This document shows, one piece after another, positions 1 to 64,000 of a DNA stretch of 64,000 bases (within the stretch, counting starts at the first letter, position 1; each line of letters opens with the position of its first letter). Where the stretch lies: IMG/VR virus record IMGVR_UViG_3300026097_000020, positions 3,520 through 67,519 of that record; one strand, written 5' to 3'. Origin of the DNA: a virus. The notes under the pieces are model-generated. The model was not told where the DNA came from. It was given only the letters and a program-made list of their open reading frames with translations, and ran no database searches. The translations under genes and the position numbers were made by a program.

Positions 1-2
1 GT

Positions 3-278
3 CTTGGAGAAGACCTTGACTGGGGTTACTGGGCCGGTAAGGAAGTTGCTGGTGGAGAGGTTATTAATGATATCGATAACGAAGGCTTTACCTGGAGAGG
101 CCTTTTGTTTAGATCTGCGATCCTTAGAGAAGAACTAGACGGGGAAACTATCTACAAAGTATATACAGGGACTAACAGGATCGTAGCTGAAAGCGATAAT
201 AACTTTACGTTCCAAGATTACGAATACAATATTTATCGTAACAACAGGTGGCAACAAAATACCGTTACTGCGGTATAA
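3..278 (+). CDS. 3' end of a gene truncated by the window edge (probably a virion protein)
   Basis: Open frame from the window start to TAA at 276-278 (LGEDLDWGYW...NTVTAV); not in the ORF track because it has no start codon here. Confidence 0.6.
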   Translation, partial: LGEDLDWGYWAGKEVAGGEVINDIDNEGFTWRGLLFRSAILREELDGETIYKVYTGTNRIVAESDNNFTFQDYEYNIYRNNRWQQNTVTAV

Positions 279-296
279 TGTGGTATACTAGTGGTT

Positions 297-677
297 ATGA
301 ATAGTGGAAAACCTCGTGCACCTGGTCAAATCGGTGACACAAAAATTCAAGTTGTAAACGAAAACTTTTCTAATCTAGGAACTTATGTTTGGATTAAACC
401 AAACGGTAAAGCATTTACTGATGGAAACGGCAATGCTCTTTCTATTGAATCAATGAGAGGCGATAAGAATAAAATTAAAGAATTGCAAGATGCCGCTAAG
501 TATTGGGGGCAGCCCGAGGGTAGAGCAGAATTCTATTCTAATGCACGAAAAATTTCAGACGAAGAGCATAGCGAACAGGTAGACAGAATGTCTCAGGGGA
601 TGTTGCCTAACCTTAATGACCTTGGTGCTGTTATTGCCGCAAAGAAAACTTTAGAAACCTACGGAGACGAGGGGTAA
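297..677 (+). CDS. hypothetical phage protein upstream of portal
   Basis: ORF; TGGTATACT extended -10 at 281-289 lies 7 nt before ATG 297; stop overlaps the portal start (TAATG). Confidence 0.7.
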   Translation: MNSGKPRAPGQIGDTKIQVVNENFSNLGTYVWIKPNGKAFTDGNGNALSIESMRGDKNKIKELQDAAKYWGQPEGRAEFYSNARKISDEEHSEQVDRMSQGMLPNLNDLGAVIAAKKTLETYGDEG

Positions 678-2275
678 TGCAGCAAGAATGGACAGTCGGT
701 GCACAAATCGACGAAGTTGCCGATAATGAAAATGAGTTTAAAAGACAGGATCCGTTTGTTAAATCTTGGGACGATATTAAAACCCTAGATGGTCTTGGGC
801 AAAACTTTAAGCGTAGAGCTTCGCGTCTTGCTAAAAATGCAGAGCCTTCTGAGTCTTATTTGGATAGTGCTTTATCTACAGCATCTGGTACTGATGGGGC
901 AAAATCTAAAGAAATTAATCCAGGAACGGTTTTTCGTAATGGCTACGGAATGTTCGACGTGATTACCCCACCTTGGAATCTTTATGAGCTGGCAAACTAC
1001 TACGACACTTCTTTTGCTAATCACGCAGCAATCGATGCCAAAGTAGAAAACATCGTTGGTCTAGGATATGACCTCGAAGTTGCTAAAAGCACTATGTTGA
1101 GAATGGAGTCCAATAGTGATGCTCAAGCAGTAGAAAGAGCAAGAAATAGAATTGAAAGACTCAAGATCTCGATGCGTGAATGGTTGGAAAACCTTAACGA
1201 TGATGATTCCTTTACCAGCACTATGATGAAATTTTATACAGATGTTCAGGCAACTGGAAACGGCTACCTTGAAGTTGGCAGAACCGTTAATGGTGAGATT
1301 GGATATCTTGGTCACATCCCGGCTACCACGATGCGTGTGCGTAGACTAAAGGATGGCTACGTTCAGATTATCGGACAAAAGGTCGTATACTTTAGAAACT
1401 TTGGGGCAAAGAATGCAAACCCCATCACAACTGATGCAAGGCCAAACGAAATTATTCATTTTAAAGAATATTCTCCGCTAAACACATTCTATGGTATTCC
1501 AGACATCATGTCTGCAATTTCGTCGGTACATGGAGATCAGTTAGCATCACAGTACAACATTGACTACTTTAGCAACAAAGCAGTACCTAGATATGTCGTA
1601 ACTCTAAAAGGTGCAAAGCTTTCAGCAGATGCAGAAGATAAAATGTTTAGGTTTTTGCAGACTAATCTTAAAGGTCAGTCTCACAGAACTCTTTACATTC
1701 CTTTGCCAGGAGATAGTGACAGCAACAAGGTAGAGTTTAAGATGGAGCCCATCGAAAACGGTATCCAAGAAGCTTCATTCCGTGAGTATTCAAAACAAAA
1801 CAGAGACAACGTTTTGATGGCTCACCAAGTTCCTTTATCTAAAATTGGTGGATCAGATTCTGCAAACATTGCTGCTGCACTGGCTCAGGACAGAACGTTT
1901 AAAGAGCAGGTTGCTCGACCAGCACAGAAGAGTATTGAAAAAATTCTTAACAAGATTGTTCGGGAAAAAACAGATGTTTTAGACTTTAAGTTTAACGAGC
2001 TAACTCTAACTGATGAAATTGCACAGTCTCAGATTCTAGAAAGATATGTAAAGAATCAGATCATGGTGCCAAATGAGGCTAGAGAAGTTCTTGGTTTGCC
2101 ACAAAGACGGGATGGGGACAGCCCAATGGAAATGAGCTCAAGGCAAGCCGCAGATGCCAGAGCTAACTCGGCTCAGGATAGAGAGCGGGACACAGAAAGA
2201 TCAAACAATCAATCTGATAGCACTGCAACAATTAATGGAAGAAATGCCCAAGGAGAAGGCAGATCTTCTGAATAG
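677..2275 (+). CDS. portal protein
   Basis: 532 aa with portal motifs (GNGYLEV, EIIHFKEYSP, YGIPDI, NEAREVLGLP); first gene of the head module. Confidence 0.93.
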   Translation: MQQEWTVGAQIDEVADNENEFKRQDPFVKSWDDIKTLDGLGQNFKRRASRLAKNAEPSESYLDSALSTASGTDGAKSKEINPGTVFRNGYGMFDVITPPWNLYELANYYDTSFANHAAIDAKVENIVGLGYDLEVAKSTMLRMESNSDAQAVERARNRIERLKISMREWLENLNDDDSFTSTMMKFYTDVQATGNGYLEVGRTVNGEIGYLGHIPATTMRVRRLKDGYVQIIGQKVVYFRNFGAKNANPITTDARPNEIIHFKEYSPLNTFYGIPDIMSAISSVHGDQLASQYNIDYFSNKAVPRYVVTLKGAKLSADAEDKMFRFLQTNLKGQSHRTLYIPLPGDSDSNKVEFKMEPIENGIQEASFREYSKQNRDNVLMAHQVPLSKIGGSDSANIAAALAQDRTFKEQVARPAQKSIEKILNKIVREKTDVLDFKFNELTLTDEIAQSQILERYVKNQIMVPNEAREVLGLPQRRDGDSPMEMSSRQAADARANSAQDRERDTERSNNQSDSTATINGRNAQGEGRSSE

Positions 2276-2303
2276 TAACATTTTTATAAAGTTTTCAAAA
2301 AGG

Positions 2304-2312
2304 TGCTATAAT
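2304..2312 (+). promoter_or_regulatory. extended -10 promoter (TGCTATAAT)
   Basis: TGnTATAAT consensus in the intergenic gap before the protease gene. Confidence 0.7.
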
Positions 2313-2321
2313 TAGGATAGT

Positions 2322-3659
2322 ATGACTATGTTTAAAGCACACTGGGATACGGAAGGCGACAGCGTTCGTCTTTCTATGCCATTCAGTAAAGTTGACGAAG
2401 AGAGACGCACGGTCTCTGGTTTCGCTACCCTTGACAATGTAGATAAGCAAATGGACATTGTCACGCAAGACGCATCTGTAAAAGCTTTTGAAAAATTTCG
2501 GGGAAACATTCGTGAAATGCACCAGCCAACAGCGGTCGGCAAAATGGTCTCCTTTAAAGAGGACAAGTACTTTGATCCCGATACCAAAAAATTCTACAGT
2601 GGTGTATACGTTTCTGCATATGTATCTAAAGGTGCTCAAAGCACTTGGGAAAAGGTTTTAGATGGAACCCTTTCTGGTTTTTCTATCGGCGGTAAAATGA
2701 ACGACTGGGACGACGGCTATGATGAAAAAGCTGATTCCAAGATTCGTGTCATTAAAGATTATGATTTAGTTGAACTTTCTCTTGTAGACTCTCCTGCAAA
2801 TCAGTTTGCTAGCATTCTTTCGGTAGAGAAAGTTGACGGAGTTGACGTCCTCAAAGGCGAGGGGGTTGACGTAGTTCTCGAAAATGTATTTTGGGATCAA
2901 GAAAGTGGCCTCGTAATGTTGTCAGAAAATGAGACTGAAAAAAGTCCTACATCTGGCAAAGCGATGGACAATATCGGATTCGTTGAGAAGAACGATGACG
3001 ACAAACAAGATATGGTAAAGCTCTTAATTGATAGTGCTAAAGGCATTAATACAATTGAGATGAAAAAGGAGGTAAGTCCTATGACTGATGAAACCACTAA
3101 CCTCGAAGAGGTTGTAGAAAAATCAGATGAGGTCGCTCCAGAGGCAGATGCCGCAGCTGAAAGCGTTGAGGCTGCTGAACCAGCCGAAGCCGTAGAGGCT
3201 GAAGTTGAAAAGGCAGACGATGCTGAAGCAGAGGTTGAGGTTGAAAAAGCTGAAACCGCTGAGACCGAGGAAGTTGAAAAAGCTGACGAGGTTATCGAAG
3301 AAGCTGCTGAAGTATCCAAGTCTGATGACGAAGCTGTAGATGCAGTTGCCGACATCAAGGATACTATTACATCAGCCTTTAGCGATCTAGCAGAGACCGT
3401 AAAAGCACTACACGCCGAGGTCGATGCTCTAAAGAAATCAATTACTGGAGTTTCGGAAGAAGTTGCTGCTACCAAGCAGGAAGTTACCGAAGCAAAGGGA
3501 CAGTTTGATGAGTTTGGAAAGCGTGTTGACGCAGTTGAGCAAGACACTGCTTTCCGCAAATCTGGCGATCTAGGCGAGATCGTGCAGGATGAACCAGAAA
3601 TGGTTCAAAAATCCCTATGGGGCGGTCGTTTCCTCAAAACTGCCGACTTATTTAGATAA
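2322..3659 (+). CDS. prohead protease (HK97-like) fused to acidic scaffold domain
   Basis: N-terminal protease motifs (VSGFAT..VD, IREMH, GFSIGG, ELSLVDSPAN); C-terminal acidic coiled-coil with repeated VEK(A/S). Confidence 0.9.
   Translation: MTMFKAHWDTEGDSVRLSMPFSKVDEERRTVSGFATLDNVDKQMDIVTQDASVKAFEKFRGNIREMHQPTAVGKMVSFKEDKYFDPDTKKFYSGVYVSAYVSKGAQSTWEKVLDGTLSGFSIGGKMNDWDDGYDEKADSKIRVIKDYDLVELSLVDSPANQFASILSVEKVDGVDVLKGEGVDVVLENVFWDQESGLVMLSENETEKSPTSGKAMDNIGFVEKNDDDKQDMVKLLIDSAKGINTIEMKKEVSPMTDETTNLEEVVEKSDEVAPEADAAAESVEAAEPAEAVEAEVEKADDAEAEVEVEKAETAETEEVEKADEVIEEAAEVSKSDDEAVDAVADIKDTITSAFSDLAETVKALHAEVDALKKSITGVSEEVAATKQEVTEAKGQFDEFGKRVDAVEQDTAFRKSGDLGEIVQDEPEMVQKSLWGGRFLKTADLFR
3081..3659 (+). 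CDS. putative nested scaffold protein (in-frame internal start)
   Basis: Strong Shine-Dalgarno AAGGAGGT at 3066-3073 before in-frame ATG 3081, at the start of the acidic domain. Confidence 0.6.
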   Translation: MTDETTNLEEVVEKSDEVAPEADAAAESVEAAEPAEAVEAEVEKADDAEAEVEVEKAETAETEEVEKADEVIEEAAEVSKSDDEAVDAVADIKDTITSAFSDLAETVKALHAEVDALKKSITGVSEEVAATKQEVTEAKGQFDEFGKRVDAVEQDTAFRKSGDLGEIVQDEPEMVQKSLWGGRFLKTADLFR

Positions 3660-3682
3660 GTAAATCACTTAGGAGGTGACAA

Positions 3683-4816
3683 ATGTCGGAAGAGATCAAG
3701 AAAAATCAGCCAGGTGAAAGTGGCGAACTAGGAGGAACTACTCCTGGTAATTTCCAAGGCCAAGGTGCTTTTGCATCTGGTGGAATTGGTGGCGTTACAG
3801 ACCCTGGTGCTGACACACTTGGTAACATTCCTAATGCCGAGTTCGGTCTTACTACTGGCCCAAACGCAGTTAATCCTTCGGGTGATGCAGCTAGTGGTAT
3901 TCTCCGTCCCGAGCAAGCACGTCGTTTTATCGACTATGTTTGGGATGGCACTGTTCTCGCCAAGGATGGTCGCCGCGTAACTATGCGGGCCAACACAATG
4001 GAACTAGAGAAGGTCAATGTCGGGGAGCGCGTTATTCGTGCTGCTAGCCAGGGCATTGGTGACTACACCAACACTGGTGCAACCTTCTCAAAGGTTGAAC
4101 TAACCACTAAAAAGATCCGTCTGGACTGGGAAGTTTCTGCAGAGGCACTCGAAGATAACATCGAGGGTGCAGCTCTAGAAGATCACCTAGTTCGTTTGAT
4201 GACAAATGCATTTGCAAATGACATCGAGGATCTAGCCATTAATGGTGACGGTTCTACTGGTAACTTCTTGTCCATCATGGATGGGTTTGTTAACAGAGAA
4301 AAGACTGGTGGCGACGCCCACGAGTCTGTTGTAACTGTAACTAACGATGAGTGGACTCCAACCGTAATGCAGGACATTATTCTTGCCATGCCCCGCAAGT
4401 ACCGCGCACTTAAGAACAACCTTAAGTTCTACGCTGGTACCGATGCATTCCAGGGCATTGTAAAGAACAATGGTACTCTCGCTGATGCAGTTGCCGAGGC
4501 TATTGCTGGACAGGTTCCAGGTAGCACACAGGCTAACCGTCAGAATTACCTCGATGGCGTTGGCCAGACATTTGGTGGTGCTCGCACCACTCGTGTTCTC
4601 GGTATCGACGTTCAGGAAGTTCCTTACTACCCAGATGGTTTCGTGGACCTCACATTCCCCGCAAACCGTATTTGGGGCTTCCAGCGCGACATCGTTGTAA
4701 ACCGTGAGTATGTTGCAAAGAAAGACACTATTGAGTACACCGTATTCGTACGTTTCGGTATTCAGTGGGAGGAAGAAGACGCTATTGCATTTGCCGATGC
4801 AGCAGCAGACTCCTAA
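3683..4816 (+). CDS. major capsid protein (HK97 fold)
   Basis: 377 aa after the protease, AGGAGG RBS, motifs GILRPEQARRFID, EALEDNIEG, DIEDLAINGD; followed by a terminator. Confidence 0.9.
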   Translation: MSEEIKKNQPGESGELGGTTPGNFQGQGAFASGGIGGVTDPGADTLGNIPNAEFGLTTGPNAVNPSGDAASGILRPEQARRFIDYVWDGTVLAKDGRRVTMRANTMELEKVNVGERVIRAASQGIGDYTNTGATFSKVELTTKKIRLDWEVSAEALEDNIEGAALEDHLVRLMTNAFANDIEDLAINGDGSTGNFLSIMDGFVNREKTGGDAHESVVTVTNDEWTPTVMQDIILAMPRKYRALKNNLKFYAGTDAFQGIVKNNGTLADAVAEAIAGQVPGSTQANRQNYLDGVGQTFGGARTTRVLGIDVQEVPYYPDGFVDLTFPANRIWGFQRDIVVNREYVAKKDTIEYTVFVRFGIQWEEEDAIAFADAAADS

Positions 4817-4831
4817 TCCTTAAAGTCACAC

Positions 4832-4869
4832 AATTGAGGGGGCAGGGTTTATACTCTGCCCCCTTAATT
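4832..4869 (+). terminator. intrinsic terminator hairpin
   Basis: AATTGAGGGGGCAGGGT / ACTCTGCCCCCTTAATT inverted repeat right after the capsid stop. Confidence 0.8.
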
Positions 4870-4885
4870 ATTCTGTTATAATATT

Positions 4886-5344
4886 ATGAGGGAGGAAGAT
4901 TATATGACATCAAAAAAAGAAACTTCTACAGCTAAGCTAGCAGACGGCGAAGCCGTTATTACAGAAGAGATGGCAGAGAAATACAAAAAGGCAGTAAAAA
5001 AACAACAGACTAAACTTGACGAGACGGCAGAAGACAAAGGAGTAATTACTGCACCAAACAAACCTGGTGCTGGTGGTAAGAAAAAGTCTTCGCTTGGTGG
5101 GGCGACCGATACCGATGTTATCGGTTCTGCAGGTGCTAAAACTCCTGCAAAGCCAACCGCAAAAGCGGGGCAGAAGAAAGCAACCGTTGCCCTTTATTCT
5201 GATCGTAATGTTTCTTGGAACGGTGTTGGTAAACTTGAAAAAGGATACAACATTGTTTCTAAAGAACAGGCAGCCAGATGGCTGACACGTAATCATGTAA
5301 GAGAGGCTACGCCAGAAGAGGTTGCTTCAGAATACGGAGCATAG
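4886..5344 (+). CDS. hypothetical head-associated protein (basic, low complexity N-half)
   Basis: ORF between capsid and adaptor; TGTTATAAT at 4874-4882; start may instead be ATG 4904 (GGAGG RBS). Confidence 0.65.
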   Translation: MREEDYMTSKKETSTAKLADGEAVITEEMAEKYKKAVKKQQTKLDETAEDKGVITAPNKPGAGGKKKSSLGGATDTDVIGSAGAKTPAKPTAKAGQKKATVALYSDRNVSWNGVGKLEKGYNIVSKEQAARWLTRNHVREATPEEVASEYGA

Positions 5345-5345
5345 T

Positions 5346-6224
5346 ATGGAAATTTTGAGGCTTACCTCAACAACACCACAAGTAACCATTGAAGTTACAG
5401 ATCCAAATACGGAGTACGGATATTCTGTTTTGGATATGTCGGATGCCTCAACAGTTAGCGGTAACGTTACCTCAGATAATAGCTCCGAAGTTGTAATATC
5501 TTTTAGCAAAGACTACGACTCCGAATATCGAGTAACAATCGATGGCACTGAATATTTCTATACTGTAGTTAGGCCATATGTTGATCCCAATACTCTTGGC
5601 AGCACATCAACAGAAGTAGCCGAATATACTCAACATGAAGAGCTGGCCAGGGCAATAATTGATTCTGTTGTAATTGAAGGTTTTTATTATCAAAAGAAAG
5701 TTATTCAAACAGTGGGCTTGGGGGCAGACTACCTACCCCTTTGGGCTAATGTAAAGAAACTTAATAAACTTTACGAAAACAATACCCTAGTTTATGATGC
5801 TTCAGATCCAGACTCTTACGAAATGAGTTATAAGCTAACAGATGACAAAACTGCAATTACTATAGATTATGACGGAATGATTAACAGGGCAGAAGGAGCA
5901 AATCTTGTTCTGCCTCAGGCAATGTCAGATCTTTGGGACATGCATTTTGGATACAGAGGTTTTGCAAAAACATTTGATTACACATTAAACGTTGAAGTTG
6001 GCTATAAGAGAATACCCTCAGAAATTTCTAGAGCGGCGACACTCCTTGTAGAAGATATTAAATGCAACAAGCTAGAGTATGTTGAAAGATACGTCAAAGA
6101 TTACAATACAGATCAGTTTAAAATCAAGTTTGATGATCGAGTTTTCGAGGGTACCGGCAACATGATCGTAGATAAAATTCTTTCTAAATATGCCAAGTCT
6201 ATTAGGACAATCGGAGTTCTGTAA
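5346..6224 (+). CDS. head-tail adaptor protein
   Basis: Position in the head module; C-terminal GY..IPSEISRAATLL...VDKILSKY resembles gp6/gp15-type adaptors. Confidence 0.65.
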   Translation: MEILRLTSTTPQVTIEVTDPNTEYGYSVLDMSDASTVSGNVTSDNSSEVVISFSKDYDSEYRVTIDGTEYFYTVVRPYVDPNTLGSTSTEVAEYTQHEELARAIIDSVVIEGFYYQKKVIQTVGLGADYLPLWANVKKLNKLYENNTLVYDASDPDSYEMSYKLTDDKTAITIDYDGMINRAEGANLVLPQAMSDLWDMHFGYRGFAKTFDYTLNVEVGYKRIPSEISRAATLLVEDIKCNKLEYVERYVKDYNTDQFKIKFDDRVFEGTGNMIVDKILSKYAKSIRTIGVL

Positions 6225-6673
6225 TGGTTGCCTGTGAAGACACAGACTTCATGTTTCCCATGCTAGCTGATATATATCACCCCACTATGGAACAAAGTTC
6301 TTATGGTGGCGTTGCTAAGACCTGGATGTTAGATAGAACAATTGCGGGTAACTTTTCTCCAGCAGGAGCAGAAACGAAAGAAGAACTTGTTGTAAATGTA
6401 GACCTAACTCAAGACTCTTTGATCCTCGGCAGAATACGTTCAGACCTCAGAATTTCTGACAGAGAAGACTCAAATTCTTTAACTAGCATCTTAATAACTA
6501 ATATTAGAAGTGCTTCGGGGGACACTATTTATTCTGAAACAGCTGGCCCCAGGGCAAACAAGGCCACAATCTATGAGGTAGCAACCCAACAGCCATTCGT
6601 AAATCCTTTTGGAAAAATCGAACACTACAGGGTTATTCTGAGAAGATCAGAAAATCAGGGGGTCATCTCTTGA
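6224..6673 (+). CDS. head closure / stopper protein
   Basis: 149 aa, beta-rich, follows the adaptor, overlapping start/stop. Confidence 0.6.
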   Translation: MVACEDTDFMFPMLADIYHPTMEQSSYGGVAKTWMLDRTIAGNFSPAGAETKEELVVNVDLTQDSLILGRIRSDLRISDREDSNSLTSILITNIRSASGDTIYSETAGPRANKATIYEVATQQPFVNPFGKIEHYRVILRRSENQGVIS

Positions 6674-7347
6674 TAAGGGTTACCTTTCATGCAAACGAGT
6701 TTGCAAAAGATATGAAGAATATAATTGGCTATGCAGAGGGATTTTTGCAGGGGGCAGAGTCAGGCAAGACAGCAATGATAGATAGTCTAGGCAAAGAGGC
6801 TATAGAAGAATTAAAAAACTATATTGATATTAACGCAAGAGTCAGTCCAATGACCTTGCACCATGTTTATGAATGGTATCAAACAGGTAGTCCGGCAGCC
6901 AGACTATTTGATATTGATTACAGAACCATTGCTGGATCTGGCTTAACAGTTAATTCTACTTTTCGCCAGTCCATGACCGTAAGCAGTGGCTCTAAAGTTC
7001 CATTTTATAATAAAGCAAGAATTATGGAAGAAGGCGTTCCAGTTGTTATCAGACCTAAAAGATCAGAAGTTTTGGTTTTTGAAAAAGATGGAGAGAAAAT
7101 CTTTACAAGAAAGCCAGTAACTGTTGTAGATCCTGGTGGAGAGGCGGTACAGGGAGGGTATGAAAGAGTTTTTGATGCATTTTTTAATCAGTACTTTACG
7201 CAATCATTCTTAAGACACAGCGGGATTATGAGAAATTTGGATAACCCAACTCCATTTTCTGCTAACTTTGGAAAAGCAAAACGAGGCGGCAAATCTGCGG
7301 GAATGTCTGTGGGATATAGATGGATGACACAAGGAGATATCGCATGA
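6670..7347 (+). CDS. neck / tail completion protein
   Basis: Synteny; motif ARIMEEG.PVVIRPK..VLVF...FTRKPV..PGG typical of neck proteins. Confidence 0.55.
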   Translation: MIRVTFHANEFAKDMKNIIGYAEGFLQGAESGKTAMIDSLGKEAIEELKNYIDINARVSPMTLHHVYEWYQTGSPAARLFDIDYRTIAGSGLTVNSTFRQSMTVSSGSKVPFYNKARIMEEGVPVVIRPKRSEVLVFEKDGEKIFTRKPVTVVDPGGEAVQGGYERVFDAFFNQYFTQSFLRHSGIMRNLDNPTPFSANFGKAKRGGKSAGMSVGYRWMTQGDIA

Positions 7348-8144
7348 GTCCGGTAACCAATCCAGCAGTAATGATTAATCATTATTTAGCTTATCAAGTA
7401 AAAGAGATACTTGGCAACTATTTTGGTATGCCAATGTTTTTTCTTCCCTCTACACCAACAGACATTCAGTCTTTATATGAAGGATTTCCTGCAGCCAGCG
7501 AAGATCAGCCTTTTGCTGTTTATGAAAGAATGTTTAAGATGCGTAAGGGATCATTTCCTCACTGTAAGTGCGAACAGCTTCTGTACTATATTTATAAAAA
7601 TGGTTCACTTTCTGATGCAGAACAGGCAGCGGTACTTTTTGAAACAACACAGCTAATTTATGATCTTATGGATCGTGGAGACGAATCAGCTCAAGAAGTA
7701 AATGCTTGGCAAATCGCTAGCCTTAACTCAAACGGAAAGTATCAGCCAGTAGAAAACGGAACAGAATTCAATCCAGTCTTTTTTCACGAAACTAAAGTCT
7801 TTCAATTAGAAGAGACCAGAGATATTATTGATTTTGCTACAGCTAAAACCTACTTTGGAAATAAGATTATTGTTGACTACGAGTATCACGCTCAAGATTT
7901 CAATAATGCAAAGCCGACAACAAAAAATATTTTAGATGCAGTGTGGGCTGGGGCGTGGAATTCATCAGCCACATACGATTTACTAGACGTGGTAAGTTAT
8001 TCTAATAACAATTGGTTGGCCGTAGAAGAAAATACAAATCAGGCACCGCCAGACAGTCTTTCTTGGAGAAAGATTGTTACAGAATTTAACACAAATAATA
8101 TACCAAGATCTATAACAGTACAAAACGTGCCACCAATAGACTGA
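7344..8144 (+). CDS. tail terminator-like protein with C-terminal CBM5/12-like module
   Basis: Directly before the tail tube gene; AGGAG RBS before ATG 7344; C-terminal W.GAW....TY...DVVSY....W.A...N....P....W pattern. Confidence 0.55.
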   Translation: MSPVTNPAVMINHYLAYQVKEILGNYFGMPMFFLPSTPTDIQSLYEGFPAASEDQPFAVYERMFKMRKGSFPHCKCEQLLYYIYKNGSLSDAEQAAVLFETTQLIYDLMDRGDESAQEVNAWQIASLNSNGKYQPVENGTEFNPVFFHETKVFQLEETRDIIDFATAKTYFGNKIIVDYEYHAQDFNNAKPTTKNILDAVWAGAWNSSATYDLLDVVSYSNNNWLAVEENTNQAPPDSLSWRKIVTEFNTNNIPRSITVQNVPPID

Positions 8145-8218
8145 ATTAATTATTCTATAAAACGGCTGTTATACTTATAACGAGGAAACGCGCCTACTAC
8201 TTCAAAACGAAAGAAGAG

Positions 8219-8884
8219 GTGAAAAATATGGCATATTCACGCGGTTCAAGTGCAAACATCATTGTTGGTGCAGCTGCACTTTTCACGTATGAGCCAGCTA
8301 GCGGTGCAAGCCTGCTTAGCGATGCCGACCTACCCGACGTTGTAGAAGACGTTACCTACAAAGACACTTTGCAGGATGACGCCGAATACCGTAACGTTGG
8401 ATACACCATGAACGGTTTGGAAGTTGTCTTCCAGCCCGACTTTGGTGAGGTTCAGGTCGATCAGCTACTTGACGTAGCTCGACTCTACAAGCAGGGAATG
8501 CAGGTTAACCTTAACACTGCCTTTGCTGAGTCAACACTTGAGAACCTTCTGTTTGCTATTGCTGGTAAGGACGAAGACCTTGCTACCGCTGGCTCCGGAG
8601 AGTTCGCAGAGGGCAACCCAGTTATGAATCTTTCTGCTGGTGACATTGGAGAATGTCCCGTAGAGCGCGGTCTCGTAGCTGTTGGTCCAGGTACTGGTGA
8701 CTGTGAAATCGGTCAGGGCATTGAGCGCATTTATGCTGCTTACCGTGCTCTATCAATCGAAAACGTAACAGTTTCCGCTAAGCGTGACGAGCCTACAATG
8801 TACGAAGTTTCTTTCCGTTTGCTACCAAACGACAGTGCTTCTTACGGTAAAATTGTAGACCGTACGCTAAACCTAGTATCATAA
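8219..8884 (+). CDS. major tail tube protein
   Basis: Motifs IIVGAA, VGYTMNGLEV.FQPDFGEVQVDQ, FRLLP; promoter TGTTATACT at 8167-8175; start may be ATG 8228. Confidence 0.85.
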   Translation: MKNMAYSRGSSANIIVGAAALFTYEPASGASLLSDADLPDVVEDVTYKDTLQDDAEYRNVGYTMNGLEVVFQPDFGEVQVDQLLDVARLYKQGMQVNLNTAFAESTLENLLFAIAGKDEDLATAGSGEFAEGNPVMNLSAGDIGECPVERGLVAVGPGTGDCEIGQGIERIYAAYRALSIENVTVSAKRDEPTMYEVSFRLLPNDSASYGKIVDRTLNLVS

Positions 8885-8908
8885 TAATTTAATATAATTT
8901 AATAGCTT

Positions 8909-8939
8909 AACTGCCCAGGCATTTTGTCTGGGCAGTTTT
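8909..8939 (+). terminator. intrinsic terminator
   Basis: AACTGCCCAGGC-ATTTT-GTCTGGGCAGTT hairpin plus T tract. Confidence 0.8.
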
Positions 8940-8953
8940 GCTATAATATATAG

Positions 8954-9637
8954 ATGGCTACTAAAATTTATGAAACTGCAACAATACATCTAGTTGACGG
9001 AACAGAACTTTACATTATTCCCTTAAAGCTAAAATATCTTAGAGAGTTTATGGAAACCTTTGAGTTTGTCAAAAAGGCAGAAGATGACTTTGAGGCAATG
9101 ACTTATCTTGCAGATTGTGCAAGAGTAGCCATGAAGCAATATTATCCATCTATCAAAACTTTAGAAGATGTGGAAGATAATATAGATATGCCAACAGTTT
9201 ATTCTATTATAGATATTGCTGCGGGAATTAAAATAAAAAATCAAGAATCGGAAATTAAAGAGCAAGCGACTGATAGTGGATCTACATGGGATGATCTAGA
9301 TCTTGCAAAGATTGAGGCAGAAGTTTTTCTTCTTGGTATTTGGAAAGACTATGAAGATCTAGAAACTTCAATGTCTATGCCAGAAATTATATCTACCCTC
9401 GGATCTAAAAGAGATCTTGACTATGAAGAAAAAAAGTTTTTGGCAGCAATTCAGGGCGTTGATCTGGATAAAAATGGCGGCAACTCAGAACAAAATAAAT
9501 GGGAAGAGATGAAGGCCAGGGTATTTAGTGGTGGACAAACCAATGATCCTAATGATATAGTATCTTATCAGGGTACTAAGGCTCAACAGAATGGCTTTGG
9601 GATAGGCCTGGGGCTTAATTATGAAAAAATTAGTTAA
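8954..9637 (+). CDS. tail assembly chaperone, long (GT-like) form
   Basis: Between tube and tape measure; N-terminal ~95 aa paralogous to the next gene; TGCTATAAT at 8939-8947, 6 nt before ATG. Confidence 0.75.
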   Translation: MATKIYETATIHLVDGTELYIIPLKLKYLREFMETFEFVKKAEDDFEAMTYLADCARVAMKQYYPSIKTLEDVEDNIDMPTVYSIIDIAAGIKIKNQESEIKEQATDSGSTWDDLDLAKIEAEVFLLGIWKDYEDLETSMSMPEIISTLGSKRDLDYEEKKFLAAIQGVDLDKNGGNSEQNKWEEMKARVFSGGQTNDPNDIVSYQGTKAQQNGFGIGLGLNYEKIS

Positions 9638-9685
9638 GTGATTGTGTTATAATTAATAGTGCCTTTAGAAAGGAAAACACAAAAA

Positions 9686-10003
9686 ATGGCAACTACTGTA
9701 AATGAACAAAAAACCGTTAGTCTAATTGACGGTACACAAATCAATGTGCGTCCACTTAAAATCTCACTACTTCGTGAATTTATGAAAAAATTTGAAGGGA
9801 TTGCCGAGGTAGCCGACAGCAATGATAAGTCAATGAATATTCTTATGGAGTGTGTGCAAATCGCCATGAGACAGTACAGTCCAGAGCTTGCAGAAAACAA
9901 AGAGCAGCTTGAGGAAAATCTAGATTTGCCAACCGTATATAAAATTGTTGAAGAGGCTTCGGGGGTCAACATGTCTTCGATTAACGATATCGTTAATCCA
10001 TAA
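9686..10003 (+). CDS. tail assembly chaperone, short (G-like) paralog
   Basis: Shares DGT, PLK, LREFM, AM.QY.P, PTVY motifs with 8954-9637; AAAGGA RBS; promoter TGTTATAAT at 9645-9653. Confidence 0.75.
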   Translation: MATTVNEQKTVSLIDGTQINVRPLKISLLREFMKKFEGIAEVADSNDKSMNILMECVQIAMRQYSPELAENKEQLEENLDLPTVYKIVEEASGVNMSSINDIVNP

Positions 10004-10024
10004 TACATGAGAGGGTTCTGATGA

Positions 10025-13000
10025 ATGGCTGATGCCAATGCCAACATTCGGATAGGCGTTGATACGTCTGCTGCTTTAGCAGAAATTAAAAACCTGCAAA
10101 GGCAGATTTCTCTATTCCATAGCTCTATGGCCGCAAGCGGTAAAGCCGCTGCTGATCAGTCTGCTCGTATGCAGGCAAACCTTATGAATAGCATTAATGC
10201 TACTCGTGGGTTTACTGCTCGAATGACGACAATCTCTACAACTACAGATTCTTTTACTAATGCCCTTGAAAAGAACAAGCTTTCTATGGGGCAATACTTT
10301 CGGTATGCTGGAGGGGCTACAAAAAGTTTTGGTAGCCTCTTTAAGTCTGAGTTTAATACAATATCTAAGGTTGCCAGAGAAAGAGTAAAGGATTTACAGA
10401 CTCAATATATCAAGATGGGTCGTGATGCCGACGGCGCCATGAAGGCTATTGCTGTTAGGCCAACCACCCTAGATATGAAAAATCTGGGAACGCAAACAGC
10501 GATTGCAGCTCAGAAACAGCAACTATTTAATCAGCTAATTCGTCAAGGCTCTACCAACCTTCTTAACTGGGGTAAAAATACACAGTGGGCTGGTCGTCAG
10601 CTTATGGTTGGCTTTACTATCCCTCTTACAATCTTTGGCACCGTCGCCGCAAAAACCTTTATGGACCTCGAGGAACAGGCTATTAGATTTAAGCGTGTTT
10701 ATGGTGACATGTTTACAACTGATACTGAAGTTGATGAAGCACTTGCTGGAGTAAAAGAATTAGCTAGCGAGTTTACAAAATTTGGTGTTGCGGTAGAGGA
10801 TACTATCGACCTAGCAGCTAGCGTTGCACAAATGGGTGCTATGGGGGCCGATCTAACCAATCAGGTTACACAGGCTACGCGGCTTGCCGTTCTAGGTGGA
10901 ATTGAGCAACAAGATGCACTAGATACTACGATTTCACTAACTAACGCTTTTGGTTTGGCAACTGAAGAGCTTGCTGGTAAAATTGCATTCTTAAACGCAG
11001 CTGAAAACCAAACAATTCTTTCTATTGAAGATTTTAACGAGGCCATTCCTAAAGCTGGTTCTGTTGTTAAGCAGCTCGGTGGAGATGTGGAAGATCTTGC
11101 CTTCTTCTTAACAGCCATGCGTGAGGGCGGCATTAATGCTAGCCAGTCAGCAAACGCACTCAAATCATCGCTTGCTAGATTAATCAATCCTACCGAAGTT
11201 GCTAAAGAAAAAATGGCGGGATTTGGAATTGACATTCTTGGCATCGTAAACGACAATGCCGGAAATCTTAGAGAAACAATTCAGGTACTTGCGGTAGAAC
11301 TAGACAAGCTAGATCCATTAGATAAGTCTCGTGCCATTGAGCAATTGTTTGGAAAATTTCAGTTTGCAAGAATGTCTACTCTTTTTGAAAACATTGTTAA
11401 GGAGGGTAGTCAGGCAAACAAGATTTTAGAGCTGACAACAAACAGCACTGAAGAACTTGCAATTATTGCAGAAAGAGAGCTGGGGAGGGTATCAGAATCT
11501 CCAGCATATAAATTTAAAAAAGCTCTTGAAGAAATTCAAGTGGCCCTAGCTCCAATTGGAGAGGCCTTCCTTAAACTGGCTACTCCAATTATTGAATTTG
11601 GTACCAGAGTAATGGATCAATTTAATAATTTGAGCGATGGTGCAAAAACTTTTGTGGTAGGTCTTACCGCTGTTCTTGGTGTTGTTGCTCCAGCAGTACT
11701 TATGGTCATTGGTCTTGTTGCTAACGGTATTGCAAACCTGGTTAAATTTGGCCAGCTTGTTGCAAGAGCCTTTGGGTCCTCTAGAACTTCTAGCAACAAT
11801 CTGACAGAGCAGCTAAACTACATGAATGCTGAACAGGTTGAGTCAGCTGCAATAGCTGCTTCTTTGGAGCAGGCACATTCAAGACTAACTCAAGAATTTA
11901 CTGCCGAGGCTGGTGCAGTAAATAAATTAACAGCAGCATACACTAGAGCAATTGAAAAACAAAAATTAATGATGATGTCTGGTCCTGGTGCTGCAAGGAC
12001 TGGTGGACGAGTCGGAGCAAAGGTTAAAGGATACAACAAGGGCGTTGTTTCTGTACCAGGAAGCGGTAATAAAGATACTGTACCAGCTATGCTTACTCCC
12101 GGCGAATCAGTAATCCCCGCCGAAATGACTAAGCGGTACGCACCCTTAATTGAAGCAATGGTTGCGGGTGCAATTCCCGGATATAACAGGGGTAGAAATC
12201 CTTATCAAAGATCTCACATTACTGGGCAACTAGATCCTAACGATCCTAACGTGTTTAGTCAATTGCAGGCTATGTATCCAGGCACTTCTGCGGCACAGCT
12301 TCAAAACTTTGAAGTTCTTTCAGACCTAACAATGGACCTTCCTGAATGGATGAACCAAGATCTAAGGCCAAAATCTGGAGGCATTGCCCCAGACCAGTTT
12401 GATTTTTCTTCTAAGCAAACTAAAAATAAGCTTCTAGCTACTTCTAAATCAGCCGCCCAAGATATGGGTCTTGAGCTTGGAGATGAATATCTTTCTGGAC
12501 TTTCTCAGGGTTTTGAGGATGAGATTACAGACAGGGCATCAAGTCTTGCTAGACAGAGGGGCGTAAATGTAACAGACCCAATTCTTAGTGAGGCCAGAGA
12601 AGAAGTTCTAGAAAAAGCTAGAAAACAAGGCGGAAGCAGAGGCCTGTTGGCAGAAGGTCTTCAGCGTAAAGCAACAACTGTAGGAAGCACAAGGGCAGCT
12701 CTCGGAGGGCAGGAAGACGCCAAGCTTAGGAAAATGCTCGAGCGAGGAGAAGCTAAGGTAGTTCGCGGAACGGGTGGAGGACTTTCTGTATTTTCCGCCA
12801 ATGCTGACGGCAGCCAGGGGCCAAAGATCGGAAGATTTTCTGGTGGCTCTAGTGATCCAGAATTGCAAAAATGGTTTAACGAAGGTGCCGACCCCAAGAA
12901 ACTTCCACCTAAATATAAAATGCGAGGATCTAGCTCCACGCCTAGAGCGGGCACATACGAGACTCGTACCAGAATGGCAAACACGCCTGGTGGAATTTCC

Positions 13001-16000
13001 TCCAGAGCTACAGAGCAAAGACAGCAAGCCAGAAAAGACTTTAACGATCAGGCAGCAAAGAGTGCTCAGACTAATTCAGAATCAAAACGCACAAAAAGAA
13101 TTGCAAAAGATACAGTTGATGGATACGCTAATGAACTAAAGCGTGGAAAGAAAAAGGTACAGCAAACAGCTAAGGAAAAGGCTAAGCTAGAGCAGCAAAG
13201 CAAGGATCGTTTATATGGTGGGGCACAGCCAACACCACAAGAAAAAGCCGCTAGAAGACAAGCTGAGAAAAGAGCAAAGCAAGACGCTGCTCAGCAAAGA
13301 AGGACTGATCGTTTACGCAGAGAACAAAACCAACGAATGTATGGTACTCAAAACGTTACACCTGAAATGCGGGCCGCCAGGAAACAACAGGAAAATCTTG
13401 AAAAACAACGCAGGGCTACGCTTAAGCAGCAGCAGAAAAATAATCAGACTCAAACGAGAATTGTTAATCAGGAACAAGTAAATACAAAGAAGCTTAGTGT
13501 TGTAGAAAGACTTAAAGAAAGAGCTTTGCGTCGTCAACAGGCAAGACTTACTAGAGAGCAAGCAGTATCAGCACGAGCAGCCGCTGGAGGTGGGATGGGT
13601 GCTGGAAGAATGATGGGTGTTGGCATGGCCGCATCTTCTGCTGTAATGATGGGCTCGATGGCACCAGGAAAAGTTGGAGAGGTTGCCGGTAGTTTGATGG
13701 GGCCTGTCATGGCCTTGAGCATGGCTCTGCCAATGTTGACTAGCCCTATAGGCGTTGTGGTGGCTGCCCTTGGAGCATTGGGTGGTTCTCTTTGGTTCTT
13801 GAATAGTTCATTTAACAAGGGGGCCGAAGAGGGTATGAAGATGGCAGAGGCTTTTGGCGTGGGCTCCAAAGCGATAAAGTCGTTTGCTGAAAATGCAGGA
13901 AATGTTTCTGCTGGCGAAATTATGGATAAACGTAGAGAAGAAGCCGGTCAGATACTTAATATTCAGCCTGGCAAGTCTACCTTTGGAGAAACATTCTTAC
14001 AGGGCGATCCTGGAAAGGAAATGGTTGAAAACCTAAGAAAGACCTTTGAGAGTGGTCAATCTATGGGGGATGTCAGATCAGCTCTTATAAATCAAATGGG
14101 TACTGCAATTGCTACAGGTGCATTGTCCGCTGGTCAAGCCAGAAGCATTGTTGCAGAGTTGGCAGAAGAGATGGGGGACTATAACTTAGGCATTCAGGTA
14201 AACGGAGAATTACTTTCAATGTTTGGCCCCGACGGAGAAGATCTTTTAGAAAATCCCCTCGAGCTTAGAGTTAGACTTGTTGAAGAAAGCAGAGAGAATA
14301 TAAGAAGGATGGGTCAGCTTGTTTCCGAGCAGGGTCCAAGAACAGCTGGCAGAATAGGTGGAAACGTTGCTATTGGTGGTGGGGTTGGGGCAGCAGCTGG
14401 AGGGTTGGCTGCAACTCAAACAGGAATTGGAAATAGGATTGCCACTCAGCTTGCTGGAGGAATTGCCAAAATAGCTGCAAAGGCTGGTGCCCGAACAGCG
14501 GCCACAGCTGCCGCCGGAACTGCGGCTGGACCAATTGGAACAGCTATTGGTGCTGTTGCGGGAATTGGTTTGGGTATAGCAGACGCAGCAAAGTACATGA
14601 AAGACTTGGGTGTACTCACAGGAGGATTTGTCGCTAGTGGAGCCATGGCACTACAGCAACAGCAAGAGCTTTTAGACTCGTTGCAACTTGACTATGAAAA
14701 GAGAATTCAAATTGCAGATGCTGCTGGCGACACGGCAGAGGCAGAAAGATTGCAAAATCAATATATAGAAGATCGAGCAGCACTGTTAGAAGAAAATGCA
14801 AAAACGACTCAGGCATTCTTAGACACCTACTCAGAGTTTGACATTCTTTCAAAACGAGCTACTTCCGATAGTCTTTCAAAACAGCTTTCTTCACTTTACG
14901 AAGATCAACCATTGATGCAGGCCCAATTAGATTCTCTGGTCCAACAAATCGAGGGACTCGACTTTAACTTCTTTGCAGATTCCGAAAAAGAAATACAATT
15001 AAAGATGTCTCTTCTTTCTGGAGACTTAAGTCCAGGAGCTCTTTCAAGTCTTCTTAATTTAGATGACGACACGATTGACGTTGGCGTTAACCTGCTTGCC
15101 AAACTTGGTCAGGCTGAAGGCAATAGGGCTCTTTCATTAATGAGTATGTTTGTTGACAATGAGGGAAACCCAATAACAGAACAACAAACAAAATTCTTAG
15201 CTACAGTAGACGCAGCTCCATCAGGAGCGGAAGCTACCAAGTATCTAGACTTATTCCAGGAAATTCAAGAAATTGGTAACGTAGCCAATATGCAGATAGT
15301 TTTGGATTATTATTTAAATGATCCAAATGCAGCTTCACGGTTATCTGGTCAATTAAATGAAATTAGAAATATTGCAGCTCAAAACGAGGGTAGCTTAAGC
15401 ATAGACGTTTTCTCTAACGTTTTCGATGATCCAGAAGCGAGAGAAGCTTTGATGGATTATGCTGATGAATTTGATGCCCTTCCAGATTCTATGAAAATAG
15501 AGTTTATAGAGTCGTTTACAAAGCTTTACAATGTTGATGGTGATCCAGATGAGTTAGCGGCTTTTCGTGCAGAGGAGGGGTCAGATGCAACACGAGGAGA
15601 GTTTGATGTTTCTCGGGCAGATAGGCTGGTTAGAGGTGCTATGGCCGAGGGGGCGGCCTCCGATTTTGATGAGGAAACCGACACCGGCGGTGGAGGAGGC
15701 GGAGGACCACAGGCTTCTGAGCTAGATGACATTATCAAAAAACTAAGAGATGTAAGACTCGCTACTATCGATATGACAAAAGGATGGGAAGCATCTAGGG
15801 ATAAACTAGAAGAGCTTTTCGGAGACGGCAAAGACATCGATGTGTTTGATGGCCTAAAACAAAGAATGCGTGGCATGGGGCTAGGCGAAAATCTTATCGA
15901 TGTCATCGCCGGTATGCCAGCCGAAGAGTACGAAAGAAGAAAGAATCAACTATTTACATTTGACGAAGCTGGGAACATTACAGGTATTACAAAGACATTA

Positions 16001-19000
16001 GGCAATATGCAAAGAGCAATGAATGCCGTTGCATTAGGAGAATTCCACAATGAACAGCAGGCTGTATTAGCTGGATTAAATGATCAAATAGTTGCACATC
16101 GTAAACTTACTGCTGCTGGTTTAAGCAATGCTCAAGCATACGAAGCGGTAAAGAATAAAGCATTTGCAGCAGCAATAGCTAGAGAGCAAGACAATTCAAA
16201 GATTAAAGAGTCTATCAGGCTTATGGAAAAAGCTACAGAGGTTTCCAGAGCATACCAGGCAGCACAAGCTCTTGCTAGAAAAAATGAAGAAGTTGGAGAT
16301 TTGCGTGGGGTGGCAAGCTTTATACAAAAGAATGCAAAGTCTTTAAGCGAAGCACAAAAAGAAGCTATATTAAACGACAAAGATCTTCAAACTCTTGTTA
16401 TGAATCCAGAAGTAGATCCAAAGACTCTAAGACAAGCTTTAAAAAATGCAGAAAACCAGGCAGACCTAGATCTTAAAATCAAGAAGTTAACCTTTGATGG
16501 TTTGGTAGACGTTTTTAATGATGGATTTAATAATGCCATGGAAGCTTTTTCTGTAAAAGAAAAAGAAATTGAGCTAGATTTTGCTGTTAAAGAAGAGCCT
16601 TTCTTAGAAGCCATTAAAGATGCGGAAAGAGAAATTGCCGACATCAGAAATAGTGCTGGAGGTTTGGACGATCTTCAAGCGTCACTTGAAAGAATTTCTT
16701 GGCAAGAAGAAGAAATTAACGAAAAGTATGATCTTAGAACAGAAGCACTTGAAAAAGTTAAAGACATTAATAAAACAATTTCAGATCAACAAAAGTCTCA
16801 ACTAGACATTGCTGAAGCGTTGTCTCGTGGAGATATTGCAGCTGCCGCAAAGGCTGTTCAAGAATCTAGAAAACAAAGAGCTCAAGCAAGTCAGGCTAAG
16901 CAAGAAAAACAATTAGACATTGTTAGAGAAAAAGAGTTAGCTGCCCTAGTTGATGCAAGCGGTAGAAGTAGGCTAGAAATAGAAAAAGAAATTGAAAGAC
17001 TTAATCGAACAATTTTTGAAATTGAAGAACAAAGAATTGAACCTGCTCAAAGACAACTGGATATTCTTAATAGGCAAAAGCAGGACCTCATTGAGGGCCT
17101 TACTGTTTTGGGTAAAACAAGAGAAGAATGGGAGAGAGTAAAGAATAACGTTGACCTTGCCAGAATTAGTACTGACAAGTTTATTAAGTCAATGGAAGAT
17201 GCTTTAGATGTTGTTACAGACATTGTCGATTATTGGGACAACTTCCCCACAGAAAAACATGTTGACATTTTCCAAAATGTTAAGAGAATGGGCGAAGAAG
17301 AAGATGACTTGCCAGAAGCAGACGATGGACTGCTGGGTTCTAAAGATGGTCCAGGCGGAGGAACAGAAGAGGAAAAAGACAAAAAACTTTCAGTCGATGA
17401 CTCAAGGGCAAAGTTTAGAAGGCAAGAGTCTCTCGACATGGCTCGCTGGGAAGCTCAGCAAAGAGAACAGGAAGAAGACGCTACTCCACAATGGTTTGAT
17501 AAATTATTTACAGATTTTTCAATATTCCAACCAAAAGATGAAGACGGTAACAGAAGAACCGACTTAGAACCAAGAATCGGGTTTGATGTGGGGCAAGGCC
17601 CAACGTATGATGCAATTAAACCACTATTCACCAGGTTTGATGGTAAGGACGAACCAAGCTGGACAGAGAAAGCTCTCGATTGGTTAACCACCCCTCTTTG
17701 GGGCCCAGGTTCAAAAAATAGAGGATCTGGCTCACCAGTAGAAGAAACTTCAGCTTCCTCAAGACCACAAGTTCCCAGAACCTCAGATGGAAAAATTGAT
17801 TACGATCGACTGCCAGAACCTCAAACAGCCGGGTTTTCTTTGCCGGGACTTTCTCTGCCAGGATTTGGTAGCCCCTCCTCAAGTGCTATGCGTGGCTCAG
17901 GATCTCCAGCAGGTGGTGCACTCGGACCGATTAGAGGAGAAATAACCAAGCTTAATAGTGATATCCCAATGCTGCTTGCTGGGGTAGATAATCATTTTAG
18001 AACTCTACCAGAAAGAACTAATCAGCCCATTGTTGGGGGCGTAGGAAATAACTTTAGAACTTTGGGTTCAAGAACTCCCGAAAACCTATCTGGCATACCC
18101 AATTATCTCAAAGGTCCCCTAGCCTCTCAGGCTCAAGAGGGAATTAATTCTGGTATCAGGAATCCTCTACGTAGAACTGGCGACGAGTCTCCTTCTTACT
18201 TTACTCCACTTTCTCGATTCTTTACAACAGACTTGGTTAATTCTTCTAGCGAAGCAACTGGTAAAATTTTGCCGGACCATCTTAGTAGTCTGGGTAGAGA
18301 GGCCCCAGGTCGTCTAAATCCAATTACAGGATTCTTTGATAAGCTACCCGGTAAAGCGAAGCCCAGTATTGAAGGAGATTTAGTTGCCGCCTTTGAGGCA
18401 CTAGGAAATAACGCCCCCCTTGTGCTTGCTAAGATTACGCGGTATCTAACAGAGATGCCTTCTTTGCCATCTATTAGAGGAGCCATTGGTGTTCGACTTC
18501 CTCTACTCTTCCTTCAGGCAGGTCTTTCCTCTATTAGATTGTTTAAGATAATTGAGACTTACTTCAGGAGCCTACCCACAATCGTAAGAGGTCTTATTAA
18601 CGGAATTTCCTTTATGTTTTATTTAGAAGGGCGAGAGTCTGCAACAGCATTTATAAACGAGGTAAAGAGACAATTTAATAACTTTAAACCCGAAGTTACC
18701 ATTACCAGAAAAATCATAACAGTTTATGAGACTCAGACCAATGCTGGAGGATTGATTGGTAGCTACAACACTGGTGGTGCTGTTGCTGGCTTTAATAACG
18801 GTGGGGGGTATAGAGGTTTGCCAATGAGCAGAAAAGTTTCTGGTTCTGGAAACTACGATAAAGTAAAAACTCTTTTAACTCCAGGAGAATTTGTTATTAG
18901 AAAAGAAGCTGTAGAAAAATATGGTGACGGCCTGATGGCAGTGATTAATAGTGCCAAGTTACCAAGAGAAAGCTTTATGATGCCAACGTTTGAAAACGGT

Positions 19001-19186
19001 AGCTCCTCTTCGACCTCTTACAGAAACAATGTGGATGCACAAAAGAGCGGTGTCATGTATAATAGTAATAACTACGCAATTAATGTTAACGTAAGGTCTG
19101 AAGCCAATCCAGATCAAATTGCTAAAACAGTTATGAATAATATTAAGCGAGTCGATTCGCAAAGAATTAGGAGCAATAGGCTATAA
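10025..19186 (+). CDS. tape measure protein
   Basis: 3053 aa, Ala/Gly-rich and helical, TP901-type core, hydrophobic segments, two GSG..D.V..(M/L)LTPGE.VI motifs. Confidence 0.93.
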   Translation: MADANANIRIGVDTSAALAEIKNLQRQISLFHSSMAASGKAAADQSARMQANLMNSINATRGFTARMTTISTTTDSFTNALEKNKLSMGQYFRYAGGATKSFGSLFKSEFNTISKVARERVKDLQTQYIKMGRDADGAMKAIAVRPTTLDMKNLGTQTAIAAQKQQLFNQLIRQGSTNLLNWGKNTQWAGRQLMVGFTIPLTIFGTVAAKTFMDLEEQAIRFKRVYGDMFTTDTEVDEALAGVKELASEFTKFGVAVEDTIDLAASVAQMGAMGADLTNQVTQATRLAVLGGIEQQDALDTTISLTNAFGLATEELAGKIAFLNAAENQTILSIEDFNEAIPKAGSVVKQLGGDVEDLAFFLTAMREGGINASQSANALKSSLARLINPTEVAKEKMAGFGIDILGIVNDNAGNLRETIQVLAVELDKLDPLDKSRAIEQLFGKFQFARMSTLFENIVKEGSQANKILELTTNSTEELAIIAERELGRVSESPAYKFKKALEEIQVALAPIGEAFLKLATPIIEFGTRVMDQFNNLSDGAKTFVVGLTAVLGVVAPAVLMVIGLVANGIANLVKFGQLVARAFGSSRTSSNNLTEQLNYMNAEQVESAAIAASLEQAHSRLTQEFTAEAGAVNKLTAAYTRAIEKQKLMMMSGPGAARTGGRVGAKVKGYNKGVVSVPGSGNKDTVPAMLTPGESVIPAEMTKRYAPLIEAMVAGAIPGYNRGRNPYQRSHITGQLDPNDPNVFSQLQAMYPGTSAAQLQNFEVLSDLTMDLPEWMNQDLRPKSGGIAPDQFDFSSKQTKNKLLATSKSAAQDMGLELGDEYLSGLSQGFEDEITDRASSLARQRGVNVTDPILSEAREEVLEKARKQGGSRGLLAEGLQRKATTVGSTRAALGGQEDAKLRKMLERGEAKVVRGTGGGLSVFSANADGSQGPKIGRFSGGSSDPELQKWFNEGADPKKLPPKYKMRGSSSTPRAGTYETRTRMANTPGGISSRATEQRQQARKDFNDQAAKSAQTNSESKRTKRIAKDTVDGYANELKRGKKKVQQTAKEKAKLEQQSKDRLYGGAQPTPQEKAARRQAEKRAKQDAAQQRRTDRLRREQNQRMYGTQNVTPEMRAARKQQENLEKQRRATLKQQQKNNQTQTRIVNQEQVNTKKLSVVERLKERALRRQQARLTREQAVSARAAAGGGMGAGRMMGVGMAASSAVMMGSMAPGKVGEVAGSLMGPVMALSMALPMLTSPIGVVVAALGALGGSLWFLNSSFNKGAEEGMKMAEAFGVGSKAIKSFAENAGNVSAGEIMDKRREEAGQILNIQPGKSTFGETFLQGDPGKEMVENLRKTFESGQSMGDVRSALINQMGTAIATGALSAGQARSIVAELAEEMGDYNLGIQVNGELLSMFGPDGEDLLENPLELRVRLVEESRENIRRMGQLVSEQGPRTAGRIGGNVAIGGGVGAAAGGLAATQTGIGNRIATQLAGGIAKIAAKAGARTAATAAAGTAAGPIGTAIGAVAGIGLGIADAAKYMKDLGVLTGGFVASGAMALQQQQELLDSLQLDYEKRIQIADAAGDTAEAERLQNQYIEDRAALLEENAKTTQAFLDTYSEFDILSKRATSDSLSKQLSSLYEDQPLMQAQLDSLVQQIEGLDFNFFADSEKEIQLKMSLLSGDLSPGALSSLLNLDDDTIDVGVNLLAKLGQAEGNRALSLMSMFVDNEGNPITEQQTKFLATVDAAPSGAEATKYLDLFQEIQEIGNVANMQIVLDYYLNDPNAASRLSGQLNEIRNIAAQNEGSLSIDVFSNVFDDPEAREALMDYADEFDALPDSMKIEFIESFTKLYNVDGDPDELAAFRAEEGSDATRGEFDVSRADRLVRGAMAEGAASDFDEETDTGGGGGGGPQASELDDIIKKLRDVRLATIDMTKGWEASRDKLEELFGDGKDIDVFDGLKQRMRGMGLGENLIDVIAGMPAEEYERRKNQLFTFDEAGNITGITKTLGNMQRAMNAVALGEFHNEQQAVLAGLNDQIVAHRKLTAAGLSNAQAYEAVKNKAFAAAIAREQDNSKIKESIRLMEKATEVSRAYQAAQALARKNEEVGDLRGVASFIQKNAKSLSEAQKEAILNDKDLQTLVMNPEVDPKTLRQALKNAENQADLDLKIKKLTFDGLVDVFNDGFNNAMEAFSVKEKEIELDFAVKEEPFLEAIKDAEREIADIRNSAGGLDDLQASLERISWQEEEINEKYDLRTEALEKVKDINKTISDQQKSQLDIAEALSRGDIAAAAKAVQESRKQRAQASQAKQEKQLDIVREKELAALVDASGRSRLEIEKEIERLNRTIFEIEEQRIEPAQRQLDILNRQKQDLIEGLTVLGKTREEWERVKNNVDLARISTDKFIKSMEDALDVVTDIVDYWDNFPTEKHVDIFQNVKRMGEEEDDLPEADDGLLGSKDGPGGGTEEEKDKKLSVDDSRAKFRRQESLDMARWEAQQREQEEDATPQWFDKLFTDFSIFQPKDEDGNRRTDLEPRIGFDVGQGPTYDAIKPLFTRFDGKDEPSWTEKALDWLTTPLWGPGSKNRGSGSPVEETSASSRPQVPRTSDGKIDYDRLPEPQTAGFSLPGLSLPGFGSPSSSAMRGSGSPAGGALGPIRGEITKLNSDIPMLLAGVDNHFRTLPERTNQPIVGGVGNNFRTLGSRTPENLSGIPNYLKGPLASQAQEGINSGIRNPLRRTGDESPSYFTPLSRFFTTDLVNSSSEATGKILPDHLSSLGREAPGRLNPITGFFDKLPGKAKPSIEGDLVAAFEALGNNAPLVLAKITRYLTEMPSLPSIRGAIGVRLPLLFLQAGLSSIRLFKIIETYFRSLPTIVRGLINGISFMFYLEGRESATAFINEVKRQFNNFKPEVTITRKIITVYETQTNAGGLIGSYNTGGAVAGFNNGGGYRGLPMSRKVSGSGNYDKVKTLLTPGEFVIRKEAVEKYGDGLMAVINSAKLPRESFMMPTFENGSSSSTSYRNNVDAQKSGVMYNSNNYAINVNVRSEANPDQIAKTVMNNIKRVDSQRIRSNRL

Positions 19187-19848
19187 TGGCAGAACTAAGC
19201 TACATGGTTGGAAGAAAAGCCTATGCCAGACCTCAGGGTATTTTGCTAGCAAATAATTCTGGCTATATTTCACAAGGCAAAAGAATTCCAGAAGGTAATG
19301 AATTTGAAGATTTTATTATTCTTTCTGATGATAATCGAGGACCAATTAATTTTGCTATAAACAGACTTGAACGTAGAGAAAGAACTGTCAATGGAAGAAT
19401 GAGATCTTATCATATTGCAGACAAGCTTGACATCTCTGTAAGCTGGGAAATGCTTCCTTCTAGAGGATTTTCTGTTCAACCTAATTTTCAAGATGCTCTC
19501 CAAGCAAGTCCCGGTAGCGTAACAAATCTTGTAGAAACAACTGTAATAGAGGGCACCACTAGGCCAGTAAGTCCTTTTGGATCACCTTATTACCAAGATC
19601 AACAATACACTTCGGACGGCGGTGTAGGCGGTGTAGAGATACTTGATTGGTATGAGACTTATACAGGATCTTTTTGGGCTTTTTTATCGTACGACAATTA
19701 TAAAGATTTGGATGGAGATAGAAACAGGTTGTCAGAATATTCTGAAGTGGTAGAGGTTTTCTTTTCCTCATTTGACTATTCTGTTGAAAAAAGAGGCGGT
19801 TCTAATTTTGACTTTTGGAATATTAGTTTTAGCTTGGAAGAGGTTTAA
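19186..19848 (+). CDS. distal tail (Dit)-like protein
   Basis: Immediately after the tape measure; motif RTVNGRMR and C-terminal WNISFSLEEV. Confidence 0.7.
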   Translation: MAELSYMVGRKAYARPQGILLANNSGYISQGKRIPEGNEFEDFIILSDDNRGPINFAINRLERRERTVNGRMRSYHIADKLDISVSWEMLPSRGFSVQPNFQDALQASPGSVTNLVETTVIEGTTRPVSPFGSPYYQDQQYTSDGGVGGVEILDWYETYTGSFWAFLSYDNYKDLDGDRNRLSEYSEVVEVFFSSFDYSVEKRGGSNFDFWNISFSLEEV

Positions 19849-22800
19849 TGTTTGTTAATGAAGAGCTACAGGAGCACTTAGAGACATCATCCAGAATCAA
19901 AAGCCGTTCTGCAATTGTCGCAGAGTGGAATATGAACATGTCAAAAAATATTTTTTATGCTGGTAATTATCGATACCGTCCAAATGATCCAGACTTTCCA
20001 GAGTATAATTTTATTGCTCAATCCTTTAGCACGCTAGACGAAACAAACAGGTTTTATACAGATGCTACTGACGCAGACATATTGATTGATGGCGGATTAG
20101 AAGATAACGAAATCCCCACAGCTTTCGCTTCTGATCAGGAAAAAGAAAGAATGCTTTATTCTTTAGAAGATTGTTTCGGCAGATTTCGTCCACGTTCTGG
20201 TATTAATAAGTTGAGATGGTTTGAAAACAGATATACTCATTTTTCAAATATTGACATGGTCAGCAGACCAAGATATTACATGTCTGATAAATTAGATAAT
20301 TTTAAGTATTGGACCTCTTACAGAAAAGAAAACGGGGTAGAGCGAGGTATTGCAAACAATAATTTAAATGGTCAAAACTTCATTCAGGATGCTGCACCAT
20401 TCGTAGTTTACAAAGATCCTGTACCAGCAAACAGAGTAGTAGTAAAAATGCAGACTCATGTCGGCAATATTGATTTAGGACCTTTTGTTAAAGATGACAA
20501 CCTTGTATCGGACCCATTCTTCGGAGAAGAAAATCAAGCAACTCCCGTGAGTTGGAAAATTCAAAAAATGGATATTTCTAGAAACTGGGTAGACATTGCT
20601 TCGTTTGATGAAAACTCTGAAAGATCTGATGGGTCTTCAGTAATTGGTCCAGATGGATATGTGGAGCTTGTTTATGGACTTATTATTCCTCCGGCTTATA
20701 AGCCAGGATTTGAATTGGTAAAAGAGTATTCTTCTGCAAGCTTGTTACCATCTCCAATTAGTCTTCCAAATAATACCGCTTACTTAATTAGAGAAAACAC
20801 AGACGATGCAGGAATTGTTTATGTCGTTCGTAATAACTCTCAAAAAACTCAAGGAGTATTTGTAACCTTTAATGCAGAGTACGGATGGACATTAATAGAA
20901 GAGCTTGGATCAGATACAGGTTTTGTAACAGAGCTCACCAATCCTCCAGCATTTAGAGATTTATCCAACGGGCTAACCAGATACAGAGAGTTTGAATACA
21001 TTTACGGTTTAAGAGTTGTTGTGGAAACAATGAATGTCTTTGATTCAACTTTTGATTTAATAGAACTTTCTCCCAGACTTTCTTCTAATATTTCAAACAT
21101 GGTTAGAACTTTTAACATTACAAAAACTGCTTCAGATTTAGGCAATGCCGGACTACCAGTTGGACAACTTTTAGCGTCAGTTGGATCCCTGGACATCTTT
21201 GACACAGAACAAGCATTCTTTCCAGAAAATACTAACAGCATCATAAAAGATTATACTGATCAAAATATTCAAATTAAAATTTATGAAGTTATTGAAGAGG
21301 TAAATAATAATTCTTATTTTGTACCTATTAAAACAATGTATTCAGAAGGCTTCCCAACTATTCAGTCAGATCAAAAAAATATTTCGCTTCAGCTTAGAGA
21401 CTTGTTTTTCTACATGGAATCAATTATGGCTCCACAGATCTTAATACAAAATGCATCACTTAGTTATGCTGTTTCGTTATTGTTAGACTCTGTTGGATTT
21501 AGCAACTATACTTTTCAAAGACTTCGCAATGAGGATGAAGAGATCATTCCTCATTTTTATGTTCCGCCAGATATTTCGGTAGCAGAGGTATTAAACAATA
21601 TTGCAGTCTCTACACAATCGGCAATGTTCTTTGACGAGTTCAATAATCTTGTCGTAATGAGTAGAGACTATTATTTGCCTACCAATAACGAAAGACCTTC
21701 AGATATTACCCTTAGAGGTTCTGTAGATTTTCAGCAAACTGATGTTTTAAAAAATGAAAAGACAAAAAGTAAGCTAGCTAACATTGTAGATATTTCATTT
21801 AGAAACAATCAGGTTTTTAATGACGGAGTAATCAAGTATCAAACAAGAGCTATTCAAAGATCTTATAGTTCAATTAGACAGGCATCTTTGTTAGATAAAG
21901 ACAAAACTTGGATCTATAAGCCAGCATTGCTTTGGGAGGTTAGCGGTACGGAAGCAACAAAATCTGTAAACGAAGAGGGATCCAATCAATCTTCATATGT
22001 TTTATCGGCAATACCCTTAAACTCAAATTTAAGCACAAGGGTACCATCGGTTATTAATCATCGTTTAGCAAACAATACAATTGATTTTGGCGACGGAGTC
22101 TACTGGATCGCTCGATACGAAGGGTACTTTTATGCAAATGGAGAAATGATAAAGTATGATGCCGTACAATATAATATTCCAGGCATTAGTGCTATAGAAA
22201 GAGAAGACCCTAACGTAATAGATGACAATGTGTGGATTTCAAGTGTTGAAGAGTATCAGAAATATTTTGCTAAAATTCCTTTTAATGGAAAAATGTACCC
22301 AACTGGATTAGTAAGAATCTATGCGGAACCAAACTACGAGATCGTAGGTGGGCAAACAAGGATGGTAAATGGCCCTGTCGCCAAACATGGAAGAGCTCAG
22401 TTTGGAACAAATGTCGTAGAGCATCAGGCAGGGGTATCTAGCTATTGGACAGATAGAGACAACATTCGGGGATGCTCTATGGAATCTAAATACATTTTTG
22501 ACGAGTCAATCAGAAGACTAGTTTATACGAGAAGCTCCTTAATTTCTAACGACGAAAACGCTGTAATTGAAGTTGCCGATGCAACCACTGCTCGTGTAGG
22601 AGATTATGTAGAAAAATTCTTTAATCCATCTTTTTCTTTTTTGGAAGAGGATCAGGAAACTAACATTAATCTAATACCGGAAAACACCAGAATTATTTCG
22701 GTAGATGTTGATGATAATACGATCACATTAGATAAAACAATCTCTGCAGTTTCGGATGAGGATTTTGTAGAAATAGTAGAACTTAACAATTGCACCTTAA

Positions 22801-24770
22801 TATCTAATGGAAGCAATGCAGTTATCGAAGTTCAGGACACCGCAGATCTAGAGGTCGGCCTCTACATTAAAAATTCTTTTTCAGATCCTAACGACAACAT
22901 CGTTCCAGAAAATACGCAAATTGTTTCTATTGACTCTGGAAATAACAGAGTAACCATAAGTAATTCTCTTGAGTCGCCAAATACCGAGTTTTCAGAAAAT
23001 ATCAATCTTTCAGCGGGAAGGATAATTTTTAACTCTTTGATACTTATTGAAAAAGCACCAGACTCTGTAGTTGGAAAAGCGGGAATTGAAAATAGTGTAG
23101 TTCAAAATACTTCGGTAACCGGATTAATAAAAAATATTTTTAGTGATACTTATACAGAAGAGGTTTCAAAAGACCCATACTACCCAGGAAGCCTGCAAGC
23201 CTCAGCTTTGGTAATGAAAGGTAATACGGTCAATACCTCAGAAGATCCAAAAAACTTTTTGTCATACGTTTATAAACCCCTAGACGGTCGATTTAAGCAT
23301 TTTGGGACAAGAGCTAGAATTATTGGCAGAATAGAAAACAGTGAGACTAGGGGGCAGACCCCAGACGGAAGTTCTGTTTATTATATTCCAGAACAAACAG
23401 AAACGGGTCAGTCTTCTTCAATTTCTGGTGGATCTGGTGGGCTGGCTGTAATGGTCAATCCAGAAACAAATGCTGGGTATTACTTTGAAATAGCCGCATT
23501 GACTGAAAACAATTTATCAGCATACACGGTTGATGGAGAAATCTATAATGTTTATTTTTATAGAGTAGATAGAAACGCAAATGCAACCAATGATGTTGAA
23601 AAAGCAATTCCTAAAAGATTGTTTGGCGGTATCGCAGAAATAAACGTAGATGATGGAAGCTTCGTGGGGCAGTCAAGAATGACAAACGAAGACACTACTA
23701 CCGTTTATGACTTAGCTGTTGAATATGAAGATGTGGATAACATTAGAAGATTCTATTTGTACTTAAACAATCAGATAGTAGGAATTGTAGATGATGAAAA
23801 TCCTTTACCAATATACAACAACATGTCTCTTTTTGTCAGAGGTAATGCAAAGATTATGTTTGAAAATGTCTACGCACTTTCAGAAAACTATAGCCAAAAC
23901 ACGACATTTGATCTTCCAAGAGAAGAAGGGCTGGCAAATCAACTAAGAGAATCCATTTTTGGAGTGGAAGACTTGACTGCAAATAATGCCTTCCGAAAGT
24001 ATGTTGTTAGTGGATTTATCCAATCATCATATTTAAGAGGGATAAGCTCATCCGAACCACCTAAATACAATATTTATTATGAAGAGTTCGGCACCATTAT
24101 GAGAGAAGCTTCCTACTTCGATATTAGATACAATAAGGCGTATCCAGCTCTAGCCGCTCAGATATCTCCAACAGTCAATAGGATTAAAGGCTACACAGTG
24201 TCCGGATTTTTGGCTGGGGCTTACGGGGCAGAGTTTTTAATATTTAATCATACAGATACAGCGTTAAGTCTGGATTCTTCTAGCGGCAACTATTTAAGAA
24301 TTCAAGGGGTTACCTTTACTCAACAAGCAAATCATGAGCTCACTGTTGACCAGTACTTTCAAAAAAAATCTAACTTTGCAGATCCTAAATTTATCTCGAA
24401 CTCATTTGTGGAATCTCCAGTAGATGCTAAAAAAGAATATCAGGATATTAAGTTGACCAGAATTAGCGAAGGTAAAAAAGACTTTTCTGTAGAGGCACCT
24501 TACATTCAAACTCAAGCACATGCAGAAAGATTGATGGATTGGTTAACTGATAAAATTATGAAACCCAGAAAGTCTGTTGGAGTAAGAATTTTTCCAATGC
24601 CAACTCTTCAGTTGGGGGATATCGTGCAAATTGATTATCTTAATAAAAATAATTTTTATGAAGTTTCTAATCCAGAGGACAAGTTCGTGATCTATAGCAT
24701 TTCGTATTCTAAAGATTCTAGCGGTCCCAGTATGGAATTGTTTTTAAGTGAGGTGAGCGATGGTATCTGA
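19848..24770 (+). CDS. large baseplate hub / tail tip protein
   Basis: 1640 aa after Dit; C-terminal APYIQT..AERL...LQLGDIV hub signature; internal tandem domain duplication. Confidence 0.7.
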   Translation: MFVNEELQEHLETSSRIKSRSAIVAEWNMNMSKNIFYAGNYRYRPNDPDFPEYNFIAQSFSTLDETNRFYTDATDADILIDGGLEDNEIPTAFASDQEKERMLYSLEDCFGRFRPRSGINKLRWFENRYTHFSNIDMVSRPRYYMSDKLDNFKYWTSYRKENGVERGIANNNLNGQNFIQDAAPFVVYKDPVPANRVVVKMQTHVGNIDLGPFVKDDNLVSDPFFGEENQATPVSWKIQKMDISRNWVDIASFDENSERSDGSSVIGPDGYVELVYGLIIPPAYKPGFELVKEYSSASLLPSPISLPNNTAYLIRENTDDAGIVYVVRNNSQKTQGVFVTFNAEYGWTLIEELGSDTGFVTELTNPPAFRDLSNGLTRYREFEYIYGLRVVVETMNVFDSTFDLIELSPRLSSNISNMVRTFNITKTASDLGNAGLPVGQLLASVGSLDIFDTEQAFFPENTNSIIKDYTDQNIQIKIYEVIEEVNNNSYFVPIKTMYSEGFPTIQSDQKNISLQLRDLFFYMESIMAPQILIQNASLSYAVSLLLDSVGFSNYTFQRLRNEDEEIIPHFYVPPDISVAEVLNNIAVSTQSAMFFDEFNNLVVMSRDYYLPTNNERPSDITLRGSVDFQQTDVLKNEKTKSKLANIVDISFRNNQVFNDGVIKYQTRAIQRSYSSIRQASLLDKDKTWIYKPALLWEVSGTEATKSVNEEGSNQSSYVLSAIPLNSNLSTRVPSVINHRLANNTIDFGDGVYWIARYEGYFYANGEMIKYDAVQYNIPGISAIEREDPNVIDDNVWISSVEEYQKYFAKIPFNGKMYPTGLVRIYAEPNYEIVGGQTRMVNGPVAKHGRAQFGTNVVEHQAGVSSYWTDRDNIRGCSMESKYIFDESIRRLVYTRSSLISNDENAVIEVADATTARVGDYVEKFFNPSFSFLEEDQETNINLIPENTRIISVDVDDNTITLDKTISAVSDEDFVEIVELNNCTLISNGSNAVIEVQDTADLEVGLYIKNSFSDPNDNIVPENTQIVSIDSGNNRVTISNSLESPNTEFSENINLSAGRIIFNSLILIEKAPDSVVGKAGIENSVVQNTSVTGLIKNIFSDTYTEEVSKDPYYPGSLQASALVMKGNTVNTSEDPKNFLSYVYKPLDGRFKHFGTRARIIGRIENSETRGQTPDGSSVYYIPEQTETGQSSSISGGSGGLAVMVNPETNAGYYFEIAALTENNLSAYTVDGEIYNVYFYRVDRNANATNDVEKAIPKRLFGGIAEINVDDGSFVGQSRMTNEDTTTVYDLAVEYEDVDNIRRFYLYLNNQIVGIVDDENPLPIYNNMSLFVRGNAKIMFENVYALSENYSQNTTFDLPREEGLANQLRESIFGVEDLTANNAFRKYVVSGFIQSSYLRGISSSEPPKYNIYYEEFGTIMREASYFDIRYNKAYPALAAQISPTVNRIKGYTVSGFLAGAYGAEFLIFNHTDTALSLDSSSGNYLRIQGVTFTQQANHELTVDQYFQKKSNFADPKFISNSFVESPVDAKKEYQDIKLTRISEGKKDFSVEAPYIQTQAHAERLMDWLTDKIMKPRKSVGVRIFPMPTLQLGDIVQIDYLNKNNFYEVSNPEDKFVIYSISYSKDSSGPSMELFLSEVSDGI

Positions 24771-25404
24771 TTTCAACAAACCAGCGGTAGAACCAGTTCC
24801 AGACGTACCGGAGTATAGAACGCCGGACGATGTCTATCGAGGAACACAAGAAGCAGACCCCGATCTAATTATCTTTGATGAAGACAGCCTTCCAGTAGAT
24901 ATTATGACGGATCTTCTTTTTGAAAATCTTGGCGGCAGAGAAATTATAAACATTTCTCGTAATGATATTCTGAACGGTCAAAATGTTAGATATAATATTA
25001 TTGCAAATCTCGGGTTGCTTGCTCAAGAATATAATAGTAGAAACATTTTCAGGGTTTCGGGAAATCTTTCTGATTTTTTCGACAATTTTTCCATTCCTCT
25101 TGCTCCAAGGATTCCAAGAAACGGAACAGGGCCAGCTTTGTTTTATGTCGGAACCGAAAACTCAAATGGCTGTACTGGGTTTCCAGTTTTAAACAGATAT
25201 AATGACACCGTAATCGCGTGCCTTGGAACGCTGTCCGAAGCAAGAAATGCTATAGATAAAGATCTTGCACCCTATAGAGACATCGTGTATAGTAATCCAG
25301 AAAACGGAGACGTCGTGGTCGATGTAACCAATCTAACCAACAACGAAAAGGTAGATATAGAAATTCTCTCCTTGTCTGATTTGGAAAATGATACAATATA
25401 TTAG
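24760..25404 (+). CDS. minor tail protein
   Basis: ORF in the tail module, overlapping the upstream stop. Confidence 0.55.
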   Translation: MVSDFNKPAVEPVPDVPEYRTPDDVYRGTQEADPDLIIFDEDSLPVDIMTDLLFENLGGREIINISRNDILNGQNVRYNIIANLGLLAQEYNSRNIFRVSGNLSDFFDNFSIPLAPRIPRNGTGPALFYVGTENSNGCTGFPVLNRYNDTVIACLGTLSEARNAIDKDLAPYRDIVYSNPENGDVVVDVTNLTNNEKVDIEILSLSDLENDTIY

Positions 25405-25413
25405 GAGATTTTT

Positions 25414-26586
25414 ATGATTACAGATACTGGAAGAAACATTTTGTCCAAATACCTTGTTGGACAGGCACAATCGTACGCTTCATATATTGCAATTGGCGTA
25501 GGTCCCAAGCCACTGGCTGTTGGCGAAACTTTTCCAAACTTTTCAGACAAAGAAAGTTTAGATTTTGAAGTTTTAAGAATGCCTATTAGTAGTCGTGGAT
25601 ATGTGTATGATGAGTCGGGAAATCCTCAGATTGTTTTTGCTGCAGAAATTCCTACAGATCAAAGATATGAGATTAGTGAGGTAGGGGTTTATCCAGGAAG
25701 AACAAATCCCGTTGCTGGTAGTCTAGAAAGCAAAATTCTTTATTCTTTTTCAGAATCTGAAAATTGGGAGTATCACACTGAAAATACTGCGGCCTCTATC
25801 CCACTTATAGTGGAACCACTTAATGGAGATCAAGAAGGTGGTGTAATTAATCCTGAAGATGAATTCGGCAATGATCTAGTAGTCTTCAGAACAAACTCAA
25901 ACAATACTGTTTTTAGTGGTCCTATTAGACAAACCCTTCAGGAAAGACCAAGATTTTTAAATAGAGCATTGTTTTTAAGAGGAGACATGTCTCATCTTGT
26001 CAACAACGTAACAACAGGAGAGTTGGAAATTTTTACGGGCGACTCAAATTATAATGCTTCTCATATTCACTATAATGGTATTAGCGTTAATCTAGACCCG
26101 ACATCAGCAGATGATGAAATTAGGCTAGCCTTCTCCCTTCTGAGCAAAGATGAAACTCAGGCAGAAGACCCTCAGGTGGTACGACTCCTTATTGAGTTCT
26201 CCGAGGCAGACATTGCTCAACCAGCAAACTTTGCCAGGTTTGAAGTTGATCTAACTCAGGGTTCTTCAGGAATCGACTTTGCAGGAAACAGATACTTTGT
26301 AATTAAGAAAAAACTTTCAGAGCTAATCAAAAGTCCTGGTTTTACCTGGAATGCTGTTAACTCCGTAAGAATATACTCAACAGTGCTCGAATTTGCGAGC
26401 TCTGTGCCATCCCCTAATTTTTATATTTCTTTGGACGGTATAAGATTTGAAAACACCACCTCCCAAAGCCCTCTTTACGGATTAACCGGATATTCGCTAA
26501 TAAAAACAGCAAACGGTTTTCCTGTAGTTAAAGAATCAAACACCTCAAATCTTATAGAATTTAGATTTGGATTGGAAATTGCTTAA
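25414..26586 (+). CDS. minor tail / baseplate protein
   Basis: MITDTGRNIL...YIAIGVG...ISEVGVY N-terminus typical of tail-collar/baseplate proteins; AGGAG RBS. Confidence 0.6.
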   Translation: MITDTGRNILSKYLVGQAQSYASYIAIGVGPKPLAVGETFPNFSDKESLDFEVLRMPISSRGYVYDESGNPQIVFAAEIPTDQRYEISEVGVYPGRTNPVAGSLESKILYSFSESENWEYHTENTAASIPLIVEPLNGDQEGGVINPEDEFGNDLVVFRTNSNNTVFSGPIRQTLQERPRFLNRALFLRGDMSHLVNNVTTGELEIFTGDSNYNASHIHYNGISVNLDPTSADDEIRLAFSLLSKDETQAEDPQVVRLLIEFSEADIAQPANFARFEVDLTQGSSGIDFAGNRYFVIKKKLSELIKSPGFTWNAVNSVRIYSTVLEFASSVPSPNFYISLDGIRFENTTSQSPLYGLTGYSLIKTANGFPVVKESNTSNLIEFRFGLEIA

Positions 26587-27152
26587 TGACAATTCGAGGT
26601 CCACAAAAAGCGATTTTATCAGAAGATCAATTGCCCCCCTTAACAGTTTTTGATGATGGAGGATTCGGATATATTGTTAGATATCGAATTGTTTCTGAAG
26701 ATAGGAACAGGTTTTCTGCTTACTCACCTAATTTTTATGTAAGACCAAACTATGTTTTTGAAAGGCCAGGAGGCCTAGCATTAGATGCTGTTGGCGTTAT
26801 TCGTCAAGGTCCTTATGTAAATGTTGTCTGGGATCCAATTTTTGTAAAAGACAGAGTAAGTGCTTTAGAGATTAAGGCAGAGTCTAGATACGACCTATAT
26901 GTTAGTTGGACCCAAGAAGAGGAGGAAAGGCTTTACCTTCCCGCAGAAAGATTTGACGGAAATATCCAGGGTTTTATTGTTCCATCTTCTTATACTTTAA
27001 GTAACGGAACAACCGTTGATTCGGAGCCCACACATCTTTCTGTAGAAATTTATGTTAGATCAACAAATAGAAGCAGAGGCAATTCCGAGCTTTTAGTGTA
27101 TAAGATTGAAGATGTTAACATTGAACCACCGCTACCAGACCCGGCAACTTAA
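26586..27152 (+). CDS. minor tail protein (FN3-like)
   Basis: YIVRYRIVSEDRNRFSAYSP motif; tail module. Confidence 0.5.
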   Translation: MTIRGPQKAILSEDQLPPLTVFDDGGFGYIVRYRIVSEDRNRFSAYSPNFYVRPNYVFERPGGLALDAVGVIRQGPYVNVVWDPIFVKDRVSALEIKAESRYDLYVSWTQEEEERLYLPAERFDGNIQGFIVPSSYTLSNGTTVDSEPTHLSVEIYVRSTNRSRGNSELLVYKIEDVNIEPPLPDPAT

Positions 27153-27177
27153 TGCTATACTATTATAGGAGAAAAAA

Positions 27178-27624
27178 ATGACCAGAGTACCGACACCAGC
27201 CAGAGGCCAGCCGCTAGACTTGTCTTATATCTATCAGTTAGCGGAAGCGGTTAATGATCTGTCTAAACAAGTCTCTTCTACATCCAGCAGATACACCAGT
27301 ATTGACACTGTTTCTGCAGGTACTCAAAGAGTAAAAACATCAGATGCAAGAGTTGTTGGTGGATACTTAGTTGTTAACAATAACACAAGCACCTCTTCCG
27401 ATTCCGAAACTTCTTTTTCATATAATTTTGAAGATTTCGCATTTGTTCCTGTAATTACAGCAACTCCTATCTTAATTGGAGATGCAGCGACAGAGTCCGG
27501 AAAAGATGTTAATGTAATGCTGACGAAGATTACAACGAATCGTGTTGAGGGAGTCGTACGTTTTAACACTATCGGTGTGGCATCGGTAGGAATAAACCTT
27601 CTTGCTGTCGGCATTCCAGTTTAG
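27178..27624 (+). CDS. minor tail protein / small fibre-like protein
   Basis: Coiled N-terminus plus beta C-terminus (F.F.PVITATP...NLLAVG); promoter TGCTATACT at 27153-27161; AGGAG RBS. Confidence 0.55.
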   Translation: MTRVPTPARGQPLDLSYIYQLAEAVNDLSKQVSSTSSRYTSIDTVSAGTQRVKTSDARVVGGYLVVNNNTSTSSDSETSFSYNFEDFAFVPVITATPILIGDAATESGKDVNVMLTKITTNRVEGVVRFNTIGVASVGINLLAVGIPV

Positions 27625-27632
27625 GGAGCGAC

Positions 27633-28154
27633 GTGGATAGAGAGAGATACAATTCTGAGCCACCAATTGTCGGCAATAAAAGTGTTTGGTTTCTTAATGG
27701 AGATCTTGTAAGAAAACATCACATTAGTAAATCTAATGGAATAATTTCTCTATACAACATTAACAAAGATAGAATAGAAAGTTGCTTTGTTTCCGATTTT
27801 AAAAAGAATCGAGAAAAGGCTTACACCGTAAAGGAAACCGCTGAGCTAGTGAACAGGCATAGAAAATATTTGCCCAGACTTATGCAGTCTGGCAAAATTC
27901 CATATCCCATTGGTGCAACGAAAGATGGAAAAACCGCCTTTCGTATTAGATCTTACTACTCTGAATCAATGGTTCATGAGATCAGAGACATCCTGGCAAC
28001 GTTTCACAAGGGCAGACCAAGAAAAGATGGTCTAATTACAAACGACATGACCCCCACAAAACAAGAGTTGACAAGGCGTATGGGGGATGGTATCCTTACA
28101 TATATGAGAACGGCAAATGGTGACTTTGTTCCAACTTGGACAGAGTCTATTTAG
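27633..28154 (+). CDS. DNA-binding HTH protein (MerR/excisionase-like)
   Basis: YTVKETAELVNRHRKYL winged-HTH pattern, GRPRK AT-hook-like motif. Confidence 0.6.
   Translation: MDRERYNSEPPIVGNKSVWFLNGDLVRKHHISKSNGIISLYNINKDRIESCFVSDFKKNREKAYTVKETAELVNRHRKYLPRLMQSGKIPYPIGATKDGKTAFRIRSYYSESMVHEIRDILATFHKGRPRKDGLITNDMTPTKQELTRRMGDGILTYMRTANGDFVPTWTESI
28068..28096 (+). promoter_or_regulatory. sigma70/SigA-type promoter for replication genes
   Basis: TTGACA-17 nt-TATCCT with TG extension. Confidence 0.6.
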
Positions 28155-28167
28155 AGAGGTATGAGAG

Positions 28168-28374
28168 ATGGAAAATAAAGAGACTAAGGTTAATGTAGCA
28201 CTAGGCTACACTTTAAATCTGGGTAACTTTCAATCCTTACGCATCGATATTGGTGTAGAGGATAGCCTGCGTAATGAAGAGCACGTAGATGAAGCTTTTA
28301 ACAGGGTCTACGGTTTTGTAGAACAAAAGCTTATTGAGAAAATTCAGGAAGCCAAGACCGAAGTGGAGGAGTAG
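28168..28374 (+). CDS. hypothetical protein
   Basis: 68-aa ORF with GAGG RBS, motif TLNLGNFQSLRID. Confidence 0.65.
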   Translation: MENKETKVNVALGYTLNLGNFQSLRIDIGVEDSLRNEEHVDEAFNRVYGFVEQKLIEKIQEAKTEVEE

Positions 28375-28682
28375 TGGCAGATCGCAAAGACCGAATGGCT
28401 TTGCTCAGTCGCTATGCTAAGTTACACACAGTACGCTATGGGTCTAGGCCAGATCACAATTTAAACAAAGAGCAGTGGGCCGCAGATAATCTTGTGGAGT
28501 CTTATTCGCTGCCGATGTGCTACGATCTTTTAGATTATTACTTTGAGACAGCACATACACCAAGCTGGAAATATTTTGCCAACTATGCAGACGCCATAGT
28601 GCAGGCAAAGAGGCAGCTTGAGCAAGACAAGAGGGAACGAGCAGAGCGTCGCAAAATGGCAAAGGAATGGTTGAGTGAATAA
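28374..28682 (+). CDS. hypothetical protein (possible helicase loader)
   Basis: ORF overlapping both neighbours, directly upstream of dnaB; function inferred from position only. Confidence 0.55.
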   Translation: MADRKDRMALLSRYAKLHTVRYGSRPDHNLNKEQWAADNLVESYSLPMCYDLLDYYFETAHTPSWKYFANYADAIVQAKRQLEQDKRERAERRKMAKEWLSE

Positions 28683-29895
28683 TACAGAGTCCAAGGTTAT
28701 ATCTGCAGTACTAGAAGACAAGCAGGTGCACGTACTTCTTCAAGCAAATGTTGACGGCATCATGCGAACACACGGAGACATCTGGGAATTTATTCGTAAC
28801 TATTTTGAAAAGAATGGTATCGCTCCCCCTCCATCTTTGGTGGTGGAAAAATTTAGAGACTTCACACTTGTTGATGGAATAGGGTCAACCAAACATCACC
28901 TGGAGGAGCTGCAGACAGAGTATCTTAACGATAGCCTTAAAGATATCCTAAGGGAAGCAGCCACAGATGTTCAGCTTGGCATGGGGGCAGATGTTCTAGA
29001 AGGCCTTATTACAAAAACATCAGAGCTTAAAAAGAATACCTCTGCAATTAGAGATATTGATGCAACGGATATTGATTCTGCCGTAGCATATTTTCAAAAG
29101 CTTAAGGAGCAGCAAGAGTCTGGTGCTTTAGGAATTAAAACTGGCTTACCTGGATTTGACAACTACCTTCCTTCTGGAATTATGCCTGGTCAGCTAGGTG
29201 TCTTTTTGGCATATCCTGGAATTGGTAAGTCTTGGCTATCGCTGTACTTTGCAGTACAAGCTTGGAAGCAGGGCAGATCGCCAATGGTAATCAGCCTTGA
29301 GATGTCAGAGACAGAGGTTCGTAATCGTGCTTTTACAATTATGGGGGAGGGTCTATTCTCTCATCGCAAGCTTAGCAACGGTGAGGTAGATCTAGAAGAC
29401 TTAAAGCGTTGGCATAAAGGTAAGATAGAGGGCAAGCCAGAGTTTAAGATTATCTCTAATGACACTGGCGGCGAGATTACTCCTTCGGTTTTGCGAGGAA
29501 AGATTGACCAGTATAAGCCAGACTTTGTAATCGTTGACTATCTTCAGCTTATGAGTCCCAACCAAAAGTCAGACAACGAGACGGTACGCATGAAGAACCT
29601 GTCTCGTGAACTCAAACTTATGGCTATTTCAGAGGAGGTGCCAATCATGGCTATATCCTCAGCAACTCCAGATGACGTTACCAAGCTAGAAACAGTTCCT
29701 ACCCTTGGTCAAACTGCCTGGTCTCGCCAAATTGCTTACGATGCCGACTGGGTGCTTGCACTTGGTCGAGGTAGCAATAGTGATGTTATCGAGTGTGTCT
29801 TCCGAAAGAATCGTAATGGGTTCATGGGAGAGTTTATGGTCCAGGTAGACTTTGACAAGGGCTGGTACAAGTATAAGGATCTTGAAGATATGTAG
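28675..29895 (+). CDS. dnaB: DnaB-like replicative helicase
   Basis: Walker A AYPGIGKS, SLEMS, IVDYLQLM, DADWVL, KNRNG. Confidence 0.93.
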   Translation: MNNTESKVISAVLEDKQVHVLLQANVDGIMRTHGDIWEFIRNYFEKNGIAPPPSLVVEKFRDFTLVDGIGSTKHHLEELQTEYLNDSLKDILREAATDVQLGMGADVLEGLITKTSELKKNTSAIRDIDATDIDSAVAYFQKLKEQQESGALGIKTGLPGFDNYLPSGIMPGQLGVFLAYPGIGKSWLSLYFAVQAWKQGRSPMVISLEMSETEVRNRAFTIMGEGLFSHRKLSNGEVDLEDLKRWHKGKIEGKPEFKIISNDTGGEITPSVLRGKIDQYKPDFVIVDYLQLMSPNQKSDNETVRMKNLSRELKLMAISEEVPIMAISSATPDDVTKLETVPTLGQTAWSRQIAYDADWVLALGRGSNSDVIECVFRKNRNGFMGEFMVQVDFDKGWYKYKDLEDM

Positions 29896-29907
29896 GTATA
29901 ATTGGTT

Positions 29908-30252
29908 ATGGAAAAAATACACCATAAACCTATTAAAAAATTTGGACTAGATGGTAAGATACATAACGATGCCGACCTTCCAAGACTTAAAACGGAATAT
30001 GTAAAACTAGTTTTGACACAGATGAGAATGGCTGGGTATGTACCAAAATTTGATATTGAAACAGATTATACGCTATCATATAATTACACAAAAAACTATT
30101 TTGAATTTGAATTATCAATATACGGAGTATACGTAGGAAAGAAAAAAAGCAATTGGATAATAGGAATATACAAAAATCGCGTGCTGTACTATCACCAGAG
30201 CAAACAAAGAGAATGCTCATCGGTGTCGGGGTCGATATCGAAGGAGAAGTAG
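29908..30252 (+). CDS. hypothetical protein
   Basis: ORF between helicase and primase, TATAAT 5 nt upstream of ATG; 3' end overlaps primase. Confidence 0.6.
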   Translation: MEKIHHKPIKKFGLDGKIHNDADLPRLKTEYVKLVLTQMRMAGYVPKFDIETDYTLSYNYTKNYFEFELSIYGVYVGKKKSNWIIGIYKNRVLYYHQSKQRECSSVSGSISKEK

Positions 30253-31097
30253 ATACAGACTATATAATTTTCTGCCCCTACCACGGCAATCACAGAACCC
30301 CCGCCGGTGAAATAGATAAGTATAGTGGTTTCTTTTATTGCTTTTCCTGTCATGAGGTTGCAGACCCCTATGAGTTTATTATGCATGTCTCTAATCGTAG
30401 CTATTTTGAGGCAGCCAGGTACATCAAAAGCAAAGAACAAGAGGGAAGCATCGCTCAGGAAGTTGCCAACAAGTTAACGGAAAAGCCCGACTATGTACCC
30501 TTTGATGAATTGCTTATTCAGAGACTTAACAGGCAAGCTACAGACTCGGCAAAGGCTATGACGTACTACAACGGTCGTCGGATTACAGAGTCCTCGATTA
30601 AAAAGTTTGGCCTAGGATACTCTACTAACAGAGATATGGTTACTATACCTGTGCATTCTCCAGATGGTGTAGCCGTAGGTTTTGTGGGGCGATCCATTGA
30701 GGGCAAAGAGTTTAAGAACACACCAAAGCTACCCAAAAGTAAAGTGCTTTTTAACTTGCACAGGGTAAAAAATTCTAGTAAGGTATATGTAGTAGAGTCT
30801 TCTTTTGACGCTATTCGCCTAGATCAAGTTGGATTTCCAGCGGTAGCAACATTGGGAGCTAATGTGTCAAACATCCAAATAGAACTTCTTCGTAAATACT
30901 TTAATAACATTTATGTTATTGCAGACAATGACGAAGCAGGCGGGAACATGAAAGAGAGAGTGGTCGAAAGACTAGGGTCTCGTGTTTCCGTAATAACACT
31001 AGATAAAAAATATAAAGATATTGGCGAAATGGAGGACGAAGCTATTACATCGTTAGAGTTTAGCTTTGACAAATCCATTGCAGCTATGCTAAGCTAA
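30153..31097 (+). CDS. dnaG: DNA primase (CHC2 zinc finger + Toprim)
   Basis: CPYH...CFSC zinc finger, GFVGR, VVESSFDA, DNDEAG. Confidence 0.9.
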   Translation: MDNRNIQKSRAVLSPEQTKRMLIGVGVDIEGEVDTDYIIFCPYHGNHRTPAGEIDKYSGFFYCFSCHEVADPYEFIMHVSNRSYFEAARYIKSKEQEGSIAQEVANKLTEKPDYVPFDELLIQRLNRQATDSAKAMTYYNGRRITESSIKKFGLGYSTNRDMVTIPVHSPDGVAVGFVGRSIEGKEFKNTPKLPKSKVLFNLHRVKNSSKVYVVESSFDAIRLDQVGFPAVATLGANVSNIQIELLRKYFNNIYVIADNDEAGGNMKERVVERLGSRVSVITLDKKYKDIGEMEDEAITSLEFSFDKSIAAMLS

Positions 31098-31126
31098 TAC
31101 ACACAATAAATAATAAGGAGAAAAAT

Positions 31127-31786
31127 ATGAGCGTAACAAAGGGACTCGCAAACATTAATGCCCTGCTCGACAAACCAAAATACGATGAAAACAAGCCAAA
31201 GGTACGCTGGCTAAAGCTTGCCGATGGACAGTCAGTCAGAATTCGATTTATCGAAGAGCTCGATGAAGATTCTGCAAACTACTCAGAAGATCGTGGTTTA
31301 GCTCTAGTCGTAAAAGAGCACACTAACCCTAAAGACTTTCGTCGCAGGGCAGTTGACACTATGGAGACTGAGGGTCGAGACTGGGCAGAGGAAATGCACC
31401 GCAAGGATCCCAAGGCTGGATGGCGTGGACGTCTTCGCTTCTACTGCAATGTTTTAGTAGACGATGGACTAGAAGACCCCTATGTCGCTATTTGGTCTAT
31501 GGGCGTAAGCAAGATGTCTGTATTCAACACAATTCGTGAATACGCCATTGAGACTGGAAGCATTTCCAACATGGAATGGAAGCTAAAGAGAACTGGTCAG
31601 GGTACTGAGACCAGCTACACTTTGATTCCCTCGGCTCCAGATACGGAGCCTTACGACTGGAAGTCTGTTGAGCCATTCCCAATTGAAATGGCACTCAACA
31701 AGATTCCTTATGCAGAGCAGGAGGCCTTTTACCTAGGCTTTGACCAACCTGCCGCAGCCACCACTACCTCTAACCTCGACTGGTAA
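31127..31786 (+). CDS. single-stranded DNA-binding protein (gp32-like)
   Basis: WLKLADGQSVRIRF, FYCNV, KRTGQGTETSY; between primase and polymerase; TTGACA promoter at 31066-31095. Confidence 0.7.
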   Translation: MSVTKGLANINALLDKPKYDENKPKVRWLKLADGQSVRIRFIEELDEDSANYSEDRGLALVVKEHTNPKDFRRRAVDTMETEGRDWAEEMHRKDPKAGWRGRLRFYCNVLVDDGLEDPYVAIWSMGVSKMSVFNTIREYAIETGSISNMEWKLKRTGQGTETSYTLIPSAPDTEPYDWKSVEPFPIEMALNKIPYAEQEAFYLGFDQPAAATTTSNLDW

Positions 31787-31794
31787 GCGGTAGT

Positions 31795-34700
31795 ATGTCA
31801 TACGTTGGCTTGCATGTTCACACTCACTACTCACTCTTTGACGGTGTCGCTACCCCACAAGAGTATGTAGATCGAGCAGCTGAACTGGGAATGACCGCTC
31901 TAGCGATTACAGACCACGGTTCTCTTTCTGGACACAGAGAGATGCATAGGGCTGCCGTAGAGAAAGGCATCAAGCCAATACTTGGTGTGGAGGGCTATAT
32001 AACCGAAGATCGGTTCGATCAAAGAGATCGGGATAGTAGAGAGGGTCCTCTGGACCTAGTCTATAACCATATAGTCCTCCTAGCCAAGAACCAGAAGGGT
32101 CTAGAAAATCTAAACAAGCTTAACGAAATTGCTTGGACAGAAGGTTTTTACAAGAAGCCTCGTATCGACTATGAGGTTCTTGAAAAATACAAAGAGGGCA
32201 TTATTGTTACATCTGGCTGTCTAAGCGGAACAATTGCTAAGGCAATTGAAGCGGGAGAGTTGGGCGAGGCCAAGCGACAGATTGAATGGCACAAGAATGT
32301 TTTTGGAGAAGACTATTACATTGAAGTAATGCCACACAATCCAGCAGAGATGAATCTGCAGCTACTGGAATTAGCTGATGAATTTGGAGTTAAGCCTGTC
32401 GTAACTCCAGATTGTCACCATGCTGACGTAGGTCAAAAAGACATTCAAGAACTTAAGCTAATTCTTAATACTTATAGCAATAAGATTCAAAAAGATGCAA
32501 CCTTTGAAAAGTCTAAAAAGTTTGACAACCTTAAAGACAGGCTAAACTATCTTTATGGCGAGAGACAGATTAGCTTTGACAATTTCGATATTCACCTACT
32601 TTCTGATGAAGAGATGCGTACTCAGATGAGCTCTCAGGGTATCGATAGAGAAGACATTTACTCTAACTCGCTTGAGATTGCAGATAAAGTTAAAAAGTAT
32701 AGAATTCAGGATCATCTAGACTTGCTACCCGCTCAGTATCAAAATCCGAATGAAGAGTTAACCAATCTAGCCATAGAAGGGCTAAAACAGCGTGGTGTGT
32801 ACGACAGCGAAGAATATATTCAAAGGCTTGAAGAAGAGCTAGAGATTATTAAGTCTAAGAATTTTGGGCCATACTTCTTGGTTGTACGCAATATGATTAA
32901 CTGGGCTAAGAAGCAGGGGATTGTCGTTGGACCAGGTCGAGGCTCTTCTGCTGGCTCTCTTCTGTGCTATTCTCTTGGCATTACAGACATTGATCCCATT
33001 GAACACGGTCTGTTGTTTTTCAGGTTTATTAACCCTGATCGTAATGATTTTCCAGATATTGATACCGATATTCAAGACACTCGTCGTGAAGAAGTAAAAG
33101 ATTATTTGGTTAAACAATATCGACATGTGGCTTCTATCGCAACCTTCTTACAGTTTAAAGATAAGGGTGTTGTTAGAGACATCGCCAGGGTATTACACAT
33201 ACCGCTGACTGATGTAAACAAAGTTCTCAAAATGGTTGACACTTGGGATGAATATTGCACTTCTCGTCAAACATCTTGGTTTCGTGAGAAGTACCCAGAG
33301 GTTCTAGAGTATGGCGAGCAGCTTCGTGGAAGAATCAGAGGAACTGGTATTCACGCTGCTGGAGTTGTTACAAGTAAAGAGCCTATCTTCAGGCACGCAC
33401 CAATGGAAACTAGAAACTCTCCGGGATCCGGTGACAGAATTCCAGTCGTTGCAGTAGACATGGAAGAAGCAGAGCGGATTGGTCTTATTAAGATTGACGC
33501 TTTGGGCCTTAAAACTTTAAGCGTTCTGAAAGACGTGCTCGATATCGTAGAAGAAAGACACAAGAGATCAATCAACCTTTTAGATATTGATATGAATGAC
33601 TCCAAAGTATACGAAATGCTTTCTAGTGGTTATACCAAGGGTGTGTTCCAGTGTGAAGCAACACCGTATACCAATCTTTTGATTAAGATGGGGGTAAAGA
33701 ACTTTGCAGAGTTGGCTGCCTCTAATGCCTTGGTTAGGCCAGGTGCAATGAATACAATTGGGAAAGATTATATTGAGAGAAAGCATAGTCGTCAAAAAAT
33801 TACGTATCACCACGAAGTAATGAAAGAGTTTACTTCTGAAACATTTGGATGCATCCTGTATCAGGAACAGGTTATGCAATCCTGTGTGAACCTGGGCGGC
33901 ATGACAATGGTAGAGGCAGATAAGGTACGTAAGATTATTGGTAAGAAGAAGGACGCTAAAGAGTTTGATGTCTTTAAGGAAAAGTTCGTAGAGGGTGCTT
34001 CAAGATACATGACTCCCAATGCAGCCAAAGAGCTCTGGCATGACTTCGAGGCTCACGCGGGGTACTCGTTTAACAAGTCTCACGCTGTAGCATATTCTAC
34101 ATTGTCATACTGGACGGCTTGGTTGAAGTATTACTATCCTATCGAGTTTATGTTTGCATTGCTTAAGAATGAAAAAGATAAGGACACTCGTACCGATTAT
34201 CTCATCGAGGCTAAGCGTATGAACATTCCTATTAGACTACCTCACGTTAACGATTCAGATATGGACTTTAAAATTGAAGGCAAAGGCATTAGGTTTGGAT
34301 TATCTGGAATAAAATTCATTTCAGACAACATTGCTTCCAAGTATATTGAGGCTAGACCTTTTAGCTCTTATGCAGAGCTGGAAGAGTTTACCTCTAGAAA
34401 GGGCACAGGAGTCAACACACGCTCGCTACAGGCTCTTAGAACCGTAGGTGCCGCAACATTTCCCGACAATCCTCGTAATGATGAGGAGATTAGGCAAAAC
34501 CTTTATGAGTATTTAAACTTGCCAGAGTTTAATATTACTGTTCCTTCACACTACTATGCCTTCATTTCCGAGGTAGATGAGTTTGAAGAAAAGGGATCAT
34601 TTGTCTTAATGGGTATGGTAAAGGCTATCAAGAGAGGAAAGGGGTGGTCTCGAATTGAAATTTTGGACAAGACAGGTTCGGTTGGCATCTTTGATGAAGA

Positions 34701-35067
34701 GCAAACAAGCATTGAGAGCGGCAAGACCTATATACTTCTGGCTAGTGATAACAGGATTGTTGCTGCTATTCCTGCTGACGAGGCAAGAAATTCAGATAAC
34801 GCACTAATCAAATTCTTAAACTATAAACAATTGCCATTTGCAGATGAGGAGATGTTTGTTGTTTCTTTCAAGCCAAGAATTACCAAGTCTGGAAAAAAGA
34901 TGGCGACTCTCACATTGGCAGATGCCTCTAGAGATCTTCATCCCGTTGTGGTATTTCCAACAGCGTTTGCCTCAGCTTACATGAAGATTAAAGAAGGCAA
35001 TGCATACAAACTAAAACTAGGAAAAACAAAAGATGGGACAGTGATACTAGATGACATATTATCTTGA
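31795..35067 (+). CDS. dnaE: DNA polymerase III alpha subunit
   Basis: PHP domain HVHTHYS, TDHG; GRGSSAGSL; PDIDTD catalytic motif; FNKSHAVAY; no intein. Confidence 0.97.
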   Translation: MSYVGLHVHTHYSLFDGVATPQEYVDRAAELGMTALAITDHGSLSGHREMHRAAVEKGIKPILGVEGYITEDRFDQRDRDSREGPLDLVYNHIVLLAKNQKGLENLNKLNEIAWTEGFYKKPRIDYEVLEKYKEGIIVTSGCLSGTIAKAIEAGELGEAKRQIEWHKNVFGEDYYIEVMPHNPAEMNLQLLELADEFGVKPVVTPDCHHADVGQKDIQELKLILNTYSNKIQKDATFEKSKKFDNLKDRLNYLYGERQISFDNFDIHLLSDEEMRTQMSSQGIDREDIYSNSLEIADKVKKYRIQDHLDLLPAQYQNPNEELTNLAIEGLKQRGVYDSEEYIQRLEEELEIIKSKNFGPYFLVVRNMINWAKKQGIVVGPGRGSSAGSLLCYSLGITDIDPIEHGLLFFRFINPDRNDFPDIDTDIQDTRREEVKDYLVKQYRHVASIATFLQFKDKGVVRDIARVLHIPLTDVNKVLKMVDTWDEYCTSRQTSWFREKYPEVLEYGEQLRGRIRGTGIHAAGVVTSKEPIFRHAPMETRNSPGSGDRIPVVAVDMEEAERIGLIKIDALGLKTLSVLKDVLDIVEERHKRSINLLDIDMNDSKVYEMLSSGYTKGVFQCEATPYTNLLIKMGVKNFAELAASNALVRPGAMNTIGKDYIERKHSRQKITYHHEVMKEFTSETFGCILYQEQVMQSCVNLGGMTMVEADKVRKIIGKKKDAKEFDVFKEKFVEGASRYMTPNAAKELWHDFEAHAGYSFNKSHAVAYSTLSYWTAWLKYYYPIEFMFALLKNEKDKDTRTDYLIEAKRMNIPIRLPHVNDSDMDFKIEGKGIRFGLSGIKFISDNIASKYIEARPFSSYAELEEFTSRKGTGVNTRSLQALRTVGAATFPDNPRNDEEIRQNLYEYLNLPEFNITVPSHYYAFISEVDEFEEKGSFVLMGMVKAIKRGKGWSRIEILDKTGSVGIFDEEQTSIESGKTYILLASDNRIVAAIPADEARNSDNALIKFLNYKQLPFADEEMFVVSFKPRITKSGKKMATLTLADASRDLHPVVVFPTAFASAYMKIKEGNAYKLKLGKTKDGTVILDDILS

Positions 35068-35377
35068 CAACCTTGCCAAAGACCTGCATGAGGTTGCAGT
35101 AGCTAAAGGCTTTTGGCCAGAAGAGGTGGATGATATTTTTGTTACTAAGCAGCTCATGATGATTGTGTCAGAAGCTGTGGAAGTAATGGAGGCTATTCGT
35201 AAGGACAAGGGGTCGGCAGAAGTAGTCGATGAAATGGCAGACATCCTCATTCGCACACTTGACTTATACGAAGGCTTAGTGGAGAATGGTTATACAGATA
35301 TTTCACTAGATGATGCACTCTACAACAAAGTGGAGTTTAACAAGGAGAGACCAGAAAGGCACGGTGTACGGTTTTGA
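35051..35377 (+). CDS. MazG-like nucleotide pyrophosphohydrolase
   Basis: SEAVEVMEA...DEMADILIR all-alpha NTP-PPase motif. Confidence 0.8.
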   Translation: MTYYLDNLAKDLHEVAVAKGFWPEEVDDIFVTKQLMMIVSEAVEVMEAIRKDKGSAEVVDEMADILIRTLDLYEGLVENGYTDISLDDALYNKVEFNKERPERHGVRF

Positions 35378-36384
35378 CAGTAACATTAGAAGAGGCTATG
35401 TCTCAGCTAGATCCAAAAATTAGGAAGAGCTTGGCCAATGGTGTCGGGGTGACCATTGAAAAACAGCCCACACCAAGTTTCGGATTAAACAGAGCTCTCG
35501 ATGGAGGCCTTCCTTATGGTAGGCAGGTTTTGGTCTGGGGCAGCAAATCAAGTGCTAAGTCTTCTCTATGTCTTCAAACAATTGGCATGGCACAGAAAGA
35601 CGGAAAGTTGTGTGCTTGGATCGATGCAGAGATGTCTTATTCAGAAGAGTGGGCTGTTGGGTTGGGGGTAGATCCAGAACAGCTAATCTACTCTCAGGCT
35701 CGTACAATTAACGAAATGGTAGATGTTACCGTCGCCTTGATGGAGGCTGGGGTAGACCTAATTGTAGTAGATAGTATTACATCGCTTTTACCCGCAATCT
35801 ACTTTGACAAGGGCACAGAAGACCTTAAGCAACTAGAAAATACCAAGCAAATTGGTGCTGAGTCTAGAGACTTTAGTAATGCCTGGAAGATGATTAACTA
35901 TGCTAATAACAAAGTCAAGCCTACTTTGCTTTTGCTTATTTCTCAGTCAAGAAATAATATTAATGCGATGTATACAAGCCAGCAACCATCTGGAGGTCAA
36001 TCAACCAAGTTTTATTCTTCAACCATTATCAAGCTGTTTTCTTCAGAGTCTGACAACCAGGCTATTAAAGGAAAGATTGCCGTAGGCGATAAGTTAATCG
36101 AAGAAAAGATTGGTCGCAAAATTAACTGGCAGCTACAGTTTTCCAAAACATCTCCAGGATTTCAAGCCGGAGAGTATGACTTCTATTTCCGTGGCGACCA
36201 GGTAGGTCTAGATGAAATTGCAGATCTGGTTGACACAGCAGAGCTTGCTGGAATTGTTTCTCGCACTGGAGCCTGGTATTTACTGCCAGATGGCAACAAG
36301 GTGCAGGGCAGAGAGGGATTCATCAGCAAGGTTCGTGAAGATGTAGAAATGGAAAACATGTTAAGGGAGCAGCTAAATGGCTGA
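35374..36384 (+). CDS. recA: RecA/UvsX-like recombinase
   Basis: GGLPYGR, divergent P-loop GSKSSAKS, WIDAE, IVVDSI, GAWY. Confidence 0.88.
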   Translation: MTVTLEEAMSQLDPKIRKSLANGVGVTIEKQPTPSFGLNRALDGGLPYGRQVLVWGSKSSAKSSLCLQTIGMAQKDGKLCAWIDAEMSYSEEWAVGLGVDPEQLIYSQARTINEMVDVTVALMEAGVDLIVVDSITSLLPAIYFDKGTEDLKQLENTKQIGAESRDFSNAWKMINYANNKVKPTLLLLISQSRNNINAMYTSQQPSGGQSTKFYSSTIIKLFSSESDNQAIKGKIAVGDKLIEEKIGRKINWQLQFSKTSPGFQAGEYDFYFRGDQVGLDEIADLVDTAELAGIVSRTGAWYLLPDGNKVQGREGFISKVREDVEMENMLREQLNG

Positions 36385-36562
36385 TCGCTACAACGTATAT
36401 AAAGGCAAGTTCGTATGTCATACATGCAAAAAAGATGTTCCAAATATGAGATATTATTTTGCATCTAAAGAGATGACCTGGGTCTGTGCTGATAATCACA
36501 TGACTAAGGTTAGCTTAGAGACTAGAAAGAAAAAGAAAAGAGACTATGACAGAGAAATCTGA
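36377..36562 (+). CDS. small zinc-finger protein
   Basis: CHTC...C..NH motif. Confidence 0.6.
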   Translation: MADRYNVYKGKFVCHTCKKDVPNMRYYFASKEMTWVCADNHMTKVSLETRKKKKRDYDREI

Positions 36563-36836
36563 GGGTAAAAGAATTGGTGCAAAGCTACACAAAAACAGTG
36601 GCCGTAACACCAAAAAGGGAGATGCCTCCTGGCATGATTTCGTAATCGATTTTAAAGAAGTTGGCAAAAGCTTTACCCTAAATAAAGAAGTATGGGCAAA
36701 GGCAGTGACCGATGCCTTGAAGTCTAATGCAGATCCTGCTATAGTTGTAGTTATAGGAGAAACACAAAAAACAAGACTAGCTGTCATTGAGTTGTCGCTG
36801 CTAGAACAAATGTTAGAAGAGAGAGATAACAAATGA
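36546..36836 (+). CDS. PD-(D/E)XK nuclease, Holliday junction resolvase-like
   Basis: SE...SG...KGD...IDFK..KSF pattern of archaeal/phage-type resolvases. Confidence 0.7.
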   Translation: MTEKSEGKRIGAKLHKNSGRNTKKGDASWHDFVIDFKEVGKSFTLNKEVWAKAVTDALKSNADPAIVVVIGETQKTRLAVIELSLLEQMLEERDNK

Positions 36837-37441
36837 AAATCCTAATGTTGGATATTGAAACAACCCCAATGCAGGTATATACATGGGGACTTTGGGACCA
36901 GAATATTGGTATCAATCAAATAATTAAGCCTACAGAGATGATGTGCTTTGGTGCAAAGTGGCAGGGTAAGAAAAAGGTTACCTTCAAGTCCGTCCACCAT
37001 GATGGCAAGAAAGCTATGCTGGAAGAGCTACATGCCATGATGGAAGAAGCAGATGCACTTGTTGGCTGGAACTCAGCAGCATTTGACCACAAGCATATCA
37101 AAAGGGAGTTTCTTGAAAACGGAATGACCCCACCATCTGTAGTAAAAGACCTTGACCTAATGAGTGTTGTAAAGGCTAACTTTAAGTTTCCCTCTAACAA
37201 GCTTGACTATGTCGCTCAGGCTTTGGGGGTAGGGGCCAAGGTAAAGCATTCAGGATTCGATCTTTGGATTGATTGTATGGCAGGAAACGATAAGGCCTGG
37301 AAAGAGATGAAGCGGTATCAGATTCAGGATGTCGTATTGCTTGAAGAATTGTATCAAGTTCTCCTTCCCTGGCTTCCGGGGGCTAGTAGTGTAACTGTTA
37401 AAGAGAAGCGAGAAATCGCTGGACCTGAGAAAGTGCTATAA
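36833..37441 (+). CDS. RNase H-like (DEDD) 3'-5' exonuclease
   Basis: LDIET, WNSAAFD, DL, YQIQDV motifs. Confidence 0.85.
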   Translation: MKILMLDIETTPMQVYTWGLWDQNIGINQIIKPTEMMCFGAKWQGKKKVTFKSVHHDGKKAMLEELHAMMEEADALVGWNSAAFDHKHIKREFLENGMTPPSVVKDLDLMSVVKANFKFPSNKLDYVAQALGVGAKVKHSGFDLWIDCMAGNDKAWKEMKRYQIQDVVLLEELYQVLLPWLPGASSVTVKEKREIAGPEKVL

Positions 37442-37445
37442 TAGT

Positions 37446-37751
37446 ATGACAGAAAACAGAACAACCATTGATCTTGTTAATGGTCTAGCTGAGATAAATG
37501 AATATATGGAAGACGAAGAGCTTAATCATGCACTAGTAATGATATCTAAGCTAATCGTAAAGCCAGATATTCCTATTCAGGTAGCTACCATGGAAATAGT
37601 TAGACTGCAAGCAATTGCAGCAAAGCTTTCTCTAAGAGCAACCTGGATGGCAAATGTAGATAAAGGAGATAGGCCGAAAAAGAACTTATACTATACAGCA
37701 GCAGAGGCAGTAAACAATTTAGTCTCAGCTCTCAAGTATATTACTCGGTAA
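37446..37751 (+). CDS. hypothetical protein
   Basis: 101-aa helical ORF; TGCTATAAT at 37434-37442. Confidence 0.65.
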   Translation: MTENRTTIDLVNGLAEINEYMEDEELNHALVMISKLIVKPDIPIQVATMEIVRLQAIAAKLSLRATWMANVDKGDRPKKNLYYTAAEAVNNLVSALKYITR

Positions 37752-37757
37752 ATAAAT

Positions 37758-38546
37758 ATGTCAAAAAACTTATTGCAACAAGTTATGGGTAGCCAGTCTC
37801 CCAAGAATAACGGTCTTAGTGGCCTTGTGGAAAAGATTAACTCTGGATATATTGCCAAGCGTGGGCCACGGCATCAGCAAAAGAAAACCTTTGCCCCTTC
37901 TACAATTGCTTACGGTCACGGAGAATGTCCACGCTATTGGTACCTAGCTTTTGAGGGTGGTACCTTCGAAGACTATGCAGATCCATTTGCAGGTGCCAAC
38001 ATGACCAATGGCACAAAGTCTCACGAGCGTATTCAGCAAGCCATTGAAGATGCTGGAATTATGGTGAAGTCAGAGTTTAAGATTACTCACGAAGACCCTC
38101 CAATTTTTGGATACGGTGATTCAATTGTCGAGTGGGAGGGCGAAGAGCTCCTTATTGAGATTAAGACAGCTATGCAAGAAGGCTTTGAGTATAGAAAGAA
38201 AAGCAGAAAAGCAAAGCTAGGGCATTTGGTTCAGCTTCTTATCTATATGAAAATACTTAAAAAGCCTAGAGGTGTTATACTATATGAGAACAAGAATAAT
38301 CATGAACTCTTGGCGATACCTGTCGAGGTAAATGATTATTATATTAAGTGGGTAGATCAGACATTTGAATGGATGAGGACAGTTAGGAAAGCGTGGGAAG
38401 ACAAAACCATGCCAACCAAAAACTATCGATCTAATTCAAAGATTTGCAAGACATGTCCTCTTCGGGCAGTTTGCGATCAGGCTGGTGAGGGAGAAATTAA
38501 AATTAACTCGCTGGAGCCTATCGATGAAGCACTGTCAATGGTGTGA
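37758..38546 (+). CDS. Cas4-like PD-(D/E)XK exonuclease (solo)
   Basis: CPRYWY, GT..H, D...EIKT, Q...Y, and C-terminal CxxC-x5-C Fe-S ligands; no CRISPR array nearby. Confidence 0.8.
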   Translation: MSKNLLQQVMGSQSPKNNGLSGLVEKINSGYIAKRGPRHQQKKTFAPSTIAYGHGECPRYWYLAFEGGTFEDYADPFAGANMTNGTKSHERIQQAIEDAGIMVKSEFKITHEDPPIFGYGDSIVEWEGEELLIEIKTAMQEGFEYRKKSRKAKLGHLVQLLIYMKILKKPRGVILYENKNNHELLAIPVEVNDYYIKWVDQTFEWMRTVRKAWEDKTMPTKNYRSNSKICKTCPLRAVCDQAGEGEIKINSLEPIDEALSMV

Positions 38547-38823
38547 TGCCGCATTTCAATCTAAAGTATCTTATCAGATATATTGCACACCGCAATGTCG
38601 AGAAGAAGCGACAAAAGAAAAGATCGCTGACAGATACGCTATTACTCGTCGTCATAAAATGATGTCGCAAAACAGAAAGTGCAAGCAGTGCGGCAAGAAG
38701 TTATCTGCATACAATGATGATGTACTTTGTCACAGCTGCTTAATAAATCCCAAAGAAGTAAACAGAACATTAAAAGAAATTAAGGGGATGGCTGATGGTA
38801 AAGATCAATCAGATCAATCCTAA
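38524..38823 (+). CDS. zinc-finger protein
   Basis: CQWC...YCTPQC...CKQC...CHSC; ATG at 38524. Confidence 0.65.
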   Translation: MKHCQWCDAAFQSKVSYQIYCTPQCREEATKEKIADRYAITRRHKMMSQNRKCKQCGKKLSAYNDDVLCHSCLINPKEVNRTLKEIKGMADGKDQSDQS

Positions 38824-39370
38824 ACCTGCAAGTATATGTGCAATTGATGCCAGCACAAACAGCCTGGCATTTGCATCATTCAATCGTAATGACCTAGAGG
38901 CTATGGGAAAAATTGAATTTAGAGGAGCCAGTACCTATGAAAAAGTCGCTGATGCAGCAGCTAAGACACAAGCTTTCTTCGACTCTTATGGAGTTCCAGA
39001 CGCGATTGTCATTGAACACACTGTTTTTATCAATAGTCCAAAAACTGCAGCAGATCTTGCCTTAGTGCAGGGAGCAATGCTGGGGGCTATGAGCGTAGCG
39101 GGGGTAAAGAAAATTAAATCTATCAACCCTATTGCTTGGCAAACCTTTATTGGCAATGGCAGGCTGAGCAAAGAAGAAAAGAAAATGATTAGAGATGAGA
39201 CTCCTGGCAAAAGTGATTCTTGGTACAAGGCTCAAGAAAGAGAATGGCGTAAGCAAAGGACTATACATTTTGTTGAGATACAATATGACAAGTTTATTTT
39301 AGACAATGATGTTGCTGATGCCATTGGAATTGGGCACTATGCTTTGCATAATTGGGACAAGCTAAATTGA
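38795..39370 (+). CDS. ruvC: RuvC-like Holliday junction resolvase
   Basis: AIDAS, VIE, DVADAIGIG catalytic motifs. Confidence 0.8.
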   Translation: MVKINQINPKPASICAIDASTNSLAFASFNRNDLEAMGKIEFRGASTYEKVADAAAKTQAFFDSYGVPDAIVIEHTVFINSPKTAADLALVQGAMLGAMSVAGVKKIKSINPIAWQTFIGNGRLSKEEKKMIRDETPGKSDSWYKAQEREWRKQRTIHFVEIQYDKFILDNDVADAIGIGHYALHNWDKLN

Positions 39371-39379
39371 CAGGAGGTC

Positions 39380-39538
39380 ATGGTGGCTGCTAAACTATAC
39401 TTAAATGAAAATTGGTTGCGTAAGAGGTATCAGCTCGAACGTAAAACTCCTCAAGAAATTGCAACAGAGTGTGGAGTAAGTTTAAAAACAATTTATATAT
39501 ATTTAGACAAATTTGGATTAAGGAAATCAAAGCGTTGA
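39380..39538 (+). CDS. small HTH DNA-binding protein (52 aa, below ORF-track cutoff)
   Basis: AGGAGG RBS; translates to MVAAKLYLNENWLRKRYQLERKTPQEIATECGVSLKTIYIYLDKFGLRKSKR. Confidence 0.75.
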   Translation: MVAAKLYLNENWLRKRYQLERKTPQEIATECGVSLKTIYIYLDKFGLRKSKR

Positions 39539-39714
39539 GAGTTATTAAACATTTTGCCAAGGTAGCAAAGATGCAATTCGTAAGGCTCACCTGCAAGCAC
39601 GAAGAGTCTCACGAAGCATCGTGCCCATTCACTGGCATGACATATATTAACTGCATTAAGTGTTGGAAGAGACTAGGGGTAGTACCAACTGATGAGCAAA
39701 CAAACAGAGAATAA
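39535..39714 (+). CDS. small Cys/His-rich hypothetical protein
   Basis: TTG start overlapping the upstream TGA; CKH...CP...CIKC. Confidence 0.5.
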   Translation: MRVIKHFAKVAKMQFVRLTCKHEESHEASCPFTGMTYINCIKCWKRLGVVPTDEQTNRE

Positions 39715-39964
39715 GATTACAGAAGTTATGCGAGGCATCGAGAAGATGCTGATCGACAAGAACAGGGCATACGGAGACTCGGCCCTCGAGCCCGTAAGGA
39801 TTTTTTCTAAAACAGAAACAATCGAGCAGCTATATGTCCGCATTGATGACAAACTTTCCAGGGTACAAAGAGGTCACGAGTATCCAGGAGACGACACAAT
39901 CTTTGACCTCGTAGGGTATTTAGTATTGCTTTTAATCGCTAAGGAGAGAGATGAAAGAGTATAG
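39692..39964 (+). CDS. DUF1599-like nucleotide-modification-associated (NTP-PPase-like) protein
   Basis: KNRAYGDS...RIDDKLSR...DTIFDLVGY motif. Confidence 0.75.
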   Translation: MSKQTENKITEVMRGIEKMLIDKNRAYGDSALEPVRIFSKTETIEQLYVRIDDKLSRVQRGHEYPGDDTIFDLVGYLVLLLIAKERDERV

Positions 39965-40976
39965 TAACAAGGAGCAATTGTCCTTTGATGATATTTTGCT
40001 GGTGCCTCAACACTCAGATGTTGGAAGCAGAAAGAACGTTTCTCTTTCTGTTAATCTAAAAAACAATCTAGAATTTAAACTTCCAGTGATTGCTGCTCCT
40101 ATGGATACCGTTTGCGAGTGGCAAATGGTAGAGTCAATGGACAGGGCTGGCGGTATGGGAATTCTGCATAGATACATGACCATAGACGAGCAAGCCACAA
40201 TGGTAAGAATGTCTAGGGGGCAGCCAGGATCGATTAATATTGGGGGGTCTATCGGAGCTCGTAACTCCTTTCTGGAGGATGCGAAAAAGCTTTTGTCCGC
40301 TGGAGCAAACCTAATTTTAATAGATGTTGCTAATGGCCACAACGAAAATGCTATTGAAGCAGTAAGGTCTCTCCGCAAAGAGGTAGGCGAAGAGGTTCAC
40401 ATCATGGCGGGTAACGTCGCTACATGGGATGGCTTTGCCAGGCTTGGCGATGCTGGAGCAGACTCTATTCGAGTTGGTATTGGTGGGGGTTCTGCTTGCA
40501 CCACACGAGTTGTCAGTGCTCATGGTGTGCCTACCCTAGCTTCCATTTTAGATATTAGGGATAGGGTTTCTTATGAGGAGGGGCCAAGCCTGATTGCAGA
40601 CGGTGGAATTCGTAATTCTGGAGATGCCGCCAAAGCTTTGGCTGCTGGTGCCCACGCTGTGATGATCGGAAGAATGCTTGCTGGCACAGAAGAGTCTCCC
40701 GGAGAGGTTGTAGATGGGCACAAGATCTTCCGTGGAATGGCGTCTAGGGAGGCACAGGAGGCTGGTAGGGGGGCCGTATCTGGGGTAGAGGGTATCTCAA
40801 CTAGGGTTCCTTTTGTGGGTAGCGTAGTCGATATTCTTAATGATTTTAGCAACGGGCTAAGGAGTGCACTATCCTACACAGGGGTAGACAATCTTATTGA
40901 CTTCCACTACGAGAGCATGTATAATAGAGTATCAGGTAATTCACTACATGAAACTAAACCACATGCCAAGGAGTAA
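39951..40976 (+). CDS. IMP dehydrogenase / GMP reductase family protein (no CBS domain)
   Basis: [42 protein letters not shown]; flap lacks the RY dyad typical of IMPDH. Confidence 0.9.
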
Positions 40977-40978
40977 AA

Positions 40979-41269
40979 TTGCGTAGTCGTAAAAAAGTAC
41001 CCGCCAAAGAAAGCCCCTTTACCATGGAGCCTTATATGGAGGCAGATGGTTTCGCCATCAATGCTGGAGATCTAATAAAGATTAAGGGTGAGTACGGTAC
41101 CAAGTTTATGTTTAGGGGAGTTACCACAAACCCTGCTAATGGTGCAACCTGGGTAGACTGCTTTCAAATGTTTAGGGGTAAGCCTCAACAGTTTCGTGCC
41201 TTCAAGCGGGACAGGGTAAAAAGAATTCCTCAGAAGGGTAAGAGGGCTAAGCGTGTCAACAAATCCTGA
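40979..41269 (+). CDS. hypothetical SH3-like protein
   Basis: GDLIKIKGE...WVDC...FRAF; AAGGAG RBS. Confidence 0.6.
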   Translation: MRSRKKVPAKESPFTMEPYMEADGFAINAGDLIKIKGEYGTKFMFRGVTTNPANGATWVDCFQMFRGKPQQFRAFKRDRVKRIPQKGKRAKRVNKS

Positions 41270-41792
41270 AACTGAGCTTGTTCAGCATCTAGATAAAGTA
41301 AACAAGGTTGTTGGAGAATATCTTAAGGGAAGTGATCCCACCAAGATATCTAAAGAGCTAAGCATTCCACGCAAACAGGTCGTCGAATACTTAACTGAGT
41401 GGAAACAGATGGCATCAGCGAATGATGCAATTCGATCTAGAGCTAGAGAAGCACTGACCGCTGCTGACGAACATTACAGTAGATTAATCTCTAAATCTTA
41501 TGAGGTTATTGATGATGCAGATACTAATGGAGATCTTAGATCTAAGTCTGGTGCTATCAAGCTGGTAATGGACATCGAGTCCAAACGTATTGAGATGCTT
41601 CAAAAAGCTGGTTTGCTAGAGAATAAAGAGCTGGCCGAAGAAATGATGGAGATTGAACGCAAGCAGGATATCTTAAAGCAAATTCTTATGGATATTGCTA
41701 GTGAGCATCCAGAAATTAGAGACAAAATTATGGCTAGACTTTCTGAAGTAGCCAAGGATGGTGAAACCATTACGGTGGTCCACGATGTTTGA
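41253..41792 (+). CDS. terminase small subunit
   Basis: N-terminal HTH plus coiled coil, directly upstream of the large subunit. Confidence 0.7.
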   Translation: MSTNPETELVQHLDKVNKVVGEYLKGSDPTKISKELSIPRKQVVEYLTEWKQMASANDAIRSRAREALTAADEHYSRLISKSYEVIDDADTNGDLRSKSGAIKLVMDIESKRIEMLQKAGLLENKELAEEMMEIERKQDILKQILMDIASEHPEIRDKIMARLSEVAKDGETITVVHDV

Positions 41793-43566
41793 TGAGTTTC
41801 TTGAGGTACTGCAAGACAGTCCGTTTGAAGAAACTCCTGTAGATGTTAAGACATTCGTTCAGGGAGAAGATTTTCTTAATCAGCCACCACTATCGGATAT
41901 TCAGTATGACATTGTTCGGGCTATGAGTCAAATCTACAAAAAGGAAGATTTGATTCAACTAGAAGGTTTTGAAGAAGGATCTCAGTATTATAAAAAATAT
42001 ACTAAAAATGAAATCATTCTACAGCTTGGCAAGGGTAGCGGTAAAGATTACGTTTCCACAGTAGCTGTAGCTTTTATTGTCTATAAGCTACTCTGCTTAA
42101 AAGATCCAGCAAGATATTATGGTAAACCATCTGGTGACGCCATTGACATTATCAACGTAGCTATCAACGCCCAGCAGGCTAAAAACGTTTTCTTTAAGGG
42201 ATTAAAGACTAAGATTGAAAAGTCCCCCTGGTTTGCTGGCAGATACTATGCCAAAATGGACTCGATTGAATTTGATAAATCTATCACTGTTTATTCTGGT
42301 CACTCAGAACGTGAATCTCATGAGGGTCTCAACCTTTTAGTTGCCGTTCTAGATGAGATTTCTGGTTTTGCTAATGAGGTGGGTACTGGAAATGAGCAAG
42401 GTAAAACAGCAGACAATATTTACAAAGCATTCCGTGGTACCGTAGACTCTCGATTTCCCGATCTTGGCAAGGTAGCTCTACTGTCCTTCCCAAGGTATCC
42501 TGGTGATTTTATTTCAAGCAAATACGAAGATTGTATTTTGGAAAAAGAAGTGATCACCAGAGATCATACTTATATAATGAATCCAGATCTGGCAGAGGAC
42601 TCTCCGGGTAACTCATTAGACATTAGTTGGGATGAAGATCATATCATTTCTTACAAATATCCCAACACCTTTGCTCTCAAGAGACCCACCTGGGAAGTCA
42701 ATCCTACACGTTCTATTGATGATTTTAAATTAGCTTTCTTTACAGACATGGGTGATGCGATGATGAGGTTTGCCTGTGTTCCCACCTATGCTTCAGATGC
42801 ATTCTTTAAGCAGCATGAAAAAGTGAGAGATGCAATGACCATGCGTAATCCCCTAGATAACTTTAGAAGATTTGACGAGAGCTTTAAGCCAGACTCAGAA
42901 ACAAAATATTTTGTTCATGCTGACTTGGCTCAGCAGCACGACAAATGTGCTGTAGCAATAGCTCACGTTGACAAGTGGGTGGAGATGCAGGTTCTTAAAG
43001 ACTACAACCAGGTAGTTCCTATTGTGGTGGTGGATGCGGTGGCATACTGGGAGCCAAAGGTAGAGGGGCCAGTAAATCTATCAGAAGTAAAGCAATGGAT
43101 TCAAAACCTAAGAAGGCTGGGCTTTGATCTAGGCATGGTCAGCTTTGACCGCTGGCAGTCATTTGATATTCAAAATGAATTAAAGTCTGTTGGAATTAGA
43201 ACAGAAACAGTTTCTGTAGCCAAAAAGCATTACGAGGATATGGCTATGCTTATTTATGAAGACAGGCTAGTCATGCCTTCGATCGAGTTACTGTTTGACG
43301 AGCTTACACAGCTTAAAATTATGAAAAATAATAGGGTAGACCACCCTCGTAAGAAGTCTAAAGACTTGGCAGATGCTGTGTGCGGTGCTGTGTTCGGTGC
43401 CATCTCTTACACACCTCGTGATAATTTTGGCGAGGTAGAGATTCATACCTTTAGGGACAGACCAAAGCGTGACCTTGCAGACCTACCCGATAATGTGATA
43501 AACTATAAGCCCAAAGAGATGACGGACGACGTGCGAGATTATCTTGATCAATTTAAGATGATCTAA
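41785..43566 (+). CDS. terL: terminase large subunit
   Basis: Walker A GKGSGKD, Walker B VLDE, nuclease HADLA, DHP...KDLADA. Confidence 0.92.
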   Translation: MFDEFLEVLQDSPFEETPVDVKTFVQGEDFLNQPPLSDIQYDIVRAMSQIYKKEDLIQLEGFEEGSQYYKKYTKNEIILQLGKGSGKDYVSTVAVAFIVYKLLCLKDPARYYGKPSGDAIDIINVAINAQQAKNVFFKGLKTKIEKSPWFAGRYYAKMDSIEFDKSITVYSGHSERESHEGLNLLVAVLDEISGFANEVGTGNEQGKTADNIYKAFRGTVDSRFPDLGKVALLSFPRYPGDFISSKYEDCILEKEVITRDHTYIMNPDLAEDSPGNSLDISWDEDHIISYKYPNTFALKRPTWEVNPTRSIDDFKLAFFTDMGDAMMRFACVPTYASDAFFKQHEKVRDAMTMRNPLDNFRRFDESFKPDSETKYFVHADLAQQHDKCAVAIAHVDKWVEMQVLKDYNQVVPIVVVDAVAYWEPKVEGPVNLSEVKQWIQNLRRLGFDLGMVSFDRWQSFDIQNELKSVGIRTETVSVAKKHYEDMAMLIYEDRLVMPSIELLFDELTQLKIMKNNRVDHPRKKSKDLADAVCGAVFGAISYTPRDNFGEVEIHTFRDRPKRDLADLPDNVINYKPKEMTDDVRDYLDQFKMI

Positions 43567-43622
43567 ATGTTGGGTTTATTCCAAGGTTTTGCCACTAGAT
43601 TTTGTGTAAAGGGAGAGTATAA

Positions 43623-44022
43623 TTGTTGTTACCCATTGACATTGTCTACTTTTCTAACTACTCAGGCAACACTAAAAAATTCGTAGAAAGATTAGAAGCA
43701 AATGAAGCTATTAGGATTCCTATTGATCGGGGTAGTAGTACTATTACCGTTGATCAGCCTTTTGTCCTTTTGGTGCCTACTTACGGCGGTGGCGAAGGAA
43801 GAGCAGCAATCCCCAGACAAGTACGATCTTTTTTAAACGTAAAAGAAAATCGTAATTTACTTAGGGGGGTTGTGGGTTTTGGTAATACAAACTTTGGTGA
43901 GCATTATTGCAAGGCCGCAGATTTAATTAGTGCAAAGACAGGTGTGCCAGTCATTGCCAGGGTAGAGGTATTTGGCACACAAGATGACGTAAACAAAATA
44001 AAAGAAAGGTTACAGCTGCTTT

Positions 44023-44039
<17 letters not shown>
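43623..44039 (+). CDS. nrdI: class Ib RNR flavodoxin NrdI
   Basis: [26 protein letters not shown]. Confidence 0.95.
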
Positions 44040-47201
<3,162 letters not shown>

Positions 47202-47205
<4 letters not shown>

Positions 47206-47378
47206 TTATGGATGAAGAGAGGTTCGGCAAGTGGCTTCGCCAGGGCATTGAAGAGGGTTGGGTAACAGAACCTTTTTGCAACACTCATGATATCGATCCT
47301 GGTATGGGTGAAGACGAACAGCAAGAGTGGGAAGATGGGGGAGATCCCTGTCAGCACGTAGTTAGAATAATGGTTTAA
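47202..47378 (+). CDS. hypothetical protein (58 aa)
   Basis: WLRQGIEEGW..PFCNTHD...WEDGGDPCQHVVR, probable metal-binding small protein. Confidence 0.65.
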
Positions 47379-47384
47379 ATTTAA

Positions 47385-47420
47385 TGGAATGTAGCTCAGT
47401 TGGCAGAGCAGAGTGTGTTA
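47385..47420 (+). pseudogene. 5' half of a tRNA-Asn-like gene, truncated at the anticodon
   Basis: TGGAATG-TA-GCTC-AGTTGGCA-GAGC-A-GAGTG-T-GTT-A: acceptor 5' strand, full D arm, anticodon 5' strand and GTT; no matching 3' half found. Confidence 0.8.
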
Positions 47421-47430
47421 TAATTAATAC

Positions 47431-47865
47431 ATGAAGTCTGAAAACATGGCAGAATACATGAAAGCCAGAAGGTTAAAGAGAAGGCAAGAGCTTCTTGTTT
47501 TGGCGGGTAGCAAGTGTAATATATGCAAAGCCACAGATAACCTAGAGTTTAATCACATAGATAGATCAACAAAGCTAATAACCTTAAGCGGTAAAGGCTT
47601 AGATGGCAAATGGGATAAAATTCTTGAGGAGCTTGACAAGTGCGAGCTTTTGTGCAATAATTGTCACTTAGAAAAAACCAAAGAGCAGTATAAAAATAAA
47701 GAAATAAGACCTTGGAATGACAAAAAACATTTGCCATACTTGCACGGCACAACAAGGTCTTATGAAGAAATAGCTTGTAGGTGTAAAGATTGTAGATATG
47801 CTAAAAAATTATATAGAGACAAAGTTGTTGGCTATTCAGAAATAGTTAATAATAGTGGAGCGTAA
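47431..47865 (+). CDS. HNH endonuclease (probable homing endonuclease)
   Basis: CNIC...LEFNH...CELLCNNCH plus C-terminal HGT..SY...CRC.DC zinc module; TGTTATAAT at 47416-47424, 6 nt before ATG. Confidence 0.85.
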   Translation: MKSENMAEYMKARRLKRRQELLVLAGSKCNICKATDNLEFNHIDRSTKLITLSGKGLDGKWDKILEELDKCELLCNNCHLEKTKEQYKNKEIRPWNDKKHLPYLHGTTRSYEEIACRCKDCRYAKKLYRDKVVGYSEIVNNSGA

Positions 47866-47927
47866 CTCAGCGGTAGAGTGGGATGCTGTTAACATCTTGG
47901 TCGCAAGTTCGAATCTTGCCGCTCCAG
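47856..47927 (+). tRNA. tRNA-Asn(GTT)
   Basis: Cloverleaf TGGAGCG/CGCTCCA, anticodon loop CT-GTT-AA, TTCGAAT T loop. Confidence 0.93.
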
Positions 47928-47928
47928 C

Positions 47929-47999
47929 GGGGATATAGTTTAATGGTAAAACGAGAGTCTTCCAAACTTTCGATGGGAGTTCGATTCTCCCTATCCCCT
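47929..47999 (+). tRNA. tRNA-Gly(TCC)
   Basis: GGGGATA/TATCCCC acceptor, loop CT-TCC-AA, discriminator T. Confidence 0.93.
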
Positions 48000-48001
48000 C
48001 T

Positions 48002-48138
48002 CGGATTAGCATTCTGAACAAATGCTATGAAGATTGTGTATCCGAAAGATTGTTCCAGCGGTAGAGAGAAGATGTTCAGATCGATGAACTCTATGACTAT
48101 GCGAGAACTAGGATATACAGCTAGTGGTAGGTAATCCG
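48002..48138 (+). ncRNA. putative structured ncRNA with loop-loop pseudoknot, family unknown
   Basis: Closing stem CGGATTA/TAATCCG, several internal stems and an 8-bp TCTGAACA/TGTTCAGA loop-loop pairing; fills the gap between two tRNAs. Confidence 0.6.
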
Positions 48139-48168
48139 TAATCAAACGGCGATACACGACTGGCACAA

Positions 48169-48241
48169 GGCCCGTTAGCTTAGCGGTTAAAGCACCTGCC
48201 TGTCGAGCAGGGGATCGTCGGTTCAAATCCGATACGGGTCG
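48169..48241 (+). tRNA. tRNA-Asp(GTC)
   Basis: GGCCCGT/ACGGGTC acceptor, loop CT-GTC-GA, discriminator G. Confidence 0.93.
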
Positions 48242-48273
48242 CAAATTATTAAAAAATGTGATAGACTATACTT

Positions 48274-48336
48274 ATGAGGGCAAACATGAAAAACACCAAT
48301 GCACGCTTTAGCCTTTTCTTTTATTGGCGATATTAA
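48274..48336 (+). CDS. putative leaderless 20-aa peptide MRANMKNTNARFSLFFYWRY
   Basis: TGATAGACT extended -10 at 48259-48267, 6 nt before ATG, the same geometry as other leaderless genes here. Confidence 0.4.
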   Translation: MRANMKNTNARFSLFFYWRY

Positions 48337-48378
48337 TATCGTAGAGCATTCGCTCATTTAAACAATAAAATTAAACAT

Positions 48379-48452
48379 GTAGCATTGGTGTAATGGTAGC
48401 ACAAGAGCTTCCAAACCTCTTGGTGTGGGTTCGATTCCTACATGCCGCGCCA
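48379..48452 (+). tRNA. tRNA-Trp(CCA)
   Basis: Cloverleaf with loop TT-CCA-AA, G73 and encoded CCA; mismatches at 3:70 (A-C) and 31:39 (C-C). Confidence 0.8.
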
Positions 48453-48453
48453 C

Positions 48454-48530
48454 CCCACGGCTGCTGGGACAGAGACGGGACTGTAAATCCTGTGCCGTTG
48501 GCTAGCGAGGTTCGATTCCTCGACGTGGGA
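48454..48530 (+). tRNA. tRNA-Tyr(GTA), atypical
   Basis: Loop CT-GTA-AA, variable arm GCC-GTT-GGC, canonical T arm, A73; C1-G72 pair and an unusual D arm. Confidence 0.8.
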
Positions 48531-48534
48531 CAAC

Positions 48535-48563
48535 TTGACTGACAGACATTGATCGGCTATACT
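48535..48563 (+). promoter_or_regulatory. sigma70-type promoter for tRNA-Thr
   Basis: TTGACT-17 nt-TATACT. Confidence 0.75.
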
Positions 48564-48571
48564 TGTCTAGT

Positions 48572-48645
48572 GCCTCCTTAGCTCAGTTGGCCAGAGCACC
48601 GCTCTTGTAAAGCGGGGGTCGTCAGTTCGAATCTGACAGGGGGCC
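48572..48645 (+). tRNA. tRNA-Thr(TGT)
   Basis: GCCTCCT/AGGGGGC acceptor, loop CT-TGT-AA. Confidence 0.93.
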
Positions 48646-48660
48646 CGAAGAAAGGAAGGC

Positions 48661-48903
48661 ATGGAAATAAATTTATTTAATTACTACGGACTTGATTGGC
48701 TATCTATGCTTCTTGGCTTTTTGGGTATGTGGCTACTTGGCAAGCGGCATAAGGTAGGGTTTATCTTTACAGGCCTAGGTATGATTTCTGCTCTTATCGT
48801 TGCCCTATTGGCAAGTCAGTATGGGTTCATGGTGGCCAACTTTATTATGATTATTCTTTCAGCAAGAAACTATATACTGTGGAAGGTTGAAGAAAACATA
48901 TAA
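48661..48903 (+). CDS. small 3-TM membrane protein (PnuC/SemiSWEET-like half transporter)
   Basis: Three hydrophobic helices, DW...G.WL.G....GF...YG......N....W pattern; AAGGA RBS. Confidence 0.6.
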   Translation: MEINLFNYYGLDWLSMLLGFLGMWLLGKRHKVGFIFTGLGMISALIVALLASQYGFMVANFIMIILSARNYILWKVEENI

Positions 48904-48978
48904 GCCTCTGTAGCTCAGCGGAAGAGCAAAAGGTTTCTACCCTTTGTGTCGCAGGTTCGATTCCTGTCAGAGGCTCCA
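48904..48978 (+). tRNA. tRNA-Arg(TCT)
   Basis: GCCTCTG/CAGAGGC acceptor, loop TT-TCT-AC, A20, encoded CCA. Confidence 0.93.
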
Positions 48979-48979
48979 C

Positions 48980-49008
48980 TTGACAACTTTTATTGTAAAG
49001 GGTAAACT
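48980..49008 (+). promoter_or_regulatory. sigma70-type promoter for tRNA-Ile
   Basis: TTGACA-17 nt-TAAACT. Confidence 0.75.
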
Positions 49009-49045
49009 GTTTATGTACCAATTAATATTTAACTAGTGGGGACTG

Positions 49046-49118
49046 CCCCCATTAGCTCATTGGTTAGAGCAGCACTCTTATAAAGTGTTGGCAACGGGTT
49101 CAATTCCCGTATGGGGGA
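49046..49118 (+). tRNA. tRNA-Ile(TAT)
   Basis: CCCCCAT/ATGGGGG acceptor, loop CT-TAT-AA, A73. Confidence 0.88.
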
Positions 49119-49131
49119 CAAAAGGAGAAAA

Positions 49132-49629
49132 ATGAAAACAGCATGTCTAATTGATCTTGCAAACAAAAATATCACAATTGAGGGTGAACACGAAGCAAAA
49201 CGTTTAATTATTGATTTTATTGTTGTTGGTGAAGAGGGCGAGAAGTATGATTTTAAACAAGTTAATTTTGGATATCAGCTTCAAAAAAACAATGACGAAA
49301 TTGTAGAAGAATCTTGGCCAATTCCCGGTATCAAGTTTGGAAAACTTGCTCCAGGTATTATAACTAGTGCAGATATCAAGCTAGAGGTTGATACAGATTA
49401 TAAGCTGCTTGTGTGGTATACCCGTGATATTTATCGTCATAGTGATATTAAAATATTTAACAGCGGTCGGCCCTATAAGGCTTATGACTCTATGATTTGG
49501 AACGAAGAAGCTGAAGAATGGGACATGCTTAAGCCATACCCCGAGGGTTCCACAGAGCCAATGATTTGGAATGAAGACAAGCTAGAGTGGGAAGTTTTTA
49601 ATTTTGGAGAGGATAGCAATGAAGATTGA
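49132..49629 (+). CDS. hypothetical protein with duplicated C-terminal MIWNE...EW motif
   Basis: AAGGAG RBS supports ATG 49132; the ORF-track start 49111 lies inside tRNA-Ile. Confidence 0.65.
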   Translation: MKTACLIDLANKNITIEGEHEAKRLIIDFIVVGEEGEKYDFKQVNFGYQLQKNNDEIVEESWPIPGIKFGKLAPGIITSADIKLEVDTDYKLLVWYTRDIYRHSDIKIFNSGRPYKAYDSMIWNEEAEEWDMLKPYPEGSTEPMIWNEDKLEWEVFNFGEDSNED

Positions 49630-50314
49630 TGTATTAGACAAGGGTTATGTTAGATTAGTCGATTGGATGGGCGAAGATCTGTCCGTAGTAAATGCAGCAA
49701 GGGTATCTTATGATAAAGAAATATCGGTAATGTCAGATCGTGACATTAAACTACTTAATTTCTTAATTAGGGAGAAGCATACCTCTCCTTTTAGACATGC
49801 AGCTATGACCTTTGAAGTTTATGCCCCGCTTGTTGTGGCACGGCAATGGTGGAAGTATGCGGTCTCATCTACACATGTTGATGACCAGAATGGATGGAAT
49901 GAATCTTCTCGTAGATATATTACAGAAGATGAGGAGTTTTACATTCCTACCGCCACACAGTGGCGTAGCAAGCCAGAGAACAGCAAGCAGGGCAGTGGCG
50001 AACCAATCAATGCAGAGGACGGACAAGAATACACAGACTATTTAATCAGTCATATTCAAAATGGTGAGAAGCTGTATCAGAAGGCTATGTCCGAGGGCAT
50101 TGCTCCAGAGCTTGCTAGACTATTCCTGCCAGCATATTCAATGTATGTTCGTTGGCGTTGGACTACCTCTTTGCAGGGGGTGATGACATTCTTAGAACAA
50201 CGTCTACCACATGACGCACAATCAGAGATTAGAGAATATGCTGACGCTGTTCTTAATCTATCTAAGGATATTTTCCCAGCAACATTTAATAGTTATCTTA
50301 ATCTAGATAGCTAA
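49619..50314 (+). CDS. thyX: FAD-dependent thymidylate synthase
   Basis: GYVRLVD, NAARVSY, HTSPF, NESSRRY, ELARLFLP, AQSEIR. Confidence 0.92.
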   Translation: MKIDVLDKGYVRLVDWMGEDLSVVNAARVSYDKEISVMSDRDIKLLNFLIREKHTSPFRHAAMTFEVYAPLVVARQWWKYAVSSTHVDDQNGWNESSRRYITEDEEFYIPTATQWRSKPENSKQGSGEPINAEDGQEYTDYLISHIQNGEKLYQKAMSEGIAPELARLFLPAYSMYVRWRWTTSLQGVMTFLEQRLPHDAQSEIREYADAVLNLSKDIFPATFNSYLNLDS

Positions 50315-50349
50315 ACACATGTATAATAGATAAATATTAAGGAGAGATT

Positions 50350-50469
50350 ATGTTTTATTTTTGGCACGGACTAGCTATTGTGCTGTTGTCTGTATCATCA
50401 TTCGGAATTGGGTACACCCTCGCAAAAGACGGGGTAAAGAATATTTTAACTAAAAAGGAGAACCAATGA
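50350..50469 (+). CDS. small single-TM peptide (39 aa)
   Basis: AAGGAG RBS; MFYFWHGLAIVLLSVSSFGIGYTLAK...; ATGA overlap with nrdH. Confidence 0.55.
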   Translation: MFYFWHGLAIVLLSVSSFGIGYTLAKDGVKNILTKKENQ

Positions 50470-50690
50470 CTACTGTTTATACCAAAGACAACTGTGTCCA
50501 ATGTGAAATGACTAAAAGACTTATGGATAAGATCGGGGTAGAGTATGAAACAATTAATATTTCTGAAAACCCCGCAGAATTAGACAAGCTTATTGAAATG
50601 GGATATCGTGCAGCTCCAGTAGTTGTTGCCTCAGACGGTACTTCCTTCGCTGGCTTCCAGCCTGAAAAGATTACAGCTTTAGCTGCTTAG
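50466..50690 (+). CDS. nrdH: glutaredoxin-like NrdH
   Basis: VYTKDNCVQC, GYRAAPVV, FAGFQPEKI. Confidence 0.92.
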   Translation: MTTVYTKDNCVQCEMTKRLMDKIGVEYETINISENPAELDKLIEMGYRAAPVVVASDGTSFAGFQPEKITALAA

Positions 50691-51140
50691 ATCTGCTTCG
50701 TAGTTTCCCGCAATGTGAAAGTTGTCTGCGGCAACTAGAGTAAAAGGAACCTTGTCTGTAAAAGGAACCTGTCTGCCGTTAGAGGCGGTGCTGAGCAGAG
50801 TAACTATATCTGACCCAGCATTTACGTGACCAAGAAGTGCGTACTCGTCTCCTGTAGAAATATCATGTACACAGCCATCAGAAAATAGGTAGTTTGATTT
50901 TGCGGGGTAGGGAAGCTTTACATAATACTGACCAGTACCAAATGTTAATATATTGTCAAAGTCTATATCAATAGCAAAATGAATAAAGCTGTCAAACTTT
51001 TTCCATCTACCGGAAAATAAAGGATCTCCATCGAACGTAGGCTGAACAGCACCAGCACCAGTAGTTCCACCTTCGATTATCCAGGTGCTAGCCTCACTGC
51101 TTCCAGAAGATCCAATTGCTGGATGTGTAAACCTAGCCAT
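50679..51140 (-). CDS. beta-rich protein resembling a fibre/receptor-binding head domain
   Basis: GRW......V/I.F.I......GTGQYYVKLP.P pattern. Confidence 0.5.
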   Translation of the reverse strand: MARFTHPAIGSSGSSEASTWIIEGGTTGAGAVQPTFDGDPLFSGRWKKFDSFIHFAIDIDFDNILTFGTGQYYVKLPYPAKSNYLFSDGCVHDISTGDEYALLGHVNAGSDIVTLLSTASNGRQVPFTDKVPFTLVAADNFHIAGNYEADLSS

Positions 51141-51418
51141 TAATCTTGAGACTCCAAGTTAATATGAATAATTGCTGCTTTGCTGTCTGCATTATCTGCA
51201 ATAAGGTACAGGGAATCTCTTGGCGGTAGCTCAAAAGAAATAGCGTGATTCGGCATAATCTTGTACCCATAATTAGTAGTAGAAACACCTTCTCCGCCTA
51301 CGTAAATATTGCCAGAGGTTTCTACATTCTGAATGGTAATATCCATACCAGAGTGATTTCCATTGGGGGTAATTCTTTTTGCAACTGCCCCGATCAGCTC
51401 AATTCTGTGTGCTGTCAT
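51140..51418 (-). CDS. hypothetical beta-sandwich protein
   Basis: ITIQN...IYVGG..V...YG; minus-strand TGATAAAAT at 51425-51433, 6 nt before ATG. Confidence 0.6.
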   Translation of the reverse strand: MTAHRIELIGAVAKRITPNGNHSGMDITIQNVETSGNIYVGGEGVSTTNYGYKIMPNHAISFELPPRDSLYLIADNADSKAAIIHINLESQD

Positions 51419-51507
51419 AATACTATTTTATCACACATGCTATAATAATATGATGAACTATTTACGATGGTTTATACAAGAGTTTAAAAGAGCATTTAGG
51501 AGGCATC

Positions 51508-52257
51508 TTGAAGATTTATAATCCCGCACCAGGTAGACCAATAACAAGTCCTTATGGTCCCAGGAGACACCCCATCACAGGTGAGCGAGGTAAAATGCAT
51601 CACGGCATTGATTACGGTGGCACCTTCAATGTACTAGCCGCACAAGATGGTATCGTTGTACACATTGGATGGAGTCGAAACGGTGGAGGGCATGTCGTAA
51701 TTATTAAACATGCTAACGATCTTTACACGGTATATTATCATGGAGCACATAGAACTCCCCTCAAAAAGAAAGATCGGGTTCGAGCTGGAGATTTTATCTA
51801 TCGTTCGGGCTCAACCGGAGCCACCACGGGACCCCATCTCCACTTTGAAACCCGAGTCAGAAGGGGGTGGGGAGCCACAAGAGATCCAGAAATTTACCTA
51901 ACAGGATCTATTCCAGACGTTGAAGAAGAAAACAATAACGGATACAAGGTATCTATTAGAGTCGATGGAAGAATCGGTCGTAATACCTGGAAGGCCTGGC
52001 AGACAGCACTTAAAGCTAATTGGAATTATCGTGGAATCCTCGACGGCAAACCAGGCAAAATGACCTGGACAGCAGTACAAGAGTCCACTGGAGATCACTA
52101 CACAGGAAAGATTGATGGCATTCCAGGACCGCTTACTCGCAAGGCTGTACAGCTAAGGCTAAAAGATCTTGGAGAGTACAGAATGGCTATCGATGGAATT
52201 TGGGGTAGGGGAACTATTAGTGCCCTACAAAGAGCATTGAACAAGGGGACGTACTAA
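51508..52257 (+). CDS. endolysin: M23 peptidase + peptidoglycan-binding repeats
   Basis: H.GID, Y.H, GSTG..TGPHLHFE; C-terminal DG..G..T repeats; AGGAGG RBS with TTG start. Confidence 0.9.
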   Translation: MKIYNPAPGRPITSPYGPRRHPITGERGKMHHGIDYGGTFNVLAAQDGIVVHIGWSRNGGGHVVIIKHANDLYTVYYHGAHRTPLKKKDRVRAGDFIYRSGSTGATTGPHLHFETRVRRGWGATRDPEIYLTGSIPDVEEENNNGYKVSIRVDGRIGRNTWKAWQTALKANWNYRGILDGKPGKMTWTAVQESTGDHYTGKIDGIPGPLTRKAVQLRLKDLGEYRMAIDGIWGRGTISALQRALNKGTY

Positions 52258-52667
52258 TGTTGTCTAGCCTGTTTGTTGCACTTACAAGAGCTATGGAGCG
52301 TAAACAAAAGAAACAAGACTTTAGGCAAAAACGTAAGGATCACGAAGAAGAGGTTTTGGCTACTGGCCCTTCTTGGAAGCATCGGCGTAGACTGATTCAC
52401 ATTGCATTTGTAATGGGTGTTTCTATGATTTTGTTTGGTGCTGCCACGGTGTTGATGGAAAGTACTATTGGTGTAGAGATGATAATTGGCGGGGTAGCCC
52501 TAATATCAATTATCATCACCGCCTACACTACCTCTGCTACATATGAAGATGTTCGCTTATGGAACGACACACCTCGTGTAAGATTCGGAGAAGGCAATCC
52601 TAATCAACAAAAAGATCAAAAAAATATGCACACAGAGTTTGACACAGACAATCCTGATGGGCTATAA
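52257..52667 (+). CDS. 2-TM membrane protein (holin/antiholin candidate)
   Basis: Two hydrophobic helices, coupled to the endolysin. Confidence 0.55.
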   Translation: MLSSLFVALTRAMERKQKKQDFRQKRKDHEEEVLATGPSWKHRRRLIHIAFVMGVSMILFGAATVLMESTIGVEMIIGGVALISIIITAYTTSATYEDVRLWNDTPRVRFGEGNPNQQKDQKNMHTEFDTDNPDGL

Positions 52668-52699
52668 TTAATAAGTCATAACGAAAGGACATAAAACAT

Positions 52700-53038
52700 A
52701 TGATCATGACAAGTAACTTCTGGAAGTCAACAATTGAGGTTGCAATTAAAGCTGCGGCTGCTGCTGCTCTTGGTGTAATTGGTACTGATCAATTCATTAC
52801 CGCCATGAGTGTGGACTGGTTGCAGGTAGGTGGCGTTGCTTTGCTTGCCGCTATCGTTTCTATCCTTACCGCTATTGTTGCACCCAATCCAGACATTAGG
52901 GCAGCTCGTCGAGAAGCAGCACAGAAAGCTGCTCGACAGGCCGAGGAAGCAAGATTGGCCGAAGAAAAGGCTGCTGCTAAGGCAGAAGCCGCTAAGGTTG
53001 CTCCCAAGCGAACTCGTAAGGCTGCTCCAAAGAAATAA
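52700..53038 (+). CDS. holin (r1t-like) with basic Ala/Lys-rich tail
   Basis: FWKS..E.AIK...A.LG...VDW......LLAAIVSILTAI pattern. Confidence 0.75.
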   Translation: MIMTSNFWKSTIEVAIKAAAAAALGVIGTDQFITAMSVDWLQVGGVALLAAIVSILTAIVAPNPDIRAARREAAQKAARQAEEARLAEEKAAAKAEAAKVAPKRTRKAAPKK

Positions 53039-53051
53039 GTTATAATTAAAC

Positions 53052-53228
53052 ATGGCAACATATCAATATACTTGCAGGGTCTGTGATAAATCATTATCTA
53101 TTAATCGATCTATTACAGACCCTGCGGGGCATTATAAGTGTGATGTTTGCAACGAACCACTAAAGAGAGTATACTCTAGTATAGGTGTACAATTTAGTGG
53201 CAGTGGCTTTTATTCCACCGACAAATAG
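53052..53228 (+). CDS. FmdB-family zinc-ribbon protein (58 aa, below ORF-track cutoff)
   Basis: MATYQYTCRVC...KCDVCNEPLKRVYS..GVQFSGSGFYSTDK; TATAAT 5 nt upstream of ATG. Confidence 0.85.
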   Translation: MATYQYTCRVCDKSLSINRSITDPAGHYKCDVCNEPLKRVYSSIGVQFSGSGFYSTDK

Positions 53229-53238
53229 GGGAGTCCGT

Positions 53239-53481
53239 ATGACCGAAGAAGTAGTTGACAAGGTAGAAGAGACTAGAAGCCTGGATGCTAACGACAGGTG
53301 TGATCAGTGTGGCTCCCAAGCCTACGTACTAGTTGTTGGCATAGCTGGAGAGCTAATGTTTTGTGGTCATGATTTTAATAAAATTGAAAAAAATTTAGAG
53401 GCATATCATAAGCTTCAGTCATTTTCTTATGTAATTTCAGATCAAAGGGATAAGCTGTCTACCGATAGGGCTGATGTCTAA
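53239..53481 (+). CDS. small actinobacterial-type zinc-binding protein
   Basis: DRCDQCGSQAYV...LMFCGH; GGGGAG RBS supports ATG 53239. Confidence 0.7.
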   Translation: MTEEVVDKVEETRSLDANDRCDQCGSQAYVLVVGIAGELMFCGHDFNKIEKNLEAYHKLQSFSYVISDQRDKLSTDRADV

Positions 53482-53822
53482 TGATTTTACCAGAAGGAAA
53501 TCAGGACCTAATCGACACCCTCATTCTTGAGGGTGCTTTGGTTATTAGCGGGATAGATTCAGACACAGGAGAAATAGTCTACACTTTTACCGACAAGCTA
53601 AAAGAGATGGCTCCAGATCTTTATGCAAGCTTTCTTGAGATGATCCAGCAATCTGTTATGTCTCTTTGGGAGAAAGGTTTTGTCAACATGAACGTAACAG
53701 AACAAAATCCCAAGGTTTCTTTAACCGAAATGGCACTAAAACAAGAAGGCTGGGGCAGTCTAAACGATACAGAGGTTCAAACAATGAAAGCTTTAATGAG
53801 AGCCTTGACTGAGGGGGAATAG
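53481..53822 (+). CDS. hypothetical (winged-helix-like) protein
   Basis: Coupled ORF, GIDSDTGE...LWEKGFV. Confidence 0.6.
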   Translation: MILPEGNQDLIDTLILEGALVISGIDSDTGEIVYTFTDKLKEMAPDLYASFLEMIQQSVMSLWEKGFVNMNVTEQNPKVSLTEMALKQEGWGSLNDTEVQTMKALMRALTEGE

Positions 53823-54238
53823 TGGAGTATTTAATTGGTGCCGCAATCACAATGATGGCTTATATTATTACAAACAGACTTGCTAAAAAACAATTTCCAG
53901 AAGAGGAAAGCTTAAAAATTACCTATAGTCAAAGTCATGTCTATGAACTAACAAAGCCATATCTAGATATGTTTGGCCCTATAGAAGAAAGTGTTGTAAC
54001 TCAATCTCAAAACTATATTAAAAATGTTTATATGAAAATTATGATCGTCAAAGACAAGGCTTATTGGATTAAAGACAACAAGTTTCTTGTAGCAGACATC
54101 GTAAACGGAGAGGTAAACAAAGAAAATGCCGCAGAAGTTGACACGATGAGTATGGATAAGGTAGAATTAGATGAAATGCTTTTTATTGTCGAACAACTAA
54201 GGGGAGATGAAAATGATAGTAGGGGTTCAGGGAAGTAA
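53822..54238 (+). CDS. hypothetical protein with N-terminal TM helix
   Basis: Coupled ORF with hydrophobic N-terminus. Confidence 0.6.
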   Translation: MEYLIGAAITMMAYIITNRLAKKQFPEEESLKITYSQSHVYELTKPYLDMFGPIEESVVTQSQNYIKNVYMKIMIVKDKAYWIKDNKFLVADIVNGEVNKENAAEVDTMSMDKVELDEMLFIVEQLRGDENDSRGSGK

Positions 54239-54563
54239 GTCTTTTGATGACTACAACATCTTTCTTAGGGCAATTGGTACAGCTTTATCTACAATTCCAG
54301 AAGATGATTCAGATTTTATAGTTTATTCGATTGGCCCCGCCAATGTAAACAAAATGGCCCTAGAGTTTTGCAATGTTACCGAGCGTAGCATGAAAGCTAA
54401 GGGTGTTAGAATTAAAATGTTTAGAATTCCCTTTACTTGGGCTAAAGAAAATGTTCAAGAACTAGACTACTTTATTTATTTAAGCAAGCCAAAGGAAAGA
54501 AACTCTGAGCTTGTAGATCTAGCTGATCGTAAAGACATTGAAGTGGGAGTTTATAGATATTAA
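54207..54563 (+). CDS. SLOG/YspA-like protein
   Basis: IVGVQGSKSFDDY N-terminal motif; TTGACA...TAGAAT promoter-like site upstream. Confidence 0.5.
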   Translation: MKMIVGVQGSKSFDDYNIFLRAIGTALSTIPEDDSDFIVYSIGPANVNKMALEFCNVTERSMKAKGVRIKMFRIPFTWAKENVQELDYFIYLSKPKERNSELVDLADRKDIEVGVYRY

Positions 54564-54925
54564 TGCTAAGCAATAGAGAGACGGCTTTTCTTTCAATGGC
54601 AAGGTATTTTGCTAAGAAATCTAAGGCCAAGAAAAGGCATGGTGCGGTTATTGTTAAGTCTGGTCGAGTTGTTGGAGTGGGCTATAACAAGAATCGCAAC
54701 AACCCACTGTTTTGCTCCCCAGAGCATATAAAGCCACACGCTTCTCGTCATGCTGAAATTAATGCTATGAGAGAGGCTGGGGAAAACGTTGCTGGTGCTG
54801 TCCTTTATGTTGCGAGAGTCAACAATTTGGGTCAGGATCGTAACAGCAGGCCTTGCACCCTGTGCGAGGCGGCTATAAAACAGGCAAACATCAAAAAGGT
54901 AATCTACACAAAGGATAAAAAATGA
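54563..54925 (+). CDS. cytidine/dCMP deaminase family protein
   Basis: HGAVIV, GYN, HAE, PCTLC zinc motif. Confidence 0.85.
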   Translation: MLSNRETAFLSMARYFAKKSKAKKRHGAVIVKSGRVVGVGYNKNRNNPLFCSPEHIKPHASRHAEINAMREAGENVAGAVLYVARVNNLGQDRNSRPCTLCEAAIKQANIKKVIYTKDKK

Positions 54926-55134
54926 TTATCACATCTCTTGAAAAAATGGAAAACCTGGTGGAAAAGGCAAAGTATTTGTATTGGGATGGATGGACTGTAA
55001 TTAGTTCTTACCCTTCAAAAAAGGGCAGTACATCTAAGTATGGTGCTTATCGTGAAGGACAGTGGCACATCCAGAGAAGATTTGAGCCTGGCGAAAAGGG
55101 CTGGGATATTCCAGAAAGGTTCTTAAAGAGTTAA
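54922..55134 (+). CDS. hypothetical protein
   Basis: Coupled ORF, WDGWTV motif. Confidence 0.6.
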   Translation: MIITSLEKMENLVEKAKYLYWDGWTVISSYPSKKGSTSKYGAYREGQWHIQRRFEPGEKGWDIPERFLKS

Positions 55135-55424
55135 TGAATAAAAATGAGTGGAAGGATGAAGCTGCTTGTAAAGGCTACGACACCAACTTATTTTTTGACA
55201 AATATGAAGACGACCCTTCATTAAGACCAGCAGTTGATAAGATTTGTGCTTCGTGTCCGGTAGCACGAGAATGTTTTGCTGTTGGTGTTTCTCAAAAAGA
55301 ATGGGGAGTTTGGGGCGGTATCTATGTTGAAAATGGTAAAATATCTAGAGAGTTTAACAGGCATCGCACAAAGGCAGACTGGGCAGACACATGGCAATAT
55401 CTAACGATGGACAATAAAAAATGA
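55134..55424 (+). CDS. whiB: WhiB-family Fe-S transcription factor
   Basis: AAC......FF...C.SCPV..EC...GVWGG. Confidence 0.92.
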   Translation: MNKNEWKDEAACKGYDTNLFFDKYEDDPSLRPAVDKICASCPVARECFAVGVSQKEWGVWGGIYVENGKISREFNRHRTKADWADTWQYLTMDNKK

Positions 55425-55669
55425 CATATACAGATGAAATGGCAAGAGCATTCAGATCCCTCGATCACTTTGCACCTAAGGGATTTGGGTTACAGTTAAT
55501 TGATAACGACACCTTTATTACAGTAAAGGCTTCAGAAAATCAATTTAATCAGCTTGATGACTTTAATAAAAGAAGGGCTGTGGAATACATGGCTAGGGTA
55601 AAAGATGCTTTAGAGCAGAACGGTGCTATTGTTCTTTTAGTAAGAGAGGGCGGTGAGGAAATCGTATGA
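55421..55669 (+). CDS. hypothetical protein
   Basis: Coupled ORF (ATGA overlaps). Confidence 0.6.
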   Translation: MTYTDEMARAFRSLDHFAPKGFGLQLIDNDTFITVKASENQFNQLDDFNKRRAVEYMARVKDALEQNGAIVLLVREGGEEIV

Positions 55670-56085
55670 ATATCTTAGAACTAATTATTTTTATTGTTTT
55701 TATTTTATTGTTCTTTACAATGACATCTTTGGCAGTAAAGTTTAAGATTGATACTGTAAAGCTTAGAAAAGATGTTGATCAGGGGATAGCAGACCAGCTC
55801 GCATTGATGCAAAAAATTGAAGATGCGTACAAGAATACTGATACAAAAAAGATTGAAGAAACAGAAGGTTTTTTAAAGTTTGTTTCACAGTCTAGGGACT
55901 GGGCATTTCAGTACATTGAGCGGGTACAGATTGTAATCAAAGACTTTCAGGATGTCTTTCATCCTTTGGCTGAAGAATATTACAAAGATAAAGACAAGCC
56001 AATAAATCAAGAAGAATTTGGCAGACTATTCGAAGCTTATAAAAAGCTTATCGAGGAGCTGCCAGAAGAGGGCAAAAAGAAATAG
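55666..56085 (+). CDS. membrane-anchored coiled-coil protein
   Basis: N-terminal TM helix; FLKFVSQSRDWAFQYIE. Confidence 0.6.
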   Translation: MNILELIIFIVFILLFFTMTSLAVKFKIDTVKLRKDVDQGIADQLALMQKIEDAYKNTDTKKIEETEGFLKFVSQSRDWAFQYIERVQIVIKDFQDVFHPLAEEYYKDKDKPINQEEFGRLFEAYKKLIEELPEEGKKK

Positions 56086-56088
56086 GTC

Positions 56089-56117
56089 TTGACAAACACA
56101 CAACCTTAAAATATACT
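56089..56117 (+). promoter_or_regulatory. sigma70-type leaderless promoter
   Basis: TTGACA-17 nt-TATACT, 6 nt before ATG 56124. Confidence 0.8.
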
Positions 56118-56123
56118 GTATAT

Positions 56124-56660
56124 ATGAACATATTCTATTTAGACAACGACACAGAGAAGTGTGCAGAGTATCACCTAGACAAGCATGTGGTAAAAATGAT
56201 TCTAGAGTACTGTCAGCTATTGTCTACCGCTCATAGGCTCACAGACGGCCTACAGGAGCCAGGACTTTCTAAAACTGGTCGTAATGTAAAGCGTTGGAGA
56301 TTGCTTGACGACAGAGACTCTGTGCTGTATCAGGCTACTCACATCAACCATCCTTCAGCCGTATGGGCAAGGGAAAGCAAAGAGAATTACGTCTGGCTGG
56401 CAGATCTACTTGTAAAGCTATGTAAAGAATACACCAGACGATACGGCAAGACACACAAGTGTGAGTCAGACGGTCTGGTCAAAACATTGCAGCAAGCTCC
56501 TGAGGGTATGAGTGCAAAGGGCTTCTCACAACCCACACCAGCTATGCCTGATGAATACAAGAGTGATGACTCCATTATGTCCTACAGAACATACTACATA
56601 AAAGATAAGTCTTACATTGCTTCTTGGAAGACAAGAAATGTTCCTTCGTGGTATAATTGA
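56124..56660 (+). CDS. pyrimidine dimer DNA glycosylase (DenV-like family)
   Basis: MNIFYLD...DKHVVKMILE..QLLSTAH, THINHP..W, EYT.RYGK.H, AMPD. Confidence 0.75.
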   Translation: MNIFYLDNDTEKCAEYHLDKHVVKMILEYCQLLSTAHRLTDGLQEPGLSKTGRNVKRWRLLDDRDSVLYQATHINHPSAVWARESKENYVWLADLLVKLCKEYTRRYGKTHKCESDGLVKTLQQAPEGMSAKGFSQPTPAMPDEYKSDDSIMSYRTYYIKDKSYIASWKTRNVPSWYN

Positions 56661-56663
56661 TTT

Positions 56664-56736
56664 GTCCCCTACAGGACCTTGGGATGGATTAGTTACCTTA
56701 CCCGTGGCCTTCGTGCTTGAATTTCCTGTAGGGGGC
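56664..56736 (+). ncRNA. putative small structured RNA, family unknown
   Basis: 13-bp closing stem GTCCCCTACAGGA/TCCTGTAGGGGGC around two small hairpins; own TGGTATAAT promoter at 56649-56657. Confidence 0.55.
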
Positions 56737-56764
56737 CTTCTTATTTGTATGATAGAATGGTGTT

Positions 56765-58087
56765 ATGCCTTATAGTGTTGGAGAACGTGGATCATACGGG
56801 TGTTCTGGGTACCCCGTCGTAAAAGACTCAGACAAAGAAGTAATGGGTTGTCATGAAACCAGAGAAGCTGCTGTAGCTCAAATTGCTGCGATTGAGTCTA
56901 GTGAATCAGAGGAAAAGGTGGGCATTAAAAATCCTCAGCCTTGGCCTGGTACAGCAATAAAGACTGACGGGGCAATGGGGCAACCCGAGCCAGCATCTAG
57001 AGCTGCTTCTGTTTTAAAGTATCCCAAAAAGAAAAAGAAAAGAACTGTTGGTGGTGTTGGCGGAGACTCTGCTGGTGCAGTAGCCACAACTGGTGGCGGT
57101 ACTGGCATGGGAACTAAAGAGTATGACATCGAGACAGCTAATGCTATTAGTGAAGAAGTTGGCAAAGAGCACGGTGGGATCAAAGAGGGTGACTTCGTAA
57201 TGGGTCAGACCACTGAAGGTATGGTGCATGGTGTTGTAGAGCACATCATGTGGGAAGGTGGCACGCTGGGCACTCCTGGATCAGAGTACGCCATTGAATC
57301 TATGCCACCAGAAAATCCTGCAATGTCTATTAGAATTTATGAATACGAAGAAGACGAGGATATGTGGGAGCCAACCGCATACAGTATCGGTATGCGATAC
57401 ATTGATGCACAGGTTGTAGACATGGAAGATCATAGCATGACTGAACAAGAGATGGAGTCTGTGTATAAAGCAGAAACCTATTCACCCACATCCGGCATGA
57501 AGGCAGCAGCCAGACGTGCTCTTCAGTGGAAGGAGGATGGTGAAGCCAAGGGTGCTGGTACCGCAGTCGGTTGGGGTAGAGCAAGTGATATCGCAGCAGG
57601 CCGCTCGATGTCTCTTAGTGTAGTTAAAAGAATGTATTCCTTCTTCTCGCGTCATGAAAAATCTTCTAAGGGTGCCAAAGGTTTTAATTCCGGAGAAGAG
57701 GGGTACCCATCTAATGGTCGCATTATGTGGGACGCATGGGGCGGTGACGCTGGCTACAGCTGGTCTCGAAAGATAGCTGAAAGAGAAAGTGATAAGGCGT
57801 TGTTTGCAGATTTTGGAAAAGACTTTACAAGAGTAAATAGATTAACAGAGATCTTCAAGGCTGACTCTGTTCGCGTGGGGCAGATGGTGTCCTGGAATTC
57901 TTCTGGCGGCACTGCCAGGGGCAAGGTTCGAAGAGTTATTCGTAGCGGATCTTATGATGTACCTGGTACAGAAATTAGTATTAATGGAACAGAAGAAGAT
58001 CCTGCTGTTGTAATTACATTGTATCGTGATGGTGAAGCTACAGATACTACTGTTGCACACCGTATGAGTACTCTCAGAGCCTCCTAG
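56765..58087 (+). CDS. multidomain head-associated protein (includes Tudor/DUF2945-like domains)
   Basis: Modules GCH.T...A.AQIAAI, RM.SFFSRH...WGGDAG, G..VSW.SSGG...G.V seen in phage head-morphogenesis proteins; TGATAGAAT 6 nt before ATG. Confidence 0.7.
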   Translation: MPYSVGERGSYGCSGYPVVKDSDKEVMGCHETREAAVAQIAAIESSESEEKVGIKNPQPWPGTAIKTDGAMGQPEPASRAASVLKYPKKKKKRTVGGVGGDSAGAVATTGGGTGMGTKEYDIETANAISEEVGKEHGGIKEGDFVMGQTTEGMVHGVVEHIMWEGGTLGTPGSEYAIESMPPENPAMSIRIYEYEEDEDMWEPTAYSIGMRYIDAQVVDMEDHSMTEQEMESVYKAETYSPTSGMKAAARRALQWKEDGEAKGAGTAVGWGRASDIAAGRSMSLSVVKRMYSFFSRHEKSSKGAKGFNSGEEGYPSNGRIMWDAWGGDAGYSWSRKIAERESDKALFADFGKDFTRVNRLTEIFKADSVRVGQMVSWNSSGGTARGKVRRVIRSGSYDVPGTEISINGTEEDPAVVITLYRDGEATDTTVAHRMSTLRAS

Positions 58088-58105
58088 GGGCTGTCTAAGA
58101 CTTCT

Positions 58106-58129
58106 GGGGGTACTATTGTATACCCCTCA
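58106..58129. terminator. hairpin between convergent transcripts
   Basis: GGGGTA...TACCCC inverted repeat between the 56765 gene and the tmRNA 3' end. Confidence 0.4.
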
Positions 58130-58140
58130 ATTGCATTTAG

Positions 58141-58383
58141 TGGACGTGAGGGGAATCGAACCCCTGTCCAGATCTTTCTCCAATGAGCTTCTACATGTTT
58201 AGGTCTTCGACCAGATATTGCGATACTGCTATATAGTTATGGTATTGCTATTTTGCTATAAACTAAGCCGCTAGGGCAAATTGATTTTGTTTTGCATTTA
58301 TTAGTTTGCCACCGATTAAGGCACGGTAGCCCTACCACATGCTTCCTCATCATTGATACGACCTGTCGAAACCAGGCACGCCC
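58141..58383 (-). ncRNA. ssrA: tmRNA (transfer-messenger RNA), reduced, 243 nt
   Basis: GGGCGTG/CACGTCC-A acceptor with G3-U70, GGTTTCGAC 5' motif, T arm GGGGTTCGATTCCCC, pk1, tag ORF AKQNQFALAA* at 58295-58263; promoter TGTTATAAT at 58390-58398. Confidence 0.92.
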
Positions 58384-58401
58384 AGATATATTATAACACT
58401 A

Positions 58402-58659
58402 TTATGCTACATCGTCAAGCATACGATGATGAGTACGATGCTTGTGGCAGTTTGCACAGACGACGTCACACTTCTTAATCTCTTCCCAGGCCTTGTCAAT
58501 ACCGTACTTCTTAAGTACTCGGTAGACATTGTCTAGCTTTTTGTGCTCTGGTCTGTGATCAAACTCAAGCATATAGTGGGGGTAGCGATTGCGACAGTCA
58601 GCACAGCCTTTATCTTCTTTATACTTTCGAATTTTAGGTAGGTGCTCAGATACCGTCAT
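58402..58659 (-). CDS. HNH endonuclease
   Basis: CADC...LEFDH...EIKKCDVVCANCH; same subfamily motif as 47431-47865. Confidence 0.85.
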   Translation of the reverse strand: MTVSEHLPKIRKYKEDKGCADCRNRYPHYMLEFDHRPEHKKLDNVYRVLKKYGIDKAWEEIKKCDVVCANCHKHRTHHRMLDDVA

Positions 58660-58685
58660 CTTAATACTATTGTAGCATTGTATTC

Positions 58686-59312
58686 TTATCCGTAAGCATT
58701 TTTGGGACCCACAAGCGGCATCCTGGACATAATCTTCTTGGTAACTGGTCCGTGAACACCCTTTTGATAGAACATTGGGCTATCGTTACAATAGATGTTC
58801 CAGTATTTCATTGTCTCTGCTCTAGCTTTATCCTGATTGGTTTCAACAGAGATATTAAATTCTGTAGCCATTGCTAAAAAGTTTACATAATCTTTATTTA
58901 AATATACAATGGCATGTGCTGCAAGCATGTTGTATACTCTGTATACATCTTCCTCGTATCTTTCTGCAGAAACTTTTCGGATACCCCTGCCAGCGTAGAG
59001 CCCAAACATTGAGTTGCCCAAATAGAATGCATCAGCGTTTTCTGGTACTGAAATGATAGGTCTAAAACTAGAAACATCTACGTCGTCTTCAAAAATGATA
59101 AAGGGGGTGTCTTGTGACGATAATTCTTTTAGCAGCTTATTGTGAGACTTTGCTACCCCAATTCTTTTAAGATCATCTCTAATGGCATCAAATCTATTTA
59201 CATTTTTAAAACCCAGGTCCTTCATGGTGACTTCAAAGTTTTTAGATTTTTCAACATCTTCTTTTAAATTAATGTAATAAACGGGTAAATGGGTAAGATT
59301 TAAATTGTTCAT
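58686..59312 (-). CDS. glycosyltransferase (GT25-like)
   Basis: YYINL, RFDA, G.AKSH, IIFEDD, AHAIVY; minus-strand TGATAGAAT 6 nt before ATG. Confidence 0.8.
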   Translation of the reverse strand: MNNLNLTHLPVYYINLKEDVEKSKNFEVTMKDLGFKNVNRFDAIRDDLKRIGVAKSHNKLLKELSSQDTPFIIFEDDVDVSSFRPIISVPENADAFYLGNSMFGLYAGRGIRKVSAERYEEDVYRVYNMLAAHAIVYLNKDYVNFLAMATEFNISVETNQDKARAETMKYWNIYCNDSPMFYQKGVHGPVTKKIMSRMPLVGPKNAYG

Positions 59313-59358
59313 AATATAATTCTATCAGATATGGCTGATATAATTAAATGAGGAGAAA

Positions 59359-60078
59359 ATGAAAATAGCTGTTGTCCTACTTACTTGGCAAAGATTAAAC
59401 AATCTAGCATCCACCCTAAACAAGCTTCATAAGCAAAGCTTTAGGGGTTTTGATGTTGTTATCTCTAACGGAAACTTAAAGGATTCAGCAATAGAGCGTA
59501 TAGAATCATATTATAATCATTTTTCTGCCAAGGGTTTATCTATCCAAGTAAGGCACGATGGCAATGAAGAGCAAACATTTAGAAGATTTTATGTTGGTAG
59601 AGATCTTGCTAAAGAAGGATATGACATCGTCATGTTTTTAGACGATGATGTTACTATTCCCACAACATACATAAAGAGATGCCTGGTTCAGTATCAGCCT
59701 CAGACGTATCAGTCTGGTTTTGCCTGGGTATTCCACAATAGAGGCAAAAACTATTATAAGTTTAGAAGCAGGGTATCTAATAACGATAAAGGGGTACACT
59801 ATTGTGGCACAGGATTCTCTATGATAGATGCCTCTATATTTTTAGATGATGCTTTAATTAATGATGCACCTAAAGCGGCACGTACCATTGAAGACCTTTG
59901 GCTTTCTTACTATGTAGCAAATAAAAAAGGTTGGAGTTTGAGATACATGGACACACCAGGAGTCGTTTTGGCTGGTGGCGACAGGGTAGCCCTTTATCGA
60001 CAAGTGCAAAGAGCCGAGATAAACAAATCTGACTTTTTATTACAACTCGTCGAGATGGGCTGGGATCTTCCAGCTTAA
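59359..60078 (+). CDS. glycosyltransferase (GT-A fold, GT2-like)
   Basis: VVLLTWQR, FLDDD, EDLWLS; promoter TGATATAAT at 59336-59344; GAGGAG RBS. Confidence 0.8.
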   Translation: MKIAVVLLTWQRLNNLASTLNKLHKQSFRGFDVVISNGNLKDSAIERIESYYNHFSAKGLSIQVRHDGNEEQTFRRFYVGRDLAKEGYDIVMFLDDDVTIPTTYIKRCLVQYQPQTYQSGFAWVFHNRGKNYYKFRSRVSNNDKGVHYCGTGFSMIDASIFLDDALINDAPKAARTIEDLWLSYYVANKKGWSLRYMDTPGVVLAGGDRVALYRQVQRAEINKSDFLLQLVEMGWDLPA

Positions 60079-60677
60079 ACTGGCTTGATTGCCTTAGCGA
60101 ATACAATCCTAGAAGCCATCTTCGATGCACTAATGATAGCAATTGGTGCGGCAATGCTTAGCACCATACCGCCCCACATGCGTGGCTCTGTCCATGCCCA
60201 CTGCCAGAAATCGAAGGTATGGAATGCGTTAGCAAGCACAGCAATACCACCAAAAGCAATAGTTCCAAAAAGGGCACCATTAGTTTTTTCTGGCTTGCCA
60301 TCAATGTCTACCCTAGATCCTAAGATTAAATAAGCAATTAAAAATAGTAGGTACATCAACTCAATAAAGAAGAAGAATAGCCATGACATCCATGTTTGAG
60401 AAAGACCAACAAAGACAGCTACAGAGGTGATCCCGTTAAAGGAAACAACAGCGGAAGCAATAAAAGCAATAGCGATGCCTACAAGCCAAGACCATAGAAC
60501 AACAGATTGATCGATCTGAATTTTCTTTGCACGTTTACTTTCTTGTGCTTCATAAAGAGCCATTCTATTGTTGTTGATTCTTTCATCTCTTACCTCAGTT
60601 GTGCTCCTTCTAATTCTTCTAGAAAGACCAGACACTGGCTGGCTTGAATCGTATGGGTTACTCATTTTTATCTCCAA
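60075..60677 (-). CDS. 4-TM membrane protein (DUF2637-like)
   Basis: Four hydrophobic helices, SF..I...AN..H...AP pattern. Confidence 0.6.
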   Translation of the reverse strand: MEIKMSNPYDSSQPVSGLSRRIRRSTTEVRDERINNNRMALYEAQESKRAKKIQIDQSVVLWSWLVGIAIAFIASAVVSFNGITSVAVFVGLSQTWMSWLFFFFIELMYLLFLIAYLILGSRVDIDGKPEKTNGALFGTIAFGGIAVLANAFHTFDFWQWAWTEPRMWGGMVLSIAAPIAIISASKMASRIVFAKAIKPV

Positions 60678-60716
60678 ATCGTAGCGATTGTATTAAATTA
60701 AATATATAGTTTCTTA

Positions 60717-61481
60717 CTAGTTGCAACAGTCTTCGCCACAGCATTCTTCCTGTAGCAGTAATTCTTTTGGGTTGCTTCTTATCCCCCTGGCAAGCGGTAC
60801 ACAAGCCTCTCCGCCTTCGTTTACGAGACGATTAAGATCCTCCAAAGTCATTTCTGCAATTCCGTTAATGCCCCAGTCTTCACCCCAAGAGTTCTGTAAG
60901 AAAATTGTTTCTTTACCATCAAACTTTTCAGAAGATGGGTTGTAGCCTATAGCTAGCAAACAGTGTCCACCGACTTTGCTGCCAAAAATTTGCAGCTTTC
61001 CGCCTGGTGCACGATACATCCCCTGGTACCAGTTGACGCCAAGAACAACGGGACCATGAGACATCAATGTGCCTACGATATCATTCACAGAAAATGCCCA
61101 CCGATATTCGTGCAAGATCCCAAGCCCCATCAATACTTTTGCACCTGCAAGCACAGACGTACCTGAGTAGTCCTCTCCAGGCCACTGATCAACCTTTTGT
61201 GCGTTCTTATACACATAGTGTGCAAAATCTGTGGGGTCGTGAGGAACGCCCTTTTTGGTTATATCTGTTAGTTTAATTTGAATAGGGCCAGCCATTGTTT
61301 CTGCTGTCCACCCAAAACCTACACAAGCACCCTCACTCCCTTGATCAATAATAGGACCATTTTTCCACAGGGTAAACTTTAGCTCTTGCTCTCTGGGGAG
61401 TATTGCAGAGACGGGAAATTTCTTAGACCTTTTATCAAAGACTGGTCTCCAGTCAAGAGTTCTTTCAATTGGATTATCCAT
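60717..61481 (-). CDS. papain-like (C1) cysteine peptidase
   Basis: DQGSEGACVGF, GGH, QNSWG.DWG. Confidence 0.88.
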   Translation of the reverse strand: MDNPIERTLDWRPVFDKRSKKFPVSAILPREQELKFTLWKNGPIIDQGSEGACVGFGWTAETMAGPIQIKLTDITKKGVPHDPTDFAHYVYKNAQKVDQWPGEDYSGTSVLAGAKVLMGLGILHEYRWAFSVNDIVGTLMSHGPVVLGVNWYQGMYRAPGGKLQIFGSKVGGHCLLAIGYNPSSEKFDGKETIFLQNSWGEDWGINGIAEMTLEDLNRLVNEGGEACVPLARGIRSNPKELLLQEECCGEDCCN

Positions 61482-62244
61482 TGCTGCTCCTTAAATTAGC
61501 TCTTTCAATTATATACCCTTTTCTTACGTCAGAAAGGTAGCCACTAGCTGAATATTGTTCTAGATCATTGTGAAGGTTTCCTCGCCACTCTCCCTCAGGA
61601 ATTTCCTGGTCACTCCAAACGGGAATAATTTTATCACCAACATCTAAATCATCAAATGGGTCGTTGCCTAGTCTAAGATGCACCTCAATAATGTAGTCTC
61701 CACGCATCTCAATGTTTACGTAGGGCACATAGGGGTCAAACCCTATTATGTCTAACAATCCTGTATCTTCGAAGGGTAGTGCCCAGTCGTGAGGCATCTT
61801 TTCCCACTGCTGAAATCTAGTAAGATTGTCTTCATCGTAATGGTTTCCCAGCAAAACTGATCTTACACGCCAGGACTCGTCAGACCACTGCTGATAGTCG
61901 ATTGATCTGTGATCTCCATTAATCCATTCGCACCAAAAATGTCCAGGAGGAACGACATCATTGTTAATCATTTTGTCATACATTTTTTCTTTATCGTAAT
62001 AAAACTTAGTAGCACCAATTCCCATGCCATAAAGGTTGTATATTGGTCTGTGGATGTACCAACCACTCTCTTTGGGTGCGGTAGCAGCAGGGCCAGCATG
62101 AAGTTCCTGTCGCAAAGCTATTTCCATTTTATTAAATAGCCAACGGTAATGATCTAAGTGGCCATACTTTTCCCACGCCTGAAAATCTTCTTCGACAAAT
62201 CCTTCGAGGGGTACGGGGTTATTCTCTTTCATGATCTTTGTCAA
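61474..62244 (-). CDS. ATP-grasp-like protein
   Basis: RP..N..GMGIG, FWCEWI.G.H.SIDY, NIEM...IIEVHLR. Confidence 0.55.
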   Translation of the reverse strand: MTKIMKENNPVPLEGFVEEDFQAWEKYGHLDHYRWLFNKMEIALRQELHAGPAATAPKESGWYIHRPIYNLYGMGIGATKFYYDKEKMYDKMINNDVVPPGHFWCEWINGDHRSIDYQQWSDESWRVRSVLLGNHYDEDNLTRFQQWEKMPHDWALPFEDTGLLDIIGFDPYVPYVNIEMRGDYIIEVHLRLGNDPFDDLDVGDKIIPVWSDQEIPEGEWRGNLHNDLEQYSASGYLSDVRKGYIIERANLRSSNG

Positions 62245-62359
62245 TGTCCCACCACTCTACATCCTCATTTACATTTACATTATCTTTTTCGAAAGCGGAG
62301 TGCCCCAAATTAAGCCACACCGATTCGTTATAGTCATCGATACCATCTGGTTTATTCAT
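62219..62359 (-). CDS. hypothetical acidic peptide (46 aa)
   Basis: Short ORF filling the gap and overlapping both neighbours. Confidence 0.4.
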   Translation of the reverse strand: MNKPDGIDDYNESVWLNLGHSAFEKDNVNVNEDVEWWDIDKDHERE

Positions 62360-62534
62360 TATCTGGATCCCACACTCCTGTCCTATCGTCTTTAATTAAA
62401 TCAAGAAAGGTTTCGTCAAGTACGTAAAGGTCACAATACTTGTCAGCTTGATTTAAAAAGAATGTCCCAATGTATGAGCAAGCATTACCATATGCCCTAA
62501 GAATGGGATTGTTGGTTTGTCTCTCTCGTTTCAC
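62352..62534 (-). CDS. hypothetical protein
   Basis: 60-aa ORF with AGGAGG RBS on the minus strand. Confidence 0.55.
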   Translation of the reverse strand: MKRERQTNNPILRAYGNACSYIGTFFLNQADKYCDLYVLDETFLDLIKDDRTGVWDPDNE

Positions 62535-62543
62535 GATACCCTC

Positions 62544-62939
62544 CTAGTTAAAGTATACCCTGCTTGGATTGTGTTGTAAAGTCCACATATTACGAAGATC
62601 TGGGAGATCTTTCGGATGTACTGTTGGAATACCCAGCTCCATGTATTTGTCTCTGGCCTTACCGCTGTTGTCAATAGCAAGGGTAACGATATTTCGAAGA
62701 TCTCTAGCCACATCCTGTTTAAAAGCCTCATCGTCATACTCACGAGGATTCATGTAAAGTCTTTCAAAGTGTACTCCTGCGGATTGCAGCTCACGAATTA
62801 CATCAAACTTTTCAGAAATATGGCGACCAGTTACCACGTAGATTTCGTCGGGGACCCCGTTAATATAACTAATAGTTTTATCAACAGTGGTACCATCCTT
62901 GTTAATGATGGTTCCTGTAAAATCTACAATAATAGCCAT
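62544..62939 (-). CDS. HAD-family phosphatase (PNKP phosphatase-like)
   Basis: IVDFTGT, VTGR, LYM, FK, AIDN; minus-strand TGCTATAAT at 62945-62953. Confidence 0.7.
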   Translation of the reverse strand: MAIIVDFTGTIINKDGTTVDKTISYINGVPDEIYVVTGRHISEKFDVIRELQSAGVHFERLYMNPREYDDEAFKQDVARDLRNIVTLAIDNSGKARDKYMELGIPTVHPKDLPDLRNMWTLQHNPSRVYFN

Positions 62940-62956
62940 AGTTAATTATAGCATTA

Positions 62957-63097
62957 TTATGGACCAGACTTACGAATCTCTCCGATAAGCTTTTCTCTAG
63001 CACTCTCATCGTAAAAGATCGTTGCTGCCATCTGATTGATTAGCTTAATGATACGCTCCTGTTCGTAAAGAGCTGCTTGTGTTTCTTTGTCTGCCAT
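62957..63097 (-). CDS. hypothetical protein (46 aa)
   Basis: MADKETQAALYEQERIIKLI...; coupled to the upstream stop. Confidence 0.5.
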   Translation of the reverse strand: MADKETQAALYEQERIIKLINQMAATIFYDESAREKLIGEIRKSGP

Positions 63098-63270
63098 TAG
63101 TCTGCCTTTTCTAGTTTGTCAATTGCCTTTTTGAAATGATTGGCAAGATTTTTATTGTTGCTTTCTTTCAAAAAGTCGTATGCTGCTTTTAGTTCTGCCA
63201 TTGCCTGCTCCTTATTGTCAGAGTCAATGCCCTCAATCATTTTCATCCAAATTTCTTCATTCTTGCTCAT
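63097..63270 (-). CDS. hypothetical protein (57 aa)
   Basis: GAGGAG RBS; MSKNEEIWMKMIEG... Confidence 0.5.
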   Translation of the reverse strand: MSKNEEIWMKMIEGIDSDNKEQAMAELKAAYDFLKESNNKNLANHFKKAIDKLEKAD

Positions 63271-63272
63271 GC

Positions 63273-63500
63273 TTATCGCTCCTCGTGTGATAGCTTTAGT
63301 GTAATTCCCCCACCATCGGCATCATCTGCCGCCACAGTGTTAAACTCCGGACTTGCAATTAAATCTTCGGGTGTGAGAGTTACTTCTCCACCCATCTTTG
63401 CAACAAGAGAAAAAATAATTGCTGTTTGTTCTTGCAACCTTTGCTCATACATTCCTAATGCCTGCTCAAAGGTTACTTCTGGTTGTGCTTCTTCTGTCAT
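63273..63500 (-). CDS. hypothetical protein
   Basis: ATGA-coupled ORF starting MTEEAQ. Confidence 0.55.
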   Translation of the reverse strand: MTEEAQPEVTFEQALGMYEQRLQEQTAIIFSLVAKMGGEVTLTPEDLIASPEFNTVAADDADGGGITLKLSHEER

Positions 63501-63793
63501 TTCCCTATCCATTTCGTAATTTGTTGTGTTGTAACTTCAAAGATATCAGCCATTTCTTTTTTAGTAAAACTACCGAAAGACATAGCTTTCATTATTCTTA
63601 CTTTACATTGTAGCTCAACTTTGCTCATTTTGTCAATTGTTGCTTTTCTCTCTGCAGCAATTTCCTTTAGCGACGCCAATGTAAGATCTTGAATGCGGAG
63701 CTCCAACATTTCCTGATCGATCTGAGCAAGCTTTTCTGGACTAATCTCATCCATCTTAACCTTCATTATCTCTTCCTTGGTTTTCCTTTTCAT
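63497..63793 (-). CDS. HTH DNA-binding protein
   Basis: C-terminal TKKEMADIFEVTTQQITKW HTH. Confidence 0.65.
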   Translation of the reverse strand: MKRKTKEEIMKVKMDEISPEKLAQIDQEMLELRIQDLTLASLKEIAAERKATIDKMSKVELQCKVRIMKAMSFGSFTKKEMADIFEVTTQQITKWIGK

Positions 63794-63998
63794 TATCCCT
63801 TCCTTCCTTTCTTGCTAAATCTTTTTCAAGCTTTGCGATACGCTTTCGTAATACATCGACGGTAGTGTCTAAAGACTCCACCCTTTCCTGTGCACGTTGG
63901 TATCTATACAGCAAACCACCTTTATAATCATCGAAGCCGAAGACCATAAACCATAACTCTTTGTATGATTTAGTCTTCCACCTCTTAATCCATCTCAT
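63756..63998 (-). CDS. hypothetical coiled-coil protein (start may lie outside the window)
   Basis: ORF-track call at the window edge. Confidence 0.45.
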   Translation of the reverse strand: MRWIKRWKTKSYKELWFMVFGFDDYKGGLLYRYQRAQERVESLDTTVDVLRKRIAKLEKDLARKEGRDNEKENQGRDNEG

Positions 63999-64000
63999 TG

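Follow-up and report, generated by a model that had tools for sequence, protein, structure and literature searches.

A free-standing HNH homing-endonuclease cassette, related to the endonucleases of tRNA introns, interrupts a tRNA-Asn(GTT) gene in the viral DNA considered here (the window, a stretch of 64,000 nucleotides from IMG/VR record IMGVR_UViG_3300026097_000020), and probably replaces its target gene rather than being spliced out of it. The 5′ half of a resident-type tRNA-Asn gene is followed on the same strand by a promoter motif, an HNH open reading frame, and a complete tRNA-Asn of another type (Table 1). The initial annotation had proposed a selfish cut-and-replace module that acquired its promoter in this phage. 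The first part of that proposal is the best reading of the anatomy, because HNH-less relatives have an intact gene, the allele downstream of the resident-type stub is foreign, and neither a 3′ half in the contig nor a ribozyme around the locus was found; the second part, the origin of the promoter in this phage, did not stand.

Table 1. Features of the HNH cassette and its flanks (positions in the window)
Feature	Position	Strand	Basis or remark
Small ORF, 58 aa, resident left flank	47202..47378	+	ORF list; colinear with HNH-less L134-L139 and L141/142
Stub	47385..47420	+	Dead 5′ half of what appears to be the phage's original tRNA-Asn(GTT) gene, one base short
Extended -10 promoter motif TGTTATAAT (predicted)	47416..47424	+	First five letters are the stub's anticodon-loop letters
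HNH endonuclease ORF, 144 aa plus stop	47431..47865	+	PHROG 4234 'HNH endonuclease', E 7.5e-29
Intact tRNA-Asn(GTT), foreign type, D arm ACTC-AGCGGTA-GAGT	47856..47928	+	ARAGORN; Rfam 64.1 bits (cut-off 29)
tRNA-Gly(TCC), resident right flank	47929..48000	+	Homology to HNH-less relatives resumes

The stub is, as first described, a tRNA 5′ half that ends at the anticodon. It reads TGGAATG-TA-GCTC-AGTTGGCA-GAGC-A-GAGTG-TGTTA and comprises the acceptor 5′ strand, a full D arm, the 5′ strand of the anticodon stem, and the loop up to A37. Neither ARAGORN nor Rfam (E≤1) calls it a tRNA, and the spacing from its D stem to TGTTA is one base shorter than in any real tRNA-Asn examined. The stub occurs once in the window even when three mismatches are allowed (0 of 100 shuffles matched), and an exact 25-nt pattern made from it had no match in viral contigs. 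Over aligned positions it is closer to the intact alleles of two relatives, L141 (31/37) and L151 (30/37), than to the tRNA-Asn downstream of the HNH gene in its own genome (26/37). The stub can be taken as more than a chance match because the alignment begins at the end of nrdB, stays colinear across the small ORFs, and continues into the intact tRNA-Asn of HNH-less relatives.

These relatives were gathered through nrdB (80 loci, 77-94% identity). A tRNA-Asn on the + strand lies in the DNA examined at 25 of the 80; none of the 80 has a close HNH gene, and five have distant HNH matches only (30-37%). From the end of nrdB to the stub, L134-L139 and L141/142 are colinear with the window. The tRNA-Asn of L135, L136, and L137 begins 306-334 nt past nrdB and directly abuts tRNA-Gly; the stub begins 304 nt past nrdB. 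L135 aligns to window positions 47000-47410 and then again to 47885-48007, the L141 alignment extends to 47420, and the tRNA-Gly of L137 is 92% identical over 76 nt from position 47925. The resident genes start with TGGGATG (L151) or TGAGATG (L134-136) and have the D arm TAGCTCA.TTGGCAGAGC; these are the intact, stub-like alleles, directly before tRNA-Gly, that the initial annotation had predicted for the HNH-less locus, and no bare half-tRNA, which would have spoken against replacement, is kept in its stead. Two sequencing runs of other samples (X2 and X4) yielded contigs about 90% identical to the window in which 55 other letters separate 47411 from 47933, as many as the remainder of a tRNA would take up; only the contigs of these runs were used, and uncovered bins over part of the HNH gene do not count as evidence. 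Among the runs listed as containing the sequence, none is recorded as RNA. The HNH cassette is a presence/absence polymorphism at one locus. A search for relatives through the 172-aa ORF downstream found none. The 58-aa ORF of the left flank has no Pfam or PHROG match, and the neighbouring small ORFs have no Pfam family.

The nuclease assignment comes from the phage-specific library: four further HNH PHROGs match the 144-aa ORF in addition to that in Table 1, no Pfam family does so at E≤0.1, and no GIY-YIG family of either collection matches. Nineteen homologues (P0001-P0019; 53-90% identity) share the invariant Cys, His, and Asn positions, and seven residues are invariant in 21 sequences (C29, C32, N41, H42, C71, C75, and H79). 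A conserved His/Asn catalytic motif and Cys pairs suited to zinc binding are thus recognizable, the choice of general base being a prediction. The predicted structure (pLDDT 88.6) has the HNH endonuclease of GVE2 as its best Foldseek match (E 0.12, probability 0.90); VIA-align places it with the Cascade HNH domain (Z 5.2, rmsd 3.3 over 69 residues) and GVE2 (Z 4.9, rmsd 3.6 over 69 residues), and most fold matches are HNH domains, with middling Z scores (about 5). Searching PDB sequences with the family profile returned one chance match, to ribosomal protein S16 (E 0.71). The ORF has a GC content of 35% against 41-42% in its flanks; the difference is larger in the related cassette L001 (30.5% against 48-50%), and the HNH gene of L089 is likewise below its flanks. 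The ORF begins 6 nt past the promoter motif, reaches into the next tRNA, and is not embedded in an intron or intein; in 46500-50000 Rfam gave no match to Intron_gpI at E≤1. The ORF shares its last 10 nt with that tRNA, and the stop codon (TAA, 47863-47865) occupies tRNA positions 8-10, which bears out the observation that the HNH gene stops inside an intact tRNA-Asn(GTT).

The truncated gene also appears to serve the nuclease gene as a promoter. The loop letters TGTTA are continued by TAAT to give the extended -10 motif TGTTATAAT, exactly 6 nt before the HNH ATG, as had been noted. The motif TGNTATAAT is found 11 times in the window where 3.45 copies are expected (0 of 100 shuffles reached 11); for ORFs of 60 aa or more, seven of the 11 are 3-9 nt and one is 14 nt upstream of the start codon, and a further copy precedes the 5′ end of the tmRNA by 6 nt. 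A generic σ70 scan of 46900-49700, which does not score extended -10 sites, gave seven sites where 6.6 are expected. Because the motif stands 6 nt from an ATG that has no Shine-Dalgarno sequence before it, the nuclease is probably expressed from a leaderless mRNA; a literature search on leaderless expression of homing endonucleases returned nothing relevant by title or abstract. The initial annotation had attributed the promoter to conversion of the anticodon loop in this phage. The same arrangement (GGCA.AGC., five bases, TGTTA, the -10 hexamer, six bases, ATG) is common to four other cassettes with 46-62% protein identity, and TGT, the -10 hexamer, 6 nt, and ATG are kept in all five cassettes; the stub and promoter therefore look like an old, inherited part of a travelling unit and not a product of this phage. 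Pattern searches for further cassettes were unproductive: AGCANNGTGTGTTATAATTA matched five stretches, which were the contig of L001 again and four unrelated promoters, and GGCAGAGCA followed by five bases and TGTTA matched at least 118 stretches, and the matches listed all fell by chance in coding DNA, never in a tRNA or next to an HNH gene.

More distant relatives of the enzyme are encoded within group I introns whose insertion points are the anticodon loops of tRNA-Asn and tRNA-Lys genes. At 26 loci a tRNA-Asn gene is split after CTGT by about 575-590 nt with an HNH relative inside; Rfam Intron_gpI scores 77.6-86.6 bits in the three tRNA-Asn cases tested (3/3) and 73.3 and 51.3 bits in two tRNA-Lys cases. 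A scan of genome contigs gave only distant relatives that match the N-terminal domain, informative for the tRNA-Asn intron and its hosts and not for the cassette. In a quick tree the Asn-linked enzymes group together with an SH-aLRT value of 92, computed alone without bootstrap and with many long branches in the tree; the Catera enzyme falls outside the group. Kinship with tRNA-intron endonucleases is a likely origin of the cassette that the first reading overlooked. It also suggests a fossil: an HNH-containing group I intron in tRNA-Asn would have lost its ribozyme and 3′ exon by deletion while a second tRNA-Asn was already present, leaving the HNH gene stranded or decaying. The stub does resemble a 5′ exon, and at two other loci, L088 and L046, a pair of tRNA-Asn genes lies near the HNH gene. 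Such a deletion is nevertheless unlikely, since in HNH-less relatives a single tRNA-Asn immediately precedes tRNA-Gly, in the very position that the new allele takes up here, and since the ORF is intact with all of its invariant positions and has homologues up to 90% identical. In another sample, moreover, a 98%-identical piece of the HNH gene has a different tRNA start after it, which suggests ongoing exchange.

Recurrence of the layout and the identity of the downstream tRNA bear on how much of the cassette moves. A stub with promoter, an HNH gene, and a whole tRNA-Asn occur in this order in three other phage contigs (L001, L088, and L089; 62, 52, and 46% protein identity), where tRNA-Asn(GTT) lies 7-34 nt after the aligned HNH sequence on the same strand; in a fourth (L007) the stub and promoter recur and the whole tRNA-Asn is upstream rather than downstream. 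In L089 a complete 5′ half precedes the HNH gene, its acceptor stem being different, and in L001, L088, and L007 the stub is kept from the D loop onward, such that the acceptor part is gone and the promoter part retained. Mycobacteriophage Catera has the same layout on tRNA-Thr(GGT), with a divergent tRNA-Thr(GGT) under the 3′ end of the ORF. Each of the six stubs, five of Asn type and one of Thr type, is a base short, and its anticodon stem is scrambled. In the window, the downstream tRNA had been described as intact but diverged from the stub, and its foreign D arm and anticodon stem were confirmed: both differ from those of all 18 distinct resident alleles of the relatives, and the D-arm type is also found in 11 other viral contigs (a further D-arm match, in L150, is a degenerate, unrelated tRNA-Thr-like piece). 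The D stem GCTC/GAGC was found by script in none of four HNH-linked alleles and in 13 of 18 resident alleles (Fisher p 0.017), in rows that mix phage groups and are not independent; two more resident alleles, misparsed by the script, read GCTC/GAGC by eye.

It could instead be that only the HNH gene moved, in which case the downstream tRNA-Asn would be the resident gene and the stub a partial duplication left by an untidy insertion. The four cassettes differ from one another in their downstream tRNA, so co-travel of the tRNA with the HNH gene can be proposed only conditionally; the tRNA of L001, which matches its surroundings in GC content as the HNH gene does not, may be resident, and the T arm of the window's downstream allele (GCAAG/CTTGC) resembles those of L135 and L151. 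Against this quite improbable course of events, it is the stub that matches the resident type, none of the distinct resident alleles has the D arm and anticodon stem seen downstream, and the downstream tRNA-Thr of Catera differs from the resident gene of the HNH-less phage Spud over its first two thirds. A literature search for partial duplication with a homing endonuclease in phage tRNA genes gave organelle papers only.

Under the preferred reading, replacement by a cassette that brings its own tRNA, the cassette would have landed at the anticodon arm of the phage's own tRNA-Asn(GTT) gene and would extend from about 47411-47421 to about 47925, with the promoter, the nuclease gene, and an entire foreign-type tRNA-Asn inside it. 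That tRNA would keep the function while the front of the old gene remains as a dead stub. By analogy to other homing endonucleases, the enzyme may, when relatives co-infect, cut their intact tRNA-Asn genes close to the anticodon arm, and repair from a cassette-bearing genome would copy the cassette in, homology being supplied on one side by the stub and on the other by tRNA-Gly or the 3′ end of the tRNA. Cutting of the carrier's own DNA would be avoided, the stub being truncated and mutated and the new allele differing in D arm and anticodon stem. The ribozyme-less form would solve by replacement the problem that the intron-borne members of the family solve by splicing.

The precedent offered in the initial annotation, T4 SegB, holds as a functional analogue: its preferred site is likewise in a tRNA-Asn gene, that of T2L, and SegB itself is reported as a GIY-YIG enzyme encoded in a tRNA cluster (PMC2330249). 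The likeness extends to the intronless homing of SegB, SegF, SegG, and MobE, whose ORFs lie between or in genes, are present or absent among close relatives, and are expected to cut the ORF-less allele and to be copied in with flanking markers. SegB is described as recognizing a T-loop motif and lying between genes (PMC2330249); the HNH gene of the window lies inside its putative target tRNA gene, with half of that gene left before it and a whole substitute after it. SegB is also reported to promote amplification of anti-defence loci (PMC13096335), and the commonest coding sequences in tRNA arrays are reported to be HNH genes (PMC5966550). The nuclease might by the same token mainly serve the phage, for instance if it rearranged or multiplied the tRNA array as a counter to host defences that target tRNAs; the window shows no amplification and no repeats of the array, and such a primary role is very unlikely, although it is compatible with replacement of the target and not exclusive of it. 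That the stub is half of a working split or still-spliced tRNA is barely credible: relatives do splice at the same tRNA site and the contig, at only 67.5 kb, may not be a whole genome, but the ribozyme search of 46500-50000 was negative, the ORF fills the space to the next tRNA, the stub is one base short, L001, L088, and L007 lack the acceptor part yet keep the promoter part, and the matching 3′ half (CATTCCA after a T arm), to which splicing had been considered, is found nowhere in the 67,519-base contig, itself incomplete.

Group I introns with homing endonuclease genes in the anticodon loops of bacterial tRNA genes occupy the same class of site. They have a ribozyme and both exons and are removed by splicing, whereas the cassette has no detected ribozyme, no 3′ exon in the contig, and probably acts by replacement. 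The endonuclease of a tRNA-fMet intron is a known case of specificity for the anticodon region (listed among the references of PMC3984707); that 2014 review does not mention Asn. A close parallel for a substitute gene is in fungal mitochondria (atp6 of Allomyces; atp6, atp9, cox2, and nad3 of Glomus), where a mobile endonuclease ORF is reported to bring a foreign copy of the gene part it displaces, and the native relic stays beside it, unused; the relic, unlike the inserted part, clusters with close relatives (PMC3630166). An endonuclease ORF, a foreign gene copy, and a native relic are common to both systems, at least as far as the mitochondrial account extends. The mitochondrial elements described replace the 3′ end of protein genes in frame and leave the relic downstream; the cassette is their mirror image, with an RNA gene as its target, a 5′-half relic upstream, and a whole-gene substitute. 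Unlike the mitochondrial relics so described, that of the window appears to be reused as a promoter.

Homing endonucleases are generally considered to persist in essential genes solely by virtue of an intron or intein that removes them from the gene product, and otherwise to reside between genes. The cassette suggests a splicing-free way for selfish nuclease elements to live inside essential genes: the same enzyme family appears in tRNA introns and also in a form that would need no splicing because it supplies a second copy of the gene, and a dead gene fragment could be reused as a predicted promoter. Passage between free-standing and intron-borne endonucleases has long been discussed, and the intron-borne and free forms of this family may provide a natural series for it, whichever the direction. 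A wider reading, held tentatively and somewhat short of probable, is that one HNH family is specialized on the anticodon arm of tRNA genes (Asn GUU, Lys UUU, and Thr GGU) and switches between a group I intron and a ribozyme-less cut-and-replace cassette that has a substitute tRNA and a 5′ exon recycled as a promoter for leaderless mRNA; the changes in the stubs would then be immunity scars that stop self-cutting, and the divergent D stems of the substitutes would mark alleles that escape cleavage, with paired changes preserving the fold.

The cassette also suggests how, in concrete terms, nucleases might reshuffle the tRNA repertoires of phages. HNH genes are reported to be associated with the tRNA arrays of mycobacteriophages and Mycobacterium, with a suggested role in repertoire diversity (PMC6409571, PMC5966550; Pope et al., 2014, is cited in that context for cluster M). 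The available text of these two papers describes co-occurrence only, and not a half-tRNA stub, a junction at the anticodon arm, or a substitute tRNA; a literature search found no paper joining truncated tRNA, HNH endonuclease, and phage. The mycobacteriophage genes include a member of the same protein family, Catera gp167, which is 38% identical to the HNH protein of the window. Catera, Spud, and Bxz1 show the HNH gene as a presence/absence polymorphism and represent three states of the same kind of locus, so the model is directly testable in a laboratory host. A three-way MAFFT alignment of these loci was too gapped to read; in pairwise local alignments, the Catera stub matches the intact gene of Spud to position 26 and again at TGGTATG.

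The virus contig is a single sequence of 67,519 bases (41% GC), in which the ribonucleotide reductase genes nrdA and nrdB are followed by two small ORFs and an array of eight tRNA genes. The description of the HNH locus in the initial annotation, covering the half-tRNA stub, the promoter-like motif, the ATG spacing, the HNH gene and the tRNA behind it, is borne out in every detail. The stub is called as a tRNA by neither ARAGORN nor Rfam (E≤1), and its last letters continue into the motif TGTTATAAT. The HNH ORF matches PHROG 4234 ("HNH endonuclease", E 7.5e-29) and no Pfam model at E≤0.1; its GC content is 35%, against 41-42% for its flanks. Its stop codon occupies positions 8-10 of an intact tRNA-Asn(GTT), which is abutted by tRNA-Gly with zero gap. 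No group I ribozyme is detected in window 46500-50000 (Rfam E≤1), and no matching tRNA 3' half was found anywhere in the 67,519-base contig.

Coordinates of the cassette, of related loci and of other features (window numbering unless a locus is named)
Feature	Position	Details
nrdA and nrdB	44023-47081	
tRNA 5' half (stub)	47385-47420	TGGAATG acceptor strand, TA, D arm GCTC-AGTTGGCA-GAGC, A, GAGTG, TGTTA
TGTTATAAT	47416-47424	
HNH ORF	47431-47865	144 aa; ATG six bases past TGTTATAAT
tRNA-Asn(GTT), intact	47856-47928	ARAGORN; Rfam 64.1 bits
Spacer, tRNA-Gly to tRNA-Asp	48001-48168	168 nt
80-aa ORF between tRNA-Thr and tRNA-Arg	48661-48903	
tmRNA gene	58140-58398	- strand; tag AKQNQFALAA
TGNTATAAT near start codons	2304, 4874, 8939, 9645, 37434, 51438, 56649, 59336, 62953	
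Split tRNA-Asn(GTT)	L024 2410-3031; L019, L021, L026, L029, L030, L037, L041, L042, L044, L049, L054, L055, L057, L058, L061, L074-L076, L083, L084, L339, L341, L349, L357, L363	
tRNA-Lys(UUU) split after CTT	L023 2441-3090; L034 2414-3085 (L035 = same sequence)	within tRNA arrays
Second HNH type	L151 2500-2924; L139 4130-4566; L167 5825-6271	right after the array's first tRNA
tRNA-Asn with CCGTTAA loop	L134 2926-3000; L135 5266-5339; L136 1472-1545	
T arm and acceptor 3' strand	L001 2930-2966	
tRNA-Thr(GGT) locus, Catera	L212 91842-95225	

Judged against relatives that lack the HNH gene, the stub derives from the phage's original tRNA-Asn gene. Among 80 comparison loci fetched through nrdB (77-94% protein identity), 25 have a plus-strand tRNA-Asn within the DNA fetched; no close relative of the window HNH turns up among the 80, and in five the HNH genes present are distant ones of another type. 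In three of the HNH-less loci (L135, L136 and L137) the tRNA-Asn starts 306-334 nt past nrdB and abuts tRNA-Gly; the stub starts 304 nt past nrdB. L135 is colinear with window 47000-47410 and again with 47885-48007, the alignment of L141 runs to 47420, and the tRNA-Gly of L137 is 92% identical to the window from 47925. The resident alleles are of the stub's type (TG(G/A)G(A/G)T., TA, GCTC, A.TTGGCA, GAGC...), and the stub matches those of L141 and L151 at 31 and 30 of 37 aligned positions, compared with 26 of 37 for its own downstream allele. Contigs from two other samples (X2 and X4), about 90% identical over window 47116-47411, jump from 47411 to 47933; the 55 other letters at the joint match the length of the remaining tRNA. 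Retention of the half-tRNA in HNH-less relatives, which the initial annotation had named as evidence against its reading, was not seen; these relatives carry an intact tRNA-Asn instead, an outcome that favours that reading. The closest of them have C in place of the near-universal U at position 33 of the tRNA.

The downstream tRNA-Asn, by comparison, is of a foreign type: none of 18 distinct resident alleles has its D arm (ACTC-AGCGGTA-GAGT) or its anticodon stem (GGATG/CATCT). The D-arm type is a natural one, present in 11 other viral contigs with no close HNH upstream. In a comparison that mixes phage groups, the D stems of four cassette tRNAs are changed on both sides (ACTC/GAGT, GTTT/AAAC, GCAG/CTGC and GCAA/GTGC; GCTC/GAGC in none), while GCTC/GAGC is found in 13 of the 18 resident alleles by script count and, by eye, in two misparsed alleles as well. 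An X4 contig with a loose end past window 47847 has an HNH piece (3 of 128 letters different), then a stop codon and the beginning of a tRNA; that tRNA shares the AACTCAG D-arm type but not the acceptor strand, a hint that substitute tRNAs may be mosaic.

The arrangement recurs elsewhere. A large protein collection holds 19 homologues of the HNH protein (53-90% identity), and full-length relatives are encoded in three distinct viral contigs, L001 (62% identity), L088 (52%) and L089 (46%), each with a same-strand tRNA-Asn(GTT) 7-34 nt past the aligned HNH. A further contig, L007, has the N-terminal part only (56% identity), with a whole tRNA-Asn just upstream. All five cassettes share a layout before the ATG: GGCA, three or four D-stem letters, one base, five variable bases and TGTTA, leading into a -10 hexamer (TATAAT twice, TAAGAT once, TAAACT twice) and then exactly six bases to the ATG; a Shine-Dalgarno sequence precedes the ATG in none of the five. 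From GAGC to the end of TGTTA there are 15 bases in every cassette, versus 16 in all 16 parsed real tRNA-Asn genes. L089 retains the whole 5' half in its stub, with an acceptor strand that differs, and in L088 and L007 the D-arm region has become a TTGACA box, set 17 or 18 nt ahead of the -10 hexamer. Because the layout is shared, the stub with its putative promoter must be an old part of the cassette, passed on by descent. The initial interpretation is thus supported in part: the HNH-less relatives bear it out, but the promoter was not gained in this phage by a change in the anticodon loop. HNH GC content is low in L001 (30.5%, flanks 48-50%) and L089 (38%, flanks 47-48%), a contrast that would be expected if the HNH had arrived recently. 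L001 also has, immediately before its cassette, a T arm and acceptor 3' strand without a proper 5' part, which looks like a broken tRNA.

The motif is also widespread in the phage. TGNTATAAT, an extended -10 motif, occurs 11 times in the window (3.45 expected; 0 of 100 shuffles reach 11); in seven cases an ORF of 60 aa or more begins 3-9 nt past the motif, and in one case 14 nt past it. This placement suggests that leaderless or short-leader genes, which are typical of Actinobacteria, are widespread. One of the 11, with the letters TGTTATAAT, ends 6 nt ahead of the tmRNA 5' end, which suggests that transcription starts at the mature 5' end. In L151, L139 and L167, an HNH gene of a second type, unrelated to the first, has TG.TATAAT, then TGAACC, ahead of its ATG, and two intron-borne relatives of the window HNH (L023 and L034) have TGCTACAAT or TGGTAAGAT six bases ahead of GTG. 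From this spacing in phage genes and HNH relatives, we infer that the HNH family and the phage alike habitually begin transcription at the start codon, so that the mRNA has no leader.

Other relatives reside in group I introns. When all HNH relatives were screened for D-arm-like sequence on their upstream side, 36 matches fell outside called tRNAs; at 26 loci a tRNA-Asn(GTT) is split after CTGT, between anticodon positions 35 and 36, by about 575-590 nt holding an HNH relative (36-49% identity over the first 80 residues). The split tRNA genes are apparently bacterial; 21 loci are metagenomic, and the MAGs behind the other five are named as Nitrospiraceae, Binatia (two) and Deltaproteobacteria (two). 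In 23 loci a matching acceptor 3' strand follows, and the other three run off the contig end; the 3' exon starts TAACC..., joined exons restore the GTT anticodon loop, and the D stem is the standard GCTC/GAGC in all 26. Directly past the ORF, a group I ribozyme is found in all three loci tested (Rfam Intron_gpI, 77.6-86.6 bits, above the gathering score). In L023 and L034, group I introns of tRNA-Lys(UUU), scoring 51.3 and 73.3 bits, encode full-length relatives (33-35% identity over 128 residues). In a quick tree of 43 rows chosen from more than 200 loci plus 19 database proteins, with many long branches and SH-aLRT support only, a group of 30 rows (SH-aLRT 92) unites free-standing Asn, Asn-intron and four other Asn-adjacent enzymes with three not linked to Asn; the Catera and Lys-intron enzymes fall outside, and the grouping is a hint only. 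A 2014 review of group I introns in bacteria makes no mention of Asn, and no tRNA-Asn group I intron turned up in a search of titles and abstracts either. One split gene, in L083, is flanked by a molybdopterin oxidoreductase-like gene.

The family also occurs in tRNA arrays of named phages. Catera gp167 is 38% identical to the window HNH and is preceded by the first 26 positions of a tRNA-Thr(GGT) gene that is intact at that spot in HNH-less Spud; past position 26 the stub has a scrambled anticodon stem and then TGGTATG, one base short. The 3' end of gp167 overlies a divergent tRNA-Thr(GGT) (annotated "tRNA-OTHER", pseudo; D stem GCCC/GGGC), and homology with Spud restarts in the T loop. The Catera stretch matches 203 records, 15 with at least 80% coverage; others, such as Bxz1, have a different HNH ahead of an intact resident tRNA-Thr. 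This Bixzunavirus locus exists in three states, those of Catera, Spud (L406) and Bxz1 (L407). Spud-like genomes have no HNH and keep the last ~57 nt of the Bxz1-type gene, which looks like a decayed copy.

This anatomy is most likely that of a homing cassette targeting the tRNA-Asn gene itself. The HNH enzyme would cleave intact tRNA-Asn alleles in the vicinity of the anticodon arm, and promoter, HNH and substitute tRNA would be copied in during repair; the old 5' half would remain because the left crossover falls within it. Intron-borne relatives would be protected because the intron splits their target site; in ribozyme-less cassettes, a mutated stub paired with a D-stem-changed tRNA would take the place of this protection, the stub mutations and changed D stems presumably conferring immunity. 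One base is missing in all six stubs, from two different tRNAs (Asn and Thr), which could reflect common descent of ribozyme-less forms or selection against self-cleavage; the tree does not settle this.

In lifestyle the cassette resembles T4 SegB and other free-standing homing endonucleases. SegB prefers a site in a tRNA-Asn gene, but it is a GIY-YIG enzyme, not an HNH enzyme, and reads the T loop (PMC2330249). The closest structural parallel is with mobile endonuclease ORFs of fungal mitochondria, whose arrival supplies a gene end of foreign origin, the native end persisting as a relic (PMC3630166). The presence of HNH genes in tRNA arrays is well established (PMC6409571, PMC5966550); a half-tRNA stub, substitute tRNA or stub-derived promoter is not described in the literature searched.

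The second HNH type has a helix-turn-helix-like N-terminal part and starts MKHKE. The first array tRNA ahead of it is tRNA-Asn in L151 and L167 and tRNA-Arg(TCT) in L139, so the array start looks like a hot spot for nuclease genes. The spacer between tRNA-Gly and tRNA-Asp, which contains a D-arm-like piece, is missing from L141, L142 and L189, in which these tRNAs directly adjoin, and is skipped by one contig of run X1 (joint 48000 to 48169); possibly it is a further decayed insert. The 80-aa ORF has a weak match (E 5e-5; 23.8 bits, under the cut-off of 27.3) to the beginning of the nicotinamide mononucleotide transporter family and may be a gene fragment.

What the first reader, a model, noticed from the sequence alone, without database searches (positions are those of the whole stretch)
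48002..48157. Unexplained ~137-nt pseudoknotted RNA between tRNA-Gly and tRNA-Asp
Seen by manual pairing: P1 CGGATTA(48002-08)/TAATCCG(48132-38); P2 GCATT/AATGC closing loop CTGAACA; P3 TGTGTATCC(48035-43)/GGATATACA(48111-19); P4 GTTC/GAAC; P5 GTAGAG(48061-66)/CTCTAT(48089-94). The P5 loop holds TGTTCAGA(48073-80), an 8-nt perfect complement of TCTGAACA(48013-20), giving a kissing-loop pseudoknot. GATACAC(48151-57) can alternatively pair with GTGTATC in P3, suggesting a switch. It starts 3 nt after tRNA-Gly, so tRNA processing would release it. It is not a cloverleaf, and I could not fit it to hammerhead or HDV/theta consensus. Inference: a possibly undescribed phage ncRNA (ribozyme, decoy or protein-binding RNA).
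Basis: partly seen in the sequence, partly recalled or inferred. Interest (0 to 1): 0.8.

Follow-up and report, generated by a model that had tools for sequence, protein, structure and literature searches.

The report
New folded RNA in phage tRNA array
The gap between two tRNA genes of this uncultured phage holds a real, conserved gene for a folded RNA of about 165 bases that matches no catalogued RNA family; it carries two unchanging hairpin tips that fit each other, and its job is still unknown.

Summary
Window 48001-48168 (+) is a genuine non-coding RNA gene. I found 15 distinct copies: the window, 12 IMG/VR contigs and 2 metagenome contigs (52-99% pairwise identity). Each fills a "tRNA slot", 0-3 nt from a tRNA on either side. 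A 44-pair nested fold is strongly supported: with the 6-pair kiss added, 95.6% of cells pair, 21 pairs show compensatory changes, and 0 of 500 shuffles reach this.

His closing helix P1 and his "switch" are not conserved. He missed a 3' hairpin domain and a 3-bp stem that shortens the kiss from 8 to 6 nt. The two loops, CUGAAC and GUUCAG, are nearly invariant. The only change is C to U, giving U.G. The kiss is therefore plausible but unproven, and it could form within one molecule or between molecules.

There is no Rfam 15 match, no match in cultured phages and no homology to T4 rnaC/rnaD. Most likely it is a stable RNA cut out of the tRNA transcript by tRNA-processing enzymes. Its function is unknown. 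The boldest reading still open is self-assembly, as in manA, ROOL and GOLLD.

This scan had already flagged the same family on another genome (e1-6047922, e1-6047899).

The parts
47929..48000 (+). tRNA-Gly(UCC), the upstream neighbour. After its discriminator comes C and then the element's invariant UC.
   Evidence: ARAGORN; Rfam tRNA 72 bits; junction table for all 15 copies
48001..48168 (+). The whole structured RNA unit (168 nt), filling the gap between the two tRNA genes
   Evidence: CM R1 hit at 165.2 bits covering model positions 1-173; 15-sequence alignment A3
48001..48033 (+).
   Evidence: 7 of 8 H1 pairs show compensatory changes and 96.7% of cells pair; coordinates
48014..48020 (+). 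H1 apical loop CUGAACA; kissing partner 1 (CUGAAC)
   Evidence: 6 of 7 loop columns are invariant in 15 sequences; the one change is C to U in L163
48036..48118 (+). Central arm: P3 (48036-43/48111-18), P4 (48052-55/48105-08), GCG/UGC (48058-60/48100-02), P5 (48062-67/48088-93), P5b (48071-73/48080-82)
   Evidence: The variable P3 pair occurs as G.U, A-U, U-A and G-C. P4, P5 and P5b each have compensatory pairs, and 3 of 3 P5b pairs covary
48074..48079 (+). P5b apical loop GUUCAG; kissing partner 2
   Evidence: 6 of 6 columns are invariant in 15 sequences; duplex CUGAAC/GUUCAG is -5.6 kcal/mol
48120..48164 (+). Domain 3: hairpin H3 (GCUAGUGGUA ...
   Evidence: 10 pairs, 5 with compensatory changes, 98.7% of cells paired
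48165..48168 (+). Short 3' tail (ACAA). It would also be the 5' leader of the next tRNA, so RNase P cleavage would define the RNA's 3' end (inference).
   Evidence: Junction table
48169..48242 (+). tRNA-Asp(GUC), the downstream neighbour
   Evidence: ARAGORN; Rfam tRNA 67.9 bits

Best explanation
This is a gene for a stable, trans-acting structured RNA of about 165 nt that occupies a 'tRNA slot' in the phage's tRNA operon.

Shown: the gene is conserved in 15 distinct copies. It always abuts tRNA genes on the same strand. It folds into three helical domains whose stems covary, while two apical loops (CUGAAC and GUUCAG) and several junction motifs stay fixed.

Inferred: it has no room for signals of its own, so it is co-transcribed with the tRNAs. 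It is then cut free by the host's tRNA-maturation enzymes. RNase P cutting at the 5' end of the downstream tRNA makes its 3' end. 3' trimming of the upstream tRNA, which has no encoded CCA, makes its 5' end. The two complementary loops then pair and lock the RNA into a compact, nuclease-resistant particle.

The released particle would act in the infected cell as a binding partner or decoy rather than as a cis signal, because it moves between slots next to different tRNAs. What it binds is unknown.
For: Real RNA gene: the consensus fold has 40 pairs, 23 of them with compensatory changes (RNAalifold). My refined 50-pair structure gives 95.6% of cells paired and 21 compensatory pairs. 0 of 500 shuffles reach it, and structures slid by 1-3 columns pair in only 26-41% of cells.

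Strand: G.U pairs lie on the tRNA strand, and the + strand has z -2.85 against -1.39 for the - strand.

tRNA slot: ARAGORN calls a tRNA directly upstream in 15 of 15 copies (Gly 6, Asp 7, Met 1, Asn 1). It calls one directly downstream in 14 of 15 (Thr 6, Asp 4, Arg, Gly, Ser, Leu). The gaps are 0-3 nt. The fifteenth copy (L118) is followed by a tRNA-like sequence that ARAGORN did not call.

Copy number: one copy in each of 5 whole viral records, one of them rated 100% complete.

Loops: 12 of 13 loop columns are invariant, against 56 of 177 columns overall and 71% mean pairwise identity. 10 of the 15 copies were found with queries that did not demand the loop sequences.

Precedent: T4 species I and II RNAs (rnaC, rnaD) abut tRNA-Arg. 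They are made from the same primary transcript as the eight T4 tRNAs (PMC2330249, passages read).
Against: No expression data exist: no RNA run holds the stretch.

The loop-loop pairing has no compensatory change, so the invariance could equally reflect binding of another partner.

The promoter and terminator scan around the array is no better than shuffles: 7 sites against 6.2 expected.

No RNA-partner protein is evident in the window: no TROVE/Ro60, and nothing RNA-specific among the 28 ORFs scanned against Pfam.

The 12 main-group copies all lie next to tRNA-Asp, on one side or the other (for L118 the neighbour is read from the sequence). This leaves some room for a cis role.

The 15 sequences fall into about 6 clades, so the number of independent compensatory events is smaller than the cell counts suggest.
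Confidence: 0.5

Rival explanations
1. RNA-only self-assembly. The two complementary loops pair between molecules, not within one. Loop 1 of one copy binds loop 2 of the next, which builds closed dimers, rings, cages or filaments, as shown for manA, ROOL and GOLLD.
For: One RNA carries two different, mutually complementary, near-invariant apical loops at the ends of two separate arms. [quoted passage not shown] Kissing loops first read as tertiary contacts in those RNAs turned out to be intermolecular bridges (PMC12286853, passages read). manA RNAs under 200 nt form 8-, 10- and 60-mers through intermolecular kissing loops (bioRxiv 10.64898/2026.07.01.735769, abstract and sections 7-8 read). 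My own estimate of helix lengths (inference, no tool): a coaxial H1-kiss-P5b-P5-P4 stack would be much longer than P3 and its short linkers can span. An intramolecular kiss would therefore need sharp bends.
Against: The several asymmetric internal loops could supply the bends an intramolecular kiss needs. A 6-bp kiss (-5.6 kcal/mol as a free duplex) is a single weak interface, whereas the manA pentamers use two or three interfaces. There is no sequence or model similarity to manA, ROOL or GOLLD.
Confidence: 0.25
2. Cis-acting processing element. It could be a structured spacer that directs or insulates cleavage of the neighbouring tRNAs. It could instead be a new self-cleaving ribozyme that trims the upstream tRNA's 3' trailer, as proposed for theta ribozymes.
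For: It starts right after the discriminator plus C of a tRNA without CCA in 14 of 15 copies, with one extra G in L163. That is the position theta ribozymes take (PMC10879173, passages read). The junction motifs are conserved (AGAU, CCGAAA, ACUAGGAUA).
Against: The upstream tRNA differs among copies (Gly, Asp, Met, Asn) and so does the downstream one. The other tRNAs of the same arrays do without such an element. No ribozyme family matches even at E<=10. The fold is three serial hairpin domains, not the nested double pseudoknot that defines HDV-like ribozymes. The CAGCGGUAG/AUGCGAG core of the main group is replaced by other sequence in L156, L157 and L163, which is unlike a catalytic core.
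Confidence: 0.1
3. tRNA-related mimic or binder. H1, with its 7-nt loop C-U-G-A-A-C-A, imitates an anticodon arm (U at position 2, GAA = Phe anticodon) and acts as a decoy for an anticodon nuclease or modification enzyme. Alternatively the GUUCAG loop (UUC codon plus purine) captures tRNA-Phe.
For: The loop size and the U at position 2 are invariant. None of the arrays examined carries a tRNA-Phe: 0 of 15 element-bearing loci and 0 of 78 other ThyX-related loci scanned, 43 of which hold three or more tRNAs. Phage tRNAs that neutralise defence nucleases are known (PMC11464382, seen only as title and abstract in the search listing).
Against: The H1 stem has 8-9 bp rather than 5. Position 37 is C or U, not a purine. 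tRNA-Phe is equally absent from relatives without the element, so that count says nothing. There is no T arm and no acceptor stem, and neither ARAGORN nor the Rfam tRNA model calls it. The reading rests on a resemblance that I recalled, not on a test.
Confidence: 0.07
4. Not an RNA at all: a conserved DNA site, such as a homing or recombination target linked to the HNH endonuclease gene next to the array.
For: An HNH endonuclease gene (47431-47865; phrog_4234, E 7.5e-29) lies just upstream of the array. This parallels segB in the T4 tRNA cluster (PMC2330249).
Against: Compensatory changes preserve RNA pairs, including strand-specific G.U pairs. I did not look for an HNH gene beside the other 14 copies, so any link between the HNH gene and the element was not tested.
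Confidence: 0.03

Closest known systems
Phage T4 species 1 and species 2 RNAs (rnaC, 139 nt; rnaD, 119 nt)
   Same: Small non-tRNA RNA genes embedded in a phage tRNA cluster and abutting a tRNA: rnaD starts 1 nt after tRNA-Arg. They are part of the same primary transcript as the tRNAs (PMC2330249). Their function is unknown (recalled). A homing endonuclease gene lies in or beside both arrays.
   Different: No homology: CM R1 finds nothing in the T4 tRNA region. T4 rnaC ends in a canonical T arm (CCGGGUUCGAAUCCCGG) and a 5'/3' acceptor-like stem. This RNA has neither, and its ends do not pair with each other.
manA RNA motif (Rfam RF01745; accession taken from scan notes e1-3436071 and e1-6047899)
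   Same: A phage RNA under 200 nt with several hairpin loops that pair loop to loop (bioRxiv 10.64898/2026.07.01.735769, sections 7-8). According to an earlier, unchecked scan note, manA also occurs between phage tRNA genes (e1-3436071).
   Different: No match to the Rfam library, which holds the manA model, even at E<=10. The fold is different. Oligomerisation is shown for manA and is only a possibility here.
ROOL and GOLLD RNAs
   Same: Phage and prophage RNAs 'often near tRNA islands', of unknown function, held together by kissing loops (PMC12286853).
   Different: They are 500-800+ nt with many domains, and this RNA is about 165 nt. There is no Rfam match. Cage formation is shown for them and untested here.
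Theta (minimal HDV-like) ribozymes next to phage tRNAs
   Same: They sit directly 3' of a phage tRNA and have been proposed to process the tRNA 3' trailer (PMC10879173).
   Different: Their defining nested double pseudoknot is absent. This RNA is about three times longer (the size of theta ribozymes is recalled). It is also followed directly by another tRNA. No HDV-type model matches.
YrlA / bacterial Y RNAs
   Same: Structured RNAs found beside tRNA genes in some phages (recalled; also in scan note e1-5466733).
   Different: The weak YrlA match (29.3 bits against a 69-bit cutoff) lies on tRNA-Asn and tRNA-Gly, not on the element. There is no closing 5'/3' stem, and the record has no Ro60/TROVE gene.

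Membership tests
Any Rfam 15 family (4227 models, including manA, ROOL, GOLLD, HDV-like, hammerhead, twister, pistol, hatchet, YrlA, tmRNA, tRNA) | Match to the family covariance model | tested here: not met
   No match overlaps 48001-48168, either at gathering score over the whole window or at E<=10 with permissive filters on 47800-49300.
tRNA | Cloverleaf with an acceptor stem formed by the 5' and 3' ends, and a T arm with the GUUCRA loop | tested here: not met
Not called by ARAGORN or by the Rfam tRNA model. The GUUCAG loop has 6 nt closed by a 3-bp stem.
HDV-like / theta ribozymes | Nested double pseudoknot whose P1 starts at the first nucleotide after the cleavage site | tested here: not met
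   The consensus fold is three serial hairpin domains. Only 2 nt of the 5' end pair, with GA at 48032-33. No HDV-type model matches. The defining feature is taken from PMC10879173.
HDV-like / theta ribozymes | Self-cleavage | not testable with these tools
   Needs an in-vitro cleavage assay.
T4 rnaC / rnaD | Sequence and structure homology to the T4 RNAs | tested here: not met
   CM R1 gave no hit in L164, the T4 region 69000-74000. The T4 rnaC fold has a T arm that is absent here.
T4 rnaC / rnaD (as a functional kind: stable RNA of a phage tRNA operon) | Gene inside the tRNA cluster, on the same strand, abutting tRNAs | tested here: met
   15 of 15 copies abut a tRNA upstream and 14 of 15 abut one downstream, by ARAGORN. 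T4 layout.
T4 rnaC / rnaD (as a functional kind) | Accumulates as a discrete stable RNA | not testable with these tools
   No RNA run holds the stretch. Needs a Northern blot or small-RNA-seq.
Self-assembling phage RNAs (manA, ROOL, GOLLD) | Homo-oligomer held by intermolecular loop-loop contacts | not testable with these tools
   Complementary invariant loops are present, but cis and trans pairing cannot be told apart by sequence.
Y RNA / YrlA | Ro60-binding stem formed by the 5' and 3' ends, with an rsr (TROVE) gene in the genome | tested here: not met
   No TROVE match in the 67.5-kb record, which is rated 62% complete. No conserved terminal stem.

The most novel reading that the evidence does not exclude
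The RNA is a new, very small member of the emerging class of phage RNAs that build RNA-only quaternary structures. Its two invariant, mutually complementary loops pair between molecules, head to tail. This would produce rings, cages or filaments in the infected cell, made from a transcript that tRNA-processing enzymes cut out of the tRNA operon.
Probability: 0.25. Interest if true: 0.8.

Novelty: new variant of a known kind. Interest (0 to 1): 0.55.

Why it matters
Phage tRNA clusters have been known for some fifty years (recalled) to carry extra stable RNAs, T4 species 1 and 2, whose function was never found. ROOL, GOLLD and manA have now been shown to self-assemble through kissing loops, and ROOL and GOLLD are noted to lie often near tRNA islands.

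This family adds a compact example of about 165 nt with strong covariation, a simple three-arm fold and just one candidate loop-loop contact. That makes it a tractable test case. One in-vitro transcript and two loop mutants would show whether such tRNA-slot RNAs are monomeric particles or building blocks of assemblies.

The family also gives annotators a model for a gap that is otherwise left blank in uncultured phage genomes of roughly 95-110 kb.

Tried and rejected
Searches that led nowhere:
- The 172-aa neighbour (49111-49629) has no relatives in viral contigs.
- An exact pattern built from the two loops with their window-specific flanks gave 0 hits.
- Of the 80 ThyX-related loci, only 1 (L072) holds the element, both by blastn/nhmmer and by CM.
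- The genome-contig scan gave 24 stretches, and 0 are homologs by nhmmer.
- The metagenome scan gave 38 stretches, of which 5 are homologs. 3 of those 5 duplicate IMG/VR copies.
- One search was wasted. I set the second gap to 30-60 when the true gap is 28-29. It returned 2 stretches, and neither is a homolog.
- Chance pattern hits were discarded after reading them or by nhmmer/CM: L083, L084, L087, L090, L154, L155, L161.
- Two weak CM hits (L029, L025; E 0.55 and 0.63) lie on the strand opposite the tRNAs and are not flanked by tRNAs. I rejected them as chance.
- blastn of three family members against 50,697 cultured-phage records found only the tRNA parts (40 of 67 rows seen) or nothing.

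Expression: no RNA holder is listed. All laid runs were contigs, and the two runs labelled RNA-Seq are marked 'probably DNA'. Nothing can be said about transcription.

One search did show one 1415-letter contig of run X23 that covers 48092-48163. Its loose end reads a variant of the P5b hairpin with loop AUUCAG. The partner loop was not visible, so this remains a lead only.

This blocked my plan to enlarge the family through neighbours of the M23 peptidase (1036 relatives).

Considered and rejected:
- A protein-coding reading. The only ORFs across the element also run through tRNA genes, and homologs differ by indels that are not multiples of three.
- A tRNA-Phe replacement. tRNA-Phe is absent whether or not the element is present.
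- A Ro60 partner.

Literature: searches found no description of this family. Fremin et al. 2023 (PMC10690425; abstract and passages read) list 8495 candidate structured RNAs from IMG/VR in supplementary tables.

Full report
**What is at the site.** The window is an uncultured-virus record of 67.5 kb, rated 62% complete. It carries a portal gene, DnaE-type polymerase, RecA, NrdI, ribonucleotide reductase large and small subunits, ThyX and a tmRNA gene. ARAGORN finds eight tRNA genes at 47856-49119 on the + strand. tRNA-Gly ends at 48000 and tRNA-Asp starts at 48169. The 168-nt gap folds better than shuffles on the + strand (-47.5 kcal/mol, z -2.85, 2 of 200 shuffles as good). It does not on the - strand (z -1.39). 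No Rfam 15 family matches inside 48001-48168, at gathering score or at E<=10.

**Homologs.** blastn against 50,697 cultured-phage records hit only the flanking tRNAs. Queries from two other family members found nothing. Among 80 loci fetched through the neighbouring ThyX gene, only L072 carries the element. Four motif-pattern scans of IMG/VR and one of the metagenome collection found the rest. Each hit was checked by reading it, by nhmmer and by a covariance model. The result is 15 distinct sequences: the window, 12 IMG/VR contigs and 2 metagenome contigs. Three further loci are identical duplicates. Pairwise identity is 52-99%, mean 71%. The genome-contig scan gave 24 stretches and none is a homolog. 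One scan was lost to a gap I set wrongly. Ten of the fifteen copies came from queries that did not specify the two loop sequences. Five (L156-L160) came from a pattern that did.

**Genomic setting.** In 15 of 15 copies a tRNA gene on the same strand ends 0-1 nt before the element: Gly 6, Asp 7, Met 1, Asn 1. In 14 of 15 another tRNA begins 0-3 nt after it: Thr 6, Asp 4, and Arg, Gly, Ser, Leu once each. The fifteenth copy (L118) is followed by a tRNA-like sequence that ARAGORN does not call. After the upstream tRNA's discriminator comes C and then the element's invariant UC, with one extra G in L163. No CCA is encoded. Five whole viral records, one of them rated 100% complete at 109.6 kb, hold exactly one strong copy each. 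There is no room for a promoter or terminator at either junction. The consensus scan of the array is no better than shuffles. Its best promoter-like site (47633-47661, 11 of 12 matches, TG-extended) lies upstream of the first tRNA.

**Structure.** RNAalifold on the 15-sequence alignment gives 40 pairs, 23 of them with compensatory changes. I refined this to 50 pairs, including the proposed kiss, and counted them. 95.6% of 747 cells pair and 21 pairs have changes on both sides. 0 of 500 shuffles reach any of the five measures. Structures slid by 1-3 columns pair in only 26-41% of cells.

The fold has three domains (coordinates):
- Domain 1 is a 2-bp clamp UC/GA (48001-02 with 48032-33) plus hairpin H1 (48006-13 with 48021-28) and the 7-nt loop CUGAACA. 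7 of its 8 pairs covary.
- The central arm has P3 (48036-43 with 48111-18), a large asymmetric internal loop starting CCGAAA, and P4 (48052-55 with 48105-08). Then come a conserved GCG/UGC, P5 (48062-67 with 48088-93) and a 3-bp stem P5b (48071-73 with 48080-82) closing the 6-nt loop GUUCAG. In P3 the one variable pair occurs as G.U, A-U, U-A and G-C. P4 occurs as GUUC/GAAC, GUCC/GGAC and other variants. All 3 pairs of P5b covary.
- Domain 3 is hairpin H3 (48120-48164), with 5 of 10 pairs covarying, followed by a 2-4 nt tail.

G.U pairs on the tRNA strand fix the orientation. In the divergent subgroup (L156, L157, L163) the CAGCGGUAG/AUGCGAG core of the main group is replaced by other sequence that still pairs.

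P2 (H1), P3, P4 and P5 are right. P1 (CGGATTA/TAATCCG) is specific to the window. Across the family 46% of cells pair, and 110 of 500 shuffles do as well. Its 3' half belongs to H3. The 'switch' (GATACAC with GTGTATC) pairs in 76% of cells but has no compensatory change. It breaks in 7 of 15 sequences exactly where P3 itself covaries. That sequence is the 3' strand of H3. The 8-nt kiss shrinks to 6 nt, because its outer U and A form the covarying P5b stem.

**The kiss.** CUGAAC and GUUCAG are complementary in all 15 sequences. Five pairs never vary, and one changes C to U (L163), giving U.G. Loop columns are invariant in 12 of 13 cases, against 56 of 177 columns overall. This fits a loop-loop helix (-5.6 kcal/mol as a free duplex) but does not prove one. 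A pair that never varies says nothing, and five sequences were selected for having these loops. A contig in one public run shows a relative with loop AUUCAG, but its partner loop was not visible.

**How it most likely works.**
- Shown: the conserved gene, the fold, the strand and the tRNA-slot position.
- Inferred from established tRNA biology: the RNA is co-transcribed with the tRNAs. RNase P cleavage at the downstream tRNA sets its 3' end. 3' maturation of the upstream tRNA, which lacks CCA, sets its 5' end.
- Inferred: the loops pair and give a compact stable particle that acts in trans. The element sits next to different tRNAs in different phages, which argues against a role tied to one tRNA. 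It is not excluded, because all 12 main-group copies lie next to tRNA-Asp.

I put 0.5 on this reading with an intramolecular kiss and an unknown binding partner.

**Rivals.**
1. Intermolecular kissing and self-assembly (0.25). ROOL and GOLLD are phage RNAs 'often near tRNA islands'. Contacts first read as tertiary kissing loops in them proved to be quaternary bridges (PMC12286853, passages). manA RNAs under 200 nt form 8-, 10- and 60-mers through intermolecular kissing loops (bioRxiv 10.64898/2026.07.01.735769, abstract and sections 7-8). My rough count of helix lengths (inference only) suggests an intramolecular kiss needs sharp bends, which the asymmetric internal loops could supply.
2. Cis processing element or new ribozyme (0.1). 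The position matches that of theta ribozymes (PMC10879173, passages). Against it, there is no nested double pseudoknot, no ribozyme model match, the neighbouring tRNAs vary, and the core is not universal.
3. Anticodon-arm mimic or tRNA-Phe binder (0.07). This is a recalled resemblance only, and the absence of tRNA-Phe is uninformative.
4. A DNA site linked to the adjacent HNH endonuclease (0.03). Strand-specific RNA covariation contradicts it.

**Comparison with what is known.** The closest in kind are T4 rnaC and rnaD. They abut tRNA-Arg in the T4 cluster and come from the same primary transcript as the tRNAs (PMC2330249, passages). They are not homologs: the CM finds nothing in the T4 region. 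T4 rnaC has a canonical T arm and an end-to-end stem, both absent here. manA, ROOL, GOLLD, theta ribozymes and YrlA all fail the model-match test, and the record has no Ro60 gene. Seven literature searches found no description of this family. The supplementary candidate lists of PMC10690425 could not be opened and might include it.

**Earlier notes of this scan.** The same family was flagged before on the genome that holds my locus L160 (e1-6047922, e1-6047899), and probably on another (e1-3436071, which shares words with the L072 copy). Several notes describe other kissing-loop RNAs in phage tRNA arrays, also with T4 rnaC/rnaD as the nearest known (e1-5913105, e1-6111994, e1-6030512). These are unchecked AI notes. 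I took from them the lead to manA and the 2026 preprint, which I then read myself. I tested the L160 copy and the T4 comparison here.

**Verdict.** This is a real, uncatalogued structured RNA family of phage tRNA arrays. It is a new variant of a known kind, the stable non-tRNA RNAs of phage tRNA operons. Interest is 0.55. The boldest reading the evidence leaves open is an RNA-only assembly (probability 0.25).

Noticed in passing
window 58138-58383 (-): A phage-encoded tmRNA gene (Rfam 112.4 bits). ARAGORN reads the tag peptide as AKQNQFALAA.
   Followed up: no
window 47431-47865 (+): An HNH endonuclease gene (phrog_4234, E 7.5e-29; no Pfam hit) lies directly upstream of the tRNA array. This recalls the homing endonuclease segB inside the T4 tRNA cluster.
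   Followed up: partly
window 48661-48903 (+): An 80-aa ORF inside the tRNA array, between tRNA-Thr and tRNA-Arg, has a weak match to the N-terminal part of the NMN transporter PnuC. The Pfam score is 23.8 bits, below the 27.3 cutoff, and phrog_2421 (unknown function) also matches.
   Followed up: partly
Contigs of relatives cover it with many substitutions.
   Followed up: no
L072:834-1018; L066:6347-6478 and 6551-6689; L071:6507-6696 and 6769-6930; L023:5240-5429; L039:7179-7345: Other gaps of 130-190 nt between same-strand tRNA genes in related phage contigs. They may hold further non-tRNA RNAs or promoters. None matches model R1.
   Followed up: partly
L118:1-251 (-); L003:1104-1242: tRNA-Asp-like genes with an unusual T loop (GGUGUCGGAAUCC or GGUGUCAGGAUCC) that ARAGORN missed. 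A similar one after the element in L162 was called tRNA-Asp.
   Followed up: no
window 48092-48163, contig of run X23: A 1415-letter public contig carries a more distant relative of the element whose P5b loop reads AUUCAG instead of GUUCAG. Its H1 loop was not visible. This is the one lead that could test the kiss by covariation.
   Followed up: partly
window 10025-19186 and 19848-24770 (+): Two very long ORFs (3053 aa and 1640 aa) in the structural module; not examined.
   Followed up: no
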